Source: Staphylococcus phage AH12 | DNA length: 64,000 nt | Sequence record: OR455461.1 | Direction: 5' to 3' (one strand) | Shown: positions 1-64,000 of the stretch, in pieces | Position numbering within the stretch: position 1 is the first letter of the stretch | How the letters are laid out: each line of letters starts with the position of its first letter | Translations under genes and position numbers: made by a program | The notes under the pieces: model-generated | What the model was told of the DNA's origin: nothing | What the model saw: the letters and a program-made list of their open reading frames with translations, nothing else | The model's database searches: none

Positions 1-193
1 TTTTCCAGATCCATTATCTCCAAGAAGCATTATCATATTATTTTTACTCTTACTGAAGTCTATTTCAATTTCTTTTAATCCTGTTCCAGCATATATACCT
101 ATAAAGTTAACTAACTTTAATCTTTTAATTTTCATTATCCAAAGTCACTCTCCTAGCTGAATTATAATTTTTCGTTACTATAAATTTTTAATT

Positions 194-922
194 TTATTTA
201 AAATTATCTCTCACTAAATACTTCTCAATAGTTTCTTTATCAGTTATTTCCTTAAATATTCTACCAGAATCAAATTTAAAAAATTCAATTTCTCTATTAT
301 CGAATTTATCATAGTCTTCTAAACTTTTAGTTCCAATTATAGGTGCAAAAGAAGTTTCTTTTATTAAAAATTTTAAATCAGAATACTTAGACATTAAATT
401 TAAAGTATTGAAAATTGCACTATTCATATCAGATAAATTAAACTTCATATCATTATTATTTTTAAGATTTTCATTTTTAAGATCTGAAAAGAAAATATCA
501 TAATCACTTATTGTTGGAACATACTCCATTTTTATTAAATTATCTTTGTCTAAGATATTTCCTGATATAGATCTAAAAAATGGATTATATTTATTAGGAT
601 AATCTCCAATATTAAATACTAAAGTTAAGTAGCTAACATCATTTTTATTCATTTCAAATCTCCCAGCGATATTAATATAATCAATTGATTCTTCATTTTT
701 GCTTTTTATTGAATAATATAATCTAGGAAATATTTTACTAAAATCTATGGTAAAAGATTCCCCGTTTTCATCATAACTTACATATTCATAAAAATCAGTT
801 TTTACTTGTAAACTAGCAAGCAAATAATTGAAAAATACATCATTATTTACTTGCTCTGAATTTACATTATTTATTTCAACTAATTTATCACTTAATTTTG
901 TTACAAAATATTTTTTACCCAT
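194..922 (-). CDS. hypothetical protein; member of tandem paralog family with conserved C-terminal tag (..EITDKETIEKYLVRDNFK)
   Basis: 242-aa ORF. Tight spacing to the next ORF. C-terminal motif shared with about 15 other ORFs in the window. Confidence 0.6.
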   Translation of the reverse strand: MGKKYFVTKLSDKLVEINNVNSEQVNNDVFFNYLLASLQVKTDFYEYVSYDENGESFTIDFSKIFPRLYYSIKSKNEESIDYINIAGRFEMNKNDVSYLTLVFNIGDYPNKYNPFFRSISGNILDKDNLIKMEYVPTISDYDIFFSDLKNENLKNNNDMKFNLSDMNSAIFNTLNLMSKYSDLKFLIKETSFAPIIGTKSLEDYDKFDNREIEFFKFDSGRIFKEITDKETIEKYLVRDNFK

Positions 923-938
923 ATTAGATTCCTCCTTT

Positions 939-1721
939 TTATTTAAAATTATCTCTTACTAAATATTCTTTAATAACTTTTTCATCAGTAATCTCTTCAA
1001 ATACTCCAGATATTTTATACTCGTCAAATAAATTATAGTATTCATCATCTATATCATCATTATCTCTTTTATCATTCTCCGGTATGTGCGAGAAACAACC
1101 ATCTGATACAAAGAATTCTATATTAAAATGATCTCTAATTTGTGATAAAAGTTCCAATATAGAACTATTTACTTCAACTAATATTTGGTATAAATCTTTA
1201 TTATTTCTAAAATTATTTTCTGCACTATTATTAAAATCTGATATTAAATTTTCCATACTATTTATATAAAATCTAAAAGGTATTTTTAAAGAATTGGATT
1301 CATCTAATATATTGCCAATAGCATTATTAAAAAGTATCGAATTTATACTTGAAGAGTATGGATTTTCAATTCTAACTTTTAAATAGTTCTCATTTTCTAT
1401 TGATTCGTTGAAAATAATATCAAAATCAATAATAAGTATATTCGTTGTCTTTTTATTATTAACATTATATTTGATAACTGGAAAAATATATCCAGTCGAT
1501 ATAATCCCTGACCATAAATTCTCTCCATTATCATCTTTACCAACAATCTCTTCAGAAAGTATATTTATTTCTTCATTACTTTTTACTTGTAAATTAGAAA
1601 GTAATTGAGGTAGATATAAATAATCTTCATTTATATTATATCTGTATAAGTTAGTAACTTCAAATAAATCATCTGTCATTTTACTTAAAAAATATTTTTT
1701 ATGGCTTTTATTTATACTCAT
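939..1721 (-). CDS. hypothetical protein; C-terminal-tag paralog family (..EEITDEKVIKEYLVRDNFK)
   Basis: 260-aa ORF. RBS-like AAAGGAGG upstream. Conserved 3' coding end and downstream sequence. Confidence 0.6.
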   Translation of the reverse strand: MSINKSHKKYFLSKMTDDLFEVTNLYRYNINEDYLYLPQLLSNLQVKSNEEINILSEEIVGKDDNGENLWSGIISTGYIFPVIKYNVNNKKTTNILIIDFDIIFNESIENENYLKVRIENPYSSSINSILFNNAIGNILDESNSLKIPFRFYINSMENLISDFNNSAENNFRNNKDLYQILVEVNSSILELLSQIRDHFNIEFFVSDGCFSHIPENDKRDNDDIDDEYYNLFDEYKISGVFEEITDEKVIKEYLVRDNFK

Positions 1722-1737
1722 TACATTGATCTCCTTT

Positions 1738-2481
1738 TTATTTAAAATTATTTTTCACTAAATATTCTTTAATAACTTTTTCATCTGTAACCTCTTCAAA
1801 TAATCCAGAATCATTAAGTAGAAAATTATAATCAAATATAGGAAATAATGTATCTTCTTGTTCTTCCATTTTTGTATATATTCTTGTCATAAAATATGAT
1901 AACTCTGATTTTTTAACATTTAATTTTAAATCTCCATATTCCATTAAATCCATCAGATAATTTAAAAGAGTTCTATTAAATTCTTTGACCAACAATTCTA
2001 TTTCTCCAAAATTTAAAATATAATCTTTATCATCTAGATTAACAAAATTTTCACTAGTATGTCTTATATCATCAGTTAAAATTAAAAGTTTTTTATTCAT
2101 ATTATTTTCTATTTTGTCATGAAAAGATCCCTCTGGAAAATCTTTTTTAAATACTCCTCCATCTAAAATAGAATTAAATTGTAAATTAAAATTCGTATTG
2201 TAATTTAATAAATCTCTTACATAATCTTTACTTGATATTCTAGAATTTTGTTTGATTTTAACTACTTTATCATTAAAAAGAGAATAATCTAAAAAAAGCT
2301 CAGATTGATAAATAAAGTTTCTTGGTCTATTAAGCATTTTTTCATTTTTATAAATATATTCCATTTGCATTTTAGTAAATATTTCAGTCAATATATCTCT
2401 ACTTAAATCAGTTCTATCAATATTAAAGTGAAGTATTTTTCCATCTATTTTATATCTATAATAATTATTATATTCCATCAT
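1738..2481 (-). CDS. hypothetical protein; C-terminal-tag paralog family (..EEVTDEKVIKEYLVKNNFK)
   Basis: 247-aa ORF. Start overlaps the stop of the upstream gene by 4 nt. Confidence 0.6.
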   Translation of the reverse strand: MMEYNNYYRYKIDGKILHFNIDRTDLSRDILTEIFTKMQMEYIYKNEKMLNRPRNFIYQSELFLDYSLFNDKVVKIKQNSRISSKDYVRDLLNYNTNFNLQFNSILDGGVFKKDFPEGSFHDKIENNMNKKLLILTDDIRHTSENFVNLDDKDYILNFGEIELLVKEFNRTLLNYLMDLMEYGDLKLNVKKSELSYFMTRIYTKMEEQEDTLFPIFDYNFLLNDSGLFEEVTDEKVIKEYLVKNNFK

Positions 2482-3299
2482 GAAAATCCTTTCTTGACTT
2501 TAAAATTTTTAATATCTTTTTCATCTGTTAATTCTTTGAATAAATCATTTTCATCAACATCAACTAAATCCAATATACTAATTAAATTAGGTCCTATGTT
2601 ATTACTGATATTAATAAAGAATTCTATATTATCTTCATACATATATTTAATTTCATAAAGAGTCATTAGTACACTAACATTATTTTGATATATTAAAATA
2701 AAGAAGAAATCTTTAAATTTTTCTATAAAATTCTTACTATAAGCCTCAATTGATGGTCCCATAAATAATGGATCGTGTTTAAGTGTATTTTCATATTTTA
2801 TATAATTAAAACTTTCTTCAAAAGATTCAAAGTGTACAAATGTACCTTCTAATCCTTTATTTATTCCTTCATTAACTAGACCATTATTATCCATCAAGTT
2901 ATCTGTAATATTATTAAAATATTTTTTAGATATTAAATTATCAAATTTAAAATGTAAGTTAAATTTTCCAATATCCATTTTATCAATTCCTCTAATGTTA
3001 TAATCAATGGAAAAATTACTATTAATTTTTTTAAGTGTATCACTTTTATTACGTGAATCTTTAAAATATATATCTTTATTAAATTTAATATCAGTAAATT
3101 TTATCGATTCATCATTCAATTCTTCTTTCTTCATTTTAATATCATCTATGAAATATTTAGAAAGATGTATATTACTTAATATATTTCTAAGATCTATATG
3201 TGTTAAAATATACGCAATATATTCATATCTATTAATGTAATTTTTTTTATTAATTTCAATTAATTCATCTTCCTTTTTATCTATAAAATATTTTGTCAT
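2478..3299 (-). CDS. hypothetical protein; C-terminal-tag paralog family (..KELTDEKDIKNFKVKKGFS)
   Basis: 273-aa ORF. Confidence 0.55.
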   Translation of the reverse strand: MTKYFIDKKEDELIEINKKNYINRYEYIAYILTHIDLRNILSNIHLSKYFIDDIKMKKEELNDESIKFTDIKFNKDIYFKDSRNKSDTLKKINSNFSIDYNIRGIDKMDIGKFNLHFKFDNLISKKYFNNITDNLMDNNGLVNEGINKGLEGTFVHFESFEESFNYIKYENTLKHDPLFMGPSIEAYSKNFIEKFKDFFFILIYQNNVSVLMTLYEIKYMYEDNIEFFINISNNIGPNLISILDLVDVDENDLFKELTDEKDIKNFKVKKGFS

Positions 3300-3335
3300 T
3301 ATCTATTTCATCTCCTAATTTATATCTATATTTCA

Positions 3336-4115
3336 TTATGAAAATCCTTTCTTGACTTTAAAATTTTTAATCTCTTTATCATCAGTTATTTCTCTAAAAT
3401 ATACATTTGCATCAAAATCATTTAAACTAATATACTTATCATATTCTTTTTCAAAACTAAAACCTTTTTCTTTTACCTTTTCATTAACGCTAAAATCCCA
3501 ATCCGGTGCAATAAGAAATTCAATATCTGAATGATCTTGTATCTGATCCAGTAATTCAAAGATTAATTTATTTGTTTCATTAAATATATCATATAAATCA
3601 TCTCTGAGTTCTACAGCTCTTTTTCCTTTTCGTATATGACTTTTATAGTATTTTAAAAATCGAGACATAGTTTCTTCATTAAATTTATGAGGTAAATACA
3701 TTTCACCATTATTATCAAATATACCGGATCTTTTACTAAATAATCTTTTACCTATCTCACTATTATTATATACAGGGAAAGCTCTAAAATTAATATAGTT
3801 ATCGTCTTCTTCTTTTAAACTAAAACGTATTGTAGAGTAGAAGAGAAGTTCCATTTTGTTTGTTTTACCTTTATATTTATATTTTACTGTAGGGAAAGAA
3901 TTAAAAAATAATCTAATACCAAATAAACCATCGTCATCATTATATTCTTCATGAGTTATGAAAAATTTTTTATTATACTTTAACTGCATTTCAGCGAATA
4001 ATTTGCTTAAAACTTTCCATTTAAAGTCAAAATATTTTGTTTCATTTTCATTGAAAGTTAATTCGATAAATTCTTTTTCAGATTTACTAGTGTAGTATTT
4101 GTTAATTTTTTCCAT
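3336..4115 (-). CDS. hypothetical protein; C-terminal-tag paralog family (..REITDDKEIKNFKVKKGFS)
   Basis: 259-aa ORF. Confidence 0.55.
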   Translation of the reverse strand: MEKINKYYTSKSEKEFIELTFNENETKYFDFKWKVLSKLFAEMQLKYNKKFFITHEEYNDDDGLFGIRLFFNSFPTVKYKYKGKTNKMELLFYSTIRFSLKEEDDNYINFRAFPVYNNSEIGKRLFSKRSGIFDNNGEMYLPHKFNEETMSRFLKYYKSHIRKGKRAVELRDDLYDIFNETNKLIFELLDQIQDHSDIEFLIAPDWDFSVNEKVKEKGFSFEKEYDKYISLNDFDANVYFREITDDKEIKNFKVKKGFS

Positions 4116-4141
4116 TTATTTAACTCCTTTTATTATAATAA

Positions 4142-4169
4142 TCCCAATACTAAATTAATAGTATTGGGA
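4142..4169. terminator. hairpin terminator TCCCAATAC-loop-GTATTGGGA
   Basis: Perfect 9-bp inverted repeat with flanking T/A runs. Same stem sequence recurs at 19047..19080. Confidence 0.5.
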
Positions 4170-4195
4170 TAACTTTTTAATAATATATATTTATT

Positions 4196-4597
4196 CTAAT
4201 CTTCAGAATTAGGTGATACTTGTCCATTTTCCATTTCTTCACGTTGTTCTTTAAGTCTGTCGAGAACTTCTTTTTCTTCTTTATTTTGAGTTAATTCTGG
4301 TTCAATTAATAATTCTTTTTCTTTCATATCTTCTAATATACTTAAACCTTTTTGAACTTCTGGCGATTCATTAGAAGGATTAAATCTATTGTGTTTATTA
4401 TCATAGTAATTTAATTTAACTAGGTCTGAATTAGTTTCAATAACTACTTCAGCTTCTATGAATAAAATATCATTTGGATCAGTCACACGCTTTCTATATA
4501 CTAAAGCTTTAGTATAAGAATCTTTTCTAAAACCATAATCTCTTAATAGTTGTTTAATATTTTCTTTATTACTATTTAATCTATATTCTGATAACAT
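4196..4597 (-). CDS. hypothetical protein with acidic C-terminus
   Basis: 133-aa ORF followed by the hairpin terminator at 4142..4169. Confidence 0.5.
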   Translation of the reverse strand: MLSEYRLNSNKENIKQLLRDYGFRKDSYTKALVYRKRVTDPNDILFIEAEVVIETNSDLVKLNYYDNKHNRFNPSNESPEVQKGLSILEDMKEKELLIEPELTQNKEEKEVLDRLKEQREEMENGQVSPNSED

Positions 4598-4610
4598 TAT
4601 AAATCACTCC

Positions 4611-4736
4611 TTAATTGTTTTTACTAAATTCATGAACTTCATTAAGATGCTCATGGTCTTGATAACTAAATTTAAATTCATATAGTTTCTTTTCAAATCT
4701 TTTTCTAGTTAATAATTCGTATAATCTTTTTAACAT
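4611..4736 (-). CDS. small hypothetical protein (41 aa, MLKRLYELLTRKRFEKK...)
   Basis: Short ORF not in the supplied track. Preceded by AAGGAGATG plus 8 nt then ATG. Confidence 0.3.
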   Translation of the reverse strand: MLKRLYELLTRKRFEKKLYEFKFSYQDHEHLNEVHEFSKNN

Positions 4737-4760
4737 ATCTAATTCATCTCCTTATTAATT

Positions 4761-5171
4761 TTAAAATGACGCATCTATTATTAAATAAAAATCATGCTTA
4801 TTGCTTTCTAAATAGTATCTATTTTGAAATATTTCTAACATTAATTTGTAGTATTTTGTTAGATCATTATCAAAATTATCTTCTTTTAATTCTTTTTTCA
4901 TTAATTCTTTTAAATTTGATTCTGAAATTACTTGAACATCATAACCTTCATCATCTTTAAAAATAGTTGAATTTTCACTTAAAACTTTAAATAATTCATG
5001 TGGTTTATATAATTCTAATTCAAATAAGTGATTTTTCTTATTTATATATCTTTTATTTTTAATATACCAATCTAAATTTCTTTGATGACTTTTATTTATT
5101 CCATATATACTAAGTTCCATACCCATAAATAATACATCTCCTATATAATAAATACCCATAATATATTGCAT
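4761..5171 (-). CDS. hypothetical protein
   Basis: 136-aa ORF. Exact start uncertain, several in-frame Met codons. Confidence 0.45.
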   Translation of the reverse strand: MQYIMGIYYIGDVLFMGMELSIYGINKSHQRNLDWYIKNKRYINKKNHLFELELYKPHELFKVLSENSTIFKDDEGYDVQVISESNLKELMKKELKEDNFDNDLTKYYKLMLEIFQNRYYLESNKHDFYLIIDASF

Positions 5172-5194
5172 TAATATATTATGGGTAAAATAAT

Positions 5195-5980
5195 TTAAAA
5201 TTCTGCTTTTTGATAGATGTTACCAAATTCATCTTTAACTATTTCATCATTACCTTCAATATCTTCAAAGATAAGATCTCTAGTCATAGCAAATAATTCT
5301 GGATATTCATCTTCAAGTTCATCTTCTTCAATGATATTCATTTCTTTATCGGCAATTACTAACTCATATTCATCTAAATTATCACCTAATACAAAGAATT
5401 TCAATGTGTCTTTATATACTTTTAAAATAGATGATAAGTCTTGATGTTTAAGTTCATTAACCTCTTTTTGTAATTCTTCTCTTTTTTCAATTTCTTTTTC
5501 ATCTTCATCTATATTTTTATTTAGATTTTCTAAAGTTTGATCTAATTTATCTTTCAAATCTTCTTCTTCTTCAGTAGTATCTTCTTCATTTTCTGTCATA
5601 CTGTTCAATATATCTTTATTAGACATAGTATTAAGCTGACTAAGTACATTTTTAGCAAGAACTTTATAATTATCTTCAGATTCATCATCTTCAACCATTT
5701 TCTGAGCTTTCATAGTTAAGTCAATAATATCTTTTTTAACATTTTTCATTTGCATAATAGTGTCTTTAATTTCTTTTTCTACACTAATAATGTTAGCTTC
5801 CATATTAGATACAAATGTATGTTTAGGATATTTCAGATTCTTAGTCAGATCTCTAATTCTTTCTTCTAATTGAATTTCTTTACGTTCCATTTTAGATTTA
5901 AATCCAACTAGCATTTTATATTCTTCCATCATATCATTAATTTGTGAAATTAAATCAATTTCATTATTTTCATTAGACAT
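5195..5980 (-). CDS. hypothetical acidic coiled-coil protein
   Basis: 261-aa ORF, Glu/Lys/Asp-rich heptad-like sequence. Confidence 0.55.
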   Translation of the reverse strand: MSNENNEIDLISQINDMMEEYKMLVGFKSKMERKEIQLEERIRDLTKNLKYPKHTFVSNMEANIISVEKEIKDTIMQMKNVKKDIIDLTMKAQKMVEDDESEDNYKVLAKNVLSQLNTMSNKDILNSMTENEEDTTEEEEDLKDKLDQTLENLNKNIDEDEKEIEKREELQKEVNELKHQDLSSILKVYKDTLKFFVLGDNLDEYELVIADKEMNIIEEDELEDEYPELFAMTRDLIFEDIEGNDEIVKDEFGNIYQKAEF

Positions 5981-6026
5981 TTATTTAATCACTTCTTTCA
6001 TATATTATAAAAGTAAGTTAATTAAA

Positions 6027-6713
6027 TTACTTAAAGTTTTTATTTACTAAATAGTTTTTAATTTCTTTCTCATCTTTAACTTCAATAAATTTCTTATTGA
6101 AATTTAATATATTATAATCATCTAATGTCCCATCTTTATATTTAGAGAAATCTTCTAGTTTTATTTTATTCTTATTTTCTTCAAATTCTTCTAGAATTTC
6201 TTCATTAATTATATATAAATCAATATCATCATTTTCAATTTCTTTTAATATCGCTTCAAACATTTCACTAAAGAAAATCTGATCGTCTTCTTTATGAGTG
6301 TATTCAAATTTAGGATAATTTTCATATTCAAATAATTTCCGGTTATAAAATAAGTTTCTTACTTTTGTGAAATTTCCAACGCTTTCAAATTTATTAAGAG
6401 TTGCAGCAGTAGGTACAAGTTTAATATCAATTATAGCTTCATGATTAAGCTTCAACCGAATAATCAATTCTATTTCTTTTATTCTATACATGATATTATT
6501 GTGATTAATTACAATGAACTTTCTAGTCATTCCTTGATGCCTTAATATATAGTCTCCTTCTGTATATTTCTCATGCTTCACTAAGTATAGATTATCATCT
6601 ACATAGTTAATGAATGAAAAAGCTCTAATATATTTTTCTATCCCATCTTTTGCTTCTACATATTTTCCATTATCTTTATTTTTGTATAATTTGAAATCAT
6701 ACATATCATTCAA
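6027..6713 (-). CDS. hypothetical protein; C-terminal-tag paralog family (..EVKDEKEIKNYLVNKNFK)
   Basis: 228-aa ORF. Confidence 0.55.
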   Translation of the reverse strand: MNDMYDFKLYKNKDNGKYVEAKDGIEKYIRAFSFINYVDDNLYLVKHEKYTEGDYILRHQGMTRKFIVINHNNIMYRIKEIELIIRLKLNHEAIIDIKLVPTAATLNKFESVGNFTKVRNLFYNRKLFEYENYPKFEYTHKEDDQIFFSEMFEAILKEIENDDIDLYIINEEILEEFEENKNKIKLEDFSKYKDGTLDDYNILNFNKKFIEVKDEKEIKNYLVNKNFK

Positions 6714-7323
6714 ACCCTTTCTTGACTAAGTAATTTTTAATTTCCTTTTCATCCGTTACTTCTTCAAATAGTTCATCTATATTACTTAAATCATAGATTT
6801 CTTTTATATTATCTTTACTTATTTTGTAATCATGAATATTATCTTTATCATTTAATGAAAATACATTGAATATAGAACCATTTTTATTAAATATATCTCT
6901 AGTCAAGTATTCTTTAGCTTTGTCTATTAAAGTTTTTCCTTCAGTATATATTTCTCCATCATTAAAATAAAATTTACTTTCACCTTCTTCAGATACAAAA
7001 GGTCCTATTTCACAGTGAACTTCTTTTTTTGAAAACTTTGGAATATTCAATACAAAACTAAATTCATATTGACCGTCATTTTTATCTACGAAAAGATCAA
7101 ATTCATTTACATAAAAAAGATTATTCATATCATAACCGAATCTTAGAATTAGACCATCCATAGAATTTATCCACAGACGAACATTTTCAACATCATAACC
7201 AGTACAGCCCGGATGTTTGAAAAATTGATCAAAAGATATATCAAATAATTCTTTTCTAGAAAGACTCTTTTCATTAATGAAACTATATTCTAGGATGTCA
7301 GACACATATAATGTTTTATTCAT
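6706..7323 (-). CDS. hypothetical protein; C-terminal-tag paralog family (..EEVTDEKEIKNYLVKKGFE)
   Basis: 205-aa ORF. Confidence 0.55.
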   Translation of the reverse strand: MNKTLYVSDILEYSFINEKSLSRKELFDISFDQFFKHPGCTGYDVENVRLWINSMDGLILRFGYDMNNLFYVNEFDLFVDKNDGQYEFSFVLNIPKFSKKEVHCEIGPFVSEEGESKFYFNDGEIYTEGKTLIDKAKEYLTRDIFNKNGSIFNVFSLNDKDNIHDYKISKDNIKEIYDLSNIDELFEEVTDEKEIKNYLVKKGFE

Positions 7324-7341
7324 TTTAATTACCTTCTTTCA

Positions 7342-7887
7342 TCATTTAAAATTTTTCTCTACTAAATATTTTTTAATTTCTTTTTCATCTTTAATTTCAT
7401 CAAAGCATTCTAATATACCGCTAATATCTCTTTCAATCCCATCAATAATTATTTTTAATTCAATTCTATCATTCTTAATAATATAATCAGAAGCATTAAC
7501 AACGGATTGAATTAAATCTCCTTTATCAGTTTCATAATTATCAAGAAGAATATATGTGTATAATCTAGTATTAACATTGTATTCTCTTAATTTAAATAGA
7601 TCTAATGGTAATCTAATTCTAGAATATACCAATATGCTATTATTGTCTCCATGCGTTATTGATAAAGGACCTTTTAAATAACCATCTATTTTCATGTATA
7701 CATTTGATAAATAATCATAAATACTAATATCATCAGAATCACTTCTTATATAAACATTAGTAAATAATATTAATAAAGATAAACCTAACACACGATCATT
7801 TTCTATATTATTATGATTAAATTGTATTATTTTATGATGTTTACTTTTTCTTAAAAATCTAGAGTTTTTTAAATCCATATATTTCAC
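7342..7887 (-). CDS. hypothetical protein; C-terminal-tag paralog family (..DEIKDEKEIKKYLVEKNFK)
   Basis: 181-aa ORF. Confidence 0.55.
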   Translation of the reverse strand: MKYMDLKNSRFLRKSKHHKIIQFNHNNIENDRVLGLSLLILFTNVYIRSDSDDISIYDYLSNVYMKIDGYLKGPLSITHGDNNSILVYSRIRLPLDLFKLREYNVNTRLYTYILLDNYETDKGDLIQSVVNASDYIIKNDRIELKIIIDGIERDISGILECFDEIKDEKEIKKYLVEKNFK

Positions 7888-7893
7888 TTCTCT

Positions 7894-8535
7894 CTACTTA
7901 AAATTTTCTTTAACTAAGTATTGTTTAATTTCTTTTTCACTTTCTAATTTTTCTAAGACCTTGTATATTTCATCGAGTGTATATTCTTCTAAAATTAAAT
8001 CTTTCTTAAATTCTCGACTTGTCATAAAATCAATATCATCCTCTACAGAATCAACTGTATATATTATTAAATTTGTTTCTTTTTTACTACTAAAGAGATC
8101 AATTATATTTGAAATTAATTCATGTTCCAAATTATCTCTATTTTTAATTTGAATTTTAGCTGTATATGAAAATACTTGACTACTAATTGAACTTTTAAAA
8201 GGTCCTATATTCTTGTATCCATTTTCATTTTTATCTAATAATGAAAATACAAAATATAATTCAAAATAATTATTATTGCACGTGTCTGTTATATCTATAT
8301 AAGAATTCTTAGTTCTGTAATAAGTATTTTTATCCCTTATCAAAATACTATTGGTTTTTAATGAAAATAAACCAATTTCATCTATTTTTTTCTTAACGTT
8401 ATTAAAATTAAATAATTCTTTGAATAGATTAACATTTAATTCATCTTTAGTAACATCTTTATTAGTTACTATTATTTGCCCTCTACTATCAACTTTATAG
8501 AATTCATGATTATTTATATATTCATTATTATCCAT
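7894..8535 (-). CDS. hypothetical protein; C-terminal-tag paralog family (..ESEKEIKQYLVKENFK)
   Basis: 213-aa ORF. Confidence 0.55.
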   Translation of the reverse strand: MDNNEYINNHEFYKVDSRGQIIVTNKDVTKDELNVNLFKELFNFNNVKKKIDEIGLFSLKTNSILIRDKNTYYRTKNSYIDITDTCNNNYFELYFVFSLLDKNENGYKNIGPFKSSISSQVFSYTAKIQIKNRDNLEHELISNIIDLFSSKKETNLIIYTVDSVEDDIDFMTSREFKKDLILEEYTLDEIYKVLEKLESEKEIKQYLVKENFK

Positions 8536-8569
8536 ATTAACTTCATCTCCTCTATTTAAAATATTATTA

Positions 8570-8600
8570 GAGATAATGAATTATTATAATCCATTATCTC
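8570..8600 (-). terminator. hairpin GAGATAATG..CATTATCTC
   Basis: 9-bp inverted repeat in intergenic gap. Confidence 0.35.
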
Positions 8601-8629
8601 ATTTTTATAATATATATTTAATACATATT

Positions 8630-9301
8630 TCACCTAAATCCTTCTTTAACTAAGTAATTCTTGAATTCTTTATCAGTAGCAGTTCTAAATAAATCTTTAT
8701 TGTGTAAATTAATATCTTTTAAACTATAATATGATCCATCAATTAAAAACTGTAGGTCTTCATATTTATTCAATTCACTTATCATCTTGATGAATTGTTT
8801 TTGAAACTTCTCAAGTGATAAGTGAAATTTAGGACATCTTTCACTAATACTATTCAAAGCAACGCCTTCATTTTTGGTTAGTTTAATTGTATTAAGTTTA
8901 CTATTTATACTTGTACCCATCTTCATCATATTATACTCATACAACATTTCATCTTTTAGATAACTATTATCTTTCTCTTTACTTATTAATTTTAATTCAG
9001 TTTTTACAAATGATATTCCAGCAAAACTAGTTGATCCTGAATCCATATTTTGATAATAAGACAACTTCATATTCTTATAATCATTAAACCCTCTTAATTT
9101 CAGTTTACATTCAACTGTAAATTGCAATACATTTTCATAATCAGGATTAGCGTTATCAGTTAATAATTTTATCATATTGATAGTATCTACTCTTTCAATA
9201 TAATCTCTATCATTATCATATCTATCTTTATTTATTTTCATGAAACGATTATCTTCCAAATCTTTATTTATTATATATAAATCAAAATCATAACCTTCCA
9301 T
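8630..9301 (-). CDS. hypothetical protein; C-terminal-tag paralog family (..TDKEFKNYLVKEGFR)
   Basis: ORF 8630..9397 trimmed to the Met (MEGYDFD) that follows AAGGAGG. This removes the overlap with the upstream gene. Confidence 0.5.
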   Translation of the reverse strand: MEGYDFDLYIINKDLEDNRFMKINKDRYDNDRDYIERVDTINMIKLLTDNANPDYENVLQFTVECKLKLRGFNDYKNMKLSYYQNMDSGSTSFAGISFVKTELKLISKEKDNSYLKDEMLYEYNMMKMGTSINSKLNTIKLTKNEGVALNSISERCPKFHLSLEKFQKQFIKMISELNKYEDLQFLIDGSYYSLKDINLHNKDLFRTATDKEFKNYLVKEGFR

Positions 9302-9314
9302 TAACAATTCCTCC

Positions 9315-9800
9315 TTATTTAAAATGATTTCTAACTTTAAAATCTTTAACTTCTTTACAATCTTCTGAGATAATTTCAAATATATCTTCATTATCAAAAT
9401 TGAATTTTTCTAATGGAATATTATAATATTTCATATTTATATCTATCGTATCACATATTCTTTTATAAAATAAATAATAAAGATCAACTGAAGAGTCTGA
9501 TATGACAAGATTTTGATTTGTTAAATTTATATTTTTAGGTATAAAAGGGGCACTATTAAAGTCCCAATTAATATGTGTAGCTAAATTATGATTAGTAAAA
9601 TCGTAAATTAAGAAAAAATCTAGTTTTATATTACCTTCTTCTTCATCATATAATTCAATCTTTTTACCATCAGATTTATAAAAAGAAAAATTTTCTTTTT
9701 TAAATTCATTATTGAATACATAATAGAAAGCATCGTCTTTTCTATGAATATCATTAACTTCATATATTTCATTATTTACTTTATCTTTGTAATATATCAT
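9315..9800 (-). CDS. hypothetical protein; tandem duplicate of 9818..10297, short version of family tag (..VKDFKVRNHFK)
   Basis: 161-aa ORF. Its first ~30 aa and the underlying DNA are nearly identical to the neighbour. Confidence 0.55.
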   Translation of the reverse strand: MIYYKDKVNNEIYEVNDIHRKDDAFYYVFNNEFKKENFSFYKSDGKKIELYDEEEGNIKLDFFLIYDFTNHNLATHINWDFNSAPFIPKNINLTNQNLVISDSSVDLYYLFYKRICDTIDINMKYYNIPLEKFNFDNEDIFEIISEDCKEVKDFKVRNHFK

Positions 9801-9817
9801 TATCTATTTCAGCTCCA

Positions 9818-10297
9818 TTATTTAAATGTATTTCTAACTTTAAAATCTTTTACTTCTTGACTATTTTCATCCAATATTTCAAATATATCTGTATTACTAA
9901 ATTTAAAATCTTTTAATTTGACATAGTACTTTGATAATTTTTGATCTATCTCACATATATTTTTATATATTAAATAATAGAGATCCTCAGCAGAATCACT
10001 TGAAATAAAATTTTGACTCATTAAATTAAGTTGATGGCCCATTAAAGGTACATCTTTATTCCATGAAGGAATTAATGTCGTTTCATAATTAATAAAATTA
10101 TAACGAATATCAAATCTATATTTTAAAAATCCATACTCTTCATCTATAAATTCTACTATTTTGCTACTAGAAAAATACATATCCTCAAATGTTGGTAAAA
10201 ATTCGTTTCCAAATACATAATAGAATGCATCATCACTTCTATGAATATCATTAACTTCATATATTTCGTTATTTACTTTATCTTTGTAATATATCAT
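9818..10297 (-). CDS. hypothetical protein; tandem duplicate of 9315..9800 (..VKDFKVRNTFK)
   Basis: 159-aa ORF. Confidence 0.55.
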   Translation of the reverse strand: MIYYKDKVNNEIYEVNDIHRSDDAFYYVFGNEFLPTFEDMYFSSSKIVEFIDEEYGFLKYRFDIRYNFINYETTLIPSWNKDVPLMGHQLNLMSQNFISSDSAEDLYYLIYKNICEIDQKLSKYYVKLKDFKFSNTDIFEILDENSQEVKDFKVRNTFK

Positions 10298-10311
10298 CTA
10301 TTTACCCTTCC

Positions 10312-11022
10312 TTATTTAAAATTTTCTTTAATTAAATATTTCTTAATTTCTTTTTCATCAGTTATTTCTTCAGATATAGAATACAGATAATTTTTAATAT
10401 ATTCCATAAAAGGTATAAACGCTCCATCTATATTAATTGACATATCTTTTAATATATAGTGAATCAGACTGTCTAAAGACTTATATTCATTATCTTCTAT
10501 ACTCTCTAAATATTCTTTTTTAAAATCTACTCTAAAAGATATATCTTCATCAATTAGCATTATTCTTTTAATTGAGTATTTCTCACTGTCACAATTATCT
10601 AATACATTTTTTACCTTTTGAGGGTTTTTTATTTTTAAAACAATTTGAAATATTCTTTCATTATCAATATTATCATAAAAACAAACAATTGAAGCCTTTA
10701 TTTTATCAGAATCATTACCCTTAATTACCATATTTTTATCTTTTCCAGTTAGATTTTTAAGATTCATAATAATATCTGAGTAAATATAAAAATGGAAATT
10801 CATCTGCATATTGTTTACTAGAAAACTACTATCAAGAAATTCAATATTCTTTTGATTTTTATTTGTTATATGTTCCATAGCTTTATATAAAAATCTACCA
10901 TTATCAATTTCATTATTATTTAAAGAAAATTTTTGATTAGTTATTGTATTATTGTATACTTTTATATTATTCATTTTATCCACCTCAATTTTATAATATA
11001 TATTTAAATAAGCATTTTGCAT
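10312..11022 (-). CDS. hypothetical protein; C-terminal-tag paralog family (..EEITDEKEIKKYLIKENFK)
   Basis: 236-aa ORF. Confidence 0.55.
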   Translation of the reverse strand: MQNAYLNIYYKIEVDKMNNIKVYNNTITNQKFSLNNNEIDNGRFLYKAMEHITNKNQKNIEFLDSSFLVNNMQMNFHFYIYSDIIMNLKNLTGKDKNMVIKGNDSDKIKASIVCFYDNIDNERIFQIVLKIKNPQKVKNVLDNCDSEKYSIKRIMLIDEDISFRVDFKKEYLESIEDNEYKSLDSLIHYILKDMSINIDGAFIPFMEYIKNYLYSISEEITDEKEIKKYLIKENFK

Positions 11023-11079
11023 AAAAGCAATATAATAAGAGTAACGATCTATATTAGACCGTTACTCTGAATTTTTAAA

Positions 11080-13246
11080 TTATTCTTTAGTTAAAGAATA
11101 TAAAGCTTGTACCATATATTTATGATAATTAGACTATATCTTATGATATTTAAATCATTTCCATATTTAGTCGTTGAACAACTTTTATTAAGTTGATGCT
11201 GATTAGTTTTGTTTTTCCAGCAATTAATGAAATTTATTGAGAGCATACAAACTTACTCTCATTACCAACTCCACGTATACTATTTCCTGTGTAGTTTAAG
11301 TAATTAGTTTTCTTATTAATAAGTTTATCAGCTTCTTTATTTGCCTCTACAGACCATAAAGAGCGTATTGAAATCATATCCATTTTATATACATGTATTT
11401 ACATATAATTAGACTATATCTTCTTTAGTAATATATTTAGTCGTTGAACAACTTTTATTAAGTTGATGCTGATTATCTTATAGATTTTCCAGCAATTAAT
11501 ATTATTTAATGATGGTAATATGAAATTTTGCCATCAAAGTCAGCCGTAGTATTAACTTCATATAAATTTTTTATGAAGACTAGACTATATCAAACACTTT
11601 TAATTAAGTGTAATTATATTTAGTCGTTGAACAACTTTTATTAAGTTGATGCTGGTTAGATTTGACATTCCAGCAATTAATAATTTTTTGACATTATATC
11701 GCTATAATGAAAGGTCATTAAAATAGCCAAGTGCTTGAGCATATGAATTGTGTATGATTGCAGTATCTAAGAAAATATCTTCATCAATAGGATATTCTCT
11801 TACTACTTTAGGGTAATCTTTTAATACTATATCATCTAAAACTATTTCTGGAATAGTATCAACAGTAGTTAATATTTTAATTTTAGCAGGGGCTACGTTC
11901 AAGAAATTTTCGCATTTATTATATTTATATAATACTTATATAAATTAGACTATATTATATACTATTTAATAGTACCATTGCATTTAGTCGTTGAACAATT
12001 ATATTTAATTGATGCTGATTAACTTTATTAATAGTATTTCAGCAATTAACAGTGTTTATCGACTTAAATCACTTTAAGAAGCGACCATTTTATTAATCGG
12101 ATATCTTGAATACATAACATGCTTATCTTCTACTATTTCAGTTGCAGCGATATAAAGTAAATCAATTACAGTAAAATCTCTACCTAAAGTATTTTCAAAT
12201 AATTTAACTTTATGACGTTTACCTTCTCTATCATTTACATATATAGGACTAAATCTTTCATTAGGATCTTTAATAAAAAATTCTAGCATATTCTTAATTT
12301 CTTTATCATCAAATTGTTCATAAACTTCCTCTAATGAAAGCTCTTTATCTCCTTCACCTGTAGCTGTTTGGAAAGCATCTTTATGAAGTTCAATAAAATC
12401 AATTATATACTTATTAAAGAATGGTAAGAATAATGTAACTAATTGAGTTAATGGTACACCTAACTCACCAAACTCTATCTGCATTTCATCCCATTTATTC
12501 GAATTAATTTTAGGTGAAGAAATAACTGCACGAGTACTATTATCTACTGTTTTACCCAATATACGTTTTTGCATAAAACCAGTTTTACCTGATAATTCTC
12601 CTGAAGTAAATTTCTGATATATTTCAAATAATGTATTTTGTATATTATATTTAGTACTGTTAGCTATAAATCCGAATGAATTAAAACTAATAGCATCTAC
12701 AGAACGTATAATAGAAGAATACATATTATTAACTTCTTCAGTATCTTGAATTTCTCCTGAAGTTTCATTAGGATTAAAGTCTCTATAAAATGCAGGTATT
12801 ACTAACCATTTATCTACAAATATTTTTTGTTTATCCGTATTCTTAATCATATCAATTTTTTCAGATCTAATACGAGAATCATTCTTTCTAAATTTTAAAT
12901 CATCAAATACTTCATATAAGAAATTCAGTCCAGTGTCTCCATCTTCTGAAGGAACTAATTGACCTTTTTCTACTTTAAAATACTCTGAACCCTGAATACA
13001 TAGTTCAATATTTTTATCTAAATCTTTTAATGCTTTATAAGCTACCGGATTAAGGTATTTATCCTTTAAATTAATCCAACCTAAATTATTTTTTCTTTCA
13101 GGAGTACCTATCAAACCAAATATGTCATATGAAAATAAACCATCATCTTTTGGTAGTATACCCGAATCAAAAAATACAGGGTTGGTTACTTCTTTAGCAT
13201 TAGTGTCAGTTATGACTTGTTCAATATCTATCATATCTACTTTCAT
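11080..13246 (-). CDS. multisubunit RNA polymerase beta-prime-like subunit, N-terminal/catalytic-loop part. Split gene: join(13246..12096, 11912..11717, 11544..11530, 11380..11255, 11112..11080), about 506 aa
   Basis: Exon A contains GKTGFMQKRILGKTVDNSTRAVI, matching the beta-prime [23 protein letters not shown] motif. Predicted spliced product reads ..GYFN-ADFDG-DMISIRSLWSVEANKEAD.., matching ..[26 protein letters not shown]... Exon E gives ..VQALYSLTKE, matching VVLGLYYMTR. Exon borders were derived from P1/IGS pairing and reading frame. Confidence 0.7.
11113..11254 (-). ncRNA. ultra-compact group I intron R4 (142 nt) in the RNAP beta-prime-like gene
   Basis: P1 is exon GAGAGU paired to IGS GCUCUC with terminal U.G, 10-nt loop. 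Same core. Ends ..AUAUAUG before GUACAAGCU (V Q A). The first intron nucleotides encode KFVCSQ* when unspliced. Confidence 0.7.
11381..11529 (-). ncRNA. ultra-compact group I intron R3 (149 nt) in the RNAP beta-prime-like gene
   Basis: Same core. Hairpin UGAUGG(C)-15 nt loop-CCAUCA(A) forms P1. Ends ..AUAUAAAAUG immediately before GAUAUGAUU (D M I). The 5' splice site appears to follow C of GGC, facing A in the IGS. Confidence 0.6.
11545..11716 (-). ncRNA. ultra-compact group I intron R2 (172 nt) in the RNAP beta-prime-like gene
   Basis: Same conserved core. 5' exon ends ..UUUUAAU (Asn). GNRA hairpin CAUUAUA-GCGA-UAUAAUG lies in the P1 loop. Tentative IGS is GUCAAAA. The terminal G sits just before GCUGACUUUGAUGGC. 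Exact 3' splice site is tentative. Confidence 0.55.
11913..12095 (-). ncRNA. ultra-compact group I intron R1 (183 nt) in the RNAP beta-prime-like gene
   Basis: P/Q/R/S cores present (UUAAUUGCUG, AAUCAGCAUC, GUUCAACGACUAAAU, GAUAUAGUCUA). P1 is exon CGAU paired to IGS GUCG with U.G at the splice site. GNRA-capped hairpin CUUAAA-GUGA-UUUAAG. Ends ..AAUAAAUG. The reading frame is restored (AU + C = Ile). Confidence 0.7.
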
Positions 13247-13249
13247 TTA

Positions 13250-13540
13250 CTATTTCACATCACTTTCTTTTAATAATGGATTAATATCTTTTTCAATATA
13301 ATAATCTACCATAGTTTCTTTATTATAATATTTTAGTAATTCTTTATTATCTTCTTTATTAAATGAATTATACATTAATGTAGTAATACATATAAATAAA
13401 ACGATTATCATATTAAAGGATAGTATAATAATTTTATTACTTTTTTTGTAATTAGTTTTACTTAATAATACTACAGACGGTATAGCAGCTAAAATAAGAT
13501 ATAATAAAGAAAAAACTATTATGAAATCTTTAATTTCCAT
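13250..13540 (-). CDS. small membrane protein (two predicted TM helices)
   Basis: 96-aa ORF with hydrophobic stretches IIVFSLLYLILAAIPSVVLL and IIILSFNMIIVLFICITTLM. Confidence 0.5.
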   Translation of the reverse strand: MEIKDFIIVFSLLYLILAAIPSVVLLSKTNYKKSNKIIILSFNMIIVLFICITTLMYNSFNKEDNKELLKYYNKETMVDYYIEKDINPLLKESDVK

Positions 13541-13597
13541 TTTTCATTTTAATTTCCCTTCTCAATGTCAATTTTTATAAAAAAAAAATTATAATAA

Positions 13598-13630
13598 ATC
13601 CATGTTTGACTTGAATTTGTCAAACATGGA
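13598..13630 (-). terminator. rho-independent terminator
   Basis: 13-bp perfect stem ATCCATGTTTGAC..GTCAAACATGGAT followed on the minus strand by a U10 run. Confidence 0.6.
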
Positions 13631-13638
13631 TTATTTGT

Positions 13639-14373
13639 TTATTTAATACTTTGTCCCATATAACTGAAATAATTTAAATCAATTTTCTTTTCTTTAGCTT
13701 TTAATATAGTGCCTTCGTCTATATTTTGATTATAACCTAGTGATGGAATATCTATACCAGTCTGTGATACATTTTCACAATTCTTTATGATATCACTAAT
13801 ATTACTTACTTCATCTTCATATATTCTAGTAACATATCCTAAAGTATTAATTACGTCAGACTTTTTCTCATCTGGTTCTAAGTAGAATATATCGACTTTA
13901 TCCATACTTCCTCTAAATAAAGTTTTTAAAAACTTCTCTTTAGATTTTAGATTATTATCTGAAGTTTTAGTAACGATAGATAATTTATTCATTAACGGTG
14001 TATTAATAGTATATGATAAACTTCTACCTAAATTAGTTGGTTGAAGTTCATCATATAAATCTTTTTTAAATATAATTTCATTTTGTAGTCTTTCTCTTGC
14101 TTCATTAACTTCTTTTTCTGAAAAATTATTATAAACATCTTTCCTAACTAACCATTGGTCTATATAGTATTCAGGTCTACTTAATATTACATCATAATGT
14201 TTATTATAATCAAAGTCTTCAGATAATCTAAAGAATTGATTATAATATTCATAATCCTCATGCATTAATTGAACTATCTTTGGTGAAATATTAACTAAGA
14301 CTTCATCACAATCAGCAACTATATGACCTGTATTCATTTCATCTTCTGTATACATATATTCGTTATCCTCCAT
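13639..14373 (-). CDS. HAD-superfamily 5'(3')-deoxyribonucleotidase-like protein (putative dNMP phosphatase)
   Basis: N-terminal HIVADCDEVLVN resembles the HAD motif I (D-x-D-x-V/T-L) of the NT5C-type nucleotidase family. Assignment from motif only. Confidence 0.4.
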   Translation of the reverse strand: MEDNEYMYTEDEMNTGHIVADCDEVLVNISPKIVQLMHEDYEYYNQFFRLSEDFDYNKHYDVILSRPEYYIDQWLVRKDVYNNFSEKEVNEARERLQNEIIFKKDLYDELQPTNLGRSLSYTINTPLMNKLSIVTKTSDNNLKSKEKFLKTLFRGSMDKVDIFYLEPDEKKSDVINTLGYVTRIYEDEVSNISDIIKNCENVSQTGIDIPSLGYNQNIDEGTILKAKEKKIDLNYFSYMGQSIK

Positions 14374-14376
14374 ATA

Positions 14377-15687
14377 CTATTCAAAATCCTTTATAAATTT
14401 ATCTTTTAAATTTGTTATTTTATCTTCTCTAAATTTAGTTTGTCTAATTTTAAACGGTCTTTCAGGTATTAAGAAATCAGTTGTATGAATATTTTCTTCA
14501 TCTGAAATTGTCATATATTTAGGGTTAGATGTATCAAAAGCTGTATAAATATCAAATTTATTTTTCTTCATTAAATTATATTTAGCTTGTGAAATTAATA
14601 CACTATAATAAATATCTTTTAATTTAACTGATTTTCTATAATTAGATGGATCTTGAAGCTCTGGAGATTCTTGACCATTAACTAATATACCTTTACCATG
14701 ATAATTCTTACCAATATAGTATATTAAATAAATGAACCCTTGATCATCTTTAACACTGAATAATCTATAACCATCTTTATCTTCATCAAATATTTCATAA
14801 ATATTCCAGTCTTTAATTATTCTACGTTTAGCATAATAAGGTCTATTTTCAGGTCTTAAATGATAAGGTTGTCCTCCAATAGGCATTTTCTTATCGTATT
14901 CTTCTTTTTCAAGTTGTTTAATATATGTTTTACTGAAATTATCAAATAAGAAGGACACTTGATCATCAAAACCTTCATAATTATAAGTAATTGGTAAAAT
15001 AACTTTAAATATTTTGCTATTAGTTTTATTAAATACTTTTCTTAAATTAAAATCGTTTAATTTAATTCTTATTTCATCAGAACTAATATCTTCATAATAA
15101 TCATCAATTTTAATTGATTCTAAAGAACTAATTAAAGTACTATATGATTTTGGATTTTCTTCTTCAATATCTGTATGAATAACAATTTCTTCATTTTCAT
15201 GATCAATATGAGCAATCATTCTATAATATTTCATATCAAGATAATCAACATCATATACTTCTTCTTTATCAGGTTCTCTTGACCATATTTCTAAATCATC
15301 AAATCCTTTTATTTCTAATTTAGAATTATCTTTCAAAGTAATATTTTTTAAGAAATCTTTTCCAATATGTTTTCTAGATAAATGAGTGAAGAATATCTTT
15401 AACTGAGATTTATTTAATTTAGGTATATCTTTATCTAGTTCAAAGAAGTAACAATCATTATTAAATTTTTCTTTATTATCATAATTATTTCTATAATCAT
15501 TTAATAAGTTTTTTAATTCTTTATCTTCCATAAATCTAGTTAAATTATCAATAATAAATCTATTATGATCAAATCTATAAAACCAAGTACCATCTACATC
15601 CATCTTTCTAAACTTAGAAGGTATTTTTCTACCATTTTTTCTATATAACGATTTCTTCTTACTAAATACATCTGATTGTTTTGCCAT
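14377..15687 (-). CDS. hypothetical protein
   Basis: 436-aa ORF with basic N-terminus. Confidence 0.5.
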   Translation of the reverse strand: MAKQSDVFSKKKSLYRKNGRKIPSKFRKMDVDGTWFYRFDHNRFIIDNLTRFMEDKELKNLLNDYRNNYDNKEKFNNDCYFFELDKDIPKLNKSQLKIFFTHLSRKHIGKDFLKNITLKDNSKLEIKGFDDLEIWSREPDKEEVYDVDYLDMKYYRMIAHIDHENEEIVIHTDIEEENPKSYSTLISSLESIKIDDYYEDISSDEIRIKLNDFNLRKVFNKTNSKIFKVILPITYNYEGFDDQVSFLFDNFSKTYIKQLEKEEYDKKMPIGGQPYHLRPENRPYYAKRRIIKDWNIYEIFDEDKDGYRLFSVKDDQGFIYLIYYIGKNYHGKGILVNGQESPELQDPSNYRKSVKLKDIYYSVLISQAKYNLMKKNKFDIYTAFDTSNPKYMTISDEENIHTTDFLIPERPFKIRQTKFREDKITNLKDKFIKDFE

Positions 15688-15824
15688 TTCTTTTCACTCT
15701 CCAAATTTATTAAGAATAAGTTTAATTTTAATAGTGACATATTCTCGTTTTTATAATATATATTTTAACATGAAATTAAAAATTAAGCAAGAATTTTTAT
15801 ATAAAAATAATAATTTTTTTCAAA

Positions 15825-16319
15825 CTACATAAAAGTCTTTTTAGTTTCTATTTTCATAAATTCTTTTTTATCTATCTCTTCAAAAATAATATAAATATCA
15901 TTTAAGTAAATATAAAAATCATCATCTTTGTCATTATATTGAAAATTTAAACGAAGATAATTGTTATCATTATCTTCGTCAATAGATGGACATTTAATTA
16001 AACCATGTTTATAAGGCATGTTAGTCTCATACTCTATACTATTTTTATTTATATTTATTTCTTTATGAATATCCAAACTAATAGCGTTATATACTTCTAG
16101 TATTTCTCCATCTTTTTTATTGTATACTTTACATCTTATAAAAGGTAATATTTCATCACTTAAAATACTATATAACATCATAAAAATATCATCATTTTTA
16201 CCAACTTTAAATACAATATCTTCTTTCATTTCCATATAATATTTAAAAACAGACGATAATTTCTTTTCAGTTTCAAATAGTTCTTGAAACTTTTTAGGTT
16301 TAAATAAAAAGTACCTCAT
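15825..16319 (-). CDS. hypothetical protein
   Basis: 164-aa ORF. Confidence 0.45.
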   Translation of the reverse strand: MRYFLFKPKKFQELFETEKKLSSVFKYYMEMKEDIVFKVGKNDDIFMMLYSILSDEILPFIRCKVYNKKDGEILEVYNAISLDIHKEININKNSIEYETNMPYKHGLIKCPSIDEDNDNNYLRLNFQYNDKDDDFYIYLNDIYIIFEEIDKKEFMKIETKKTFM

Positions 16320-16336
16320 TAAATATACCTCTTTTT

Positions 16337-18626
16337 CTAAAATTTAACCATATTTGATACGAAAGAACTATTTGAAGATTCTAACACTTTAACTCCAATA
16401 GATTCAATAATATCTTTACCTGGTTTAATGTGATCTTCTATCATTGAATCATAATCAATAAATGGTCTAAACTCTTCAGGTATTTTATTTCCTTCTACAG
16501 CAATTACATTCATTCCATTTTTAACTAATCTTTCGTTTCTAAATATTTCTCTAAATTTATCTAATAATTCTTCATCATCAACTTTATCTTTAATATCTCC
16601 AAATGATTTAATATTTAACTTAACCATTAAGATATTTGATGGAAGAGATATTTCTTTATCTGGATACATTAAATTCCATGATAAAGCTGCTCTATAATTC
16701 ATTTGTGTATAAGGATCTTTATATACTTCTGCATTATTAGCTTTACCAGGTTTTAAGAATTCAATATCACCATTCTCTAATGATTTTTTAATCATCTCTT
16801 CAATTTCTTTATATTTACGTATAATACCAATTCTATCAATACCAGTTTTATTTTCTAAAATATCTTTCTGTAGTATTTCAGTGAATAATTCTCTAATACG
16901 TTTATTAGTATTAACTTTTCTAATAGCCATACCTTTAACATCTAAGTCTGGTGGTTGAACTAAATTACCTTCTTGTTGTATTACTGATGATGCATAAGTT
17001 TTCTTTTTATCTGTTGTTAATTGTTTGTCAAGTAAAACGTTTATACTTATATTTAAAATATAAGACTAGACTATATCATATTCTTTATTATTAAGAATTA
17101 TTATATTTAGTCGTTGAACTTCATTATTGAAGATGCTGATTAAGTTTATTTTGTCTCAGCAATTAATAATATTTACTAATACACATTACTGTATACTGGA
17201 GCATTTACATACTCATTTTTCATTGATATAACACCTAAATGTTCATCTTCTAATCCTAAATCTTTACAGAATCTATGATAAGATAATTCTAGTAATTTAG
17301 TTATTTGATAGTTAATAATAGATATATTACCTACACGTTGTTCTAATTTATCTTCTAAACCATTTTCTGCAATAGGGAAATCTTCAGGTTTCTTTTCTTT
17401 CATTTTTTGATATAATGGATCTAAATGTACAAAGTTACTATCTGTCTTTAATATTATATTTTTAAATATAAAATAGACTATATCATATACTCTTTATGAG
17501 CATCATTATATTTAGTCGTTGAACAATCATATTGATTGATGCTGATTAATTTAATAAATACTTTCTCAGCAATTAATAATGTGAATCAACTTAAATTACT
17601 TTAAGCGGCGACCATGTTATCATAATCGATTGTAAGTACACTTCTACGTTTTTTATAATTCATTCTATACATTCTATTGTAATCTTGATAATTATAGATA
17701 ACCCAGTCTTCTAATATATCAAATAATTCATCTAATAATGGAATCATATCTTCAGGTGGTTCATTTGGATCTAAGAAATCTTCTCTACCAGTCATTTTAC
17801 TAATTTTATTATCAAATATATCTGTATGATCTAATAAACCATAAAGATTATTTTTAAAATAAACTCTATTTTTCTCATCTTGAGTTAAATTACTAAAGAA
17901 TTCTTTCAAATCATTTTCTTCATCTTCAGAGAAATTATATTCTACGTTATCCAATAAACCTTTTAATATTTCATTATCAGTAGGAACTGAATTTATCTTA
18001 ATATCGTGTTCTTTATATTCTTCTTGACATATTCTTACGATATAATTATAAATCTCACTAATATTCATAAAGAATATTTTACTTCCTATAAATCTTTCTA
18101 AAGCTATTGCTGAAGTAGTAACAATATCAACACCACTATATGTGATAGCAGGGCCTGAATAAGGATCATAGAAAATACTATTTCCTTGTATCATTGCACC
18201 ATAGTAACTATTAGCCAAAATCTTAATTGTTTTTTGCTCGTTCATATATTTATGATATTTAATATCGTCTACACCTTTACTTATAAACATATTATGTTTA
18301 GCTACTTTACGTGAGTCAATGAAGTCTTTTAACATCTCTGCATTTAAATTTTTTCTTTGTGATTGTGGTTGATAAATCGAACCTGATCCAGTTACTATTA
18401 AATTTGAATTAATAACTGTACGTAATAAAGAATCAACATTCATTTCTTGACCTGATACTTCTGTCATGACAGGTTTAACATTTTCTTTTACAAATTCTCT
18501 ACACTCTTTTAATATTTCTTCTTTATCAAAATCAGGATTATTCTTTTGAACCATCCATACCAATTGTTCTAAGTATCCGGTTAAAGCTCTTTTTCTTTCT
18601 TCTTTATTCTTTAATTCTGTTGTCAT
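16337..18626 (-). CDS. family-B DNA polymerase, C-terminal catalytic (palm/fingers/thumb) part, encoded as its own gene. Split gene: join(18626..17625, 17445..17193, 17037..16337), about 651 aa
   Basis: Exon 1 has motif B KILANSYYGAMIQG (Kx3NSxYG). Predicted splicing joins ..VLTID to TDSNFV.., giving motif C IDTDS (cf YGDTDS). Exon 3 has the KKxY motif DKKKTYASS. AGGAGGT RBS lies before the ATG at 18626. The N-terminal exonuclease part and motif A are not in this gene. Confidence 0.7.
17038..17192 (-). ncRNA. ultra-compact group I intron (155 nt) between polB exons 2 and 3
   Basis: Same core. P1 is exon GUAU plus intron AC, paired to IGS GUGUAU with U.G at the splice site. Hairpin CUUAUAU..AUAUAAG precedes the 3' end ..AUAAACG. 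The frame is restored (U + UU = Phe). Confidence 0.6.
17446..17624 (-). ncRNA. ultra-compact group I intron (179 nt) between polB exons 1 and 2
   Basis: Same P/Q/R/S core. P1 is exon CGAU paired to IGS GUCG with U.G. GNRA hairpin CUUAAA-GUAA-UUUAAG. Closely related to intron R1, same 5' flank AUGGUCGC..CUUAAAGURAUUUAAGUYGAU. Ends ..AUAUUAAAG. The unspliced frame reads YDNMVAA*. Confidence 0.7.
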
Positions 18627-18757
18627 TTGGTTTACTACCTCCTACATAATTATAAAAATCTAGTTATTCTTTAGTATTAAAATTTTTAAACTATCATTAA
18701 CAAAACATACTATTTATTAATAAACTAAATAAATCTAAGAAAGAGATGTGAAACATT

Positions 18758-19036
18758 TTGTCTAATAATTTATCTTCAATCGAAAAACAAATATTAGAAG
18801 CTACTGATGAAGCTCTTATTCAAGAGCAAAACATCATGCGTTTGGATGAACGTACTAAACGTAAACGTAGATTAAATCAAGCAGCATTAATTGCAGCTAA
18901 AGAAGCTCAAGATCCTATTTATTTTAAATACCAAAAAGCTTCTAGAGCACGTAGAAAATGGCGTGACTTAATTCGTCAAAAATACGCTACTAAAGCTAAA
19001 TTAAAATTAGCTGAGTATGATCACAACAAAAAATAA
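18758..19036 (+). CDS. hypothetical basic protein
   Basis: 92-aa ORF, the only plus-strand gene in this block. Followed by the hairpin terminator at 19047..19080. Confidence 0.5.
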   Translation: MSNNLSSIEKQILEATDEALIQEQNIMRLDERTKRKRRLNQAALIAAKEAQDPIYFKYQKASRARRKWRDLIRQKYATKAKLKLAEYDHNKK

Positions 19037-19046
19037 TTTATATTTA

Positions 19047-19080
19047 TCCCAATACCTATTAATACAATAGGTATTGGGAT
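19047..19080. terminator. bidirectional hairpin terminator TCCCAATACCTATT..AATAGGTATTGGGA
   Basis: 14-bp stem plus T-run. Lies between convergent genes. Confidence 0.55.
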
Positions 19081-19085
19081 TATTT

Positions 19086-19742
19086 TTATTTAAAATTTTT
19101 ATTTATTTTATATTTTTTAACTTCACTTTCAGAAAGCTCTTCAATTATATTATTTTTTCTGCTGTTAAATACATTTTCAATCTCTTGTAAATAAAATATA
19201 TTACTATCTTCTATTTCCCCATTTTTAAATAAAGATAGATTAAATGAATACATATCTCCTAAAATGGTTTTAATTTTGTTTAGAACAGAATAAACTGCGT
19301 TTTCAAAATTATCTTTATCTGTACGAACCATAACAATTTCATCCGAATATTCTATATGAAATTCTTCATTTAAATCTATTAAAGCTTTTTTAGATGCATA
19401 TAAATCATAATATACACCTAAATCTAATTTCAATTCAATATCAGAATCATTCTTAATAAATAATAAAGAAATAAAATTATTATTATCAATATCGCTTGAA
19501 AATACTAACGATACGCCATTTTCATCTAAATTATTTGAAATAAAATCTTTTATTAAAATTTTAAAATATAAGAAAAAACTGATTTCAGTATTCATTTTAA
19601 ATACATTATTTTTTCTTAAATTTACATCTTTAGAAAAATTGAAATTCAAATAATTAATTTTTAATCTATAATAAAAAGAATCATCTTTGAATCTCAATAG
19701 ATTTGTGTAATGGTTTATTAACTCATCTTTAAATTTCTTCAT
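19086..19742 (-). CDS. hypothetical protein; outlying member of C-terminal-tag family (..SESEVKKYKINKNFK)
   Basis: 218-aa ORF. Confidence 0.5.
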   Translation of the reverse strand: MKKFKDELINHYTNLLRFKDDSFYYRLKINYLNFNFSKDVNLRKNNVFKMNTEISFFLYFKILIKDFISNNLDENGVSLVFSSDIDNNNFISLLFIKNDSDIELKLDLGVYYDLYASKKALIDLNEEFHIEYSDEIVMVRTDKDNFENAVYSVLNKIKTILGDMYSFNLSLFKNGEIEDSNIFYLQEIENVFNSRKNNIIEELSESEVKKYKINKNFK

Positions 19743-19829
19743 TCAAAATTTCCCTTCAATAAATTTTTTAAATTCACTCCAATTCTAATTTTTTATATCC
19801 TAAATAACCTTTAGATTTTACATATTTTA

Positions 19830-20144
19830 TTAATTTCTAATATATGAAATTACAAATGAAATTACAAATAAAATACTCAATGCAAGAATTACTGTCAATC
19901 CAAATGTTACTATAAAGTCTAAGACAGGACTACCCAAATGGATATCTGGAAAGTTAAATATTGATTCGTTAGGAATATTATCGTCTGGTGTATGTTGTGG
20001 CATATTTGCAGGATTAGTTGGACTAGTGGGATTAGCTGGATGTAAAGGATTATTTGGACTAGCTGGGCTAGCGGGATTACTTGGATTTAAAGGGCTAGCG
20101 GGATTACTTGGATTTAAAGGGCTAGCGGGATTACTTGGATTCAT
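19830..20144 (-). CDS. small membrane-anchored protein with N-terminal Pro/Ser/Asn repeats (NPSNPASPL x3) and a C-terminal TM helix
   Basis: 104-aa ORF. 27-bp tandem DNA repeats encode the peptide repeat. Hydrophobic C-terminus VLDFIVTFGLTVILALSILFVISFVI. Confidence 0.5.
   Translation of the reverse strand: MNPSNPASPLNPSNPASPLNPSNPASPASPNNPLHPANPTSPTNPANMPQHTPDDNIPNESIFNFPDIHLGSPVLDFIVTFGLTVILALSILFVISFVISYIRN
20040..20130. repeat. 27-bp tandem repeat (about 3 copies) inside CDS 19830..20144
   Basis: TTAAAGGGCTAGCGGGATTACTTGGAT repeated head-to-tail. Encodes the PSNPASPLN peptide repeats. Confidence 0.7.
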
Positions 20145-20203
20145 TATTTATCCTCTCCTTATTTAAAGTTTAAATTCTAAGTATATTATCTAAAAATATT
20201 GAA

Positions 20204-20926
20204 TCATTCCAATTCTAATCTTTCATATCCTAAATAACCTTTAGCTTCTTGTATATTATTATACTTATTTATTAAACTAACTAAACTATGTCTTAATCTA
20301 TAATATACAGTACCTTTACATTTACTAATATTCTCATCTAAAAACATAATCCATTCGTATAATACTTTTTCATCAATTTCTTTAATTAAATTCCTATGAA
20401 TTAGATATTCTATTACAGATTGTAAATTAGGATTAAATATAATTCTATTTAATTTATTCTGATTAAATTCATCTTTAAAATTGACATATATTACATCTGA
20501 AATATACTTGGAATCGTCTTCTTTAATTTTAGTTCCTATATTAATTAATCGATTAATAAATAAATATTTATCATTAATAATCATGGTATCGGAATCTACC
20601 ATTTTAACTAATCTCTTAATTGATGCTTTTCTTAATAGACCGGTTAAAAATTTATCCTCTTTTCCATTAATTCTTATACCTTCAGATTCAAAATTGTCTA
20701 TGATATAATTTATAAATTCTTCATATTTGTTTAACTCATTTTTAGTAAATAATGTTTTATCTAAGTTATCTTTAATGTAACAACTTAAAATATTACTTTC
20801 CAGTAATAATTGAAAAGTAATAATATTCTTTGAAGATGGATCATTTAAATTAATTGTCATTAATTGATCTATACGTATACTTTCTCTATTCTTTAACTTC
20901 ACTTCTTTATTCTCTTTTACTAACAT
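20204..20926 (-). CDS. hypothetical protein
   Basis: 240-aa ORF. Confidence 0.5.
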   Translation of the reverse strand: MLVKENKEVKLKNRESIRIDQLMTINLNDPSSKNIITFQLLLESNILSCYIKDNLDKTLFTKNELNKYEEFINYIIDNFESEGIRINGKEDKFLTGLLRKASIKRLVKMVDSDTMIINDKYLFINRLINIGTKIKEDDSKYISDVIYVNFKDEFNQNKLNRIIFNPNLQSVIEYLIHRNLIKEIDEKVLYEWIMFLDENISKCKGTVYYRLRHSLVSLINKYNNIQEAKGYLGYERLELE

Positions 20927-20945
20927 GTCTCATAACCTCTTTCTT

Positions 20946-22190
20946 TTAAATAAATGTTTTCTTAACTGTATTGTGCATAATTATTTTCTTAAGTTCTCCT
21001 TTAGATTTACTAACTAAAAACCTTGGATCGTTATATTTAAATTTATCAACATTACCATAGCTAGGACTTAAAATATCTTTTATAAGTTTTTTCTTCTCTA
21101 CTGTAGTTATATTTTTATTAATTAAATCTAATAATTTAATAAAGAATTCTTCAACATTCTCATTTTCAGGTAATTTATTTTTAAATATTACACATATACG
21201 AAAAATACTATCATATTGATAATTATTGAAAAAGAATACTTTAGCTATATCATCTTTATCACCTAAGTAAGTTTCGTCATCATATTTTAAATAATTATCT
21301 ATTATATTATAAACACCTGTATCTTTTATATTTTTATTGAAAAATTTTATTCTTTCAATTAAATACTTTTTATCAAATTCTTTATATTTACTATCTTTAA
21401 CTTTATTATTAATAATATTATCCACTGTATTTTCAATATAATTTAATATATCGTTATCAGATTTTTTATATTTTTCCCCAAATACACGATACAACTCATT
21501 CATAATTAATATTTTATTACTGTATGTTTTATTTTTAGTTCCAGTATAAATATAATCAATTACAGTTTTAATAAATTTTTCCTCTTTATCTTTATTAAAA
21601 GATTTAGTATAGAATATTTTATTAAATAATTGAGTTATACCTATTTTATTAATATAATTTAAACTCATTATATGTGTATTTTCTTTAAAGAAATCCATAT
21701 CTTCATCTTTTATTAATTTGACCATATATGCAAGATCTGTTTCGTTAGAGAAGCATTCCTCTATATCAATATTAATTTTATTTAAATCATTATCATAAAT
21801 AAATTTACTGATATACATAAATTTAATTAATACATTTATATCTTTATTCATATAATAATTATCTTCCATATTTATTTCTTTAATTAAATTATCCTTTAAT
21901 ATTTCTTTTAAAGCTAAATTTTCGGTATGATAATAATTCAATATTAATGAAGCTAATATGTCACCATTTTTTAAATTATCAAGATATTTTATTTTGATAA
22001 TCTTAATATTATCATTTATTTTTACTTCTTTTGAATCTAAAATATTCAAATTTTCTATACCTTCTGTAATTGAATATCTATAGAACAAATTTGTAATAAA
22101 TTTATTAATCATATATTTATCATCTTCATTTAAATCATTATTTTTTAAATCAAATGTAAATATATCATTTAAATATAAATCTTCTATCAT
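20946..22190 (-). CDS. hypothetical protein
   Basis: 414-aa ORF. Confidence 0.5.
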   Translation of the reverse strand: MIEDLYLNDIFTFDLKNNDLNEDDKYMINKFITNLFYRYSITEGIENLNILDSKEVKINDNIKIIKIKYLDNLKNGDILASLILNYYHTENLALKEILKDNLIKEINMEDNYYMNKDINVLIKFMYISKFIYDNDLNKINIDIEECFSNETDLAYMVKLIKDEDMDFFKENTHIMSLNYINKIGITQLFNKIFYTKSFNKDKEEKFIKTVIDYIYTGTKNKTYSNKILIMNELYRVFGEKYKKSDNDILNYIENTVDNIINNKVKDSKYKEFDKKYLIERIKFFNKNIKDTGVYNIIDNYLKYDDETYLGDKDDIAKVFFFNNYQYDSIFRICVIFKNKLPENENVEEFFIKLLDLINKNITTVEKKKLIKDILSPSYGNVDKFKYNDPRFLVSKSKGELKKIIMHNTVKKTFI

Positions 22191-22220
22191 ATCTATTTCA
22201 TCTCCTTATAAATTAAAAAT

Positions 22221-22250
22221 AGTGTAATATCAAATTAATGATATTACACT
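22221..22250 (-). terminator. hairpin AGTGTAATATCA..TGATATTACACT
   Basis: 12-bp inverted repeat in intergenic gap. Confidence 0.4.
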
Positions 22251-22289
22251 CTAATTATTACATTTTTATAATATATATTTGAATCACAT

Positions 22290-24512
22290 TTATAAAAATA
22301 TATTTCTTGCTAGATATTTAGTTCTGTATTTTCTAAATTTTTTCAATACTTCATAATTCAGATCATCTTCATTATCTTTAATGAAATTATTGAAACTTCC
22401 ACTTTTAATTTTACCTTCATTATCTTTGTAAGCAAACTCTGAATTTAAGAAATATTTTGAGCTTATATTAAGCTTTTCTAAATAAAAATCATTATACGGT
22501 TGGTTGAAATTAATATTTCCGAATAATAGTAAAAGCATATTTGAAATAGATTCAGAATTACCATCTATAAATATACTTTTAATTACATTTAATGATGTTG
22601 TTTGCCCTTTATAATCTACATCATCTCTAAATAAAGAAATCATATTATTTGTACTTGCAAATTCTAATTCTTCACTTTCTTGTTTAAATCCATTAATTGA
22701 CATTAAGAATATTAATGATATATCCTCAATACTTAGATCATTATTAATAATTCTAATACTTTCAGCTACTATATTATTAGATCCAAAACCAGAAAATTTA
22801 TTAAAGTTAATTATAAAATTGTCTAGACTAACACTCATTATATTTTTATGGTCATTTTTCTTACTGTCTATTTCTTCAAAAATCTTTTTGTAATTTTTAA
22901 TTAAATAATCTCTATCAAATTCATTTATATCTTTAATGCACATTTTAGTGAAATAATCTATATTATCTAAAGAAGGAGACATCGTTATTTTCATAAAATT
23001 ATCATTTTCAAGAGAACTAATTAACTCATATGTTGAATCTTTTAATTTACTGAAATCAATATTAGTTGCGTCAATATCTATTTTTTTATTATATTTTTTA
23101 ATAACTTCAATTAAATTTCTTGTAAGATTTTCATCATGTAAATCTTTAATATAAAATTTATCTTCATTATTTGGATTCATTAAAGAATTATAAATGTTAA
23201 AAATTCTAATTTCAAAATCATCTAATTGTTCTACTTTCTCATTAGCTTTTTCATCAAGAAAATAATTGATTATATTTTCTTGATTTATATAACCTATAGA
23301 GTTTTTAATTTCACTAATAATATTAGATAATGTATTATTGTATTTTTCTTTAACTTTATTAATTGTATGACTAGAAATACTTGAATTATTATCTTTAATG
23401 GATTTTTCAATTGACTTATCTAAGACATCATTAAAACCAATTTTTATATTCTCATTAACATCTAAATTTTTATTTAATTTATTAAGAACATCATTAAATT
23501 CACTTAAAATTCTTTTATTTAAATCACTTCTTTGTCTCATGAATTCTTCTAATTCTATATTTTCATCTTTTTTAATTTCAATTACATTTCTATTTAATCT
23601 TGGTCTCAAATCAGGATATTTTAATTTTTGATCATCAATAATATTATTGATTTCATTAACTCTAATTAAATTATTTAGTAACATCATTAGATTTGCAAGA
23701 GAATAATAACTGTTTTTGTTATATCCTCTATATACACCCACAAACAATAAATATTCTAATCCAATGAAATTGTATATATCTGGTCTAAAGTCAGTAGTTT
23801 TATATACACATGTAGCTATAAATTTCATTACCTCTGGTGCATACTTATATATGATATTCATATTTGGAATAGATTCTTTTTCTATTGATTTATACCATTT
23901 TCTTCTTTCTCTAATAGATACTGTCTCATCAATACATAATATATTTTCAAAAGATAATTCAGATATTTTATTATTTTCATCAATAAAGGAATCAGATTGG
24001 AAGAATTTTATATCAGTTTCTAATCTATCTGTAATTGTATTATTATAATTTATAGACATATTTCGAAGCACAAAAGTATCTTTTAATTTAGTGCCATTAT
24101 CTAATCGTTCACCTTTATTTGTAAAAATATCCTCACGTCTATTTACATTATTTATAACATCTGAATCTCTTATTATGCTGTTATCAGCATAAGGATCTCT
24201 AAAAATAGAAATACCTTCTTCATTTTCATCCAATAATCCTTCTGTATTAATATCAGGATGCTTCATTAGAAAATCTTTATAATTTTTTCTATATTCATTA
24301 TCCCTAACCATTACTTTTTGTTTAACGTCTCCATATGAGTATCTAATAAGATTAATTAAATTTTCTTCTATTCTACTTTTCAAATTATCAGTTAAAAAAG
24401 TTCTAGTATTCGTATCTTTTCTATTGTACATAACATCTAAATCACAAAATTCTTTATTATATAAAGTTACATTAAATAATTTTTCTATCTCATCTTTTAC
24501 AAAATTTTCCAT
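22290..24512 (-). CDS. hypothetical protein
   Basis: 740-aa ORF. Confidence 0.5.
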   Translation of the reverse strand: MENFVKDEIEKLFNVTLYNKEFCDLDVMYNRKDTNTRTFLTDNLKSRIEENLINLIRYSYGDVKQKVMVRDNEYRKNYKDFLMKHPDINTEGLLDENEEGISIFRDPYADNSIIRDSDVINNVNRREDIFTNKGERLDNGTKLKDTFVLRNMSINYNNTITDRLETDIKFFQSDSFIDENNKISELSFENILCIDETVSIRERRKWYKSIEKESIPNMNIIYKYAPEVMKFIATCVYKTTDFRPDIYNFIGLEYLLFVGVYRGYNKNSYYSLANLMMLLNNLIRVNEINNIIDDQKLKYPDLRPRLNRNVIEIKKDENIELEEFMRQRSDLNKRILSEFNDVLNKLNKNLDVNENIKIGFNDVLDKSIEKSIKDNNSSISSHTINKVKEKYNNTLSNIISEIKNSIGYINQENIINYFLDEKANEKVEQLDDFEIRIFNIYNSLMNPNNEDKFYIKDLHDENLTRNLIEVIKKYNKKIDIDATNIDFSKLKDSTYELISSLENDNFMKITMSPSLDNIDYFTKMCIKDINEFDRDYLIKNYKKIFEEIDSKKNDHKNIMSVSLDNFIINFNKFSGFGSNNIVAESIRIINNDLSIEDISLIFLMSINGFKQESEELEFASTNNMISLFRDDVDYKGQTTSLNVIKSIFIDGNSESISNMLLLLFGNINFNQPYNDFYLEKLNISSKYFLNSEFAYKDNEGKIKSGSFNNFIKDNEDDLNYEVLKKFRKYRTKYLARNIFL

Positions 24513-24560
24513 ATCTTAAATATTCATCCCTTTCAATATATAAAAAATAAAATATAATAT

Positions 24561-24591
24561 GTGGTAATAGAGAAATTAATCTCCATTACCA
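24561..24591 (-). terminator. rho-independent terminator
   Basis: Stem GTGGTAATAGAG..CTCCATTACCAC followed by a U-run on the minus strand. Confidence 0.5.
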
Positions 24592-24602
24592 CATAATTAA
24601 TA

Positions 24603-26546
24603 TTAGAAACTATTACGATTATTATCTATTTCTAATTTTAGTACTTTACCTTTTGGATCGTTAACTGATAAATTTTTCTCATCTTCAGTGATAACCCAAA
24701 TAATGTCTTTTAATACACCATAATCAACTTCCGGTTCTCCAAAACCATCTGAGAAGAATAGTAAAATATCATCTTTTGTTACATTGTATTTATTTTTATT
24801 ATCATCATTATTTAAATAATTAAATACAGAACTAAAATAAGTTCCTCCTCGACCCATTACATAATTATTAAATTGGTTAGGTCTAGTTACTTCTACAACT
24901 TCTTCTACATCTGTAGAGAAGAATAATAAAACTAAATCAATCTTCATATCTTTACTGATATAATATAATTCAGCAATAATTTCTTCAATTTCATTTTTAC
25001 TCATTGAACCTGAAGTATCAATAGCTGCAAACACTTTACCTAATTTCTTACCAGGTAATGTTCCCCTTACATCATTACGATAAGGTTGTCTTCTGTTACG
25101 TCTTAAGATAGTTTTTCTAGTGTCTGCACGTTTTTTACCAACTTTAGCTTTTAAGAAATCTTGCCATTTAATTTTTGGTTTACGTTTCAGTATTTCAATT
25201 TGTTCTTTAATATGAGCTGGTGTATCACCTCTACTATTACTAACAGCATTAGTTAATAGTTCATGAAGTTGATCTTTCATTCTTTCTTCAGTAGCATCGT
25301 TTTGTAATGGATTGACATCAAATCTATCTTCATATTTTTTATTACCTTCTAATGAAGAAGACATAGTCATATTACTTCCCATATCACTAATATTTTGACC
25401 ATTACCCATTCCACCATCTTCACCTTGCATACCTTCAGAACCTTGTTGCATACTATTTTGAATCATCTGATTTAATAAGTTTGATTTCATTTCTTGAATT
25501 TTGTCAGATAAATCAGAATTATTAGATTGATCGAAATCATTATTATTACTATTATCTTTCATAGAATCTAATAAATCATTCATCTTTTCTTCAATCTCTT
25601 TTTGACTTTTAGTATCATTACTTTCTTTTTCATTATTACCATTCATTTCATCTAACTGATTCATATAATCTTGAGCCTGTTTTTCAAAGTCATCAATATC
25701 TGAATCATCAATTTTATTATTGGAAAGTTGTTTTGATAAATCATTCTTTTCCTCTATATCTTTTAATTTATCCAACATATCTTTCAACTGTTCATTTTCT
25801 TGTTCTAATGATTCTTCGCTTCTTTCATTTTGTTTCTCAGAAGCTTCTTGAATCATATCTTGAATAGATTCACCCATAGAATCAAACATGTCTTCTTCAT
25901 TATTTTCTCTATATACATCTACTAATTCTTTAATATAATAATGAGAACCATCTTTGTGATTTAATTTAAAATCTGTCTTATTAAATTTATCTTGAATATA
26001 CTTTTCAATCTTATCTACATTAGGTGCAATTTCAGGTAATACTTTTTTACTAGTATTAGCTTCACGTTTACCTAATTGGAAGTCTTCATCAATTTCAAAT
26101 ATAGATAAATCCATACCTAAATGACTTATCATTTTTAATTGTTGATCTTCTTTATTCTTTAACATTCTAAATTCAATCAAATGTCCATGAGCAACATGCA
26201 TAGCTTCATGTAGGAACATAGAAATAATTTCCTCATCTTTATCAACTGTAGTAGCTAATAGTACTGGATTAATACCAATTCTATATCCTTTATCTTCATC
26301 ATATACTGAGAATGTAGCTTCAGGTACATCAAGATCAATAATCTTTTCTACAGTCATTAACATAACTCCATAGATATCTACATCTGAAGTATATAATACA
26401 AATATACTATTCTCCATTAATTCTTTACCAAGTTTAACTAATTTTTCTTTATCATAACTTCTATCTTCTCTAATAGAATCTTGAACTTCATCAAGTATAT
26501 CTCTTCTAATAACTTTAATAGTACGTTTTTCCATTATCCAATTCAT
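24603..26546 (-). CDS. VWA-domain protein with N-terminal putative Zn-metallopeptidase-like domain (HExxH)
   Basis: HEAMHVAHGH motif near the N-terminus. Long acidic low-complexity middle. C-terminal VFAAIDTSGSMS (MIDAS-like DxSGS) of a VWA fold. Adjacent to the AAA+ ATPase gene. Confidence 0.6.
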   Translation of the reverse strand: MNWIMEKRTIKVIRRDILDEVQDSIREDRSYDKEKLVKLGKELMENSIFVLYTSDVDIYGVMLMTVEKIIDLDVPEATFSVYDEDKGYRIGINPVLLATTVDKDEEIISMFLHEAMHVAHGHLIEFRMLKNKEDQQLKMISHLGMDLSIFEIDEDFQLGKREANTSKKVLPEIAPNVDKIEKYIQDKFNKTDFKLNHKDGSHYYIKELVDVYRENNEEDMFDSMGESIQDMIQEASEKQNERSEESLEQENEQLKDMLDKLKDIEEKNDLSKQLSNNKIDDSDIDDFEKQAQDYMNQLDEMNGNNEKESNDTKSQKEIEEKMNDLLDSMKDNSNNNDFDQSNNSDLSDKIQEMKSNLLNQMIQNSMQQGSEGMQGEDGGMGNGQNISDMGSNMTMSSSLEGNKKYEDRFDVNPLQNDATEERMKDQLHELLTNAVSNSRGDTPAHIKEQIEILKRKPKIKWQDFLKAKVGKKRADTRKTILRRNRRQPYRNDVRGTLPGKKLGKVFAAIDTSGSMSKNEIEEIIAELYYISKDMKIDLVLLFFSTDVEEVVEVTRPNQFNNYVMGRGGTYFSSVFNYLNNDDNKNKYNVTKDDILLFFSDGFGEPEVDYGVLKDIIWVITEDEKNLSVNDPKGKVLKLEIDNNRNSF

Positions 26547-26576
26547 CTCCTAATATTTATAAATAAAAAAATAAAT

Positions 26577-26607
26577 AAGATAATGGAGAACTTAATCTCC
26601 ATTATCT
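26577..26607 (-). terminator. rho-independent terminator
   Basis: Stem AGATAATGGAGA..TCTCCATTATCT followed by a U-run on the minus strand. Confidence 0.5.
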
Positions 26608-26615
26608 GTATTATA

Positions 26616-28163
26616 TTATCCTAAAGAACCTGTCATTTTTTCATATAGTTTAAATGCTTCTTCACTGTATAAATCATTATCAGTAAATTTATCATATAGA
26701 ATTTGATCTGTATCTTCTGTTGATTCAGATAATCTACTAATTAATCTTACTGATGTAGCATTAGTTTCAGTTTTACCTAATAATAAAGCTTCTACTGCAA
26801 CTTGAATAACTTTCTCATCAATTAAGTCTGGATTATTTTTAAGATAGTTAATGATAGCAGTTTTCAGTGTCAATTGACGAATTGTAGATTGACCTTCAAT
26901 AACTTCAATGTGTTGTTTCAATAATTCTTTTCTTGGAGTCATTACTCCTCTATCATATTCAAATAGAATATCAGAAGGTCTTGGAAGTTTAGCTTGATTA
27001 TCAATATAGAATTTAGTAAATTTATTAGCTAAAGACATATTAATTTTACCTTCTGCAGAAATCTGTAATGCTTTTTGTTTATTACGTCTATTTTCTTCTG
27101 GACTTCCTGTTTTTAATAAGTCACTATCTTCAATAGTATATACAAGATTACTTAACATTTCCCAAGAACGAGGGTTAGTGTCATTAAAGTCAACATTCGC
27201 TTCTTTATTAGGATTGAATAAATATTCATAACTTTCTTTTTCAGTAATAAATTCTAATACAGAAGGATGAATATTTTGTTTTTCAGAATCTGGTTTATAT
27301 TGAGTTGCATATTGTACGAAACTAGTCATATCTGGTTCCATATGAATATGAAGTAAACGAGAAGATACTGCATTATCCATAGATGTTGAAGAATAGTCTG
27401 TATCTTCAAAACCAGGCATATCAGAACTTGGATTTTGTGCTAGAGCAATTTTAACATTGTCAGGTAAATAATATCCATTAACTTGACGTTCTAATAAGAA
27501 GTTCATAAGTTCAGACTGTACTTGTTGATCTGTACGAGCAATTTCATCAACAAATAAAAGCGTATAAGGTCTAGGAATTAATTCTAATACTTTACTAATA
27601 TAATAACCTTTACCTAGTTTATCTTTTAGTTCTTTACCAGTAAGTTCTTTAAAGATTTCTTCTAATTCTGATACAGATTTATTTCTTAATTCTGCATGAG
27701 TATATTTAACATTTTTAACTTTAGCTTTGTTAAATACTTTATTAACATAGTTTTCTTGAGTGTCTTCATAATATTCAACTAGATTATCTTCTTTAGAAAG
27801 ATCTTTATAAAGTTCTTTAAGTTCATCTAATTTCATATTAGCTAAATCTCTTTGAGAATATTGAACTCCACCATTAGCTTGATACTCTTTATAAGCTTCA
27901 TAAAGTCTATTTGCTTCTTTAATTTTATCCATTGGAGCATATACAACTTCATTATCTTTAGGTGAAAGCATAGGCATTGAAAGCTCACCTTCTTTTAAGT
28001 TGTTAGCTGCAATAGTAATGAAGTTCATATTTTCTTCTCTAGCAATTTCTTTGAATAATTGAGTCTTACCAATTCCTCCGTGACCGATGATATTCACCAA
28101 GTTATCCGCCTCAAAGTTTAATTTTGCTACTAATTTTACATCACTGTATTTTGTTACTGACAT
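26616..28163 (-). CDS. MoxR-like AAA+ ATPase
   Basis: Walker A GHGGIGKT, Walker B LLFVDEIAR, sensor region ..ALAQNP... A coiled-coil insertion lies between the Walker motifs. Confidence 0.6.
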   Translation of the reverse strand: MSVTKYSDVKLVAKLNFEADNLVNIIGHGGIGKTQLFKEIAREENMNFITIAANNLKEGELSMPMLSPKDNEVVYAPMDKIKEANRLYEAYKEYQANGGVQYSQRDLANMKLDELKELYKDLSKEDNLVEYYEDTQENYVNKVFNKAKVKNVKYTHAELRNKSVSELEEIFKELTGKELKDKLGKGYYISKVLELIPRPYTLLFVDEIARTDQQVQSELMNFLLERQVNGYYLPDNVKIALAQNPSSDMPGFEDTDYSSTSMDNAVSSRLLHIHMEPDMTSFVQYATQYKPDSEKQNIHPSVLEFITEKESYEYLFNPNKEANVDFNDTNPRSWEMLSNLVYTIEDSDLLKTGSPEENRRNKQKALQISAEGKINMSLANKFTKFYIDNQAKLPRPSDILFEYDRGVMTPRKELLKQHIEVIEGQSTIRQLTLKTAIINYLKNNPDLIDEKVIQVAVEALLLGKTETNATSVRLISRLSESTEDTDQILYDKFTDNDLYSEEAFKLYEKMTGSLG

Positions 28164-28350
28164 ATCTAAATCTCTCCTCTTAATTAAAAATTTTTATTTT
28201 ATATTTGAGAATTAAGTCTAATAATAACTCATTCTCAATAAAATAATATATATTTAAAATATTATTTGAAAATTCTAATTTTTTATCTATATCGATAAAT
28301 GCTTTAACAACCATTTATTATAACAATAAAATGAACGGAAGTGAAATTAA

Positions 28351-30579
28351 ATGCTTATACGTAACGTAGGGAACTCGAATATGGGAAAGAATGATGTTCC
28401 TGAAATGGCTGAAGAAATACAATACTCCAAATCAAATAAACTATTATTGAATAATATATCTGAATGGTATATATTTGAAAAGCAATCAGTATTTGGTTTT
28501 CCATTATTAAAGAAATATGAAAATGTATTAAAGGCAGATTTGATAGATTATGACTTAGATAAAGAATATCATTATAAACCTGAGTATCTTTCTAATGAAT
28601 TGTATGGAACAACAGATCTATGGTATTTATTATTATTCGTAAATGATATGCAGACAGTGGATCAATTTAATACAGATACTGTTAAAATATTCACAGAAAC
28701 TGTAATTAACGATTTAAATAAAATTATCAATAGTGAAAACGATGTATTAGGATCTGAAACTAATCCTAAACCAATATATAAACATATGATTAAAAGTACT
28801 GAAGAAGATTCAGACAGAGTAACACCTAAATACAGAAATCCTAAAATTATACCTTTTGTACCCGAATTAGACTTTGATGATAAATTGAATGATATTACTT
28901 CAGATCGCTATTTAAGAGAAAGATATGAAGTTCATGAACACAAATTCTATAGACCTGATACAGATAAAAAAGAATTAGTTGAACCTTTTACACTTAATAA
29001 TGATGGTTTAAAAACTTTACCTCATATTTTTTATAAGAAAGGTTTTTCTCGTAAATTTAAAGGTAAGATGTATTTCAAACCTGGTGAAAAATACTTATTT
29101 GCTCCATTACAAAATGGAACTTCTAAATTAAATATAACAGACAGTAAAGGGTTTAATATAATTAATGCTACAGAAAATTATCAATTTAAAGCTCCAACTG
29201 CTATATTTGATTTAAGAAAAGCTAATGATGAAGATGTACAGCATTCTAATTTAGAATCAACTAGATTATCTTCAGTAAGTTTTAATAAAGAAACTGGTCT
29301 TTATGAAGTTAAAGGAGATATGTTCAGTAAGTCAGATAAAGAAGAAGGCGATTCAGCTTCTTTTGTTAAAATAACTCTAGATGATGAAAATGAAAATCCT
29401 AGAATGAATATTAAACGTTTACTTAAATATGATTTCTTTGCATTTAATTTAGGTTATTCAACTAATTTTAAAGATAATAATAATCCAACAGCTAAATTAG
29501 TATATGATATTACATTAACTTCTAATACTGGTAAAGTTAAGAAAGTTGAAAACATATTTCCTTCAACTAATAAAAATTATAATACTCAAGGTCAAAAATC
29601 TTATCTTAAGCATATGATGTATAATATGAAGAACATTAAAAAAATGGAGATAGATGTTAAATTAACTAATTTTGATAATGAAGTTGATCCAAATGAAATT
29701 ATACAAGTTAGTCTTGATGAACTTGAAATAGCTGGAATTAGTCATGAAGAATTTAATAATACATTTATAGTGACTAAAGAAGATTGGTATGATGTGGAAT
29801 TGGAATACAACTATTCATTAAAAAATCCAGATGGATCACAGTATTTCTTTGATGAAAGTCGTTCAGGAATCTTCTTTAACCCTATGATAGTTGCAGTAAG
29901 GTCTTATGGAACTTATCCAGTTGATACACAGACATATACAGGATTTTACAATAAATCAATTACTAAACAATCATTAGGAAACTATGGTTACGTTAGCTTT
30001 AAAGATGGAACAACTAAATTTGATGACGATTCTTTAAACTATGTATATAGTCAAAATTTCAAATTCCCTAAAAATTATATTATGACATTTAAAGTTATTA
30101 ATAAAAATAATACTGGTGGAGCAGGTATCATATTTGATTATAATTCTAATCTTAACTCAGGTTATATGTTATGGATAGCTTCTCAACAAGAAAATTGGGA
30201 TGTACCTTATTTTGATTTGGATGATAAAGATGTAATGGATGATCCTGATCGTGTAATGAAAACTGGTTTCTATGAAATTGATAAAGTATTTGGAAAACCT
30301 AAAGAAATATTCCAAGATGAAAAGGAAAAACAACTATATGTAACTAATCATGTACCTTTAGATATTAATAATAAATATATTAAGATTATAAAGAATGAAA
30401 ATAGAATTAGAATTTTCATAGACAAAAATAAAGATTTTAATTATAGAAAACCTGATGTTGATATTAAAGATATTGAAAATATTAATATGGAAGGTCATAT
30501 GGGATTCATATCCGCTTTTTCAGGTTTAGAAGTTCAATATGACAGTTATTATGAATATAGAGATAAGTATGATGATTAA
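28351..30579 (+). CDS. hypothetical protein (possible virion or carbohydrate-binding protein)
   Basis: 742-aa ORF. Start follows GGAAGTGAAATTAAA. Terminator hairpin at 30594..30622. Confidence 0.5.
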   Translation: MLIRNVGNSNMGKNDVPEMAEEIQYSKSNKLLLNNISEWYIFEKQSVFGFPLLKKYENVLKADLIDYDLDKEYHYKPEYLSNELYGTTDLWYLLLFVNDMQTVDQFNTDTVKIFTETVINDLNKIINSENDVLGSETNPKPIYKHMIKSTEEDSDRVTPKYRNPKIIPFVPELDFDDKLNDITSDRYLRERYEVHEHKFYRPDTDKKELVEPFTLNNDGLKTLPHIFYKKGFSRKFKGKMYFKPGEKYLFAPLQNGTSKLNITDSKGFNIINATENYQFKAPTAIFDLRKANDEDVQHSNLESTRLSSVSFNKETGLYEVKGDMFSKSDKEEGDSASFVKITLDDENENPRMNIKRLLKYDFFAFNLGYSTNFKDNNNPTAKLVYDITLTSNTGKVKKVENIFPSTNKNYNTQGQKSYLKHMMYNMKNIKKMEIDVKLTNFDNEVDPNEIIQVSLDELEIAGISHEEFNNTFIVTKEDWYDVELEYNYSLKNPDGSQYFFDESRSGIFFNPMIVAVRSYGTYPVDTQTYTGFYNKSITKQSLGNYGYVSFKDGTTKFDDDSLNYVYSQNFKFPKNYIMTFKVINKNNTGGAGIIFDYNSNLNSGYMLWIASQQENWDVPYFDLDDKDVMDDPDRVMKTGFYEIDKVFGKPKEIFQDEKEKQLYVTNHVPLDINNKYIKIIKNENRIRIFIDKNKDFNYRKPDVDIKDIENINMEGHMGFISAFSGLEVQYDSYYEYRDKYDD

Positions 30580-30593
30580 AGACAGTATAATTG

Positions 30594-30630
30594 AGGTAAT
30601 GACATTAATTTGTCATTACCTCTTATTTTT
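30594..30630. terminator. bidirectional terminator
   Basis: Stem GAGGTAATGACA..TGTCATTACCTC then TTATTTTTT. Lies between convergent genes. Confidence 0.6.
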
Positions 30631-30644
30631 TGCTATGTCAACTT

Positions 30645-30872
30645 TTAACTCATATTTTTTCTAACTAAATAATCTTTTATTTCTTTAACATCATATTTTT
30701 TAGCTACTTCGTAAATAAGCTCTCTAAGTTCTTTTACTTCTTTTTCTAGAGAATATTCTTCATTATCTTTCAATATATCTTTTTCTACTTGTTTAGATGC
30801 TCTAAGTTGTATTCTTGAATAAAGTTCATCCATAGATGAACCGTTATCATTAAAATTAATATATGAACTCAT
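30645..30872 (-). CDS. small protein with family-like C-terminal tail (..KEIKDYLVRKNMS)
   Basis: 75-aa ORF. Confidence 0.45.
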   Translation of the reverse strand: MSSYINFNDNGSSMDELYSRIQLRASKQVEKDILKDNEEYSLEKEVKELRELIYEVAKKYDVKEIKDYLVRKNMS

Positions 30873-30877
30873 AATTA

Positions 30878-31159
30878 TTATTTCCCTTCATTTTTATATA
30901 ATAATCTATTATATCTGGATTTTATACTTCTACTATTAATTTTCTCTTTAGATAAAGCTTCTTTTAGTTCCTTAATTTGTCTTTCTTTTTCTTTATTATC
31001 TTCAACAACTCTATTAGCCAAAGCTAGAGACTTATCAACTCTATTATTTAAATCGTAAAATTTCTCTTCTACTTTCTTAGTTCTAGCTATAGTTTTCTTT
31101 ACAGTGTTAATAAATTCTTCTGATCCAATTATTCTTTTAATAGCCTTCATATGCTTCAT
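30878..31159 (-). CDS. small coiled-coil protein
   Basis: 93-aa ORF. Confidence 0.45.
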   Translation of the reverse strand: MKHMKAIKRIIGSEEFINTVKKTIARTKKVEEKFYDLNNRVDKSLALANRVVEDNKEKERQIKELKEALSKEKINSRSIKSRYNRLLYKNEGK

Positions 31160-31163
31160 TCCT

Positions 31164-31439
31164 TTATTTAAGATTATCTCTTATAAAATTCTTTAGATAC
31201 TTTTTAGTTACTTCAGAATGTGAATTTAATTCGTTAGAAAGACGAACTAATTCTAATCTTACCTCATCCAATTTCTTTTCATTAGTTTGATTAGAATTAT
31301 CTATTTTATTAATTAATGTGCCTATAATATCATTTACATAATGATAGTTATCTTTCATAGTATTTAATTTAATTTCATTCATTCTAGTACGTTCTTCTAA
31401 ATCTTCCATACGCTTAATTAAACTTTTTTCATTATCCAA
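31164..31439 (-). CDS. small coiled-coil protein
   Basis: 91-aa ORF. Confidence 0.45.
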   Translation of the reverse strand: MDNEKSLIKRMEDLEERTRMNEIKLNTMKDNYHYVNDIIGTLINKIDNSNQTNEKKLDEVRLELVRLSNELNSHSEVTKKYLKNFIRDNLK

Positions 31440-31459
31440 AATAAAATCACATCTCTTTA

Positions 31460-31738
31460 TTATTTAAAATTTTCTTTAACTATTTCGTTAGATAGTTTAT
31501 TTATATAATCATTTTCAAATCCTGTATGCTTAGAAATAGATACTATTGCTTCTTTAAGAAGTTCATTTTCTTTTTTAAGATTTTCATTATATGCATAAAG
31601 ATCATTTACAGCTTTATTTAATTTTTCAATTTCAAAATTAATAATTGATCTATCATTAGATAATCTATGAGTCATATCTTTAAGGTCAACTTCTAGATTG
31701 TTTATTCCTCCTGCTAAATCTTCGATTTCTTCATTCAT
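31460..31738 (-). CDS. small coiled-coil protein ending ..IVKENFK
   Basis: 92-aa ORF. Confidence 0.45.
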   Translation of the reverse strand: MNEEIEDLAGGINNLEVDLKDMTHRLSNDRSIINFEIEKLNKAVNDLYAYNENLKKENELLKEAIVSISKHTGFENDYINKLSNEIVKENFK

Positions 31739-31751
31739 TTTTAAATCACCC

Positions 31752-32207
31752 TTATTTAATTAATTTAAATAAATTACGTCCAAATTCTTTATACTTTTTA
31801 TTTTCAATTAAACTAAAATCAGCTAAGCTACTATCTACTTGTAATAAGTAAATTGGATCGTCCTTTTTATTTTTATTATTTAAAATAAAACTTCCAAAAT
31901 AAATATTTTCTTCTCTAGGTTTTTCTTTTTTAACTTTTAAATCTTTTTCGTTGAATTCAAATTTATATATGAAACCCATCAACTGTATAGGGCCATTTTT
32001 AAATATATGATAATCAAAACTATTTTCAAATTTATGATTTTCTTTATTAATTTGATCTATTAATTCATCTTTAATAACTTCATTATAAAAAGACTCATCA
32101 ACTTGACTCAATGGTCTTAAATAAGATTCTTCCTGTATTTTAGGTTCTAATAATTTAATTTTTTGGTCTAAAGTTAAATCTGATGCAATTTTCTTTTCAT
32201 TTGTCAT
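31752..32207 (-). CDS. hypothetical protein
   Basis: 151-aa ORF. Confidence 0.45.
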   Translation of the reverse strand: MTNEKKIASDLTLDQKIKLLEPKIQEESYLRPLSQVDESFYNEVIKDELIDQINKENHKFENSFDYHIFKNGPIQLMGFIYKFEFNEKDLKVKKEKPREENIYFGSFILNNKNKKDDPIYLLQVDSSLADFSLIENKKYKEFGRNLFKLIK

Positions 32208-32221
32208 TATTTTAAATCTCC

Positions 32222-32449
32222 TTATATAAATTTACTATTAATATCTTTAAAAAGTATTTTCTTTAACTCTTTTCTATCAACTTCATTATTCTGATAAATT
32301 TTAAAAAGGAAGTCATGAAGTTCTTTATTCTCTTGTTTCAGTTCTTCAATTTTATCAAGTTTATCCTGACCTCTTACTGTTCTAGAAAGATTATTCAATG
32401 CAGTGTTTAATTGATTTGAAACTTGATTAATTTGATTGTTATTTGCCAT
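32222..32449 (-). CDS. small hypothetical protein
   Basis: 75-aa ORF. Confidence 0.4.
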   Translation of the reverse strand: MANNNQINQVSNQLNTALNNLSRTVRGQDKLDKIEELKQENKELHDFLFKIYQNNEVDRKELKKILFKDINSKFI

Positions 32450-32462
32450 TGAAAAATCTCCT

Positions 32463-33686
32463 TTACTTAACTATAATTAAATTCTTTTTAGCACGAGTAA
32501 TTGCAGTATATAATGATTTGTATCTATCTTTAGAATAATTTTCATCGAATACAATAACGTTATCAAATTCAGATCCTTGAGATTTATGAACAGTTATTCC
32601 ATAAGCATAATTAAAAGGATTAACTTTCATACTAAAATTACTCATAGTGGTTACATAACGTTTTTTAAAGATCTTATTAATTTCATTATCTGTCTTTCTT
32701 AATTCAAATAATTCTTGTTGATCTCTAATAGTTCCATTGAAAATTAAATCATCATAATATATTCTACTAAATCTTTCATCTTTAAAACCAACAGGTTTAA
32801 AATCTAATTGTGTTGAAGCAGTAAAACTATTTTTCTTACCGGATCTTGTTATTTCTCCAATTAAACCATTTGTAAGATATTGATTTATATTTCCTTCAGT
32901 AATAACTTTATTCCAGTTATTTTTTAAACAAATAATTTTTTCTCCTGATTTAGGGAAAGGATTTGATTCAATGTCAATTCCTTCAACTTGACTTCTATAG
33001 AAGCTATTAAATTGATTAACTGTTTTATTATAACTCATAAGAACTTGATCTGCATTTTTATACATATCTATTGTTAAATCATTTGAATTTATTACTTGTA
33101 AATTATCTCCATAAGAACCATATTCAATATCTTCTCCTTTACGGACTTCATTAGCCATTTTAAGAATAGGATTATCTAATGCCTGTCTAACAGGTTCATC
33201 TAAGAATATGTCTGGATTTTCTATTAATGAATTAGTACCAAATACTGGTGTCAATTGAGATTTATCTCCACAAACTAATATAGGTATTTCAAATTGTTTA
33301 ATCTCTTCAATCATTTTATCAGGAACCATAGATATTTCATCAATGATTATTAATTTAATTTCAGGATTAAATTCTTCTTTAGTTTTTAAAACAAATCTAA
33401 CTTCACCTGTTTTTTCATCTACGAAAGGATTATAGATAGTTCTATGAATGGTAGTAGCGTTTATACCTCTCTTAACTAATACTCCTGCTGCCATACCTGT
33501 ATATGCTATAAATGATACTTGAGATTCATGTAATCCTAAAGTATCTATTATTTTAGTCATCAAATAACTTTTACCACTTCCAGCAATTCCTGCTAAAACA
33601 AAAGGTCTTGATGTATCATTATTCCACCAGTACTTAGCTTTCATTAATCCTTCTTCTTGTTTTTTATTTAATCCCATGAAATTCAT
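32463..33686 (-). CDS. SF1B Dda/RecD-like DNA helicase
   Basis: Walker A LAGIAGSGKSYL, Walker B LIIIDEISMV, C-terminal GITVHKSQGSEFDNVIV (helicase motifs V/VI of the RecD/Dda family). Confidence 0.6.
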   Translation of the reverse strand: MNFMGLNKKQEEGLMKAKYWWNNDTSRPFVLAGIAGSGKSYLMTKIIDTLGLHESQVSFIAYTGMAAGVLVKRGINATTIHRTIYNPFVDEKTGEVRFVLKTKEEFNPEIKLIIIDEISMVPDKMIEEIKQFEIPILVCGDKSQLTPVFGTNSLIENPDIFLDEPVRQALDNPILKMANEVRKGEDIEYGSYGDNLQVINSNDLTIDMYKNADQVLMSYNKTVNQFNSFYRSQVEGIDIESNPFPKSGEKIICLKNNWNKVITEGNINQYLTNGLIGEITRSGKKNSFTASTQLDFKPVGFKDERFSRIYYDDLIFNGTIRDQQELFELRKTDNEINKIFKKRYVTTMSNFSMKVNPFNYAYGITVHKSQGSEFDNVIVFDENYSKDRYKSLYTAITRAKKNLIIVK

Positions 33687-34050
33687 ACACCTCGATTATT
33701 TTTGTAAATTATTCACTTTATATTTTAATAATTATTGGTTAAGTCAGTTTAATAATTTTTTCTTTATAAAAAATTTGAAATCCACCACAATATATTATTT
33801 ATATATTTGTAAATAATAGATTTTTTATTAATTAATAAATATATTATAAAAAATAATAGTAATTAAAAATGTTATTAAAAATTAAGTAATTAAAATTAAA
33901 GAAAAATTCATATAAATAAACTTAATTTGGATCATAGAAAAAATTAAAAATTCCAACTAATATTTTAAATATATATTATTTTAATGAGATTAGGTTAAAT
34001 ACTAATTTCAAATATATAAAAATATGTAAAATATAAGGAGAGAATATGGT
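33687..34050. promoter_or_regulatory. 364-bp very AT-rich divergent intergenic region (candidate promoter hub or origin-like region)
   Basis: Largest non-coding gap in the window, between divergently transcribed genes. Many A/T tracts and short direct repeats (ATTAAAAAT, TAAATAT). Confidence 0.35.
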
Positions 34051-34983
34051 ATGGCAATTACAAGAAGAAAAGTAACTAATGAGACTAAGGATTTAAGTGT
34101 ATTGGAATCAGCAGAATTAAAAGTAAGTGAAGAACAAGGTTATAAAGGTGATGTATTAACTTTTGAAATTGAAACAGTTCCAAAAGAATATGATAGAAAG
34201 AATTTAGTATTAATTCCAGAAGATGATAATGTAATTAAAATTAATTACAATAAGAATGAAATTAATATTGCTTCTGATGAATTAAAAGATGTAAGTATCA
34301 AATTAAAGGATATTCCAACAGATACAGAATATGATAATGTAACTATTACAGCTTCAGGAATTAATCCTGATAAAGAAAAAGAAATTAAAGAGGAAAAAGA
34401 AGAAAAAGAAGTTAAAGAAGAAAAAGTAGAAGAAGTTAAGAATCCAGTTAAAAAGAAACCTAGTACAAAAACTAAAACTAAAACAAATAAAAAGGATGAT
34501 AATAAAATGGAAAAAATTAAAGTTAATCGAGTTAAAAAAGACGTTAAGAAAACTGCTAAAAAGGAATACAGTGATAAATCATACACTAAAGATGAATTGT
34601 TAAATGATTTATTAACGAATCTTGTAGATGAATCAGGAGATGCTGCATACAGTAAGAAAGAATTAAAAGATATTATAACATTAGCAGATTCATTACGTAC
34701 ATCAGCTTTAAAAGATGGTAAAACAATTTCAATTAATAACATCAACTTTACACGTAAATTACAAAAAGCTCGTATTCATGCACCTAAATTAGATACAGTT
34801 AAATCACCTTCATATGTAACTCCACATGTAGTTATGCAAGCTAAAGTTGAATCTGATGATAAAAAAGTATTAAAAGGTGAGAAATTATCTGCTGATAAAT
34901 TTAAAACAGTAGATGGTGAAGAAATCGATTTAAATAAAGTTAATGAAGAGTATGAAAAAGAGTTTAAAAATAAATTTCAATAA
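34051..34983 (+). CDS. hypothetical Lys/Glu-rich protein
   Basis: 310-aa ORF. AAGGAGAG RBS. KEKEIKEEKEEKEVKEEKVEEVK low-complexity segment. Confidence 0.5.
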   Translation: MAITRRKVTNETKDLSVLESAELKVSEEQGYKGDVLTFEIETVPKEYDRKNLVLIPEDDNVIKINYNKNEINIASDELKDVSIKLKDIPTDTEYDNVTITASGINPDKEKEIKEEKEEKEVKEEKVEEVKNPVKKKPSTKTKTKTNKKDDNKMEKIKVNRVKKDVKKTAKKEYSDKSYTKDELLNDLLTNLVDESGDAAYSKKELKDIITLADSLRTSALKDGKTISINNINFTRKLQKARIHAPKLDTVKSPSYVTPHVVMQAKVESDDKKVLKGEKLSADKFKTVDGEEIDLNKVNEEYEKEFKNKFQ

Positions 34984-34995
34984 TAAATAGATTGG

Positions 34996-35658
34996 ATGAT
35001 ATTAATGAAGCATTTTTACAATAAAAAAAGAAGTATTAATATTAATATAGAAAATTTATATTTAAATCATATTGATGTAATTAAACGTTACGATTTTGGT
35101 GATGAAGAATTACATCAAATGATTGATAGATTTTTACCTCAAGTAATTGAAGAATCTTATGAGTTTAATATTGAAATGTATAATTTATTAAAGACTGATA
35201 ATATTAAAGAACGCTATGAATTAACTTCATTAGCTTCTCTTGAATTATTAGATATAATTCTTTATTTCGTTTCTATAAATTCTACTTTAATTGAGAAGTA
35301 TAATTTAGAATACAAATATGTAATAGAGTTGAATGATTTAAATTTCAGTAAAGACTTTGTATTAAATACAGGTGAAAAAGTTAATGATGATAAATTCTAT
35401 CAAACAATAATTGATTCTGTAAGTAAAACAGTAGTTAATAACGGTGGTCATATAAGAAGATTAACTCCTAATAGAAAATATCATCAAGAGAATAAAGAAG
35501 TTAGTAAAAAAGAAATGAATCATATTATTGGTACTATTTTCTTTATTAATCATAGAACAATAGATTTCTTATTAACTGTATTATTTGAAAAACTATCTTT
35601 AGAAAAAGATGTAGATCCAATATTAGATAAAATTCAAGAAGTAGTTAAAAATAAATAA
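34996..35658 (+). CDS. hypothetical protein
   Basis: 220-aa ORF, followed by hairpin plus T-run terminator at 35664..35727. Confidence 0.5.
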   Translation: MILMKHFYNKKRSININIENLYLNHIDVIKRYDFGDEELHQMIDRFLPQVIEESYEFNIEMYNLLKTDNIKERYELTSLASLELLDIILYFVSINSTLIEKYNLEYKYVIELNDLNFSKDFVLNTGEKVNDDKFYQTIIDSVSKTVVNNGGHIRRLTPNRKYHQENKEVSKKEMNHIIGTIFFINHRTIDFLLTVLFEKLSLEKDVDPILDKIQEVVKNK

Positions 35659-35663
35659 TTATT

Positions 35664-35727
35664 TTCCCTAACACTTATATTCCTTAAATGGAGTATTTGT
35701 GTTAGGGAAATTTTTGTTTTTTTTTTG
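35664..35727 (+). terminator. rho-independent terminator
   Basis: Stem TTCCCTAACAC..GTGTTAGGGAA followed by T18. Confidence 0.6.
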
Positions 35728-35805
35728 TAAATTATTATCAAATCATATATCTCGATGAAACATATTTGTATTAAGAAAATATGAGCGGTGGTGAAATTAA
35801 AAGTA

Positions 35806-38800
35806 ATGGATAATAATAAAAAGAATATAAAGAGACTAGAGAAAAATAACAATTCAGAGATAATTAAAAATGCTTCTAAAAATACTAGTCGTATTCTTTT
35901 CAATGCATTTATTAAATCAAATCCAGCACTAGATAGTGTTATTGGTTCTGATGGATTAAATTTAATGAATCAAGAAGAAAGAAGAATTAAAAATGTTTCT
36001 GAAATTAAATCTTCTACTAAGAATTTAATAAAAAGTATTAAATCTAGTTCAGAAGAAAATGATATATTTTCAGAAGAAAGTGAAAAACTATCAAATTCTA
36101 AACCTGAGTATGAGACAGTTACTGAAATAATTGATAATGATGATGGTACAAAATCTGAAATAATAAACGTTTCAGATAAAAAGAAATCTAGTCTAGTAAA
36201 TTCACCTTTAATTGCTTTTAATAATCTCGCTACGATTAACCAAAAAGGTTTTACAGGAACTAATATAGCTTTAAGAAATTTAGCGGTATCAAATGAAGCT
36301 ACAAGTACTTTAATGAATTCAGCAGTATTGAATTTAGAATCAATACAGAATTCTATATATCAAAATACTTTACTTGAAGAAAACACTAAAAGAGGAAAAC
36401 AGAGTAAATTATTTGAAATAGTTAATGGTAATATAAGTTTATTAAAATATTTAGACAATAAAACAAATATTGAAAATAATTCAATGATAAGTATGTTAGG
36501 TGGTTCTGAAGGACTTAAGAATATATTAATGGGATTTGCAAAAAATCCTATTGAATTAGCATTAACTACAGGTGCTCAAATGGGCATGAAGAAATTAATG
36601 TATGGAAGTACTTCAGGATATGATCCAGATGATGTTGAAAATAAAGGTATATTTAGTAGACTTAATAGAAAATTTGATCCTAATAATTTAGGTTCTTTAT
36701 TAGTAAGTGAACTGACTGATGATGAAGGAAGAATATCAAATACCCTAGATAAACTTAAAGGTAATGATAATAAATATATTTCTAATTTAGGAGAAGCACT
36801 TAATAAGAGAATCGGAAATTTAAAAGATAATGTTTTAAGTGATGGAACAATATCAACTAAGAATAAAAGAGATAAAAATACTCCAGTTCAATTTGATAGA
36901 GAAAGTCATACTTCTATTAATAAAGCTATACCAGATCTTTTATCTAGATTACAAGGTAATCTAATTGCTAGAAGAGAAGGAAAATCTAATGGTTTAGTTA
37001 ATAATAGCGAATTAGGTAGTATATATAACTATTCTAAAGGAACTTGGGATAGTAGAGGGAATAATAGAAAAAATATAAATGACAAATTAAAAGAAAAATC
37101 ATTATTTAATTTTAAAGATACTAAGTTAGGAAAAGATTTATCTAATAATGGTATTGAAGATGAAGAAGTTAAAGACATCTTATTCTCTTTAAGTAAAATT
37201 AATAAACCAGTAAAAAATAAAGATGAATTATCTAAATATACTAAAGATATAAATTATTCAGATATTGTTGAAAATATTTTCAATAATGATATATCTAAAT
37301 TTAATATTGATCTTTTTAATATTAAGAAATCAATAGGTACTGAGTATAACAAGATTGATAAAGATGGTTCATCATTAATGACATTTACAGATATTAAAGG
37401 TTTAAAAAGAAGAAATAATGAAGTTCAATCAAGTTCTGCTAGAGTAAATAAAATTAATGAAGTTAAAGATTATTCTAATATCGAATGGAAGAATGATGAT
37501 CTTGATGAACTTAAAAAATTATTCTTAGAAATAGAAAGTAAATTAGATGATATTAACCCAGAAAATATAAGCAATAATAAAGATTATGTAAATGATAAAA
37601 TAGGAAGAATTAATAGTATTATAGATTCTTCTAGTAAGTTTAATTTACCTAGCTATTTATCTAATGAAAAAACAAAATCAGTTCAAGACAAATTAGGTAA
37701 ACTATCAAACTCCGTTAATAAATTTAATGATATACGTAAAGATCCTTCATCTATTTTAAAAGGAAACACTTATAATGATAATAATAATGAAGATCTTAAT
37801 TCTGGGATCATAGATAATAACTATACAGATAATCATCCTTTAATGAATTTAATAAATAATATTAAAGGAAAACAGAGTAATAATAAAGTTGATTTAAATA
37901 AAGAACCAACTAAAAGCATTGATGATTTATCTAGAGAAGAAAAGCAATCTAAAGCTAGAAAGTATCTTGAAAATATAATTAGCACTGCTTATCCTAAGCA
38001 AAGTAAAACTATGATAAATGACATGAATCAATCTGATGATAATAAAAAATTAGATGAAATGAAAAAAGGTTTATCAACTGCAAATGCTGCTGAAACTGGT
38101 GAAGATGTTATATCAAAATTATCAGGATCTAGTAAAACAAAAGTTGCTGAAGATTTAAGAGGAACTCTTAAATTTGGTTCTGGTGGAGCTGCTGAAAAAG
38201 AAATGGGTACTAAAAAATTAATGAATTCAATGTTAGATTTTAGTAAACCAGGAACAATTGCCTTTGCAGGACTATCCGCTACTGTTTTAGCTAAATTAAT
38301 GAACGGTAAAAAGAAAAAAGATCAAGAAAAAGGTCTAATGGGTAGCGTTGGAACAGGATTAGGTTTCTTAGGTAAAGCTGGATTAATGTTAGGTGGAGGA
38401 GTTTTAGCTGCTAAATTCTTACCTAAACTCTTAGGTAAATTTTTACCTAAAGGTGCTATGAATATGTTTGATACAATTAAAAATTTACCTGGAAAATTAA
38501 AAGGAACTTTTGGTAAAGTTTTTGATGCCGGTAAAAATTTCTTCGGTAAAGGTAAAAACCTAATTGGAAAAGGATTAGGATTAGGTAAAAATATATTCGG
38601 TAAAGGAATTAAGTTAGGTAAAAATATCTTAGGAAAAGGTGCTCAATTAGGAAAATCTTTAATGGGTAAAGGATCTTTAGGATTAATTAAAGATGGTTTC
38701 GGTAAAGGTGCTTCTATAGCTAAAAGTGGATTTAATAAATTATTTAATCTTGGTGGTAAAAATTCTTTTGCAACTAAAGGTCTTCCTAAATCAGGTGGGA

Positions 38801-41751
38801 TTTTAGGAAAAGGATTAAGTAAAGCTGGTTCCATCGGTAAAGGTCTATTTAGCTCTATGAAAAATGGTGGTAAAAAAGCATTAGGTTTCTTAGGTAAAGC
38901 TAAAAATAAATTATTCAGTAAAGGCGGTATGAAAGCTGCTGGAAAATTTGCTTTAAAAGCTGGTCTAAAAACAGCATTACCTTTTATACCTGTTGTTGGA
39001 CCTATTATAGGTGCTGCAATGTGGGCACCAGATATTGTTAAAACTATAAAACACCCTATTGAATCTCTTAAACATCCAATTAAAACTTTAGGAAGCTTTT
39101 TCGGATTGTCTAAGCATCCAGGAGATACTCTTGAGGCTAAACAAAAAGAAGAAAAAGAAAATGAAGATGAAACAGGTTTAGGAAGATTAATATTATCTAC
39201 TTCTAAAATGATGTTTAGATCATCTCCTTTATTCCCAATTTCCAAAGTTGGAGGAGATATGTTTAAAACAATAACTGATAATAAAATGAAGTCAGGTCCT
39301 AAAGCTGAAGAAGAAATACAAGAAAATATGTTCTATGATACTCCTTTAGGTAGCCTATATCAAATGGCTAAAGGTGGTATAGATTTCTCTACTAAAGGTG
39401 GAGGAGAAATTGGCGACTGGTTTGCTAGATTTTTAGTTAAAATGGAAGGCATGGTTGTGGCTATGTCTAAAATGAAGAATTCTAGTTCAGGAGGAGATTC
39501 ATCTTCGTCTTCATCAGATAGTGGTAGTGGACAATTACAAGGTAATGAAATTGAAATAGATAAAAATGCACCTTCTATTACATCACAATCTGTATTGAGT
39601 AAAATACCTGATAATGCTGCAGGTGCTTGGATTAAGAAACATCAATTCTGGCAACCTTTCGGTAACTATCAAGGACTATCATTTAATGGTAGTTCAAAAC
39701 ACTGGGGTATTGATATTGGTATGCCTACAGGAACAGATATATTGGCTATTGTACCTGGTACAGTAAGTAATATAATTAAAGATGTTGGTGGAGGTAATAT
39801 CGTTGAGGTCAAAAACGGTAGTATCTACACTTGGTATATGCATAATAGTAAAATAATTGCTAAAAAAGGTGATAAAGTAGGAGTAGGTCAAAAAATTGCC
39901 ATATCTGGTAATACAGGTGCTCAAACTACTGCACCACATATGCACTTCCAGGTCATGAAAGGAAGACCTTCAAATGAAACTGCGATTGATCCAGCACCTT
40001 ATGTATTTGCTAAGGTAAAAGGTAAAGGTTCAGATGATGATGACAAGAGCAGTTCTAAAGGTGGAAGTAGTAAAAAAGGTGAAAAAGATAAAGGTGGAGG
40101 ACATTCACTAATAGGTGATATGAATTCTGTATCTATGCAAAGACAACTTAAGAAGAAAAATATTCAAGATATGCAGAATAAGAGAAAAGAAATTGCTCAA
40201 CAAAAGAGAGATCAAGATAAAATTGATACACAAATAAATAGAATTAATAAGCAAGATGATTATAAAGTTAAAGAAAAAGCTAAAAAAGTAAATAAAGTAT
40301 TTAATGCAATTAAAGAAAGTAAAGAGAAAAAACAAACTGGAATATTAAGATCATCAAATCAATTTAATAAAATTTTGATTATAGGTGATGAAATAACTAA
40401 AGATGCTTCAAATGATCTTAGAATTAAAATTAAAGGTGCTAAAATAGAAGCTTCTGTAGGAAAACAATATTCTGGTGGATCTGAATCTGGTAGAAGAATA
40501 TTACAAAATAATATTGATGAGTATAACAGAACCGGTGTAGCAATAGTTATCCAATTAGGTTTAAACGGAGGATTATCTACAGGAGAAATATCAGAAATAC
40601 AGAATATGTATGATAAAGCTAATGTATATTTCGTTAATACTTATTTCAATAGTAATAAAAATGGTACTAGTTTAGATTTAACTGATTTAATGAATGCAGT
40701 CAATGAATCAATTAATGCTAGTGCAGCTAATATAATTGACTGGTTTAGCAAAGCTAATTCTGTTTTAGTTAAAGAAGATGGATATATGCCAACAAATAAA
40801 GGTAGAATGATATTAGTAGATTTAATAAAAATGTATGTAAATCCTTATATTGGTGGTGGCGGTGCTTCTGATGATAAAAAAGCAGAAGAAAAAATTGATA
40901 AAGAAGTAGAAAAAGAAAAATCTAAAGCTGATAAAAAAGATAATAAAGATGAAGATGAAAAAGGATCTGAATCTAAAGTTTCTAAAGATGAAGATGGAGA
41001 ATCTTCTGATAGTGATAGTTCTGATTCTTCTTCAGGTGCCGGAGAGTACAGTTTCAAAAATGGTACTTGGTATGGCTCTATTACTGGTAGAGATGATAGA
41101 CGAATGGATGAAGAAGAGCAAGAAGAGCTTAATGATCGTTTAATGAAACGTTATGCTAAAATCTATGGAATTGACTATGAAGAAGCTAAGAAAATAGATA
41201 AGGAACAACAAGAAGAACTTAAAGCTAAAGCAGGTAAAGAAGCTACAGAATCTGGTTCTTCAAGTGGATCAAGTTCATCTAAAGATGGAGATGATAAAGA
41301 TTCAGGATCTTCTGCAAGTTCTTCTAAAGACAAAGCTAAAGAAAATATCGAAAAAGCAGGAAGTCAAATTTCCAAATTAGGTAATGGTTTCCAATTACCT
41401 ACATTAGAGAATAGTGGTTTTTCTAATACTAATAAAACAACACAAAATAATCAAGGCGATACAAGTAATAGTACAACAAATAATAATTATAATCAAGGTC
41501 AAGAAAGCACTGTTAATAATACTGATGTGAAACAAGAATTTGTAAAAGGTAAAAATAAAACTACAAATCATTATAATAAAATTGTAAATAATTATAAAAA
41601 TTCAACTGTGACTAATGGTAATACAGATTATGTATATGATTATGAGCAATATTGGTATTCAGATGACCTCGTTAAAATGTTGTCAAATATAGATAGAAAT
41701 ACATTAGCTTCTACTAAAGAATTAGATAGACTTTTAGAAGAATTAAAATAA
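35806..41751 (+). CDS. giant virion/tail-associated protein (~1981 aa) with peptidase M23 (LytM-like) domain and a second hydrolase-like domain; tape-measure/lysin-like
   Basis: HWGIDIGMPTGTDILAIVPG...HNSKIIAKKGDKVGVGQKIAISGNTGAQTTAPHMHFQ matches the M23 HxxxD/HxH signature. Gly/Lys-rich repeats (GKGLGLGKNIFGKG..). The ORF track starts at GTG 35788. ATG 35806 is preferred from RBS context. Confidence 0.6.
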   Translation: MDNNKKNIKRLEKNNNSEIIKNASKNTSRILFNAFIKSNPALDSVIGSDGLNLMNQEERRIKNVSEIKSSTKNLIKSIKSSSEENDIFSEESEKLSNSKPEYETVTEIIDNDDGTKSEIINVSDKKKSSLVNSPLIAFNNLATINQKGFTGTNIALRNLAVSNEATSTLMNSAVLNLESIQNSIYQNTLLEENTKRGKQSKLFEIVNGNISLLKYLDNKTNIENNSMISMLGGSEGLKNILMGFAKNPIELALTTGAQMGMKKLMYGSTSGYDPDDVENKGIFSRLNRKFDPNNLGSLLVSELTDDEGRISNTLDKLKGNDNKYISNLGEALNKRIGNLKDNVLSDGTISTKNKRDKNTPVQFDRESHTSINKAIPDLLSRLQGNLIARREGKSNGLVNNSELGSIYNYSKGTWDSRGNNRKNINDKLKEKSLFNFKDTKLGKDLSNNGIEDEEVKDILFSLSKINKPVKNKDELSKYTKDINYSDIVENIFNNDISKFNIDLFNIKKSIGTEYNKIDKDGSSLMTFTDIKGLKRRNNEVQSSSARVNKINEVKDYSNIEWKNDDLDELKKLFLEIESKLDDINPENISNNKDYVNDKIGRINSIIDSSSKFNLPSYLSNEKTKSVQDKLGKLSNSVNKFNDIRKDPSSILKGNTYNDNNNEDLNSGIIDNNYTDNHPLMNLINNIKGKQSNNKVDLNKEPTKSIDDLSREEKQSKARKYLENIISTAYPKQSKTMINDMNQSDDNKKLDEMKKGLSTANAAETGEDVISKLSGSSKTKVAEDLRGTLKFGSGGAAEKEMGTKKLMNSMLDFSKPGTIAFAGLSATVLAKLMNGKKKKDQEKGLMGSVGTGLGFLGKAGLMLGGGVLAAKFLPKLLGKFLPKGAMNMFDTIKNLPGKLKGTFGKVFDAGKNFFGKGKNLIGKGLGLGKNIFGKGIKLGKNILGKGAQLGKSLMGKGSLGLIKDGFGKGASIAKSGFNKLFNLGGKNSFATKGLPKSGGILGKGLSKAGSIGKGLFSSMKNGGKKALGFLGKAKNKLFSKGGMKAAGKFALKAGLKTALPFIPVVGPIIGAAMWAPDIVKTIKHPIESLKHPIKTLGSFFGLSKHPGDTLEAKQKEEKENEDETGLGRLILSTSKMMFRSSPLFPISKVGGDMFKTITDNKMKSGPKAEEEIQENMFYDTPLGSLYQMAKGGIDFSTKGGGEIGDWFARFLVKMEGMVVAMSKMKNSSSGGDSSSSSSDSGSGQLQGNEIEIDKNAPSITSQSVLSKIPDNAAGAWIKKHQFWQPFGNYQGLSFNGSSKHWGIDIGMPTGTDILAIVPGTVSNIIKDVGGGNIVEVKNGSIYTWYMHNSKIIAKKGDKVGVGQKIAISGNTGAQTTAPHMHFQVMKGRPSNETAIDPAPYVFAKVKGKGSDDDDKSSSKGGSSKKGEKDKGGGHSLIGDMNSVSMQRQLKKKNIQDMQNKRKEIAQQKRDQDKIDTQINRINKQDDYKVKEKAKKVNKVFNAIKESKEKKQTGILRSSNQFNKILIIGDEITKDASNDLRIKIKGAKIEASVGKQYSGGSESGRRILQNNIDEYNRTGVAIVIQLGLNGGLSTGEISEIQNMYDKANVYFVNTYFNSNKNGTSLDLTDLMNAVNESINASAANIIDWFSKANSVLVKEDGYMPTNKGRMILVDLIKMYVNPYIGGGGASDDKKAEEKIDKEVEKEKSKADKKDNKDEDEKGSESKVSKDEDGESSDSDSSDSSSGAGEYSFKNGTWYGSITGRDDRRMDEEEQEELNDRLMKRYAKIYGIDYEEAKKIDKEQQEELKAKAGKEATESGSSSGSSSSKDGDDKDSGSSASSSKDKAKENIEKAGSQISKLGNGFQLPTLENSGFSNTNKTTQNNQGDTSNSTTNNNYNQGQESTVNNTDVKQEFVKGKNKTTNHYNKIVNNYKNSTVTNGNTDYVYDYEQYWYSDDLVKMLSNIDRNTLASTKELDRLLEELK
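41035..41290. repeat. about 250-bp segment nearly identical to 46375..46625 (shared between the two giant genes)
   Basis: Encodes GAGEYSFKNGTWYGSITGRDDRRMDEEEQEELNDRLMKRYAKIYGIDYEEAKKIDKEQQEELKAKAGKEATESG. The second copy reads GASEYSFKNGTWYGSITGRDDNRMDEEEQEALNDRLMKRYARIYGIDYEEAKKIDEEQQAELKAKAGKEATESG. Confidence 0.7.
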
Positions 41752-41772
41752 AAAGAGTGGTGAGAATAAAAA

Positions 41773-44700
41773 TTGGCTAAAGATAAATTTAATACTAAGA
41801 AATTAGAAAGAGAGTTCAATAGGAACTCTTCTTCTAATTCTTCTAGAAAATATATTGATAATGAATTCAAAAAGAATTTAAATAGTATGAAATCAAACAA
41901 CATGAAAAAACTTATTGATAACAATAATCCTTTAAAAGCTATCAAAGAAGTTAAAGATAATAGAAAAGAACAATTTAAGAAATTAACTGAAACTGGAAAA
42001 GATTTGTCTAAAGAAGCTCTTAAAAGTACTAAAAGAACTTTAAAAACTGGTGAAACAATCATAGATAAAGAAGCTTTAAGTAAATCATCTAATTTAGATG
42101 GTGGAACAATGGGCATGGGCGATGATTTTGATTTCAGTAGCTTTGATGATCTTGATATGGGTGATGAAAATCTAGATAATGATGAAGTAGGAGATTTTTC
42201 TTTCGATGATTTTGATGAAGAAGAAAGTAATAAATCTGAAGTAATTTCATCAACAACAATAGTTAGTGATAATTCATCTTCAGCTAAATCTTCTGCTCTT
42301 TTAACTTCTTCTATATCTAATTTATCTCAAATTAATGCCACAGGTTTTAATAATTTGATGGAAACTCTTCATTATATGAGAGAAACTAATGATAATGTTA
42401 GAACGGATTTATTTGAAGGATTAACAGGTTTAATCAAAACTAGTAATGATATTAGAAGTAATACAACCGTAAAAAATATAAGTGAAATTAAAAATAGCAA
42501 TTCTTTAGAAGATTTGTTCTTATCTAATATAACTCTTTCTAATATATTAAGTGGTAGTAAAGAAACTGGTTTTAAAGATAAAGCTAAAGACTTTGCTAAA
42601 AAACAAGGTATTGAATTAATTAAAGATGTTATTGGGAGTAGGTCTAAAGGTATACAAGGTGGACTTTTAGATAGTGCTAAAGGCAAAGCTTTTGATATAC
42701 TAAACAGTGACAAACTTAGTGAAAAGCTAACAAATATGTCAACAGTATTTACTAAAGATGAAGATAAAAAAGGTAAGAAGAAAACCAATCGTGATTTCAT
42801 AGATAAACAGAAAAGCAAACTTATAGATAAATTATTTAATAATATAGATGGTGGAATTTCAACAGCAAATAAAAAGAATAAAAATGAAAAAGTAGCTTTT
42901 GATGTTGAAACCCATAGTACTATTAATACAGTTATTCCTGGTTATTTATCTAAAATAGTTGGTTTAACTTCTGAAGATGGTCAAGAAATTCACTATGATT
43001 ATGATTCAGGTTCATTTAAAACTTCTAAATCTATTAATGATGAAATTAAAAAATCTATAGATAGTACTATTGAAAGTTCTGAATTCTTCAAGAGAGTTGA
43101 AAGTAAAGCTAAAGATAAAAATATAGACTCTAAAGATTATAAATCATTAGTAAAGAATATTATTAGTGAAAATGTTAATAGTTCTAAAGATAGTGATAAA
43201 GTTAAAACTAAGTCATCTAATGTAAATAGTCTTTTAGAAGAGCTATTTGAAGATAAAGAAGTAAAAACTAGTTTAACTAAAGCTAGAATGCAATTGAATC
43301 AAAAATCTAAATCAATTAGAAAAAATCTTGGCGGAAGTACTATAAATGCAGTTAATGATAAAGGTCAAAAACCTAAGTCATATGCTTCTAAAGGTAACAA
43401 TGAATTTTCTGACATTAATTTTAATATTATCAATAGCGATATAAGTGAAATTAAAAATATTGTATCTAGAATAAATGATAAACTAGATGTAAGAAAAAAT
43501 AATCAACAATCTTCACAAAATGATAATAATAATATTGTATCTGGAGATAGTCAAAAACAAGATAGTAAATTTGATGAAATTAAAGAAAAATTGGATGATA
43601 TTAAAGATACTAAGTCTTCTAATTCTAATAATTCTTCTAATTCTAATAATGGAAATAATTTAAATAATAGAGATGAACAAAAATCTACTTTGATTCCAGA
43701 TAGTAATGAAGCTCATGCTTCTGAAGTAAGCAGACAACAAGAAGAAAAAGAAGATAATCCATTAAAAGATGAAATTAAAGATAAAATAGAAGAAAAAGCT
43801 AAAGATAAAATTAAAGATATTGATAAAGATAAACTTAAAAGAAAAGTATTAGATAGTAAAATGGCTAATACTAAAATTGGTAAAAGTGTTATAGGTGCTG
43901 GTGAATCACTTGCCGGTAAATTTGCTGCTGGTGGAGCTTTGTTATCTGGTGCTGGAAGAGGATTACGTTCTAAACTAAGAAATAAAGCTAAAGGTAAATT
44001 TGGTGCAAGTAAAGTTGGAAGTAAATTAATGGGATCTAGAGTTGGTAAAGGTATAGCTAAAGCTGGTTTGAAAGTAGGTTCAAGAGTAGGACTAGCTGCA
44101 ACTGGTGTAGGATTACCTTTATCTATACTATTGTCTGCTCCTGAAATAATGAGTACTATAGCACATCCGATTGAATCTCTTAAACATCCAATTAAAACTT
44201 TAGGAAGCTTTATAGGTTTTAATGATCACCCTGCAAAACAGAAAAAAGAACAAGAAAAATTAGATTCAGAACAACCTAATGGTGAAAATGCTAAATTTAG
44301 TGTTGATCCTTTAATTGATTCTAAATTAACTGGTGATAAAGATAGTTCTTCATTAATTGGAAGTTTTATTAAAGACAATCCTTTATTAGCTCAAGTTCCT
44401 TTAATGGGATTAGCTGGAGTTGGACTTTATAAAGGAATTGTAAAACCTGCTTTCGGTCTAGGTATGAATATGGTACAGAAAACTACTGGAATGGCTAAAG
44501 GATTTGGTGATTCTACTGATAGTATGATGGAAGAAAAATCTGGCGGTTTTGGTGGTTTAATTAAAAAAGCTGTAGGTGGAGCTTCAATGTTATTAATGGC
44601 ACCTTTAGCTATGGCTGGAAAAGGAATTAGTAACATGGTAGGAGCTACTTCTAATCTTATTCAAGGTGGAATAGGCTTAGCTAAAAACTTATCAGGATTC

Positions 44701-47523
44701 CTTGATGACAAATTTTCTTCTCATGAAGAAGATATGTCTAATCAAAGTCGTGAAATGGTAGAAGCTAGTAAAGAAGAATTAGGTTCTTATCAAGAAGGTA
44801 TTGAAGATCATGCATCTGAAAGAGCTAAAAAAGAAATGGCTGAAATGCAAGGAATGTCTGATAAAGCTAGTAAAGATGCTAAAAAACAAGTAGAAGATTC
44901 AACTAATAAAACTAAAGATAGTATCGAGAAAGATGTTAATGGAGTGATGAAAAATTCTCCTTTATCTATCATGGGTAAAATTAGTGAAAAAATGCATAAA
45001 ATGATGCCTAATAATTTAATGAGTAAACTTAAAAAAGCTCCTAAAAAATTGGCTGAAACTATGTTAAGATTATCTCCTTTCTATTCTTTATTAAGTAAAA
45101 AGAAAAAGAAAAAATCTAAAAAAGATATAACTGATCCTGATGGTGAAGTAGTAAACAAAATTGGTGATTGGTTTGATAAACTTGGCGGAATGATGAACGA
45201 TATTATGGCAGGATTCATGGCCGGTTCATCAGGAAGTTCTTCTTCAGAAGGATCATCTGATGGAGGAGCAGAAAGTGTTGATGGTAAAGATGTTGCATCT
45301 AAAGTATGGAATTTCTTTGCTGAAAAGGGGTTAGAAGATCATCAAATAGCAGGTATATTAGGTAACTTTGAACGTGAATCCAAAATGGATCCTGGTGCTG
45401 AACAAAACTCTGGATGGGTTGGAGGTAAAGGGCTAGCTCAATGGGATGACCGTAAAGATAATCTTAAAGCATTTGCTGAAAAGAAAGGTAAGAAATGGTC
45501 TGACCTTGATGCTCAGTTAGACTTCATGTGGTATGAACTTCAAGGATCTGAATCTGCTGCTTGGTCTGCTATTAAGAAAGCTAAAAATGTTGATGAAGCA
45601 ACAGTTGTATGGGAGAATTTATATGAACGTGCAGGAGTTAAAGTTATTCCTGAAAGACAATCAAACGCTAAAAAATGGTTAGATAAACTAGGGGGTTCAT
45701 CTAAGAAATCCACTAAAGCTAAAGGTGGAGGTTCTAGTACTGTTTATAGTGATACGAACGTTAATCAATTTGCAAATATGGTATCATCTACATCTAATAA
45801 AAATAAAAAAGTTGGAAAAACTGGTTTAGTTTTAGAAAAACCTACTATTACTGGTGGAGTTTATGGTAAAGGTGGAGGTGGAGGATCCGGTGGATCTGAA
45901 AAAGATAAAATTAAACAAGCTGTACAATGGGCAATAGCTCAAGACGGTGCAACATACTCTCAGTCAAATAGACAAGGTAAAAATTCATTTGACTGTTCTA
46001 GTTTAATTGCTCGTTCATTTAAAAAAGCTGGTTTAGAAATGGATATTAATGCTACCACTTTTACTTTTAGAGATGGTGGTACTAAATTTAGAAAAATAAG
46101 TAAAGGTACTAAGAAAAAAATTGGTGATATTACTTTATGTGATAACGATAACCATGTTACTATGTATATAGGTGGAGGAAAACAAGTTGAATCATATTAT
46201 GGTCATGGTGTTGCTGTAACTCCTGCAAATAAATACCAAAAAATGGGATTACAAATTGGTATTACAATGAGATATGGCGGCGGTGGTCCTGATGATACAG
46301 GCAAACCTCTAGATGGTAGTGATAAAATAGGTGGAAGCGATAATGAAGGAGGAGACTCTAACGGTTCTTCTGCTGGAGCTTCTGAATATAGTTTCAAAAA
46401 TGGTACTTGGTACGGTTCTATTACTGGTAGAGATGATAACCGTATGGATGAAGAAGAACAAGAAGCTTTAAATGATAGATTAATGAAACGTTATGCTAGA
46501 ATTTATGGAATTGACTATGAAGAAGCTAAGAAAATAGATGAAGAACAACAGGCTGAACTTAAAGCTAAAGCAGGTAAGGAAGCTACTGAATCTGGAGCTT
46601 CAAGTGGATCAAGTTCATCATCTGACGGTTCAGAAGGGTCATCTGGCAAAGATGGTTCTGATGGAAAAGATGGTAAAGACGGTTCATCACCTTCATATAG
46701 TTCTGGAGCTGATGGTGACAATCAATCATCTTCAGGAAGTCAAGGAAATGTTAATAATAACCAAAATAATTCTAGTATAATTAATAATGGAGGAAACAAT
46801 AGTTCTACGGTTATTAATAATAATTATAATAATGGTAAGCCTACAACTAATAATAACTCTATTACAAATCAAACTATACAAGGCAACAATAATACAGTAA
46901 GAAATATCTATAATATTACTAATAATTATAATAATTCTAAAGTAAATTATGAAAATAAAGGACCTATGAAAGTAGATCCACAAAAACGTATGGATTTAGA
47001 TAATATAATTAAACATACAAGTAATATTGATAAAAATACTGCCAAAATGTTAGAACAACTTAAAGATATGTCCTTTAAAGGTAAAAATATTAATAAAGAT
47101 GGAAATACAACAAATATTTCTAATACTATTATTAATAATAAAGGTGATTTAGTAGATTCTAAAGGTAATGTAATTATTAAAGATATTCAAAAAGAGCTTG
47201 AAAAAATTATTAAAGAAAATCCTAATATTATTAATAATGGTTCTAATGGTCAAAATGGTTCTAATGGATCTAATGGTTCTAATGGAAATAGTAACAATAA
47301 TAATGGAAATGATAATCAATCAAATCCTAATAATCCTAATGATCCAAACAATTCTAATAATCCAAATAATCCTAATGATCCAAATAATCCTTATACTCCT
47401 GATGGTTCAAGTCAAGATCCATCTACAGGTAATCAGGATTTACAAGAAGCAATTAGAGATTCTTATGGAGATAGATTTGTTATTGACGTTAGACCAGCTA
47501 TACCTGTTTTCTCAGGAAAATAA
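41773..47523 (+). CDS. giant virion/tail-associated protein (1916 aa) with phage-tail-lysozyme-like domain and NlpC/P60 (CHAP-like) peptidase domain
   Basis: GILGNFERESKMDPGAEQNSGWVGGKGLAQWD matches the phage tail lysozyme domain. ..NSFDCSSLIARSF..HVTMYIGGG..YGHG gives the Cys/His papain-like NlpC/P60 signature. TTG start after GAGTGGTGAG. Shares segments with the preceding gene. Confidence 0.6.
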   Translation: MAKDKFNTKKLEREFNRNSSSNSSRKYIDNEFKKNLNSMKSNNMKKLIDNNNPLKAIKEVKDNRKEQFKKLTETGKDLSKEALKSTKRTLKTGETIIDKEALSKSSNLDGGTMGMGDDFDFSSFDDLDMGDENLDNDEVGDFSFDDFDEEESNKSEVISSTTIVSDNSSSAKSSALLTSSISNLSQINATGFNNLMETLHYMRETNDNVRTDLFEGLTGLIKTSNDIRSNTTVKNISEIKNSNSLEDLFLSNITLSNILSGSKETGFKDKAKDFAKKQGIELIKDVIGSRSKGIQGGLLDSAKGKAFDILNSDKLSEKLTNMSTVFTKDEDKKGKKKTNRDFIDKQKSKLIDKLFNNIDGGISTANKKNKNEKVAFDVETHSTINTVIPGYLSKIVGLTSEDGQEIHYDYDSGSFKTSKSINDEIKKSIDSTIESSEFFKRVESKAKDKNIDSKDYKSLVKNIISENVNSSKDSDKVKTKSSNVNSLLEELFEDKEVKTSLTKARMQLNQKSKSIRKNLGGSTINAVNDKGQKPKSYASKGNNEFSDINFNIINSDISEIKNIVSRINDKLDVRKNNQQSSQNDNNNIVSGDSQKQDSKFDEIKEKLDDIKDTKSSNSNNSSNSNNGNNLNNRDEQKSTLIPDSNEAHASEVSRQQEEKEDNPLKDEIKDKIEEKAKDKIKDIDKDKLKRKVLDSKMANTKIGKSVIGAGESLAGKFAAGGALLSGAGRGLRSKLRNKAKGKFGASKVGSKLMGSRVGKGIAKAGLKVGSRVGLAATGVGLPLSILLSAPEIMSTIAHPIESLKHPIKTLGSFIGFNDHPAKQKKEQEKLDSEQPNGENAKFSVDPLIDSKLTGDKDSSSLIGSFIKDNPLLAQVPLMGLAGVGLYKGIVKPAFGLGMNMVQKTTGMAKGFGDSTDSMMEEKSGGFGGLIKKAVGGASMLLMAPLAMAGKGISNMVGATSNLIQGGIGLAKNLSGFLDDKFSSHEEDMSNQSREMVEASKEELGSYQEGIEDHASERAKKEMAEMQGMSDKASKDAKKQVEDSTNKTKDSIEKDVNGVMKNSPLSIMGKISEKMHKMMPNNLMSKLKKAPKKLAETMLRLSPFYSLLSKKKKKKSKKDITDPDGEVVNKIGDWFDKLGGMMNDIMAGFMAGSSGSSSSEGSSDGGAESVDGKDVASKVWNFFAEKGLEDHQIAGILGNFERESKMDPGAEQNSGWVGGKGLAQWDDRKDNLKAFAEKKGKKWSDLDAQLDFMWYELQGSESAAWSAIKKAKNVDEATVVWENLYERAGVKVIPERQSNAKKWLDKLGGSSKKSTKAKGGGSSTVYSDTNVNQFANMVSSTSNKNKKVGKTGLVLEKPTITGGVYGKGGGGGSGGSEKDKIKQAVQWAIAQDGATYSQSNRQGKNSFDCSSLIARSFKKAGLEMDINATTFTFRDGGTKFRKISKGTKKKIGDITLCDNDNHVTMYIGGGKQVESYYGHGVAVTPANKYQKMGLQIGITMRYGGGGPDDTGKPLDGSDKIGGSDNEGGDSNGSSAGASEYSFKNGTWYGSITGRDDNRMDEEEQEALNDRLMKRYARIYGIDYEEAKKIDEEQQAELKAKAGKEATESGASSGSSSSSDGSEGSSGKDGSDGKDGKDGSSPSYSSGADGDNQSSSGSQGNVNNNQNNSSIINNGGNNSSTVINNNYNNGKPTTNNNSITNQTIQGNNNTVRNIYNITNNYNNSKVNYENKGPMKVDPQKRMDLDNIIKHTSNIDKNTAKMLEQLKDMSFKGKNINKDGNTTNISNTIINNKGDLVDSKGNVIIKDIQKELEKIIKENPNIINNGSNGQNGSNGSNGSNGNSNNNNGNDNQSNPNNPNDPNNSNNPNNPNDPNNPYTPDGSSQDPSTGNQDLQEAIRDSYGDRFVIDVRPAIPVFSGK
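46375..46625. repeat. second copy of the shared about 250-bp segment
   Basis: See 41035..41290. A second shared block (..HPIESLKHPIKTLGSF..) lies at 39055..39105 and 44165..44215. Confidence 0.7.
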
Positions 47524-47566
47524 TATTTTGATGCAACATAAATTTATAGTAAATAAATTAAATTGG

Positions 47567-47605
47567 GGATATGACATTTATTATGTGTCATATCCTCTTT
47601 ATTAT
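47567..47605 (+). terminator. rho-independent terminator
   Basis: Stem GGATATGACA..TGTCATATCC then TCTTTATTATTT. Confidence 0.5.
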
Positions 47606-47625
47606 TTAAAAGGAAGTGAAATAAA

Positions 47626-49101
47626 TTGGCTGAAGAAAAAGATAAAAAAGAGTCTAAAGAACAAGAACCTTTAAAAGTTGCTGACGATGATATGGCTTTA
47701 ATACCTCAAGCTGATGAGAAAAAAGGTGATTATGACTATCATGAATATGATCCTACTCAAAAAGATACTGGTGCTTTTATGGATGCTTTGGGTAATCAAA
47801 GACAAGCAACTGAATATTTAACAGATAAAAATGCTAAAGATAAAAAACAATTAAGAAATGTTAAAGGTGAACTAGATGTATTTGGAATGCCTATGTACTA
47901 TTCTAGTTTAGATGATCCTAATAGAAGAATATATAAAAGAACATTTGAATTAGATTTACCTTTAGTATTTATAATGCCGGGTATGCCTAAATTAAATGGT
48001 AAATTATTTGGTAAACCAGGAGAAGGTAAATTATGGAGTTTTGGTGAAGGAATGGATAGATTAGTAAACTCTGGGTTATCTTTAGTTGGTATCGGTAATA
48101 CTAAAGATGGTCGTATGATAAGCTTTGAACCTAAAATGGCTGAATATTATAAATATGTACAAACTATGGCTTCTCAAGTTCATGCATCAATGGGATTAAA
48201 AGGATCATTTGATCTAGGTGGATCTCTACAAGATGATAAAAACTATGGACTAGCTTACTATGCAGATAAATCAACTAGTATATCAGAATCTGCAATGCAT
48301 GAATATAATCAATCTGATATTGCTTCTCAAGTTAATAATAAAAACCAAGAAATACGAGAACAAAAAGAAATGGCTCGTATTGGAGGAGCTTCTATTTTAG
48401 GTAAAATTACAAGATCTATTAAAGATAGTGTTAATGATATGGTAGCAAATATGCCAGTTATTGGTGGTATTGTAGGTAACTTTATGGAACATTTAGATGG
48501 TGCAAGTATGTACTATCCCGATGTATGGATGAACTCGACATTCGATAGAACTTATAATCTAGAATTTAAATTCTATAGTGCTTATGGAGATCCTCAATCT
48601 ATCTTTGATAATGTATATTTACCATTCTTGTCACTATTAGTTTTAGCATTACCATTACAAGACTCAATTTTCTCTTATAAGCAACCATTTATTATTAGAG
48701 CTAATTGTCCTGGTAGATTTGAATGTAACACAGGTATAATAACTTCAATGAATATAGTTCGTGGTGAAGAGGGTACATGGACTGCAGATGGTTTCCCAAG
48801 AGAAATTACTGTATCTATTAATATTAGAGATATGTATCCAAACTTAATGGCATCAAAATCATTCCAACGTATGAAATTTAACACAGGATTATTATCTTAT
48901 ATTGATTGCTTAGCCGGAATTAGAAGGGATCAACTATCTATTATTGATAAAGCTCAAATTAATATGAAAACTCAATACTCTAGAAGTATGCAGGTAATTA
49001 AAGGAAGAGTCTTTCAACAACAAATTGATGATGCAATCTATGGATATAAATCCCAATATAATCCTCATCCAAATAGCCCGGGATTGAATATGTTTACTTA
49101 A
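47626..49101 (+). CDS. hypothetical virion-associated protein
   Basis: 491-aa ORF. TTG start after GGAAGTGAAATAAA. Position in the structural block. Confidence 0.5.
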   Translation: MAEEKDKKESKEQEPLKVADDDMALIPQADEKKGDYDYHEYDPTQKDTGAFMDALGNQRQATEYLTDKNAKDKKQLRNVKGELDVFGMPMYYSSLDDPNRRIYKRTFELDLPLVFIMPGMPKLNGKLFGKPGEGKLWSFGEGMDRLVNSGLSLVGIGNTKDGRMISFEPKMAEYYKYVQTMASQVHASMGLKGSFDLGGSLQDDKNYGLAYYADKSTSISESAMHEYNQSDIASQVNNKNQEIREQKEMARIGGASILGKITRSIKDSVNDMVANMPVIGGIVGNFMEHLDGASMYYPDVWMNSTFDRTYNLEFKFYSAYGDPQSIFDNVYLPFLSLLVLALPLQDSIFSYKQPFIIRANCPGRFECNTGIITSMNIVRGEEGTWTADGFPREITVSINIRDMYPNLMASKSFQRMKFNTGLLSYIDCLAGIRRDQLSIIDKAQINMKTQYSRSMQVIKGRVFQQQIDDAIYGYKSQYNPHPNSPGLNMFT

Positions 49102-49135
49102 TTTAAAATTAATATAACTGAAAGGAACTAAAATT

Positions 49136-51298
49136 ATGAAATTATATAGAATAGAAGAATTAATTGATAAACACAATTCTGGAGACATTGTAATAACTAA
49201 AATTAAAGATAATGAAAATAAAACTTTAATAGAAACTAAAACAAAGAAAAGTGATAAATTAATATTAAGAGTGAAATTCAATTCTGAGGAATATAATAAA
49301 TTTATATTTAATGAAGATAATACACTTGATATTTTAAAATCAGAAGATTATATCAAAAGTGAATATGGATTAGAGAATCCAACTTTTAGATTAGAGGATA
49401 TTTCTTCAGATATTTTAGTATATGAAGAAAGACCTTATGAAATTATCGGTGATTTAAAATATGACTTATTTACTATATTCTATAATTATTTAGGTAAAAC
49501 AGAGAGAATTTATGATACAAACTTCATAGGTAATATAGAATATGAAGATTTGTCTTTTAATAGTATAGAAAGAAAGGAAGTGAAAATAGAACCTTACCCA
49601 CCAATATATCAAGATAATAGAAAGTACCCTAAAGATTATGCTTATAATAGTAAAGTATTAAAAGAATCTGAAATTATAGATGGTTTAATACATGAAGGGT
49701 TATTAGATGATGGCAGGATATTTTATGATGCATATCTAGGTGATATATATAAAACAAGGGAAAGCATCTTTGATGGAGCTTATAAAAGAAAATCAGGATA
49801 TGATAGATTTCTTGGAGAAGGCTATGTAACTATTGAAGATGGAATATTGGAAATGAATATTTATATTCCTAAGTCTTCTTATTATGAAGTTAGATGTAAA
49901 AATGGAAACCACTTTAGTAATGGTACAGTAAACAAAGTATTTGTGGACAATGTAGGATACTATTTTAGATCTCCGACAGATAGGGAATTTATATGGAATA
50001 GATCTATATTAGAATTTTACAAAGATTCAGAAAATGAATTTTATGAAGAAGTACCATTGTATTTGGAAAAAGGAAAACATACGTTTAAATTTGAATACGA
50101 TAAAAGATTCTCTACTAAAAATAATGATATAGATATTCTTATACTTCGAGAGACTGAAGTTCCTAAATCTAAAAATCCTTTTTATATTAAAACTTATAAT
50201 GACTTCAAGATTGGTACTCGTACTATAATTCCAATGAGTGATTTTTATGTAGATAATGATTCACTAAATATGGGTACTGGAAATATCTTAGAAACTGTAA
50301 AGATAAATGGTAAATTAACTTCTATTGATGAAGTTAATAGAATGAACAATAAATTTACAATTTTAACAGGTACACTTAGAAATGAAATAACATTAACTGA
50401 ATCTGGAATGTACACATTCAATTTACTGTTTAGAAGAAAAAATGAGAATGAAGTTAATAATAAAAAAGAAGAAGCAATAATTAGTATAAATGGTAAGAAT
50501 TACTTAGCCAAAGTATATGAAGATCATAATGATTTATGTACATTGTCTTTATACAAGAGAAATACTGTTTTAGGTATAGATGATCGTATTAAAGAAGTAT
50601 ATCTAAAAAAAGAAAATGAAATTAAAATAACAGTACCCGATGAAAATAATTTTTTATTTGATTCATTGATAATAAATTCAAATACTATTGAAAAACATTC
50701 AAATGTCAATCCAAAAGCATTATTATATCCTAATATTAAAGATCATTATTTCATATTTAAGGATTATGTAGAAACAAATAATGATGATGAGTTAAATAAT
50801 ATTGATGGTGAAAAATCAAGATCATTCAGAAGTATTAGTGAATATATAGATACTGAAGATAATATTGAGTTTTATATAGAAAAACCTCCTATATATTACG
50901 CTATTAATGAATTTGATTATAATACTAGAAAATTGGAATTCGATATTAGGTATAAAAACCCAATACAAAATTTAGATATTTCTTTCCAAATAAAATCTCA
51001 TTATTTACCTAAAATTTTAATGATACATGATGATATGCAATTTGATAGATATATGATATTTAAACCTTATGTATTTGAATCCATTAAATATCTGAGTCAG
51101 GATTATACTTATGATGGTTATATTAGTAAATTTAATAAGTATGATGCTAAATTAGTTCCACTACAGAATTTTACTGAAAGTGAAATTGGTGAAACAATAT
51201 ACGATCTCGGAGAAAATTGGAAAAACAAATTATTGAATGAAACTGAGAATTTAGACATTATAACATTATGTCACATATATTCTAGAATAAATTATTAA
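49136..51298 (+). CDS. hypothetical protein (possible baseplate/fibre component)
   Basis: 720-aa ORF. Bidirectional terminator at 51305..51334. Confidence 0.5.
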   Translation: MKLYRIEELIDKHNSGDIVITKIKDNENKTLIETKTKKSDKLILRVKFNSEEYNKFIFNEDNTLDILKSEDYIKSEYGLENPTFRLEDISSDILVYEERPYEIIGDLKYDLFTIFYNYLGKTERIYDTNFIGNIEYEDLSFNSIERKEVKIEPYPPIYQDNRKYPKDYAYNSKVLKESEIIDGLIHEGLLDDGRIFYDAYLGDIYKTRESIFDGAYKRKSGYDRFLGEGYVTIEDGILEMNIYIPKSSYYEVRCKNGNHFSNGTVNKVFVDNVGYYFRSPTDREFIWNRSILEFYKDSENEFYEEVPLYLEKGKHTFKFEYDKRFSTKNNDIDILILRETEVPKSKNPFYIKTYNDFKIGTRTIIPMSDFYVDNDSLNMGTGNILETVKINGKLTSIDEVNRMNNKFTILTGTLRNEITLTESGMYTFNLLFRRKNENEVNNKKEEAIISINGKNYLAKVYEDHNDLCTLSLYKRNTVLGIDDRIKEVYLKKENEIKITVPDENNFLFDSLIINSNTIEKHSNVNPKALLYPNIKDHYFIFKDYVETNNDDELNNIDGEKSRSFRSISEYIDTEDNIEFYIEKPPIYYAINEFDYNTRKLEFDIRYKNPIQNLDISFQIKSHYLPKILMIHDDMQFDRYMIFKPYVFESIKYLSQDYTYDGYISKFNKYDAKLVPLQNFTESEIGETIYDLGENWKNKLLNETENLDIITLCHIYSRINY

Positions 51299-51304
51299 AA
51301 TATA

Positions 51305-51340
51305 TCCCCTAACACATTTATTTGTGTTAGGGGATTTTTA
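51305..51340. terminator. bidirectional terminator
   Basis: Stem TCCCCTAACAC..GTGTTAGGGGA plus T-run. Lies between convergent genes. Confidence 0.6.
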
Positions 51341-51349
51341 TTGCTAAAA

Positions 51350-52156
51350 TTATTTAATATCTCCGTTACCTGAACCTGTAATTCCACCTTTGTTATAATC
51401 AAAGTCAGAAAGCTGAGCTCCTGCTTCTTTAGGTGCATTAGGATCAAACATACCTTGTTCAACGAAGCTGTATACTTCTTTAAGTTTAGACTTAGCGAAG
51501 TCATTTACACGAGCAGAGATTTCCATATTACCTGCGAAATCTTGTTCAATTTGAACTTCTTCGTGAGTTTCCATAGTATAGTTATGGTGATCAATGCTAA
51601 TACGAGTAGGCATAACAGCTGTATAGTAAGCAGCAAATTCAATATTATTTTTACTAGTGTTATTAGCATCAGGACGAGTTTGGATGTATAGTAATTCTCC
51701 TGTATGGTTCTTAGCAGCATATTCTAAGTTATGAATCTTAGGATAAGTAGCAATACCAGTACGAGGATCACGGATACCAGATACCCAATATTGATACATA
51801 TTTTTAATTGGACTACCAGAGAATTCTTGGTGAGTCATTTGGAAACCAGTGTTCCCTTTAGTGATAGACGCAGCAGTACGATAGTTATTACCGTTAAATG
51901 TATGCATATAATCATTTGTAGTTAATTCAATATTTTCTAAACCTTGGAATGATTTAAAGTTCTTTTGAGTCATAGCTTTAAATCCAGGGAATTGTTTTTC
52001 AACCCATGAAGGAACTTTAGTCCATACGATAAAGCTGTAACCAGTTACGAACGGATCAAACTCAAGAGTTTGTAAGTTCATATGGCCATTGTAGAACCAT
52101 TTATTTTTAGCGATGTTATTATCAAATACACGCTGATTCTTACTTGGTAAAATCAT
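51350..52156 (-). CDS. putative tail tube protein
   Basis: 268-aa ORF directly downstream of the putative sheath gene. Assignment by gene order and size only. Confidence 0.35.
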   Translation of the reverse strand: MILPSKNQRVFDNNIAKNKWFYNGHMNLQTLEFDPFVTGYSFIVWTKVPSWVEKQFPGFKAMTQKNFKSFQGLENIELTTNDYMHTFNGNNYRTAASITKGNTGFQMTHQEFSGSPIKNMYQYWVSGIRDPRTGIATYPKIHNLEYAAKNHTGELLYIQTRPDANNTSKNNIEFAAYYTAVMPTRISIDHHNYTMETHEEVQIEQDFAGNMEISARVNDFAKSKLKEVYSFVEQGMFDPNAPKEAGAQLSDFDYNKGGITGSGNGDIK

Positions 52157-52288
52157 AGATTATTTTCTCCTTTTCATAAATATTTATCCATAATGATATA
52201 TAATAAAGAGTTTATATAAACTTCATATTAGTATAAATAATTATAAGATAATATCTTTTATATTTTAAAATTTATATAAATAAAAAAT

Positions 52289-52315
52289 AGGATACGACTT
52301 ACATTGTCGTATCCT
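52289..52315 (-). terminator. rho-independent terminator downstream of putative sheath gene
   Basis: Stem AGGATACGAC..GTCGTATCCT with a U-run on the minus strand. Confidence 0.55.
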
Positions 52316-52337
52316 ATAATGGGTTTATATTAAACTA

Positions 52338-55300
52338 TTATTTTTCAACATTGATATCAATGAAGATACGTTCAATAACATTATTGAATTTAACAGAAAT
52401 ACGTACACGTACGATACGTTGAGCTTTATCATATTCATCAGCACTAACTTCAGCTTGAATAGTTTCACAGCTACGGTTAGATACATAACGAGTTAAATAA
52501 GAATTCAATTCTGTATTCATGATAGAACGAGTTTCATCATCATTAAGTTCAAATTGGTAATCAGATACAAGTAATTCTGCATCACGTTTAATTTGATTTA
52601 ATGTGAAGATATTATTAAGGTTAGATAATGGACCATCTGATTTAATAGATGTCATTTGAGAACCAAATTTAGTTCTATCAATATCTTTTTCAATGTAGTT
52701 AATTTTAGAAGTATAAAGTTTTTCTTTATAAGGTTCATTAGGAGCCCATGATAAAGCTTTATGTCCTTCTACTAGTCCACGTCTAGGTCCTGCAATAGGG
52801 AAGTGTAAACCAGAGTTAATTGCTTGATAAGGAATCATTGAAGCTAAACGATAAGTTGGTGTGAAACGAATGTCTCTACCAGTATACTCATCATAATAAG
52901 TTAAATCTTGAGAGTAAATAGCTGTGTACTCAGAAGATACTGCAAATTCTTCTTTTCTCCATTTAATTGCATCTTCAGGACTAACTGGGTAACGATCTGT
53001 AATAGTATCAGCTAAGAATACAAAGTCTTTACGGTTGTTTTTAGCTAATTCAGAAATAGCGAACTTAACTTCGTTAGAATAACGAGCATCAAGAACAACA
53101 TCAAACGGAACAGCTTTTGTATTTGTTAAATCTTCATCAATTAAACCTTTATAAGCTTTAATTAATTCACGATTAACTGCATTCTTACGTTCACTATATG
53201 ATAAATCATTTTCATAAGAGAAATCGCCATCTGAACCGAATAAGAATTTAACTGGACTAGCCACATCAATAAGGTTAGTATTGAAGTATTTAGAGTTAGC
53301 TTTATTCAAGTTAGCAACAGCTAATTCAATATTTTGATGAGCATTTGAAGTGATATCACGTTCAGTATAGTTAGAACGAGTTTGGATCATTTCATCAATA
53401 TTCTTACGGAAAATAGCAATATCATAATAGATAGTGTTAGCTGCAATACGTACAGCACGAGCAACTTTATAAGTTGAAGATACTGAAACCGCTCTATTAA
53501 TTAAGTCAACTAATTGATTAGCAATTTCATTACATGTAGTATAAACTTCTTCACGATTAGTTGCATTATCATCCATTAAACCTACACGAACATCATCAAT
53601 TAATAATTGACAATCTGCAATACGATTTAACATAGATTCAGGAGAAACTATTTCACGTTCACCGTCTCCATCTTCATCAGGAATAGTGTTAATGAATGTG
53701 ATAGCGTCTTCTGGTAATCCTTCTTTAACAGCAGGAATTAAATTGTCAGTAACATATTTAAGTTCAGTTTCAGTATCATTTAATACTTTACTCATACCTT
53801 CAATATTAGTTACAGATTTCATTCCAATACGTAATTCAGCAATATCATTAGTAATATCTAAGATATTAGATTTATGCTGAATACCAAAGATACGGATTTG
53901 GTCTTTTTGAGAAAGAATATCACGTAATTCTTTAACATCTGCTTGATATTTAGGATTTGAAGAAATACCTGAGTTAGATTTATAAACTAATTCATAAGCG
54001 GCATTAAGTTTATTACCATTGTCTAAGAATTCATTTAATAGTAAAGAACCAATTTCTTCAGAAGAAGCTAATACAGCTGATAAGTTTTCTTCATTAGAAT
54101 CTTCGAAATAAGTTTTATAGTTTTCAACTAATTCAGATACAACACCTGAAGGTTTACCACCAAAGTTAATTTCAGAAGGTTTGAATTTTTCAGCTAATTC
54201 TTTTTCTACTGCTTCTTCATCTTCGATATTAGCTGTAACATCTTCTTGAGTTAATTTATCAGAAACTAAATTCTCTTTAATTATCTTAGGAAGATCACCT
54301 GCATCATCAACAAATAGTCCACCATTAGGCACGATAATTTTGTTTAAGATTGATTTAAATTCAGAGAATTTATCAGAACGTAGAGTCTTATATTGATCTC
54401 TCATGTAAGATAAACGATCAGAATCTGTTACGAATGATTTCTCACGAATACCATTATCTAATGAAATTAAAGCATTTTCAACTGGATCGTTAAAATCAGG
54501 TTTATTTAATACTGGTTGTCCATTAATAGTTACTGGAATACCTTTATTATTATAACGTTGTAAAGAAACATGAACATCTTCTGAATCTTTAGTAACTTCA
54601 GAATAGAATGTTTCAGGTGCTCCGTCTAAACCTACTTTAGAACGTCCAGAAATAACATCAATACTAGCTGGATGAACATATGGATTAATTTGTTCAGCTA
54701 ATCTTTGGAAATTTTCAATATTAAATTTAATATTGATATATTTAGAATAACGATTAACTACTTCTTCGATAAACATTGATTCACCAGTATCAGAAATTGA
54801 ATCTGTATCAAATGTTACTAAGAAAGGTCCATCTATTACATTAACATTACCAAATTCATCGAAATCTAATACTTCTAGATTATAAACACGTTCTGTACGA
54901 CCACTAGTGTCATAAGAAGTATTTAAAGTTAAACGAATTCCTAGATCGTTATAAGATTCACCACGACCATTTGGATAAGCTAATAGTAAGAAATTATTAT
55001 TATATCCATCTACAGTTTGTTCTGCAGTACGATCTAATGAAATTTCATTTACTAATTCTTCAATATTTCTATTATTTTTCTTAACAAATGCAATAGTTGG
55101 ACGAATTTTAACATCATCAATTTCTACTAATTCATTTGCTTCTGTTAAAACTTTTTTGCCTTTACGTTGAACTCTACTTTGAACATTTAAAATGGCATGA
55201 GAATAAGTTGCGTTGTTAGGTAGTACACGTAATACGTAAGCTTGACCACCAGAACGTAACCAGTTTACCATGTTGTAAGCAGTTTGTCCATATTTTGCGT

Positions 55301-55487
55301 AATTTGGTTCACCATATTTAAAGATAAATTCTTCTTCAGTACCAACAAAGTCAATAACTCCATCTTTACCTTTTTCAAATGTGTCAGCTGCAAATAAAGT
55401 CACTGGACCTTGAGCTGTTTGGAAGTTATTTTGATAAGAGTTAACTTGAGTTTGTACAGAAGGATGGAGATACATAAAGTCTGCCAT
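52338..55487 (-). CDS. putative tail sheath protein (large, 1049 aa)
   Basis: C-terminal ..FDVVLDARYSNEVKFAISELAKNNRKDFVFLADT resembles the conserved sheath core (cf T4 gp18 ..DVQLFIAGSCAGE..CLVLCSPP). Codon usage suggests a highly expressed structural gene. Weak motif-level call. Confidence 0.4.
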   Translation of the reverse strand: MADFMYLHPSVQTQVNSYQNNFQTAQGPVTLFAADTFEKGKDGVIDFVGTEEEFIFKYGEPNYAKYGQTAYNMVNWLRSGGQAYVLRVLPNNATYSHAILNVQSRVQRKGKKVLTEANELVEIDDVKIRPTIAFVKKNNRNIEELVNEISLDRTAEQTVDGYNNNFLLLAYPNGRGESYNDLGIRLTLNTSYDTSGRTERVYNLEVLDFDEFGNVNVIDGPFLVTFDTDSISDTGESMFIEEVVNRYSKYINIKFNIENFQRLAEQINPYVHPASIDVISGRSKVGLDGAPETFYSEVTKDSEDVHVSLQRYNNKGIPVTINGQPVLNKPDFNDPVENALISLDNGIREKSFVTDSDRLSYMRDQYKTLRSDKFSEFKSILNKIIVPNGGLFVDDAGDLPKIIKENLVSDKLTQEDVTANIEDEEAVEKELAEKFKPSEINFGGKPSGVVSELVENYKTYFEDSNEENLSAVLASSEEIGSLLLNEFLDNGNKLNAAYELVYKSNSGISSNPKYQADVKELRDILSQKDQIRIFGIQHKSNILDITNDIAELRIGMKSVTNIEGMSKVLNDTETELKYVTDNLIPAVKEGLPEDAITFINTIPDEDGDGEREIVSPESMLNRIADCQLLIDDVRVGLMDDNATNREEVYTTCNEIANQLVDLINRAVSVSSTYKVARAVRIAANTIYYDIAIFRKNIDEMIQTRSNYTERDITSNAHQNIELAVANLNKANSKYFNTNLIDVASPVKFLFGSDGDFSYENDLSYSERKNAVNRELIKAYKGLIDEDLTNTKAVPFDVVLDARYSNEVKFAISELAKNNRKDFVFLADTITDRYPVSPEDAIKWRKEEFAVSSEYTAIYSQDLTYYDEYTGRDIRFTPTYRLASMIPYQAINSGLHFPIAGPRRGLVEGHKALSWAPNEPYKEKLYTSKINYIEKDIDRTKFGSQMTSIKSDGPLSNLNNIFTLNQIKRDAELLVSDYQFELNDDETRSIMNTELNSYLTRYVSNRSCETIQAEVSADEYDKAQRIVRVRISVKFNNVIERIFIDINVEK

Positions 55488-55614
55488 ATTTTTTGTAACC
55501 TTCCTTTCGATATTTACATCTATGTGATTTTATTTTTTCAATAGACATTTTTAATATAATAAATTTTATAATAGTATGTTTAAAGTACAGAAGTATATAT
55601 GAAACACAATGTAG

Positions 55615-55809
55615 CTATTCCATAGAACTTTTAACTAATTTTTCTACATCAGATTTATATTCTTCAGGTACTTGATCTATACTTATTTCATTTTGAAAAA
55701 CTAAAAATGCTAAATAAGGTTTAAAATATTTTTTATTAGAATTAAATTTAGCAAATAACAGTAAAGATTTTACCAAAGGTAATAAATTTTTTGATAATTT
55801 CCATATCAT
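55615..55809 (-). CDS. small hypothetical protein
   Basis: 64-aa ORF. Confidence 0.3.
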   Translation of the reverse strand: MIWKLSKNLLPLVKSLLLFAKFNSNKKYFKPYLAFLVFQNEISIDQVPEEYKSDVEKLVKSSME

Positions 55810-55829
55810 ATTATTAACACTTCTTTCTA

Positions 55830-56603
55830 TTAATATTTCATAACATCTTCTAAAGGTGTACGTTTTTCTTCTCCACCCTTAGCAGTTCTACCTATAGAAC
55901 TTACAATTGTATCGTCCATTCCTTCAAATGTAAATGAAGCAAATGTTGAATTAAGATTAGGTAGTTTCTTAAGGTTATAATTAATATAATCTAATGATCC
56001 TACATTATCTTTTTTATTCAAAGCTATTCTATAAGGCATTTCTACATTACCTTTATATCTACATATTTCAGCAATAATTAATTCATAAGTTAATGAATTT
56101 GATTTAAGATTTACTTTATTACTATTTAATACATCATAATGAAGTTTAATAATATCATTATAATCTACAAATGAAGGTAATTTACCTGCATGGAATAAAA
56201 ATAAAAAATTCTTAACAGTTTCAGCTGATTGTTCAATATGTACATTAGCCATAAACTGACATCCATTAGTTAATCTAAATACATCATACTGAATTGGATC
56301 TAAACCTTCTGATAATTTCCCATCAAATTTAAACTGTTCTGTATAGTTGAAATCCATTCTGTTAGGATATTTAATCTTTCTAACTTCTCCAGATTTACCT
56401 TCTTCAGCTTGTTTTTCAGTTTTAATTTCAAATTGGAACATACCATAAGCATTAATATATTCTCCACGATGTTCAGCTAAACCATTTTTAAATTGTTCTC
56501 TTGGTATATAAATATCTAATACTTCACCAGTAAAAATTATTGAATTTCCATCTCTTTTAAATTCTTTAATATTCAATTTTAAATATATCTCCCTTCCATT
56601 CAA
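55830..56603 (-). CDS. hypothetical protein
   Basis: 257-aa ORF. Confidence 0.5.
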   Translation of the reverse strand: MNGREIYLKLNIKEFKRDGNSIIFTGEVLDIYIPREQFKNGLAEHRGEYINAYGMFQFEIKTEKQAEEGKSGEVRKIKYPNRMDFNYTEQFKFDGKLSEGLDPIQYDVFRLTNGCQFMANVHIEQSAETVKNFLFLFHAGKLPSFVDYNDIIKLHYDVLNSNKVNLKSNSLTYELIIAEICRYKGNVEMPYRIALNKKDNVGSLDYINYNLKKLPNLNSTFASFTFEGMDDTIVSSIGRTAKGGEEKRTPLEDVMKY

Positions 56604-56654
56604 TATTTCATAAATATAAGAATGTTAAAGCTCAATTTTCGTGCGTAAAAAATA

Positions 56655-56683
56655 CCCTAACATCTCAGTTAGAAATGTTAGGG
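56655..56683 (-). terminator. rho-independent terminator downstream of nrdF
   Basis: Stem CCCTAACAT..ATGTTAGGG with a U-run on the minus strand. Confidence 0.5.
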
Positions 56684-56711
56684 CTGCAAATTAATCATAT
56701 ACATTTGTTTA

Positions 56712-57785
56712 TTAATCTATATAGTAGCTGTGTTTGAATCTATCATCTGCTTTATCTTTATATGAATTAATAATATTTTTATTAAGTTCATTAACATCAA
56801 TTACATCGTAATCTTCTTCTTTAGTATTTTCAGCTTTACCAATAAGATATCCGTTACCTTCTTGAGAGAAGAAATCATGATTACCAGTAGAAGTTTTTAA
56901 TCCAGCCATTACAATTGGATTTACATCTTCTTCAGTAGTTTCGAAAATAGGATCTAATTTAAGATTTAATAAAGCTTTATTGGCATTATATTGAGCAAAT
57001 ATTTTAACATCTTCAGCCCAACCAATTTCAGTATAAACTTCTTCAATGAATTCACATTCAACTTGATAAAGTTCAAATAGTAAATTAGTTACCCACATTT
57101 TAATTTCGTTTTGTTCATTTTCTTCTAATTTTTCATAACGTTTACCAAATTTATATCCAATATAAGAACCATGAAGTGACTCATCTCTTAAGATTAATTT
57201 AATGATTTCTAATACACTTTTAAGACTATCTTTTAATCTTAATGGAGTATAAAAACCTGAATAAAATAAGAATGACTCTAAGAATACTGAAGCGGCTTGC
57301 ACTTTAAGGATATCACCTGATTGATAAGCTTCATTAATCAATTTAATTTTCTTTTGAACATGTTCATTTTCTTCTACCCATTTGAAGTTTTCATCTACTT
57401 GTTTTGAATTTAACAAAGTAGTAAAAATAGTACTATACGAGCGATTGTGAATACTTTCCATAAATCTGATGTTGTTTAATACATCTTCTTCCATAGGTGT
57501 AAGAGCATGATGAAGTAAAGCATCTCCTCCTTCACGTGATTGAAGTGTATCAAGAGTAGTTAATTCGGCAAATACTTTATTAACTACATCTTTTGTATTA
57601 TCATCTAATCCATTCCAAGCTTTAATATCATTTGAAACTGGAATACGTGTTGAAGTCCAAAATTGTGATACTAAAGTATCAAATGTCATTAAATCTACAT
57701 AATCGTCTACTTTATTCCAATTCATAGGACTATAATAACTTTTATTATCATTACTACTTGTTAAGAAATTTCCTTTTGTTGTCAT
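56712..57785 (-). CDS. nrdF: ribonucleotide reductase class Ib beta subunit
   Basis: 357 aa. Ferritin-like R2 signatures (..MESIHNRSYSTIF.., ..EEV..E..). Downstream of nrdE in the nrdHIEF arrangement. Confidence 0.8.
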   Translation of the reverse strand: MTTKGNFLTSSNDNKSYYSPMNWNKVDDYVDLMTFDTLVSQFWTSTRIPVSNDIKAWNGLDDNTKDVVNKVFAELTTLDTLQSREGGDALLHHALTPMEEDVLNNIRFMESIHNRSYSTIFTTLLNSKQVDENFKWVEENEHVQKKIKLINEAYQSGDILKVQAASVFLESFLFYSGFYTPLRLKDSLKSVLEIIKLILRDESLHGSYIGYKFGKRYEKLEENEQNEIKMWVTNLLFELYQVECEFIEEVYTEIGWAEDVKIFAQYNANKALLNLKLDPIFETTEEDVNPIVMAGLKTSTGNHDFFSQEGNGYLIGKAENTKEEDYDVIDVNELNKNIINSYKDKADDRFKHSYYID

Positions 57786-57806
57786 CTAAGTAACTCTCCT
57801 TATTCT

Positions 57807-58052
57807 TTATACTAATATAAAATCAATTATCTTTACTTTTTTATCTCTAACATGTCTAAATTGATCATCATAATTTTCTAAGTAATAATGAACTTTATTA
57901 TCCAAGTCAGAGCTATTAGAGATGACCTCTTTAGCTCCACTTGGTAAATCTATTACTACTATTAATATTTCTGGTTCTTTATTTAAATTTCTATATTTAC
58001 TTTCAAATTTTTCTTTTAATGTCATATAATTTCCTCCAATTAGATAGAACAA
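57807..58052 (-). CDS. small hypothetical protein between nrdE and nrdF
   Basis: 81-aa ORF. Overlaps the nrdE stop by 13 nt. Confidence 0.4.
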   Translation of the reverse strand: MFYLIGGNYMTLKEKFESKYRNLNKEPEILIVVIDLPSGAKEVISNSSDLDNKVHYYLENYDDQFRHVRDKKVKIIDFILV

Positions 58053-60403
58053 GATTCACATTCAACAATACCTTGAGAATTTTCATCATGGTCTGGTGAA
58101 TAAATACGAGTATAATACATAGATTTAATACCTTTACTGTAAGCATAGTTACGTAATCTACTAATATCACGAGTAGTAGTTTCTTTATCTAAAGAATCTT
58201 TTTTCCATTCATACAATTCAGGATCAAGTTCATTCATTAAATAAATATTCATAGAGATACCTTGATCAACATGATATTGAGCTTCTGAATATAAATCAAT
58301 CATATCACGCATATCTAATTGATAAGCATTTTTCTTAAAGTAATCAAAGTTATCTGGTGTAATACCTGGTGCTGGATAGAAAGTAGTACCTGTTTTACCT
58401 TCTACACGTTCTTCAATTAATTCAACAATAGGGTGAATTGAAGGTGATACTTCTCTAACATAACCAATAGAACCATTAGGTGCTACAGCTAATCTATTTT
58501 GATTGTATAAACCATCCATAACGATATTATTTCTTAATTGTTCCCAATCACTATCAGATGGAATAAAGATATCTTCAAATAATTCTTTAACTTTTTCAGT
58601 ACGTGGTTGAATATTTTTACCAATATAACGTTTATCAAAGTAAGAACCATCAGCATATTCAGTTTTTTCAAATAAATAGAATGATTCATCTTTTTCTTTA
58701 GCAATTTTATTTGATTCAACTAACGTCCAATAGTTTAATAGCATGAAATAAATATTAGTGAAATCTTTAGATTCTTCTGATCCATATTGAATATGATTTT
58801 CAGCTAAATAAGTGTGTAATCCCATTGCACCTAAACCAACTGTATGGAATAAATCATTAGCTTTCTTAACTGTAGGTACAGCTTCAATATTAGATTTTTC
58901 TGCTACTGAATTTAAACTTCTTAACATAGTTCCAACTGATTTACCAAAGTCTTCTGATTTCATTAAACCAGGTACGATAGTTGAAGCTAAGTTACATGAA
59001 ACATCTGTTCCTGTTTTAACATATTGTTGATTATCGTCAACTAATGAAGGGTATTGTACTTGCAGAATTTCACTACACAAATTACTCATTTTAATTGTAC
59101 CATGACTAATTGGATTAGCTCTATTAGCTGTATCAATATTAATAATATAAGGATATCCAGATTCTTGTTGTAATTTACTAATAGTAGTTTCTAAATCACG
59201 AGCATACATTTTCTCTTTACCAATACGTTTATCATCTACAAAGATATCATAGTAAGTATTAAAGTCAATACTATCGAAATCTAAATCATAATATTTTTTA
59301 ATATCATATGGACTAAATGTATATAATGATTTATTTTCTTTAACTAATTGGTAATATTTATCTGGAACTGTTAAACCTAATGAAATAGTTTTTAGTCTTA
59401 CTTTCTCATCAGCATTTTCTTTCTTAGTATCTAAGAATTTCACTACATCTTTATGGAAAATATTTAAGTAAAGTGCACCTGCACCATTTCTTTGCATTTA
59501 TATTAACTATATGAAATTCATATAGATTAGACTATATCTTATACTATTAATAAGTATTATTATATTTAGTCGTTGAACAATCATCTTGATTGATGCTGAT
59601 TAAGTTTATAAACTTTTCCAGCAATTAATATTATTTATACTGAGCCATTAAAATTAACCCAGTTGATTTACATATGATAAAGTATCTTCAAATACTTTCA
59701 TAACTGGAACTACTCCTGAAGCAGCACCTTCAACACCTTTAATTGGATCATTATCAGCACGTAGATTACTTAAAGATACTCCTATTCCTCCACCACGTTT
59801 ACTTAATTGTGCCACATTAGAGATATTTCTATAAATAGATGATAAAGAATCCTCCATAGTTAATAAGAAACAACTTACTAACTCACCAGAACGTACTCTA
59901 CCTGCATTAAGAAATGTAGGTGTAGCTGGTTGGAAAGTACCTGTAATAATTTCATTAGCAATATCTCTAGCTAATTCTTCATCACCGTCAGCTAAGTATA
60001 AAGCTACAAATAAAATTCTATCTTCATATAGTTCTAATAAGATTTCCCCTGCATCATCTTTCATTGCATACTGTTCATAGAATTTTTTAGCTCCTAATAA
60101 ACGAGTAAAACGATGTTTATAAGCCATTAATTCTTTCATTAATCCTTTAATAAATTCAAAATTATAGTTATTGATCATATCTCCATCAATATAATCATTA
60201 TTAACTAAGTAATTAATTTTTTCCTTATATGTTTTAAAATATCTTACATTCTTATTAACTTTTTCATCGAAGTATTTACTAACAGAAGCTAACTCAAATT
60301 CTAGATCTAAATTACCGTCTTTTAATTGTGAACCTCTTGAATTCAATTCATTGTATGAATAATCTTTGAACTTTTCTGAGTTTAAGTCTATTTCTTTTGT
60401 CAT
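58040..60403 (-). CDS. nrdE: ribonucleotide reductase class Ib alpha subunit. Split gene: join(60403..59657, 59494..58040), about 733 aa
   Basis: Exon 1 has ..TFQPATPTFLNAGR..GELVSCFLL..SKRGGGIGVSLSNLR... Exon 2 has ..QRNGAGALYLNIFH.. and the C-terminal Cys pair (CESCSI). Predicted splicing gives the seamless ..NQLG-QRNGAGA.. junction. Confidence 0.8.
59495..59656 (-). ncRNA. ultra-compact group I intron (162 nt) in nrdE
   Basis: P1 is exon CUGGGU paired to IGS GCUCAG (C-G, U-A, G-C, G.U, G-C, terminal U.G), 11-nt loop. P/Q/R/S cores AAUUGCUGG, AAUCAGCAUC, GUUCAACGACUAAAU, AAGAUAUAGUCUA. P9-like hairpin CUAUAUG..CAUAUAG. Ends ..AUAUAAAUG. The ATG of the downstream ORF is actually the intron 3' end. 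Confidence 0.8.
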
Positions 60404-60423
60404 TTTATCCTATCTCCTTATAT

Positions 60424-60846
60424 CTATACTAACTCTAAATCTTTATTTATAATACTAGAGTTACTTAAGTCTTTTAATTTTTTATTTAATTCGATATGTT
60501 CATTTTTAATTCCGAATAATTCTATACCCATTAATAATTCTAAATTAAAATCATTACATAATTTCTTAGGTGTAGTTAAGAATTCATAATTAAGATTTCT
60601 ATTACCTGAACCTACAATGCCAATACATCTACTTAGATTCATTCCATTACTAAAGAACTTTTTAACGTGATTATAAATTGCATGTGGAGTATTATAAGAT
60701 CCACATATAAGTATATAATCTTCATTCATTTCTATTTCTTCACAGTTATTTCTATTAAGTTCAATAGGTTCTCCAACTATTGTTTTGTCTAATTTATCTG
60801 CAAATTTTTTACTATTACCTGTTAGAGTAAAATAAACTAATTTCAT
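60424..60846 (-). CDS. nrdI: flavodoxin-like RNR class Ib activation protein
   Basis: 140 aa. N-terminal KLVYFTLTGNSKKF typical of NrdI. Position between nrdH and nrdE. Confidence 0.7.
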   Translation of the reverse strand: MKLVYFTLTGNSKKFADKLDKTIVGEPIELNRNNCEEIEMNEDYILICGSYNTPHAIYNHVKKFFSNGMNLSRCIGIVGSGNRNLNYEFLTTPKKLCNDFNLELLMGIELFGIKNEHIELNKKLKDLSNSSIINKDLELV

Positions 60847-60941
60847 GAAAATCTCTCCATTTAATTATATTTTCTAAATTCGAGGTTTAAAATAGATCCA
60901 TCATAAGTTATCCTTATGATAGATCATTTTAATTCATATAT

Positions 60942-61145
60942 TTAATATCCTACTTGACGATATTCCCAGTTCCAAAAACTACCATCAGACTCAAAGGTAT
61001 AATTCCAACCTTCAATACTGAAATTTTCTTTATAAGGTCCTTCGTATAAAGGTTTATCATTTAATTCTTTAACTTGACCGTTTTGAACCATTTCAGCAAG
61101 TTTTTTATAATCTACTGATTCTTTATTTTCAAAGATAGTATTCAT
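60942..61145 (-). CDS. small hypothetical protein
   Basis: 67-aa ORF between nrdH and nrdI. Confidence 0.4.
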   Translation of the reverse strand: MNTIFENKESVDYKKLAEMVQNGQVKELNDKPLYEGPYKENFSIEGWNYTFESDGSFWNWEYRQVGY

Positions 61146-61163
61146 AATGATAAATCATCCTTT

Positions 61164-61397
61164 CTATAATGAAGATAATACTTGATTTAATTTAGCTGGA
61201 TCGTTTCCAACTACAACATCAGTACCGAAATCAATTACTGGTAAAGATTGATAGCCTTTAGATAAAAGATCTTCTTTAGCTTTTTCATCCTCATCAATAT
61301 TAATTTCTGTATATTCAATTCCTTGATTACCTAAAACCATTTTACTAAACATGCATTTACTACAATTATTCTTTGTATAAAATTTAATTTCTGGCAT
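61164..61397 (-). CDS. nrdH: glutaredoxin-like protein NrdH
   Basis: 77 aa. CSKC redox motif near the N-terminus. Thioredoxin-fold size. Leads the nrd cluster. Confidence 0.7.
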   Translation of the reverse strand: MPEIKFYTKNNCSKCMFSKMVLGNQGIEYTEINIDEDEKAKEDLLSKGYQSLPVIDFGTDVVVGNDPAKLNQVLSSL

Positions 61398-61435
61398 AAC
61401 TAACTCTAACCTCTTTCTATTCTAATTTTTATAAT

Positions 61436-62188
61436 TTATTTTTGGTATCTAATTAAGATACTATTAATTACTTTGATAAAATCTTCGTTCTGTTCTAATT
61501 TATTACCGAATTTTCCAATATAATCAACATTTTCAGAAAGAGATTTTATATAATAAGGAGATTTTTCATAATTTTGTAACATGTATGAACCTAATGAACA
61601 CATAAATTTATACAATGAATTTGTTTCTTTGAAACTATCACTGTCTAATGCATTTTTTAGATTTTCATAGATCTCTTCTAGATCAATATAATTGTATTCA
61701 TTATTTTCATTTCCATGAATTTTATTATGATTATAAATTTTCATATTTAATTTTTCATTTACTTTTTTAAGTTTATTTTCTTTAACAGGTAATTTACTAA
61801 TAGTAATATTATCTAACATATGTTTAGCTTCTTTACTATCTTTAATTTGTTCAATGATATTTTCAATTTGTTTAGCATCATTAATCTTTAAATCTTTTAA
61901 AGGTTTTAATCTTTCAGGAATATCTTCATCTTTTTCAAAAGTTAAATCACCATTAATGAAATCTAATTTCTCTTGATATCTTTGAACTTTAGAATCTACA
62001 GATAGTACATCATTGATATCAATATTATCTTTACCATAGTAAGTTGATAATTCTTTATTGATATCTTCCTTTTTTTCTTCGATTTCTTTTTCTAATTTAT
62101 CATTCTCTTCATCAAATTCTTCCATAGCATTTTGTAAATCTTTTTCTAGTTCTTCAACATATTTATTCTCTTCTACCATTTTTGACAA
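61436..62188 (-). CDS. hypothetical coiled-coil protein
   Basis: 250-aa ORF. Confidence 0.5.
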   Translation of the reverse strand: MSKMVEENKYVEELEKDLQNAMEEFDEENDKLEKEIEEKKEDINKELSTYYGKDNIDINDVLSVDSKVQRYQEKLDFINGDLTFEKDEDIPERLKPLKDLKINDAKQIENIIEQIKDSKEAKHMLDNITISKLPVKENKLKKVNEKLNMKIYNHNKIHGNENNEYNYIDLEEIYENLKNALDSDSFKETNSLYKFMCSLGSYMLQNYEKSPYYIKSLSENVDYIGKFGNKLEQNEDFIKVINSILIRYQK

Positions 62189-62194
62189 ATCTCC

Positions 62195-62995
62195 TTATTT
62201 ATATTTATTAATGAAATAATACTGTATTTCTCTAAATAATACATTATTATCTTCAAATGTGTCTCTTAATACATTAATAAGATTATTATCAAATCTAACA
62301 TCAGTAATTGATTGTTCTACTAACATTTTATCAATTTGATAATTATTCAATTCAGATTCTTCATCTAGAATTACAGTTTCAATAATATCTTCATTATCTC
62401 CAATATAAACTCCTTCAATAATATCTGGAATAGAATAAATCATTGCAGTGTATTCATTATCAATAGTTTTCTTTAAATTGTTATATGATAATGAAGTATT
62501 AATATCATCATTTAAATTATCTTCATAAGTCTTAGATAAGTGTACAATATTTTTTTCAATATGATTAATAAATAGATTATTAATCATTTCTTTTTTATTT
62601 AATACAAAGAAATAATATAATGATTTAATATACTGAGCTTTATCTTCAACTAAAATATCTTCTGAAAATTCAATAGATAATTGATAAGTATCTTGAATTG
62701 ATTCTAATATTTCATTTAAAATATCATTATAAACTTCTTTAGTTCTATTTAAAATATCATTATCTTCTTTATATCTTTCTAATACAAAATTAAATCGGAT
62801 TTCAAAATATTCAAAAAAATTCTTATGGTGTTGATCCGTATAAAACTGTTTTGTGTTAGATTCATGAATTTGATCTTTAATATTATCTACCATAATATCT
62901 TCAGAGATATTCATAATAATCTCATCGTATTCCTCTTTAACCATTTCTAAATCATCTTTATCATCAATTAAGTATGTCTTAGTCAAAATTTTCAC
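62195..62995 (-). CDS. hypothetical protein
   Basis: 266-aa ORF. Confidence 0.5.
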   Translation of the reverse strand: MKILTKTYLIDDKDDLEMVKEEYDEIIMNISEDIMVDNIKDQIHESNTKQFYTDQHHKNFFEYFEIRFNFVLERYKEDNDILNRTKEVYNDILNEILESIQDTYQLSIEFSEDILVEDKAQYIKSLYYFFVLNKKEMINNLFINHIEKNIVHLSKTYEDNLNDDINTSLSYNNLKKTIDNEYTAMIYSIPDIIEGVYIGDNEDIIETVILDEESELNNYQIDKMLVEQSITDVRFDNNLINVLRDTFEDNNVLFREIQYYFINKYK

Positions 62996-63167
62996 TTCCC
63001 ATTTATCTTTTTATTTTTATATAATATATTATTCTAACGAATAATTAAAATTTTCTTTTATCTTTTCTAAAATTAACTCTACTATACAACTTAGTTAATA
63101 CTATTTTTTAAAAATTTCCAATAAAATAGAGTAATGACGAAGTTAATCATCATTACTCTTATATATT

Positions 63168-64000
63168 TTATTTGAATAAATCCATAATACGTTTATTATT
63201 GTTGTCCATTGGTTTTTGTTGTTGACCAAATATAGAATTACTCATATCATTTCCTTCAATAACACTATTGATACGTTTTATTGAAGTAATATCTTTTCTT
63301 CTAGCTTCTTGTTCTTTTCTGATTCCTTCTGCATTTTCTCCGTTAGATGAGAGTTTAGAACCATATTTAATTTTTACAAATTTATTAATATCCTTTTCAT
63401 AATAATATGCATATAAACAGAATAAATAAGACATCATTAAGTCATCGTGACCTCCCGGTGGATGGTCAATACGTCCTTTAATCATTTGTAAAGATTTTAC
63501 TTCTTGGAAGAGTGCTTTATTATTAATTAAATATGGTTTTTCTTCAACAAGCATAGATAGTATTTCATTTAACATTATATCACGAGATTTTTTAGTTGTA
63601 TCAATACCATATCTACGAGTTTCTTTTTTAACTTTTTCATTTTTACCATATCTAGATACTTCATTAAATAAACCTTTATCTTCTACTTGTTTTTCAGCTA
63701 CACGAGTTTTAAGTGTATAGAATAGATTAGATTCTAAACCATCATAAGTTATCATATGATCAATTACTGTTAAACCTGCATAGTTACGTTCAGGTATTAA
63801 TATAGCGTTAGGTATATAGAAACTAACCAATTCTTTAATTAATTTTCTGAATGTAGGTCCATTAATTACGTTATTTTTAAATGTCATCACTGGTTCCAAA
63901 GTAGCTGGATCCACTACAGTAAATGCTGTATTATCTCGTCCTAAACCACCAGACATATCAATACCAATAAGCCAATTTTTCTCTGTAATATTATCCATAT
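63168..64000 (-). CDS. terminase large subunit, C-terminal RNaseH-like nuclease domain (5' part of gene lies beyond window end or in another exon)
   Basis: ..NWLIGIDMSGGLGRDNTAFTVVD.. and ..IDHPPGGHDDLMMSYLFCLYAYY.. match the catalytic Asp clusters of terminase nuclease domains. The ATPase domain is not in the window. Confidence 0.55.
   Translation of the reverse strand, partial: MDNITEKNWLIGIDMSGGLGRDNTAFTVVDPATLEPVMTFKNNVINGPTFRKLIKELVSFYIPNAILIPERNYAGLTVIDHMITYDGLESNLFYTLKTRVAEKQVEDKGLFNEVSRYGKNEKVKKETRRYGIDTTKKSRDIMLNEILSMLVEEKPYLINNKALFQEVKSLQMIKGRIDHPPGGHDDLMMSYLFCLYAYYYEKDINKFVKIKYGSKLSSNGENAEGIRKEQEARRKDITSIKRINSVIEGNDMSNSIFGQQQKPMDNNNKRIMDLFK

Follow-up and report, generated by a model that had tools for sequence, protein, structure and literature searches.

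The window analysed here is the whole 64,000-nucleotide stretch of Staphylococcus phage AH12 (sequence record OR455461.1). On its minus strand, from 13246 to 11080, lies a gene whose 503-aa product is homologous to the N-terminal part of the RNA polymerase (RNAP) β′ subunit. The 390-aa ORF at the 5' end of this gene (13246..12074) reaches its stop codon 22 nt inside the first of four introns, and the coding pieces 3' of it were located with tblastn, using as queries the uninterrupted homologues of Listeria phage LPJP1 (503 aa), phiR1-37, SA1 (503 aa) and BpSp (504 aa). All four exon junctions are set at the protein level by the intron-less SA1 protein. When the five pieces listed in Table 1 are joined, they give 1512 nt, i.e., 503 codons and a stop, the last base of which falls exactly at 11080. 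The third piece is a micro-exon that encodes two of the three catalytic aspartates, and its placement is based on comparison with intron-less SA1 (..LGADFDGDMISIR..) and on the alignment with phages Machias and PB50. Across the predicted junctions the spliced product would read ..SYAQALGADFDGDMISIR, and further peptides of it would be ..NSYAQALGADFDGDMISIR and ..GVGNESVQALYSLTK. The stop codon is followed by a hairpin resembling an intrinsic terminator (14-bp stem with 5 G-C pairs and a T-rich tail), which is also an inverted repeat; three terminator-like sites of this kind were found against 0.3 expected.

Table 1. Coordinates of the features discussed; ↓ marks a splice site
Feature	Position	Strand	Description	Rfam RF00028	Model R1
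Exon 1	12096..13246	-	1151 nt; residues 1-383 and first two bases of codon 384; from ORF translation
Exon 1 junction, CCGAU↓	12096	-	set by uninterrupted SA1 sequence YPIENFLNV
Intron 1	11913..12095	-	183 nt, no ORF; P1 CGAU/GUCG, U·G at splice site; P2 CUUAAA-GUGA-UUUAAG; terminal G	20.1 bits, E 0.019	100.5 bits
Exon 2	11726..11912	-	187 nt; ..ENFLNVAPAKIKILTT..NSYAQALG, to residue 446; tblastn with phiR1-37 and SA1 proteins, spliced translation
Intron 2	11545..11725	-	181 nt, no ORF, after GGC; proposed P1 GGC/ACC with C(-1)·A; P2 AUUAUA-GCGA-UAUAAU; terminal G	13.9 bits, E 1.5	112.6 bits
Exon 3 (micro-exon)	11530..11544	-	15 nt; GCUGACUUUGAUGGC = A447 D F D G451
Intron 3	11381..11529	-	149 nt, no ORF; guide CAUAUU-ACCAUCA; terminal G	31.2 bits, E 9.6e-6	98.2 bits
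Exon 4	11255..11380	-	126 nt; DMISIRSLWSVEANKEADKLI..GNES, residues 452-493; tblastn with LPJP1, E 3e-12
Intron 4	11113..11254	-	142 nt, no ORF; P1 GAGAGU/GCUCUC with U·G; P10 GUACAA/UUGUAU; terminal G	28.4 bits, E 6.7e-5	108.4 bits
Exon 5	11080..11112	-	VQALYSLTKE and stop; agrees with C-termini of SA1, BpSp and LPJP1
Intrinsic-terminator-like hairpin	11038..11068	-	first base 12 nt past the stop codon
Further family intron	17446..17624	-	DTDS motif; P1 CGAU/GUCG as in intron 1		108.3 bits
Further family intron	17039..17208	-	junction ambiguous		94.5 bits
Further family intron	59495..59656	-	P1 CUGGGU/GCUCAG		102 bits
Candidate virion-RNAP β′-C gene	55830..56603	-	ortholog of CPT_Machias_083, 'viral RNA polymerase beta-prime subunit, C-terminal'

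The product carries two hallmarks of β′. Residues 219-243 (SGKTGFMQKRILGKTVDNSTRAVIS) form a conserved β′ segment that aligns to M. tuberculosis β′ 402-463 and chloroplast β′ 351-385 (5e-11), and residues 447-452 read ADFDGD, the Mg2+-binding loop of the double-psi β-barrel domain. Over residues 1-499 the protein matches positions 8-535 of the 539 in PHROG 2986, 'RNA polymerase beta subunit' (E 2e-108). A four-sequence profile searched against the PDB retrieved β′ from AR9's non-virion RNAP (nvRNAP; 7S00_d) with E 3e-21 and the β′/γ of bacteria, chloroplasts and cyanobacteria with 5e-11 to 1e-7, with profile positions 439-504 aligning to E. coli β′ 450-516 at 3e-8. Pfam PF00623 is matched at residues 437-473 with 25.3 bits, exactly the gathering score, and by the spliced product only, as exon 1 alone has no Pfam match. 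An initial annotation, made from the letters of the DNA, had described a β′ fragment of about 506 aa at 11080-13246. Its coordinates are right, with the gene on the minus strand, the PHROG, PDB and Pfam results all place the spliced product in β′, and the length comes to 503 aa.

The two ends of the protein call for separate comment. The initial annotation had the product begin at the GK..G motif and lack the N-terminal zinc-binding clamp region; instead, about 215 residues precede that motif and can be aligned to the N-terminal end of AR9 nvRNAP β′N, which is the sole alignment partner of residues 2-247 in full-length PDB searches. The N-terminal 119 aa alone retrieved no match in a sequence search of the PDB. 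Thus the N-terminal region itself is present, and what is absent is the zinc-binding Cys4 motif, there being one Cys in all 503 residues. At the other end, the claim that the product stops after the catalytic loop stood up: the C-terminus ..ALYSLTKE (residues 496-503) corresponds to E. coli β′ ~516, and the C-terminal half of β′ with the bridge helix and trigger loop is absent from the polypeptide, as is expected for split phage enzymes with separate β′-mid and β′-C genes. A review places the split in both jumbo-phage β′-like subunits just past the catalytic double-psi β-barrel region (PMC7598289), which is where the 503-aa product ends, in line with the split jumbo-phage RNAP that had been proposed. 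The GK.G..RK..GKR.D.S.R.VI segment and the DFDGD loop are common to AR9 non-virion β′N (gp270; 7S00/7S01 chain d), bacterial β′ and cyanobacterial γ (RpoC1). The first of these, a distant paralog of the AH12 product, is likewise a polypeptide that stops past the catalytic β-barrel, whereas bacterial β′ runs about 900 residues further. The AH12 product has no zinc-finger cysteines.

We consider it very likely that this locus encodes the N-terminal β′ subunit of a virion-packaged multisubunit RNAP, as the ortholog of AR9 g145, in five exons separated by four self-splicing group I introns. The protein is already known, because its exon 1 portion is 97.7% identical to proteins of Machias and PB50, whose orthologs are annotated 'viral RNA polymerase beta-prime, N-terminal'. 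The same portion is 43% identical to AR9 g145 (386 aa, E 4e-98), a gene with two group I introns of its own whose annotation reads virion RNAP β′ N-terminus. That the product belongs to a non-virion RNAP instead might be suggested by the AR9 non-virion β′N (7S00_d) being the one homologue with a solved structure. We regard this as very improbable given the annotation of the nearest orthologs and the far stronger match to virion g145 than to the nvRNAP paralog, which as a single sequence reaches E 5e-13 over residues 2-247 only; moreover, Machias has a separate nvRNAP β′-N gene (1701-2822 and beyond).

DNA identity to PB50 and Machias is 95% across about half of the first 25 kb, and by its sequence the source is an AR9/PBS1-like Staphylococcus jumbo phage. 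The jumbo-phage assignment of the window in the initial annotation is thereby borne out and narrowed to a virion β′-N gene, and the further RNAP fragments that it anticipated are represented by one candidate. The product of 55830-56603 is 98.4% identical to CPT_Machias_083 over 248 aa and has like neighbours (RNR β subunit, tail sheath); the true start of this gene is probably near 56576. It belongs to PHROG 2926, 'virion structural protein', and because it has no PDB or Pfam sequence match, its β′-C label rests on another group's annotation of Machias. Among the scanned ORFs of at least 200 aa in the 64-kb window, no RNAP piece was found besides β′-N and the β′-C candidate. In Machias the virion RNAP genes further include β-N, β-C and β′-mid, and the non-virion set comprises β-N, β′-N, β-C, a specificity subunit and a 'beta' subunit' gene (preprint 10.1101/2020.12.14.422802), the last of which we take to be β′-C. 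These remaining virion and non-virion subunit genes were seen only in the 95%-identical relative. In the proposed scheme, guanosine-initiated self-splicing would take the four introns out of the pre-mRNA, the ligated mRNA would be translated, and the protein would join β′-mid, β′-C, β-N and β-C in an RNAP that, like its counterparts in AR9 and phiKZ, would be packaged and injected and would transcribe the early genes.

The "gene in pieces" of the initial annotation holds in that the subunit is split over separate genes; splicing had been implied there without the introns being characterised, and the pieces can now be attributed also to four group I introns within the gene. All four gaps hold a P3-P4-P6-P7-P8 group I core with covarying helices, a terminal G (ωG) directly before the exon as set by intron-less orthologs, and a 5' guide complementary to the end of the upstream exon; the guides of introns 3 and 4 are complementary to the beginning of the downstream exon as well. 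The four introns match the RF00028 consensus at J3/4-P4, J6/7, P7 and J8/7. In an alignment of the seven copies of this intron family found in the window, 97.3% of cells are paired, compared to 26-56% with the partners slid, 13 pairs are changed on both sides, and none of 500 shuffles reaches the observed pairing. Pairing is 97.7% among 18 distinct intron sequences and 95.4% among 35 distinct metagenomic ones, the latter with 225 doubly changed cells versus 65±7 in shuffles. Minimum-free-energy folds recover P4, P6, P7 and P8/P9, and the P1 of intron 4 appears as well. Rfam gave no match in the whole window at its gathering threshold, and the four introns all score below the 50 bits set for RF00028 (13.9 to 31.2 bits; Table 1), because peripheral helices are missing. 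The introns are very small: introns 3 and 4 have no P2, P5 is reduced to a vestige, and intron 3 has hardly any P8. At this size they may depend on a protein cofactor or splice inefficiently. Together these features lead us to infer that all four are spliced.

A different reading would be that of a decaying pseudogene, or of separate fragments, in which the insertions are inert repeats (MITE-like or IStron remnants) kept in the RNA. The stop that ends the 390-aa ORF and the three separate CDSs annotated in PB50 would fit this, as would the fact that the insertions form a repeat family, some Machias copies of which adjoin TnpB-like transposase ORFs. Yet the exon pieces are in frame and conserved, differing from Machias only by synonymous or conservative changes, the 5-residue ADFDG peptide is not makeable alone, and the insertions end in G, carry guides complementary to the exons and share a group I core that covaries. 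Furthermore, virion RNAP is needed for early transcription in the AR9-like phage group (PMC7598289), and Machias and PB50, which were isolated and propagated, carry a like arrangement with introns 1, 3 and 4. We therefore hold decay to be highly unlikely and continue with splicing.

The exact splice sites were chosen among several candidates. For intron 1, which is also present in Machias, PB50 and LY01, a cut at ATT↓..GC↓ would not alter the protein but would put a C at the end of the intron. Intron 2 appears as a single 181-nt gap against Machias and PB50 (their reading: cttggt gcagat), with three synonymous differences from them at -1, +3 and +6 and four in the remainder of exon 2; a cut at CUU↓..ACG↓ would lose the Gly. 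In blastn comparisons, intron 2 is closest to an intron of the Machias nvRNAP β′-N gene that occupies the homologous site, G↓AD (80.6% identity in the aligned part, 75% across the whole intron). The guide of intron 3 would form P10 with the 3' exon GAUAUG and P1 with the 5' exon UGAUGGC, with C(-1) facing A. No in-frame join at GAU↓.. gives DFDGD, and a join at GG↓c..u↓G, although it leaves the protein unchanged, provides neither U(-1) nor a terminal G.

At the 5' splice sites of introns 1 and 4 the pair is the usual U·G. We confidently read intron 3 as having C·A in place of this near-universal pair: there is no G among the 36 nt between its 5' splice site and P4, and no in-frame join with both U(-1) and a terminal G yields DFDGD. 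In MarsHill and LY01 the orthologous intron pairs ACGGU↓ to GCCGU, giving U·G, and there a compensating C-G replaces U-A at position -4. Intron 2 probably likewise has C·A rather than U·G, its guide being GACC (C·A) as compared to AGCC (U·G) in the Machias nvRNAP β′-N intron; its P1 is weak (two G-C pairs and the C·A) and no convincing P10 was found. In vitro, C·A+ is described as able to substitute for G·U in P1 (Doudna 1989, as cited in PMC5769748). The 15-nt exon (ADFDG) lies between introns 2 and 3, and part of it would have to double as the 5' strand of intron 3's P1.

Intron 2 could also be spliced canonically at GGCU↓...ACGG↓, with U·G and a terminal G, a 14-nt micro-exon and Ser447 (..ALGSDFDGD..), in which case intron 3 alone would have a non-canonical 5' splice site. 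The G in the GACC guide can indeed be matched by U(+1), the following G in ..ACGG is usable as terminal G, and Ser might be tolerated, being small like the Ala or Gly of orthologs (GADFDGD, GADYDGD, GGDYDGD). Against this, Ala is found in the intron-less alleles of Machias and PB50 (97.7% identical protein) and of SA1, and bacterial β′ has Ala before DFDGD as well (NADFDGD). In addition, the splice-site pair is formed by the second base of the homologous tetranucleotide in intron 1 (gGUCG) and in the Machias nvRNAP intron (aGCC), not by the first. We thus consider Ser447 unlikely and keep Ala447; the tryptic peptide across exons 2 and 3 would be ..ALGADFDGDMISIR with Ala and, in the less probable case, ..ALGSDFDGDMISIR with Ser.

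Among the closest known systems are g145 of Bacillus phage AR9 and its PBS1 counterpart, split by group I introns; the AR9 coding sequence is interrupted near two matching places, after YPIE.. and inside D(F/Y)DGD. The two AR9 introns are about 1.5-1.9 kb long, contain homing-endonuclease genes and lie at YPIEQY↓N and DYD↓GD, whereas the four AH12 introns, ORF-less and 142-183 nt long, lie at YPI↓E, LG↓AD, DFDG↓D and NES↓V. The uninterrupted orthologs of LPJP1, SA1 and BpSp are 503-504 aa long and end likewise in ..YSLT(K/R)(E/D). Machias (CPT_Machias_117) and vB_StaM_PB50 carry nearly identical introns 1, 3 and 4 at unchanged sites; they lack intron 2 and hence the 15-nt exon. In the Machias record three pieces are joined and the stop falls inside intron 4, the PB50 record has three separate CDSs, and in both the last exon is unannotated. 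In the LY01 record, pieces of the gene are named 'hypothetical protein'.

A precedent for several introns in one phage gene is orf142 of Staphylococcus phage Twort, for which three group I introns related to one another are described, along with skipping of exons (Landthaler & Shub 1999, as cited in PMC11878797). Both it and the AH12 gene are single phage protein genes with several related ORF-less group I introns, and in both one intron's 5' site is in principle joinable to another's 3' site. The Twort introns are reportedly roughly 250 nt or more, with longer exons between them than in AH12. The AH12 gene differs in its introns of 142-183 nt, its 15-nt exon and its C·A at one or two 5' splice sites. 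If spliced as proposed, its introns would be among the smallest natural group I introns known to us; literature searches on the smallest group I intron and on phage micro-exons returned nothing relevant.

All four introns belong to one proliferated family, with seven ORF-less copies in the window and about 30 copies in the Machias genome, and with dense tandem arrays, ~200 nt apart, in uncultivated viral contigs of 200-400 kb. Its members sit preferentially in catalytic-motif codons of essential enzymes, such as DFDGD in RNAP, DTDS in DNA polymerase and DAD in GyrB, and the micro-exons observed between adjacent introns measure 6-27 nt. A tblastn search with the spliced protein against 80 IMG/VR loci gave no match. 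One of these loci, L062, does contain a β′-like gene chopped into micro-exons, recognised by eye, and homology searches are thus blind to such micro-exon genes.

As to mobility, related introns follow an identical CGAU at several unrelated sites, close relatives (~95% identical in DNA) can have or lack a single ORF-less intron, and Machias, MarsHill and Madawaska encode a reverse transcriptase. IStrons combine a group I intron with an IS605-family tnpB (PMC4227781, PMC10690162), which, with or without tnpA, is embedded at the intron's 3' end. In the present family such an association was seen only for three Machias copies, each core of which sits immediately upstream of a same-strand TnpB-like 'transposase' ORF. 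IStrons carry tnpB, whereas the seven window copies are ORF-less and the four β′ introns do not exceed 183 nt. We tentatively suggest, at low confidence, that a non-autonomous miniature (about 140-185 nt) ORF-less group I family has multiplied in AR9-like jumbo phages, reaching new sites by guide-directed reverse splicing into RNA and copying by the phage reverse transcriptase, or alternatively by way of TnpB-bearing IStron 'master' copies, and that micro-exons and C·A are tolerated by-products of repeated invasion of catalytic acidic-motif codons. Pairwise identities separate a 'CGAU-targeting' subfamily only weakly (66-81% within, 75-79% to the nrd intron), so the idea of reverse splicing stays circumstantial.

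The present gene model would correct that of an essential enzyme which the nearest public records cut short (Machias) or split into three CDSs (PB50), and a 15-nt exon with two of the three catalytic aspartates is of a kind that escapes homology-based annotation. If splicing proceeds as inferred, two ribozymes can flank an exon of 15 nt, or of 6-9 nt in relatives, and the gene would hold a natural 5' splice site with C·A for U·G, a substitution that to our knowledge was earlier seen only in engineered ribozymes. The presence or absence of intron 2, the shared CGAU sites and the reverse transcriptase would together make these phages a workable system for testing group I reverse-splicing mobility.

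The window is very AT-rich (GC 20-34%), and its virion RNAP β′ N-terminal subunit gene (β′-N) opens with a 390-aa ORF followed by ~1 kb without a long ORF. In tblastn searches of phage genomes, this ORF shares 97.7% identity with the Staphylococcus jumbo phages Machias and PB50, 82-85% with LY01, SA1, MarsHill, S6, and others, and 43% with AR9/PBS1 g145, annotated as 'virion RNAP subunit, β′ N-terminus'. The orthologs of SA1, LPJP1, and BpSp are uninterrupted and 503-504 aa long, and alignment with them recovered four further coding pieces in the window. Joined, the five pieces encode a 503-aa protein whose stop ends exactly at the left coordinate of the initial annotation, with a terminator-like hairpin 3' of it. 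Upstream, a small ORF directly precedes the start codon, and upstream of that ORF is a terminator-like hairpin (bidirectional, 14-bp stem); the small ORF and β′-N are probably one transcription unit. Elsewhere in the window lie about a dozen tandem ORFs of 160-270 aa, several of which look like paralogs and two of which share a start (MIYYKDKVNNEIYEVNDIHR..) and an end (..EVKDFKVRN.FK); those scanned had no PHROG match. For a 647-aa ORF, PHROGs ('HNH endonuclease', phrog_1314) and Pfam (VWA-like DUF2201 domain, residues 507-638) disagree.

Features and their coordinates (AH12 window unless another sequence is named)
Feature	Coordinates	Strand	Remarks
390-aa ORF	13246-12074	minus	start of β′-N
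β′-N coding pieces	13246-12096, 11912-11726, 11544-11530, 11380-11255, 11112-11080	minus	ortholog alignment
Terminator-like hairpin	11068-11038		3' of β′-N stop
Small ORF	13250-13540
Bidirectional terminator-like hairpin	13597-13632
Machias 'viral RNAP β′ C-terminal' ortholog	55830-56603	minus	98.4% identity, same neighbours
Intron, B-family DNA polymerase gene	17446-17624	minus	splits catalytic DTDS motif, ..TID^TDS..
Intron, ribonucleotide reductase large subunit gene	59495-59656	minus	splits ..VNQLG^QRNGAG..
Intron, ambiguous splice site	17039-17208	minus	three equivalent placements
Tandem ORFs	194-11022	minus
ORFs with common ends	9315-9800, 9818-10297
647-aa ORF	24603-26546	minus
Machias, cores before TnpB-like ORFs	79306-79416, 205563-205678, 227936-228045	minus, plus, plus
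Machias, fourth TnpB-like ORF	272224-273429
LY01 (locus L008), β′-N gene	3640-5045
phiR1-37 (locus L004), g178 region	3919-5324
phiR1-37, group I core	4928-5286
IMG/VR contig L062, tandem cores	11091-12245	minus
IMG/VR contig L038, tandem cores	6274-7195	plus

As predicted, the spliced 503-aa product is an RNAP β′. PHROG 2986 'RNA polymerase beta subunit' matches it end to end (E 2e-108), and the gathering score of Pfam PF00623 is reached by the spliced product only, not by exon 1 alone. As a single sequence it matches the β′N chain (PDB 7S00_d) of AR9's non-virion RNAP (nvRNAP) at 5e-13 and bacterial β′ weakly (0.003), precisely at the two hallmark segments; with a four-sequence profile these matches improve to 3e-21 and to 5e-11 through 1e-7, and profile positions 439-504 align with E. 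coli β′ 450-516. The β′ fragment first proposed from the sequence alone at 11080-13246 is therefore real. The product ends right behind the catalytic barrel, where jumbo-phage β′-like subunits are known to be split (PMC7598289). The N-terminal zinc-binding clamp region had been called absent: the protein has one cysteine and therefore no zinc finger, but absence of the region was an overstatement, because the GK..G segment comes after ~215 residues that can be aligned to the AR9 nvRNAP β′N N-terminus.

A search for further RNAP fragments identified the β′ C-terminal ortholog, located between the RNR β subunit and tail sheath genes; its product matches PHROG 2926 'virion structural protein' and has no Pfam or PDB match by sequence. 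No further RNAP piece was found among the scanned large ORFs of the window; Machias additionally encodes virion β-N, β-C, and β′-mid plus non-virion RNAP subunits. Overall, the initial observation is confirmed and its reading supported.

Each of the four gaps in β′-N contains one copy of a ~110-130-nt repeat, and all four match Rfam RF00028, including its J3/4-P4, P7, and J8/7-P7′ consensus, without reaching the gathering score (31.2, 28.4, 20.1, and 13.9 bits; E 1e-5 to 1.5). The window holds seven copies of the conserved 15-mer GTTCAACGACTAAAT, all of them on the minus strand (four in β′-N, two in the DNA polymerase gene, one in nrdE). P3, P4, P6, P7, and P8 were assigned manually on the seven aligned window cores, in which 97.3% of cells are paired (26-56% with partners slid) and 13 pairs are changed on both sides, a number reached by 0 of 500 shuffles. 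A covariance model, R1, detected 20 copies among the window and related β′ loci (97.7% paired) and 30 across the whole 274-kb Machias genome (MW349128; L010-L015). In IMG/VR viral contigs sharing the motif (707 kb) it detected 235, which are 95.4% paired over 35 distinct sequences, with 225 doubly changed cells versus 65±7 in shuffles. Because of these pairing and covariation statistics, the group I core fold is well supported. From the sequence we infer that the four introns, which are 183, 181, 149, and 142 nt long and leave no room for an ORF, are removed by splicing.

Predicted splice sites of the β′-N introns (^, splice site)
Intron	5' site	P1	P10	3' site
1	CCGAU^uaauaaaauGGUCGc	CGAU/GUCG, U·G	none clear	..aaaug^CGAAAA
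2	UUGGC^uauuuuaauGACCuuuc	GGC/ACC, C·A proposed	none convincing	..acuacg^GCUGAC
3	UGAUGGC^aaaauuuCAUAUUACCAUCA	UGAUGGC/ACCAUCA, C(-1)·A	GAUAUG/CAUAUU	..aaaaug^GAUAUG
4	GAGAGU^aagUUUGUAUGCUCUC	GAGAGU/GCUCUC, U·G	GUACAA/UUGUAU	..auauaug^GUACAA

Removal of intron 1, whose P2 is capped by a GNRA loop, would give AUC-GAA (I-E), the same as SA1 YPIENF. In intron 3, the guide is complementary to both exons, which sets A against C(-1); the 36 nt between splice site and P4 contain no G at all, and no in-frame join having U(-1) and a terminal G restores DFDGD. The MarsHill and LY01 orthologs of this intron read ACGGU^..GCCGU, with U·G at the splice site, and position -4 is C-G in them versus U-A in AH12. 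In intron 3, C·A appears to have taken the place of U·G with the wobble geometry kept; in vitro, C·A+ is described as a possible substitute for G·U in P1 (PMC5769748).

Precisely the 181 nt of intron 2 are missing from Machias and PB50, which read cttggt gcagat there. Three synonymous differences from them cluster around the site, at -1, +3, and +6, as against four over the remaining 186 nt of exon 2, a pattern compatible with co-conversion or flank adaptation. The closest relative of intron 2 (80.6% over the blastn-aligned part) lies in the nvRNAP β′-N gene of Machias, at the homologous G^AD position, and its guide AGCC pairs with GGU^. Aligned with this relative and with intron 1, intron 2 probably has a C·A splice-site pair; splicing at the canonical GGCU^..ACGG^, which would give Ser447, seems unlikely beside the C·A pair.

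Intron number in β′-N differs between relatives, from none (SA1, LPJP1, BpSp) through two in AR9 (both with endonuclease genes), three in Machias, PB50, and MarsHill (one in MarsHill with a homing-endonuclease gene), and four in AH12 to five in LY01. Those of LY01, four mini introns and one of ~390 nt of another type, leave exons of 14 nt (CGUUAGGUGCCGAU) and 9 nt (UUUGACGGU, FDG) in ..AG^ALGAD^FDG^DMIS.., and all pieces are annotated 'hypothetical protein'. In phiR1-37, gene g178 is annotated as ending in ..GGDFDGKF-stop, a group I core lies in the following ~1.4 kb (RF00028 44.1 bits, E 1.4e-9), and from 5324 onward the frame continues (DTFRLIGLFSDEANREA..). The same DFDG^D site therefore holds an intron that is missing from the annotation; ORF g179 (310 aa) inside it has no Pfam match.

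The window's introns in the B-family DNA polymerase and reductase genes whose sites are unambiguous both have U·G in P1 and a terminal G, and the ambiguous one can be placed with G(-1)/terminal G, U(-1)/terminal U, or U(-1)/terminal C. Machias cores lie in genes for RNAP subunits, prohead protease, terminase, nrdE, both DNA polymerases, gyrB, and a virion protein, and exons between adjacent introns are as short as 6, 11, 16, and 18 nt; the 6-nt exon, GCCGAU (..GMG^AD^YDGD..), belongs to the nvRNAP β′-N gene, whose annotation ends at the first intron. By eye, U(-1)·G pairing is available in 28 of 29 tabulated Machias copies, and C·A in intron 3 only. On the IMG/VR contigs (L016-L095, 200-400 kb), cores often stand 4-6 in tandem ~200 nt apart. 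In the uncultivated phage contig L062, an array of six cores within 1.3 kb breaks up a β′-like gene (NRQPSLHEYSIF.. / ..VCEPLNAD / FDGDTVSIR / LVPPEAAEETYERMS; NAD^FDGDTVSIR^LVPPEA..), which was missed by tblastn with the intact protein.

Five different sites in four genes (β′ YPI^E; DNA polymerase ID^TDS; GyrB DAD^; AD^F/YDG in two β′ paralogs) carry a related intron after CGAU^, and this subfamily is not cleanly set apart by identity. Such repeated placement is what guide-directed insertion would give. Three Machias cores are each followed, after ~100 nt and on the same strand, by a TnpB-like 'transposase' ORF, a likeness to IStrons; the fourth such ORF has no core upstream. Machias, MarsHill, and Madawaska encode a reverse transcriptase.

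The protein and its general arrangement are already known, because the MarsHill/Madawaska/Machias preprint (10.1101/2020.12.14.422802) reports introns interrupting the RNAP genes of these phages and predicts exon numbers from protein alignments; it does not give the intron type. Public records lack the last β′-N exon and any micro-exon. In the literature searched we found no report, which is not proof of novelty, of the features we regard as new: intron 2 with the 15-nt exon for ADFDG, how small and how numerous the introns of this family are, and the predicted C·A splice sites. The interest of the gene is moderate and comes from the RNA side, not from the polymerase.

Follow-up and report, generated by a model that had tools for sequence, protein, structure and literature searches.

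A putative intron-split catalytic subunit gene of a two-gene family-B DNA polymerase in a Staphylococcus jumbo phage

The closest described relative of the gene analysed here is CPT_Machias_110 of phage Machias (QQO92499.1; MW349128.1), which is annotated in GenBank as 'DNA polymerase catalytic subunit' with a three-exon join. Disruption of DNA polymerase subunits by introns has been described in the phages MarsHill, Madawaska and Machias (Korn et al., bioRxiv 10.1101/2020.12.14.422802). The family-B polymerases (PolB) of group 1 jumbo phages have no fused exonuclease, this being encoded elsewhere, and their second palm strand is preceded by a long helical insert, according to Iyer et al. (2021, PMC7824862). 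With the Machias annotation and these two studies, the arrangement of the polymerase is already known.

The gene compared here lies on the minus strand of a 64-kb stretch of phage DNA (the window). It is the same gene as in Machias, with the same two intron positions, the gene DNA being approximately 97% identical and the protein 99%; elsewhere there are other differences in intron content between Machias and the window's phage. Machias and PB50 match at 95–97% (tblastn, blastn). The source is, to judge from its sequence, an AR9/PBS1-like Staphylococcus jumbo phage, with DNA approximately 96% identical to that of Machias. No tRNA genes were found by ARAGORN.

We identify 18626..16337 as the putative catalytic subunit gene of a divergent two-subunit family-B DNA polymerase of the phiKZ/AR9 group type (Table 1). 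Our explanation as a whole, which we consider very probable, is that this is the intron-split catalytic-subunit gene of a two-gene PolB, that it is interrupted by two ORF-less mini group I introns, and that the exonuclease and motif A belong to a separate subunit.

Table 1 Features of the polymerase gene in the window. In sequences, a slash marks a splice site.
Feature	Position	Strand	Length	Description
Shine-Dalgarno AGGAGGT	18637..18643	minus		11 nt 5' of ATG; an RBS is annotated at the corresponding position in Machias
Exon 1	17625..18626	minus	1002 nt	Residues 1–334; ends ...VLTID; holds motif B KILANSYYG (18224..18198)
Intron 1	17446..17624	minus	179 nt	ORF-less group I; P1, P2 (GUAA loop), P3, P4/5, P6, P7, P8, P9; terminal G 17446
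Exon 2	17211..17445	minus	235 nt	TDSNFVHLDP... to ...GVISMKNE, plus first base of Phe codon
Intron 2	17038..17210	minus	173 nt	ORF-less group I; P1 GAGU/AU paired with AUGCUC, GUAA loop; terminal G 17038
Exon 3	16337..17037	minus	701 nt, including TAG stop	(F)LLDKQLTTDKKKTYASS... to ...SNMVKF, then stop; KKxY and thumb

The catalytic subunit and its partner

The spliced product is 645 residues long when the corrected boundary of intron 2, discussed below, is used. Pfam was run on the 651-residue version given by the original prediction, and this matched PF20286 (divDNApol, the divergent PolB of jumbo phages) with a score of 172.3 bits (cut-off 25.7; E 1.9e-50), the best stretch being residues 320–648 of that version. 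PF00136 is also matched (E 6.7e-11), from profile position 98 onward only. Sequence matches in the PDB cover residues 452–577 of archaeal PolB, and align KILANSYYG with the same nine residues in the archaeal enzyme. This is motif B, in which K135, N139, S140 and G143 are invariant among 18 homologues. The same 18 homologues have invariant D334, T335, D336 and S337 in motif C, which is present only after splicing, and invariant K424, K425 and Y427 in the KKxY motif. Motifs B and C are separated by a long helical insert of approximately 190 residues. In a predicted structure, modelled for the 99%-identical Machias protein, strands 330–333 and 338–340 flank motif C, and the overall fold is predicted to consist of fingers, palm and thumb.

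Motif A (DxxSLYPS) was not found in the 645-residue product, which has no invariant aspartate N-terminal to motif B. All 17 homologues are 629–681 residues long, carry PF20286 and have no fused exonuclease domain. It had originally been predicted that the gene has its own strong ribosome-binding site, that motif B lies upstream of motif C, and that the gene starts within the palm and fingers. The AGGAGGT at 18643..18637 and the location of motif B at residues 135–143 bear out the first two of these, and the PF20286 match, the start of the PF00136 match at position 98, the lengths of the homologues and the lack of an invariant aspartate before motif B all argue for a gene of fingers, palm (motifs B and C) and thumb only.

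The prediction that the exonuclease half and motif A are encoded elsewhere also agrees with what is found in the relatives Machias and DC4, where a separate gene with an exonuclease region and motif A is located approximately 18–20 kb from the catalytic gene. In Machias this is Machias_137, annotated as 'DNA polymerase exonuclease domain protein', which contains FDIEV and CDFDLSSLYPS and lies approximately 18 kb downstream of the catalytic gene. Its counterpart in DC4 is DC4_00046, an uninterrupted gene for 573 residues, which a PDB sequence search aligns to residues 106–344 and 404–433 of T4 gp43, and for which there was no Pfam match. The motif A of the Machias and DC4 proteins, CDFDLSSLYPSIIRGFNITPE (DFDLSSLYPS), aligns to residues 404–434 of T4/RB69 gp43. 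Within the 64-kb window no homologue of Machias_137 or DC4_00046 was found (tblastn of the exons of the Machias exonuclease subunit, best E 0.18), and nine large ORFs nearby gave no Pfam match to a domain of the exonuclease type. By synteny, the partner gene in this genome would lie approximately 3 kb beyond position 1 of the window. The exonuclease and catalytic subunits presumably form a complex.

We propose that a pre-mRNA is transcribed through the whole polymerase region, and that each intron then folds, with the final U of the exon pairing in P1 with a G in the intron's internal guide. An external guanosine would attack at the U-G pair of P1, and the freed exon would in turn attack after the terminal G of the intron. 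Translation of the ligated mRNA would give the 645-residue protein, which would work together with the separately encoded subunit of approximately 570 residues, which carries the other metal-binding aspartate, in motif A, as well as the 3'-5' exonuclease domain. Since motif A would be on the partner and motif C on the catalytic subunit, the active site would be assembled from two polypeptides.

The inserts as small group I-type introns

Both inserts in the polymerase gene are group I-type introns, having a conserved core with the P3/P7 pseudoknot. Minimum-free-energy folds of both introns contain P1, P2, P4, P6, P7, P8 and P9, the splice site being marked by a U-G pair in P1, and the P1 folds form at the junctions that are set by the intron-less alleles. 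In intron 1, P1 is formed by CGAU/UAUG paired with CAUGGUCG, such that the final U of the preceding exon pairs with G; for this intron no P10 with the 3' exon is evident. Two core strings, GUUCAACGACUAAAU and GAUAUAGUCUA, are nearly identical to the Rfam consensus. Against the Rfam family Intron_gpI (RF00028), intron 1 scores 30.7 bits (E 8.2e-6) and intron 2 scores 17.9 bits (E 0.054), both being below the gathering score of 50; a covariance model built in this analysis gives 94 bits for intron 2. A scan of the whole window at the gathering threshold reported no introns, and the matches to Intron_gpI appear only when Rfam is run in permissive mode on short stretches. It is the sole plausible Rfam family, the one other match being snoU18 (E 8.5).

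Covariation was counted on the P3–P8 core only, because MAFFT alignments of whole introns did not agree with the structure in P1, P2 and P9. In the seven copies in the window, 97.4% of cells are paired and 13 of 28 pairs are changed on both sides, a result reached by none of 500 shuffles; slid controls gave 24–54%. In the 30 Machias copies 97.0% are paired, both sides have changed in 17 of 23 pairs, and slid controls reach 29–53%; this alignment was fitted to the model and is biased towards it. P7 is invariant in the copies, and is thus uninformative for covariation. Inteins are ruled out by the in-frame stops in the inserts, and translational bypassing by the insert length of 173–179 nt together with the ribozyme core.

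A core of 15 nt is shared by both introns. It has seven exact copies in the window, all of them on the minus strand, and when up to three mismatches are allowed there are 10 matches, compared to 3.15 expected from shuffles. The observed arrangement is therefore not due to chance. The introns are members of a family of mini group I introns, 142–183 nt long and lacking ORFs. The window has seven (each with a terminal G), Machias has approximately 30 cores, and in LY01 blastn finds up to 34 places. The Azoarcus intron, of approximately 205 nt, is usually taken as the lower end of the group I size range, and the introns of this family would thus be smaller. One copy, in nrdE, is not matched by Rfam even in permissive mode. 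Pairs of family copies have an identical 5'-exon tetranucleotide and guide sequence. In Machias, genes for TnpB-like transposases directly follow some of the copies, an IStron-like layout. Four sister phages, S6, DC4, PALS_2 and SA1, have no member of the family; a blastn search with intron 1 found no copies in DC4, and one paper reports no introns in DC4 by Rfam.

A joint reading of these results, which we put forward tentatively and rate a little short of probable, is that the introns constitute a hitherto undescribed burst family of minimal group I introns without ORFs, perhaps spread by reverse splicing or IS-type transposition and not by homing endonucleases, and that the polymerase site is built in trans, the exonuclease subunit contributing the motif A aspartate and the protein described here the aspartates of motif C.

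Splice junctions and alternative explanations

The last codon of exon 1, GAT, encodes the first aspartate of motif C. In the unspliced ORF (18626..17601, minus strand, 341 residues) this is followed by YDNMVAA and then a stop, the frame ending ...RRSVLTID YDNMVAA. The sequence ACAGATAGT (TDS) begins at 17445 on the minus strand, and joining 17625 to 17445 gives ATCGAT/ACAGATAGT, read as ID/TDS, with one of the two catalytic aspartates encoded on each side of intron 1. The predicted spliced junction of exons 1 and 2 is ...ACAATCGAT/ACAGATAGT..., with the junction peptide SVLTIDTDSNFVHLDPLYQK. Intron 1 is missing from the alleles of S6, SA1, Madawaska and MarsHill. In S6, SA1 and Madawaska the site reads without interruption as ACAATTGAC/ACAGATTCA (...ATTGAC/ACAGAT...), and because these intron-less alleles are contiguous there, the junction of intron 1 is exact. 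The group I anatomy of the insert and its precise absence from intron-less alleles support the original prediction that motif C (DTDS) is present only after intron 1 has been removed.

Intron 2 is found 11 codons upstream of KKKTY. DKKKTY is at 17011..16994 in exon 3, with K424, K425, T and Y427 of the KKxY motif at 17005..16994, and the second intron does therefore precede this motif, as had been predicted, its 5' boundary alone needing a correction of 18 nt. The alleles of PB50, S6 and SA1 have no intron 2 and read ATGAAAAATGA(A/G)TT(T/C)..., which is MKNEFLLDKQ, and from this it follows that exon 2 ends at T 17211. The 5' splice site is 17211/17210, which is 18 nt upstream of the 17193/17192 given earlier. 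The difference was invisible from the frame alone because 18 nt keep the frame. The predicted spliced junction of exons 2 and 3 is then ...AAAAATGAGT/TTTTACTTG..., with the junction peptide NEFLLDK. Thus the two introns, and their positions relative to the motifs, stand as predicted, while the 5' site of intron 2 at 17193 and the product of 651 residues have to be replaced.

Two other junctions for intron 2 have to be considered, both of which preserve the frame. One is 17193, giving 651 residues with an extra YVNAPV; this site is also preceded by a U, and lies in a hairpin that the Rfam model aligns as P1. The other is the junction in the Machias GenBank record, which derives from an alignment with the AR9 protein and gives MKNEY/LDKQ in a product of 644 residues, whereas ours is set by the intron-less alleles and the group I rules. 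That either of these is the true junction is very unlikely. All three intron-less alleles, including that of PB50 with approximately 95% DNA identity, read MKNEFLLDKQ and lack the 18 nt, and splicing at 17211 gives exactly this sequence. It also gives a P1 of 6 bp that has a GUAA loop and U-G at the splice site, the hairpin that holds 17193 then being P2, as in intron 1. The Machias junction would produce an intron with a terminal A, not G.

With the junctions at these positions the three exons are in frame once the inserts are precisely removed, the exon proteins are 80–97% identical to intact alleles, and every catalytic residue is invariant. This is hard to reconcile with a degenerate pseudogene, broken by insertions and expressing no single protein, even though the unspliced frame meets a stop seven codons past exon 1 and the pieces are annotated as separate CDS or hypothetical proteins in PB50 and LY01. 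The inserts contain a covarying ribozyme core and also occur in the cultured phages Machias and PB50 (the latter without intron 2), and we consider a pseudogene extremely improbable. The pieces could alternatively be translated separately and assemble as at least three polypeptides, without RNA splicing. In this group of jumbo phages the polymerase already consists of separate proteins, two CDS are annotated in PB50, and there are ATG ORFs inside exon 2 (17403) and exon 3 (16930). However, a start at these internal ATGs would lose TDSNFVHLDPLYQK and FLLDKQLTTDKKKTY..., and with them the catalytic DTD and the KKxY motif; no ATG is present at the 5' end of either exon, and no AGGAGG-like ribosome-binding site is evident there by eye. 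The break points correspond, to the nucleotide, to contiguous sequence in the intron-less alleles, and the inserts are built like group I introns, each beginning after a U that pairs with G and ending in G. Separate translation is therefore highly improbable, and a spliced gene remains our preferred explanation. For this gene, the splicing of both introns would probably be autocatalytic. It is conceivable, though unlikely, that the inserts are group I-derived but non-autocatalytic, and that their removal needs a phage or host protein (maturase, chaperone) or a neighbouring intron. They are very small (173–179 nt here and 142–183 nt in the family), with a GC content of 20–24% and Rfam scores below threshold, and in the family one member, of 149 nt, is without P8 and another has a P9 of only 4 bp. 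Peripheral elements stabilise most self-splicing group I introns; the polymerase introns are without them, and a protein helper may therefore be needed. On the other side, neither polymerase intron shows damage in the P3–P8 core or in P7, both of which are strongly conserved; this bears on structure and not directly on catalysis.

Significance and comparison with known systems

For AR9-like Staphylococcus jumbo phages the locus is an ordinary, if intricate, feature: their essential polymerase is specified by two genes lying far apart and has introns in active-site codons. The present analysis provides the exact exon coordinates and the 645-residue product, and corrects both the originally predicted and the published Machias junctions. 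Mini introns of this type are missed by default Rfam scans. Such a compact, highly multiplied group I family is a possible natural set of minimal ribozymes, and a possible model for endonuclease-free spread of introns. A family-B polymerase with its two metal-binding motifs on different polypeptides would also be of structural interest.

The phiKZ/AR9-like PolB (PF20286), as described in PMC7824862, shares with the window gene the DxD (DTD) hairpin, the long helical insert and the absence of a fused exonuclease. In the Staphylococcus and AR9-group relatives examined, the exonuclease protein also has motif A, which is not stated in that paper as consulted. The AR9 gene is intact, whereas the window gene is interrupted by introns. 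Another two-gene PolB is the split gp43 (43A/43B) of some T4-like phages, such as Acinetobacter phage Acj9, in which the N-terminal product likewise has the exonuclease and motif A (FDVTSLYPSIIRQVNISPE). Acj9 43A, however, extends through PSGMMY...FFQRKDWKNKM into the fingers, while the Staphylococcus equivalent, TGSGSIY...DSRKVAKHNM, is in the catalytic subunit, and the C-terminal half in T4-like phages belongs to the classical PolB type and not to PF20286. The differing break points suggest that the genes of Acj9 and the Staphylococcus phage were split independently.

Group I introns at active-site codons of essential replication genes are likewise known from td, nrdB and sunY of T4, the DNA polymerases of SPO1/SP82 and Bastille, nrdE of Twort and the PolB of crAss-like phages (PMC12908238, PMC7886860). 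They have in common with the window introns the P1–P9 anatomy, the U-G pair at the 5' splice site and the terminal G. The window introns differ from them in having no homing-endonuclease ORF, in their length of 173–179 nt, in scoring below the Rfam gathering score, and in belonging to a family with near-identical cores and many copies per genome.

Gene structure of the catalytic subunit

The window is very AT-rich (GC content 25%). Around the polymerase gene it shares approximately 96% DNA identity with the Staphylococcus jumbo phage Machias (MW349128.1), approximately 95% with PB50, and 80% with S6, DC4, PALS_2, SA1, Madawaska and MarsHill, while the Bacillus phages AR9 and PBS1 are more distant relatives. 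The sequence features described in the original prediction are all present at the coordinates proposed for them.

Features of the window (all coordinates are window positions)
Feature	Position	Strand	Remarks
AGGAGGT, Shine-Dalgarno type	18643..18637	minus	precedes ATG at 18626
ORF of 341 codons	ATG 18626 to stop 17601	minus	C-terminus ...RRSVLTID-YDNMVAA, then stop
KILANSYYG	residues 135-143 of the ORF	minus	read from the sequence
Intron 1 (pol I1)	17624..17446	minus	179 nt
ACAGATAGTAACTTT (TDSNFV)	from 17445	minus	read from the sequence
Intron 2 (pol I2), corrected	17210..17038	minus	173 nt
Very basic ORF	18758-19036	plus	92 aa
ORF with repeats	19830-20144	minus	104 aa
R1	12095-11913	minus	183 nt, virion RNA polymerase beta'-N gene
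R2	11725-11545	minus	181 nt, same gene
Micro-exon GCTGACTTTGATGGC	11544-11530	minus	15 nt, same gene
R3	11529-11381	minus	149 nt, same gene
R4	11254-11113	minus	142 nt, same gene
nrdE exons	~60403-59657 and 59494-58040
nrdE intron	59656-59495	minus	162 nt
Virion-protein gene	47626-49101	plus	uninterrupted

The junctions were tested against relatives whose copy of the gene is without one or both inserts. In S6, SA1, Madawaska and MarsHill, exons 1 and 2 of the window align with zero bases between them: these alleles read ACAATTGAC followed directly by ACAGATTCA (ID/TDS, a slash marking the junction), whereas the window has ACAATCGAT, 179 nt and then ACAGATAGT. Because the fusion falls exactly there, the limits of intron 1 are those originally proposed. 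The second insert is absent from PB50, S6 and SA1, which read ATGAAAAATGAATTTTTA... (MKNEFLLDKQ), a sequence that is obtained from the window only with the T at 17211 as the last base of exon 2 and 17037 as the first of exon 3. The original prediction placed the 5' splice site at 17193, but this leaves a surplus of 18 nt (YVNAPV) found in no intron-less allele; the surplus is in frame, and therefore invisible to a frame check. The corrected product is 645 residues long. The Machias GenBank protein differs slightly, having 644 residues and reading MKNEY-LDKQ at this junction, which according to its record was placed by aligning the protein with AR9. The Machias junction, too, is slightly off.

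In phage LY01 (stretch L010, 179.5-184.3 kb), alignment to the polymerase gene begins only at around query residue 163. The gene has a transposase gene just upstream as well as two introns; it may carry a further insertion near the transposase gene.

The 92-aa ORF adjoins the polymerase gene in divergent orientation. Machias, PB50, S6, SA1, Madawaska and MarsHill have an ORF of 276-279 nt in the same place and orientation, matched to it by size and not by sequence, and the SA1 record notes its small ORF as similar to PBS1 gene 41. A small conserved neighbour of divergent PolB, possibly a subunit, has been described (Iyer et al., PMC7824862). The N-terminus of the 104-aa ORF is a run of NPSNPASPL-type repeats, and its C-terminal segment is hydrophobic.

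A family of reduced group I introns

At its curated threshold Rfam finds no match in the whole window. In permissive mode on an 851-nt stretch both inserts match Intron_gpI across the full model: intron 1 scores 30.7 bits (E 8.2e-6) and intron 2 scores 17.9 bits (E 0.054), where the gathering score is 50. Apart from these, the stretch matches only snoU18, and weakly (E 8.5). Agreement with the Intron_gpI consensus is near-literal around P7 and J8/7 (GUUCAACGACUAAAU, GAUAUAGUCUA). When each intron is folded by energy minimisation together with the last 8 nt of the exon before it, P1, a P2 hairpin, P4/P5, P6, P7, P8 and P9 are recovered in both cases. In both, the exon-final U lies opposite G in P1, and the 3'-terminal base of the intron is G. 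In the predicted folds, P1 of intron 1 pairs CGAU/UAUG with CAUGGUCG, that of intron 2 pairs GAGU/AU with AUGCUC and is closed by GUAA, and P2 of intron 2 is the hairpin that holds the splice site originally predicted.

A 15-nt core occurs in seven exact copies in the window, all on the minus strand and all inside genes, with element boundaries set by intron-less S6 alleles or protein conservation. In their P3-P8 core, 97.4% of cells are paired and both sides have changed in 13 of 28 pairs, a result reached by none of 500 shuffles (slid controls 24-54%). A covariance model built from these copies found 30 separate cores across Machias (stretches L012-L016, L001 and L003-L005), with 97.0% of cells paired and both sides changed in 17 of 23 pairs (144 cells; slid controls 29-53%), although this alignment favours the model because it was fitted to it. 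We conclude that the polymerase inserts are very reduced group I introns, and infer that they are self-splicing.

Like the other members of their family, they contain no ORF; sizes in the family range from 142 to 183 nt. A blastn search of 50,697 phage records with intron 1 gave matches in five genomes only, at 29 places in Machias, 19 in PB50, 34 in LY01, 12 in Madawaska and 10 in MarsHill; S6, DC4, PALS_2, SA1 and the other records gave none. The family is thus a lineage-restricted burst of very high intron density. The beta'-N gene, starting at 13246, has four introns with junctions fixed by the intron-less S6 allele, whereas Machias has only three cores there and an annotation of three exons.

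Individual copies vary. The micro-exon between R2 and R3 encodes ADFDG of the catalytic loop. The exons upstream of these two introns end in C rather than U, and this C faces an A in P1 as predicted, giving a C-A wobble at the 5' splice site. R3 is without the P8 hairpin and R4 has a P9 of only 4 bp, both short forms being conserved in Machias. The nrdE gene is split at ...NQLG/QRNGAG... by a copy unreported by Rfam even in permissive mode; Machias nrdE has in addition an HNH-containing intron that the window gene lacks.

The 5' exon ends, with their matching guides, recur in pairs: CGAU in pol I1 (17625) and R1 (12096), GAGU in pol I2 (17211) and R4 (11255), and GGC in R2 (11726) and R3 (11530). 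This would fit reverse splicing, with the target chosen through P1 pairing. In Machias, family cores adjoin three TnpB/CasX-like "transposase" genes. One (L003 17307-17414; Machias 79.3 kb) is downstream of the CPT_Machias_089 transposase ORF within an intron of the virion-protein gene, which is uninterrupted in the window; two others (L015 22966-23078 and 45339-45445) lie approximately 100 nt upstream of CPT_Machias_208 and CPT_Machias_224 respectively. The layout is IStron-like. Together, the shared exon ends and guides and the cores beside TnpB-like genes hint at spread without a homing endonuclease.

Active-site motifs on two polypeptides

Before the junction was corrected, the 651-aa product matched PF20286 ("Divergent Family B DNA polymerase") with E 1.9e-50 and PF00136 only from profile position 98 on, which is after motif A. 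In a PDB sequence search, residues 97-226 align to residues 452-577 of archaeal PolB (fingers and motif B). All 17 homologues in public data are 629-681 residues long, and none of the 17 has an exonuclease domain. Invariant residues include K135, N139, S140 and G143 of motif B, D334, T335, D336 and S337 of motif C, and K424, K425 and Y427; among the aligned homologues there is no invariant aspartate upstream of motif B. The helical stretch of approximately 190 residues between motifs B and C corresponds to the family-specific insert of Iyer et al. (PMC7824862).

As originally proposed, motif A and the exonuclease half are encoded at another locus in this phage group. Machias gene 137, a "DNA polymerase exonuclease domain protein", lies on the same strand approximately 18 kb downstream of the catalytic gene, and is itself a three-exon join whose introns contain homing-endonuclease ORFs. 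Its exons encode ICLFDIEVDG, and the last holds CDFDLSSLYPSIIRGFNITPE, which aligns to residues 404-434 of T4/RB69 gp43, namely motif A. The DC4 homologue is uninterrupted (573 aa) and aligns to T4 gp43 106-344, the exonuclease domain, and 404-433; PBS1 gene 19 and phiR1-37 g170 are homologues annotated as DNA polymerase. The two metal-binding palm motifs are on different polypeptides in this group. The partner gene is absent from the 64-kb window (tblastn, best E 0.18). The beginning of Machias gene 135 aligns to window 7-257, and by synteny the partner should start approximately 2.9 kb beyond window position 1.

Comparison with known systems

The original observation is thus confirmed with one coordinate corrected, and its interpretation is supported. 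The finding is correct but not new: the Machias annotation already shows the same gene structure, Korn et al. (bioRxiv 10.1101/2020.12.14.422802) reported DNA polymerase subunits disrupted by introns, and Iyer et al. (PMC7824862) described an exonuclease-less divergent PolB in phiKZ/AR9-type phages, so that the split, intron-interrupted arrangement is already known. What is added here is the exact second junction, the group I nature of inserts missed at the Rfam threshold, and the location of motif A. The parts meriting further attention are the mini-intron family and the active site that would be assembled in trans. That group I introns interrupt phage replication genes at active-site codons is classical (PMC12908238, PMC7886860). 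A comparable two-gene PolB is found in some T4-like phages such as Acj9, whose gp43A likewise ends after motif A but extends further into the fingers, so that its break point is unlike that of the present group.

What the first reader, a model, noticed from the sequence alone, without database searches (positions are those of the whole stretch)
17446..17624. Intron subfamilies share guide sequences and target motifs across different genes, suggesting spread by IGS-directed reverse splicing
Intron R1 in RNAP and PolB intron 1 share an extended 5' domain, AUGGUCGC..CUUAAA-GNRA-UUUAAGUYGAU. Both use IGS GUCG and both follow an exon ending ..CGAU (CCGAU^ and AUCGAU^). The nrdE intron and RNAP intron R4 share IGS GCUC.. 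and follow GGGU^ and GAGU^. None encodes a homing endonuclease. Matching IGS and target pairs across unrelated genes is the signature expected for mobility by reverse splicing into transcripts followed by reverse transcription and recombination. Selection may also hold them at conserved codons.
Basis: inference. Interest (0 to 1): 0.65.

Follow-up and report, generated by a model that had tools for sequence, protein, structure and literature searches.

The report
Compact mobile group I intron family
The flagged 179 bases are one of seven tiny, gene-less self-splicing (group I) introns in this Staphylococcus jumbo-phage segment. They belong to a family that has multiplied to about 10-34 copies in some phages and none in close relatives, and each copy sits where its guide sequence can pair with the gene. 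That fits RNA-guided spread but does not prove it.

Summary
Window 17446-17624 (- strand) is a 179-nt ORF-less group I intron that splits the DTDS motif of a family B DNA polymerase. It is one of seven family members (142-183 nt) in the window: four in the virion RNA polymerase beta-prime gene, two in PolB and one in nrdE.

Intron-less alleles in phages S6 and SA1 fix every junction. Covariation supports the P3/P7-pseudoknotted core, although Rfam misses these introns at its gathering score.

By my core-profile search the family has 34 copies in phage LY01 and 0 in S6. Across 37 insertion sites the introns fall into a few guide/target classes:
- CGAU^ with guide GUCG, at 6 sites.
- GRGU^ with GCUC.
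- GGU^ with GCC.

The 3' exons show no consensus.

The pattern is not diagnostic of reverse splicing, for four reasons:
- P1 pairing is obligatory for any insertion that survives.
- Guide class tracks only the adjacent 5' module, not the rest of the ribozyme.
- Presence/absence differences among close relatives carry flanking exon changes, which indicates DNA recombination.
- Relatives of the family carry TnpB (IStron-like) or an HNH endonuclease.

Reverse splicing remains the leading but unproven route to new sites (about 0.4).

The parts
17446..17624 (-). PolB intron 1 (I1), 179 nt, ORF-less group I intron. 5' exon ...AUCGAU^; the last base is omega-G (17446). It splits the DTDS motif.
   Evidence: Junction fixed by the intron-less S6 and SA1 PolB genes. 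The MFE fold recovers P1, P2, P4, P6, P7, P8 and P9.
17609..17612 (-). I1 internal guide sequence GUCG. It pairs with exon CGAU, with U.G at the splice site. The P1 hairpin is extended by the pairing UAUG/CAUG.
17590..17605 (-). I1 P2 hairpin CUUAAA-GUAA-UUUAAG (GNRA loop), shared with R1.
17567..17581 (-). I1 P3 5' strand, J3/4 and P4 5' strand (..AUUAUUAAUUGCUG).
   Evidence: Covariation analysis
17504..17524 (-). I1 J6/7, P7 5' strand and P3 3' strand (GUUCAACGACUAAAUAUAAUG); the group I 'R' element.
17475..17483 (-). I1 J8/7 and P7 3' strand (AUAUAGUCU); the group I 'S' element.
17038..17210 (-). PolB intron 2 (I2), 173 nt. Target AUGAGU^, guide GCUC (17199-17202), P2 with GUAA loop. Absent from PB50.
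11913..12095 (-). RNAP beta-prime intron R1, 183 nt. Target CCGAU^, guide GUCG (12082-12085), P2 CUUAAA-GUGA-UUUAAG.
11545..11725 (-). RNAP beta-prime intron R2, 181 nt. Target UUGGC^, guide ACC (11713-11715; C.A at the splice site). Present only in the window phage.
11530..11544 (-). 15-nt exon GCTGACTTTGATGGC (ADFDG of the catalytic NADFDGD motif), lying between R2 and R3.
11381..11529 (-). RNAP beta-prime intron R3, 149 nt. Target GAUGGC^, guide ACCAUC (11511-11516). No P2, and P8 almost absent.
11113..11254 (-). RNAP beta-prime intron R4, 142 nt. Target GAGAGU^, guide GCUCUCA (11238-11244). No P2 and no P9 hairpin.
59495..59656 (-). nrdE intron N1, 162 nt. Target AACUGGGU^, guide GCUCAGU (59639-59645). 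No P2.

Best explanation
SHOWN. The feature is an ORF-less, unusually compact group I intron. It has P1, an optional GNRA-capped P2, the P3/P7 pseudoknot, P4-P6, P8, P9 and omega-G. It interrupts PolB in its catalytic DTDS motif. It is one of seven copies in the window of a family that is abundant in Machias-type and MarsHill-type Staphylococcus jumbo phages and not detected in S6-type relatives. Family members occupy at least 37 different sites. Each site's last 3-8 exon bases pair with the intron's guide. The sites fall into a few guide/target classes that share a homologous 5' module.

INFERRED. New sites are most likely reached by RNA-level target recognition. An excised intron reverse-splices after a short guide-complementary motif in a transcript. 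The recombined RNA is then copied to DNA (these phages encode a reverse transcriptase) and recombined into the genome. Only insertions in conserved, essential codons persist.

SHOWN for the later steps. Once at a site, introns move between or are lost from related phages by DNA-level homologous recombination with co-conversion of flanking exon bases. At some sites this is helped by HNH- or TnpB-bearing versions. Copies within a genome recombine with each other, which scrambles everything except the guide-linked 5' module. Guide and exon also co-evolve in place; R3 shows U.G to C.A together with C-G to U-A.
For: Group I identity:
- Junctions restore the S6 and SA1 reading frames exactly, and all seven introns end in G.
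- Covariation on 30 distinct cores gives 96.3% paired cells against 76.4% in shuffles (0/500). There are 146 compensatory cells against 43. P3 has 5 of 6 pairs with double changes.
- RNAalifold independently finds P4, P6, P7 and P8.
- RF00028 gives sub-threshold hits of 20-31 bits on the four RNAP introns.
- The same R...S motif lies inside bona fide RF00028 hits in IMG/VR contigs.

Mobility:
- Copy numbers are 34 in LY01, 0 in S6 and 7 in the window. Blastn places are 30 in Machias, 21 in PB50, 12 in Madawaska and 10 in MarsHill.
- Sites are polymorphic among close relatives.

Guide-limited targets:
- Table of 41 lineage-site representatives.
- CGAU^/GUCG(C) with related P2 hairpins at 6 sites in 5 genes.
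- AACUGGGU^/GCUCAG(U) in both nrdE and S6_0790.
- GUGAGU^ and GUGGGU^ both paired with GCUCAC.
- G enrichment at -2 to -4 (22, 25 and 17 of 36, against 15% background), with no 3'-exon consensus.
- All 41 lineage-site representatives that I mapped lie in the sense orientation inside genes, and every core-profile hit spans almost the full profile, so no decayed fragments were seen.

RT availability: Korn et al. preprint; Pfam RVT_1.

DNA-level exchange.
Against: - No reverse-spliced RNA, cDNA or de novo insertion has been observed.
- The RT is also present in intron-free S6 (86% identical), and it is not in this window.
- Guide class does not predict similarity of P5, P6, P8 or P9, so shared 5' domains could reflect gene conversion between copies.
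- 309 CGAU sites exist in S6 coding sense strands but only 6 are occupied, so pairing is far from sufficient.
- Several same-class sites are paralogous motif positions (G^AD and AD^ in the two beta-prime genes). There, DNA homology could have guided transfer.
- Family members with TnpB at three sites and with HNH offer DNA-based routes.
- Intron-less S6 alleles mostly do not match the guides. Differences at -6..-1 are 21% against 13% nearby (p=0.03). The match may therefore be acquired or co-converted rather than pre-existing.
Confidence: 0.4

Rival explanations
1. Ectopic DNA-level homing or illegitimate recombination. Breaks made by HNH, TnpB or other phage endonucleases are repaired from an intron-bearing donor with short homology, often a paralogous conserved motif. 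Selection then keeps only insertions whose upstream bases pair with the guide, and guide and exon are polished by co-evolution.
For: - Clustered flanking changes accompany presence/absence. At R2 the window has GGC|GCTGAC against GGT|GCAGAT in Machias and PB50. PB50, which lacks I2, has S6-like flanks on both sides.
- The PB50 nrdE allele carries an HNH gene in the P8 position.
- The closest public relative of R2 sits at the paralogous G^AD codon of the non-virion beta-prime gene.
- LY01 has AD^ introns in both beta-prime paralogues.
- Introns cluster within 6-15 nt of each other in catalytic motifs.
- Exon differences are enriched in the P1 zone.
- Guide/exon compensatory changes occur in place.
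Against: - Most same-class sites share nothing beyond the 4-8 paired bases, and their 3' exons are unrelated. This is too little for homology-driven repair or for a protein endonuclease site of 14-40 bp.
- A and G are interchangeable opposite a guide U, which is an RNA-pairing property.
- No donor-exon carry-over is seen at heterologous sites.
- No endonuclease gene lies in or next to the seven window introns.
Confidence: 0.25
2. IStron-type DNA transposition. The mini-introns are ORF-less derivatives of IS200/IS605- or IS607-like IStrons and are moved as DNA by a TnpA supplied in trans. The conserved 5' motif is then the transposon's target/TAM, which also has to pair with the guide.
For: - LY01 has six TnpB genes (Pfam OrfB_IS605, Cas12f1-like TNB).
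- Two TnpB genes lie inside family members of 1644 and 1650 nt in different genes, at CGGAU^ (89% identical). A third lies in Machias at UUUAGAU^.
- A 296-nt LY01 member keeps the IStron 3' end ..AACAAGACAG^, so it is a deletion derivative.
- Published IStrons insert next to TTGAT or GG-containing motifs, and ORF-less copies are known (PMC4227781, PMC10690162).
- The two genomes with close homologues of this TnpB have the most intron copies.
Against: - No TnpA (Y1) or serine recombinase was found among LY01-specific ORFs or in the window.
- There is no single TAM. Targets include CGAU, GGAU, AGAU, GGGU, GAGU, GGU, GCCU, CUGU and GGC.
- P2-less introns match 6-8 site-specific bases, more than a 4-5-nt transposase target would explain.
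- None of the 41 mapped representatives is intergenic or antisense.
- Terminal repeats or left/right transposon ends were not identified.
Confidence: 0.2
3. Ancient, vertically inherited introns with differential loss. Under this view, similar guides and targets reflect convergent constraints: short P1 helices in an AT-rich genome must be GC-rich, and introns persist at Gly and Asp codons of catalytic motifs.
For: - Several sites (R1, R3, R4, I2, N1) are shared by the Machias-type and MarsHill-type lineages.
- Targets are G-rich in a genome of about 22% GC.
- Many sites are GGU (Gly) or GAU (Asp) codons.
Against: - LY01 is 90-97% identical to intron-free S6 in flanking exons but only about 80% identical to the window phage. 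Vertical inheritance would therefore need precise loss of every copy in the S6 group.
- Copy number ranges from 10 to 34 among close relatives.
- R2, I1 and LY01 site 65565 are lineage- or strain-specific.
- 5' modules at different sites are homologous, not convergent. Two LY01 introns share a stretch of about 45 identical nt, and the P2 sequence is shared at several sites.
Confidence: 0.05

Closest known systems
ORF-less group I introns of phages (T4 td/nrdB/sunY, SPO1/SP82 DNA polymerase, Twort orf142, AR9 introns)
   Same: Self-splicing-type introns in essential DNA-metabolism and transcription genes of virulent phages, inserted in the most conserved codons. The core has the R and S elements and omega-G. 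The related jumbo phages were already annotated as having intron-split RNAP and DNA polymerase genes (Korn et al., bioRxiv 10.1101/2020.12.14.422802).
   Different: - These introns are much shorter: 142-183 nt in the window and 127 nt in LY01. The RF00028 hits I obtained in other viral contigs spanned about 180-410 nt.
- They fall below Rfam's gathering score.
- No P7.1/P7.2 insert is seen.
- There are 10-34 copies per genome instead of a few.
- Two copies use C.A instead of U.G at the 5' splice site.
- Exons of 6-15 nt lie between neighbouring introns.
IStrons (CdISt1, BcISt1, CboIStron): group I intron fused to an IS200/IS605 or IS607 element
   Same: Relatives in LY01 and Machias have the same layout: a ribozyme at the 5' end followed by TnpB and a GC-rich, guide-RNA-like 3' end. 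They insert after a short conserved motif that also forms P1, and ORF-less derivatives exist (PMC4227781, PMC10690162).
   Different: - The seven window copies have no ORF, no recognisable transposon ends and no single target motif.
- No TnpA was found.
- The hosts are lytic jumbo phages of Staphylococcus rather than clostridial or Bacillus chromosomes. IStrons in Clostridium botulinum phages are on record.
Nuclear rDNA group I introns inferred to spread by reverse splicing (Bhattacharya et al. 2005, PMC1299323; Roman & Woodson; Birgisdottir & Johansen)
   Same: Related introns sit at heterologous sites whose 4-6 upstream bases match the guide. The evidence is circumstantial and comparative only. 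[quoted passage not shown]
   Different: - Here the targets are protein-coding genes of a virus.
- The copies are very numerous and recent.
- An RT gene is encoded by the same phages.
- Recombination among copies has erased whole-intron phylogeny.
Homing-endonuclease-driven group I intron homing, including collaborative homing
   Same: Presence/absence at cognate sites among related phages comes with co-converted flanking exon bases. One allele (PB50 nrdE) carries an HNH gene in the same intron.
   Different: The window copies encode nothing, and heterologous sites share only the P1-paired bases.

Membership tests
Group I intron | Conserved core fold: P3-P4-P5-P6-P7-P8 with the P3/P7 pseudoknot | tested here: met
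   The count of structure pairs on 30 distinct cores gave 96.3% paired cells (shuffles 76.4%, 0/500) and 146 compensatory cells against 43. Slid controls gave 26-50%. RNAalifold independently finds P4, P6, P7 and P8.
Group I intron | Match to the curated covariance model (Rfam RF00028) at its gathering score | tested here: not met
   There was no hit in the whole window at the gathering score or at E<=10. With lax filters on 1.2 kb, the scores were 31.3, 28.4, 20.4 and 20.1 bits against a gathering score of 50. The shortfall comes from missing or shortened peripheral helices, not from the core motifs, which align.
Group I intron | 5' exon ends in U, paired with G of an internal guide sequence (P1) | tested here: met
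   Five of the 7 window introns, and 34 of 36 tallied sites, end in U opposite a guide G with 3-8 bp of P1. R2 and R3 end in C opposite A. For R3 this is backed by a double compensatory change relative to LY01 and MarsHill.
Group I intron | The intron's last base is G (omega-G), and excision restores the reading frame exactly | tested here: met
   All seven end in G. The spliced products are colinear with the intron-less S6 and SA1 genes.
Group I intron | GTP-dependent self-splicing | not testable with these tools
   This needs in vitro transcription and splicing, or RT-PCR from infected cells. It is a real question for the copies that lack P8 or P9.
IStron | Group I ribozyme carrying IS200/IS605- or IS607-family genes (TnpA and/or TnpB) within the intron | tested here: not met
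   The window introns are 142-183 nt with no ORF, and tblastn found no TnpB in the window. The feature is met only by relatives: LY01 82557-80914, LY01 134552-136201 and Machias L141 939-2591.
IStron | Transposon ends and a single conserved target/TAM shared by all copies | tested here: inconclusive
   Targets are G-rich but heterogeneous, and transposon ends were not searched for systematically.
Homing-endonuclease intron | Encodes a homing endonuclease | tested here: not met
   There is no ORF in the seven window copies. The PB50 allele of the nrdE intron has an HNH gene.
Homing-endonuclease intron | Co-conversion of flanking exon markers with intron presence or absence | tested here: met
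   The R2 flanks differ at 3 synonymous positions within 9 nt from the intron-less Machias and PB50 alleles. The PB50 I2-less allele has divergent flanks on both sides.
Reverse-splicing-mobilised group I intron (hypothetical class) | Related introns at heterologous sites sharing only the guide-complementary 4-8 nt | tested here: met
   The relatedness is demonstrable only for the 5' module.
Reverse-splicing-mobilised group I intron (hypothetical class) | Reverse-spliced RNA, its cDNA, and RT dependence of new insertions | not testable with these tools
   An RT gene exists in these phages but also in intron-free S6.

The most novel reading that the evidence does not exclude
These Staphylococcus jumbo phages are a natural system in which ORF-less mini group I introns transpose into new protein-coding sites by guide-directed reverse splicing. 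The phage-encoded reverse transcriptase would supply the cDNA step. This would explain bursts to 30 or more copies per genome, and it would be the first case outside rDNA and the first that is experimentally tractable.
Probability: 0.3. Interest if true: 0.85.

Novelty: new variant of a known kind. Interest (0 to 1): 0.62.

Why it matters
Whether group I introns ever reach new sites by reverse splicing in nature has been open for decades. A 2014 review states that no direct evidence exists (PMC3984707).

This phage group offers material to test it:
- Dozens of very small, recently mobile copies with a readable guide/target code.
- Intron-free sister phages that could serve as recipients.
- A phage-encoded RT that could be knocked out.
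- TnpB- and HNH-bearing versions for comparison.

Three further points matter:
- Standard annotation misses these introns. Rfam finds nothing at its gathering score, so split genes get mis-annotated. PB50 lists exon fragments as separate proteins.
- Natural group I ribozymes of 127-150 nt, some without a P8 or P9 hairpin and two with a C.A splice-site pair, are of interest for ribozyme minimisation.
- IStron-like elements are active players in lytic jumbo phages.

Tried and rejected
- Rfam on the whole window, at the gathering score and at E<=10, found no group I hit. Only a small-region search with lax filters gave sub-threshold RF00028 matches.
- Rfam on 100 kb of LY01 found nothing.
- The first two attempts to place junctions by plain gapped DNA alignment against S6 mis-set boundaries by 1-5 nt and merged neighbouring introns. 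I replaced them with my own spliced-alignment routine. A few LY01 junctions remain uncertain: the 5' splice site at S6 position 210395, the 3' splice site at 191611, and both ends at 107510.
- I tested whether the phage RT tracks the introns. It does not: S6 has an 86% identical orthologue.
- I looked for a TnpA or serine recombinase among LY01- or window-specific ORFs. None was evident. This screen used ORFs of at least 70 aa without an S6 homologue and only partial Pfam scanning, so it is not exhaustive.
- The 436-aa ORFan (14377-15687) is co-distributed with the family. It has no Pfam or PHROG hit and only 4 homologue clusters, and its AlphaFold model has pLDDT 39. I did not attempt a fold search.
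- The HEG-containing intron in MarsHill beta-prime near the R1 site does not resemble this family.
I rejected it as the conserved guide because LY01 orthologues lack it.
- tRNA scan: none found.
Full report
WHAT THE WINDOW IS. The 64-kb window is about 22% GC. It is about 96% identical over 9 kb to Staphylococcus jumbo phages Machias and vB_StaM_PB50. It is about 80-84% identical to MarsHill, Madawaska, LY01, S6, PALS_2, DC4 and SA1. [quoted passage not shown] The ORFs flanking the finding are fragments of a divergent family B DNA polymerase. ORFs 58040-59497 and 59654-60403 are the two halves of a class I ribonucleotide reductase alpha subunit.

CHECKING THE OBSERVATION. Repeat finding shows seven copies of one element, all on the - strand (families D13, D18 and D19). 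S6 and SA1 carry uninterrupted beta-prime (1512 nt) and PolB genes. These let me fix every junction by tblastn, codon inspection and a spliced-alignment routine I wrote.

The seven introns are:
- R1: 11913-12095 (183 nt)
- R2: 11545-11725 (181 nt)
- R3: 11381-11529 (149 nt)
- R4: 11113-11254 (142 nt)
- PolB I2: 17038-17210 (173 nt)
- nrdE N1: 59495-59656 (162 nt)

All seven end in G. I1 splits TID^TDS, the catalytic DTDS motif. R2 and R3 bracket a 15-nt exon that encodes ADFDG of the NADFDGD motif.

R1 and I1 follow CGAU^ and carry GUCG. N1 (CUGGGU^ with GCUCAGU) and R4 (GAGAGU^ with GCUCUCA) share GCUC. I add three points:
- I2 (AUGAGU^ with GCUC) is in that class too.
- R2 and R3 follow GGC^ and pair it with ACC.
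- The conserved guide of the CGAU class is the first GUCG(C), because LY01 orthologues lack the downstream GUYGAU.

IS IT A GROUP I INTRON? Rfam finds nothing in the window at its gathering score or at E<=10. The DC4 authors likewise reported that Rfam found no introns in their genome (PMC10638138). Four lines of evidence nevertheless support a group I fold:
- The strings GUUCAACGACUAAAU ... AUAUAGUC are the classical R and S elements. The same pattern lies inside many bona fide RF00028 hits in IMG/VR contigs.
- With laxer filters on 1.2 kb, RF00028 scores 31.3, 28.4, 20.4 and 20.1 bits on R3, R4, R2 and R1, against a gathering score of 50.
- On an alignment of 30 distinct cores, RNAalifold independently predicts P4, P6, P7 and P8, with 10 of 23 pairs showing double changes.
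- With P3 added as a pseudoknot, 96.3% of cells are paired against 76.4% in shuffles (0/500). There are 146 compensatory cells against 43 (0/500). Slid controls give 26-50%. P3 has five of six pairs with double changes.

P5, P8 and P9 are hairpins whose sequences vary while the stems are kept. The MFE fold of I1 recovers P1, P2, P4, P6, P7, P8 and P9 (z = -1.96). These are therefore genuine but very compact group I introns. Some members lack a P2, P8 or P9 hairpin, and the shortest LY01 copy is 127 nt. Self-splicing itself is untested.

HOW BIG AND HOW MOBILE THE FAMILY IS. A profile of the core finds 34 copies in LY01, 0 in S6 and 7 in the window. Blastn counts 30 places in Machias, 21 in PB50, 12 in Madawaska and 10 in MarsHill, and no match in S6, PALS_2, DC4 or SA1. 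In flanking exons LY01 is 90-97% identical to intron-free S6. The window is only about 83-90% identical to S6 in the RNAP and PolB genes. The family is thus present in two lineages that are not each other's closest relatives.

Site occupancy varies among close relatives:
- R2 occurs only in the window phage.
- I1 occurs only in the window, Machias and PB50. LY01 instead has an intron 9 nt downstream (GACAGU^).
- I2 is missing from PB50.
- N1 is present in the window, Machias and LY01 but absent from MarsHill and Madawaska.
- LY01 has an extra intron inside ADFDG (GCCGAU^).

Ancient vertical inheritance alone does not explain this.

GUIDE/TARGET CLASSES ACROSS THE FAMILY. I mapped junctions for 41 lineage-site representatives from the window, LY01 and part of Machias.

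Introns with a GNRA-capped P2 have short P1 helices (3-4 bp), drawn from a few guides:
- GUCG(C) after CGAU^, at six sites in five genes: virion beta-prime (two sites), PolB, gyrB, non-virion beta-prime and a prohead-protease-like gene.
- GCC after GGU^, at about seven sites.
- GCUC after GAGU^ or GGGU^.

Introns without P2 have 6-8 bp, site-specific P1 helices. Two cases stand out. AACUGGGU^ pairs with GCUCAG(U) in both nrdE and the unrelated S6_0790 homologue. GCUCAC pairs with both GUGAGU^ and GUGGGU^, so A and G are interchangeable opposite a guide U.

The statistics over 37 sites are:
- 62 site pairs share the last four exon bases, against 20.7 expected (2 of 5000 resamplings).
- CGAU is 0.42% of the background but 6 of 37 sites. 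GGGU is 0.21% of the background but 6 of 37 sites.
- Positions -2, -3 and -4 are G in 22, 25 and 17 of 36 sites, against a 15% background.
- The 3' exon has no consensus.

WHY THIS IS NOT PROOF OF REVERSE SPLICING.
1. P1 pairing is required for splicing. Any insertion in an essential gene that survives must show it, whatever put it there.
2. Guide class predicts similarity of the adjacent 5' region (0.60 vs 0.44; 0 of 1000 permutations). It does not predict similarity of P5+P6+P8 (0.656 vs 0.653; p = 0.29) or of P9 (p = 0.38). For example, two LY01 introns 193 nt apart share a stretch of about 45 identical nt in their 5' modules but have diverged cores. The copies are mosaics, so recombination among them is pervasive. 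The 'subfamilies' are 5'-module subfamilies.
3. Presence/absence between near-identical phages comes with clustered exon changes. The window has GGC|GCTGAC at R2, whereas intron-less Machias and PB50 have GGT|GCAGAT. PB50, which lacks I2, has S6-like bases on both sides. That is DNA-level allele replacement with co-conversion, as in homing or its reverse.
4. Exon differences between LY01 and S6 are enriched in the P1 zone (21% vs 13%, p = 0.03). Most empty S6 sites would not pair with the guide. Guide and exon also co-vary in place:
   - R3 is ACGGU^ with GCCGU in LY01 and MarsHill, but GAUGGC^ with ACCAUC in the window lineage. That is a U.G to C.A change plus a C-G to U-A change.
   - The PB50 nrdE allele shows a C-G to U-A change.
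5. Only 6 of 309 CGAU sites in S6 coding sequence are occupied, and those lie in catalytic motifs. Persistence filters matter at least as much as targeting.

RELATIVES WITH CARGO. LY01 has six TnpB genes (OrfB_IS605 plus the Cas12f1-like TNB domain).
- Two TnpB genes sit inside family members of 1644 and 1650 nt. These are 89% identical and lie in two different genes after CGGAU^ with guide GUCC.
- Machias has a third such element after UUUAGAU^ with guide GUCU.
- The layout of these elements is a mini-intron-like 5' 180 nt, then TnpB, then a GC-rich 3' end finishing ..AACAAGACAG^. This is the layout of IStrons (PMC4227781, PMC10690162).
- A 296-nt LY01 member keeps that 3' end, so it is a deletion derivative.
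- The PB50 allele of the nrdE intron carries a 540-nt HNH gene where P8 sits.

None of these genes is in the window. I found no TnpA or serine recombinase among LY01-specific ORFs. The phages' retron-type RT is present at 86% identity in intron-free S6, so it is available but does not explain the distribution.

MOST LIKELY MECHANISM.
- Shown: this is a mobile, compact group I family whose sites obey a guide/target code. DNA-level recombination moves or removes introns at cognate sites. Recombination and guide/exon co-evolution reshape the copies.
- Inferred: arrival at heterologous sites by RNA-level recognition, meaning reverse splicing, then reverse transcription and recombination. I put this at about 0.4.
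- Reasons for ranking it first: same-class sites share only the paired bases, purines are interchangeable opposite U, all mapped copies are sense and intragenic, and no protein or transposon-end requirement is visible.
- Rivals: ectopic DNA homing or illegitimate repair followed by selection (0.25); IStron-type transposition with a trans-acting transposase (0.2); vertical inheritance with loss (0.05).

COMPARISON WITH WHAT IS KNOWN AND NOVELTY. Intron-split genes in Machias, MarsHill and Madawaska were annotated by protein alignment. That paper does not mention intron type, a family, copy number or guide/target structure. Reverse splicing as a route for group I transposition is an old hypothesis. 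Its best support is comparative data from rDNA, and there is no direct evidence for the full pathway (PMC3984707, PMC1299323). IStrons are known, including in Clostridium botulinum phages.

I found no description of the following in the papers I searched:
- An ultra-compact family below Rfam's threshold.
- 10-34 copies per phage genome with all-or-none distribution.
- A multi-class guide/target code in protein-coding genes.
- Mosaic copies.
- Natural C.A splice-site pairs.
- Exons of 6-15 nt.
- TnpB- and HNH-bearing siblings in lytic Staphylococcus jumbo phages.

I rate it a new variant of a known kind, with interest 0.62.

Noticed in passing
window 11381-11529 and 11545-11725 (-): R3 and R2 have a C, not a U, as the last exon base (GGC^), opposite an A in the guide (ACC). 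For R3 this is a double compensatory change relative to LY01 and MarsHill (ACGGU^ with GCCGU). A natural C.A pair at a group I 5' splice site would be unusual.
   Followed up: partly
window 11530-11544 (-); LY01 around 240999-241004 and 40953-40961: Exons of only 15, 6 (TACGAT) and 9 nt (CCATCAGGT) lie between adjacent introns inside catalytic motifs. This raises the question of how P1 and P10 of neighbouring introns share such short exons.
   Followed up: partly
window 14377-15687 (-): A 436-aa ORFan lies between the beta-prime and PolB genes. Among 50,697 phage records it is found in exactly the five that hold the intron family. It has only 4 homologue clusters in 5.8 billion proteins. It has no Pfam or PHROG match and the AlphaFold model is unusable. 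It is a candidate splicing or mobility cofactor.
   Followed up: partly
L140 597-1305 (PB50 nrdE): The PB50 allele has the same family intron at the N1 site, with a 540-nt HNH endonuclease gene inserted at the P8 position. The guide and exon show a compensatory change (AUUGGGU^ with GCUCAAU).
   Followed up: yes
LY01 82557-80914 and 134552-136201; Machias L141 939-2591: Three IStron-like elements of about 1.65 kb: a family ribozyme, then TnpB, then a GC-rich 3' end. They lie in three different genes, and the guide co-varies with the target (GGAU with GUCC; AGAU with GUCU). LY01 has six TnpB genes in all, one of them inside a roughly 1.9-kb insertion in PolB.
   Followed up: partly
LY01 177203-176820: A 384-nt insertion in the virion beta-prime gene, just upstream of ADFDG, has no match to the family core profile. 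It may be a different intron type.
   Followed up: no
IMG/VR loci L007-L126: The core profile gives 103 hits in 120 fetched loci. Many are on 230-400-kb contigs with the same roughly 100-nt P3-to-P7 span, so compact cores of this kind occur in other large phages.
   Followed up: no
window 194-11022 and 19086-19742 (-): About ten paralogous genes of roughly 200-270 aa lie in tandem and share conserved 3' ends (repeat families D1-D4).
   Followed up: no
window 19830-20144 (-): An ORF made of 9-nt-periodic repeats encodes a Pro/Asn/Ser-rich protein (NPSNPASPL...). It has no homologue in S6.
   Followed up: no
window 35788-41751 and 41773-47523 (+): Two adjacent ORFs of about 1,950 aa share a 255-nt segment at 87% identity (41025-41279 and 46365-46619) and have low-complexity repeats.
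   Followed up: no
L002 (PB50 annotation): PB50 lists exon fragments of the beta-prime and PolB genes as separate proteins. Machias annotates beta-prime with 3 exons although three family introns are present, so the last 11-codon exon after R4 is missed. Annotation pipelines are misled by these introns.
   Followed up: partly
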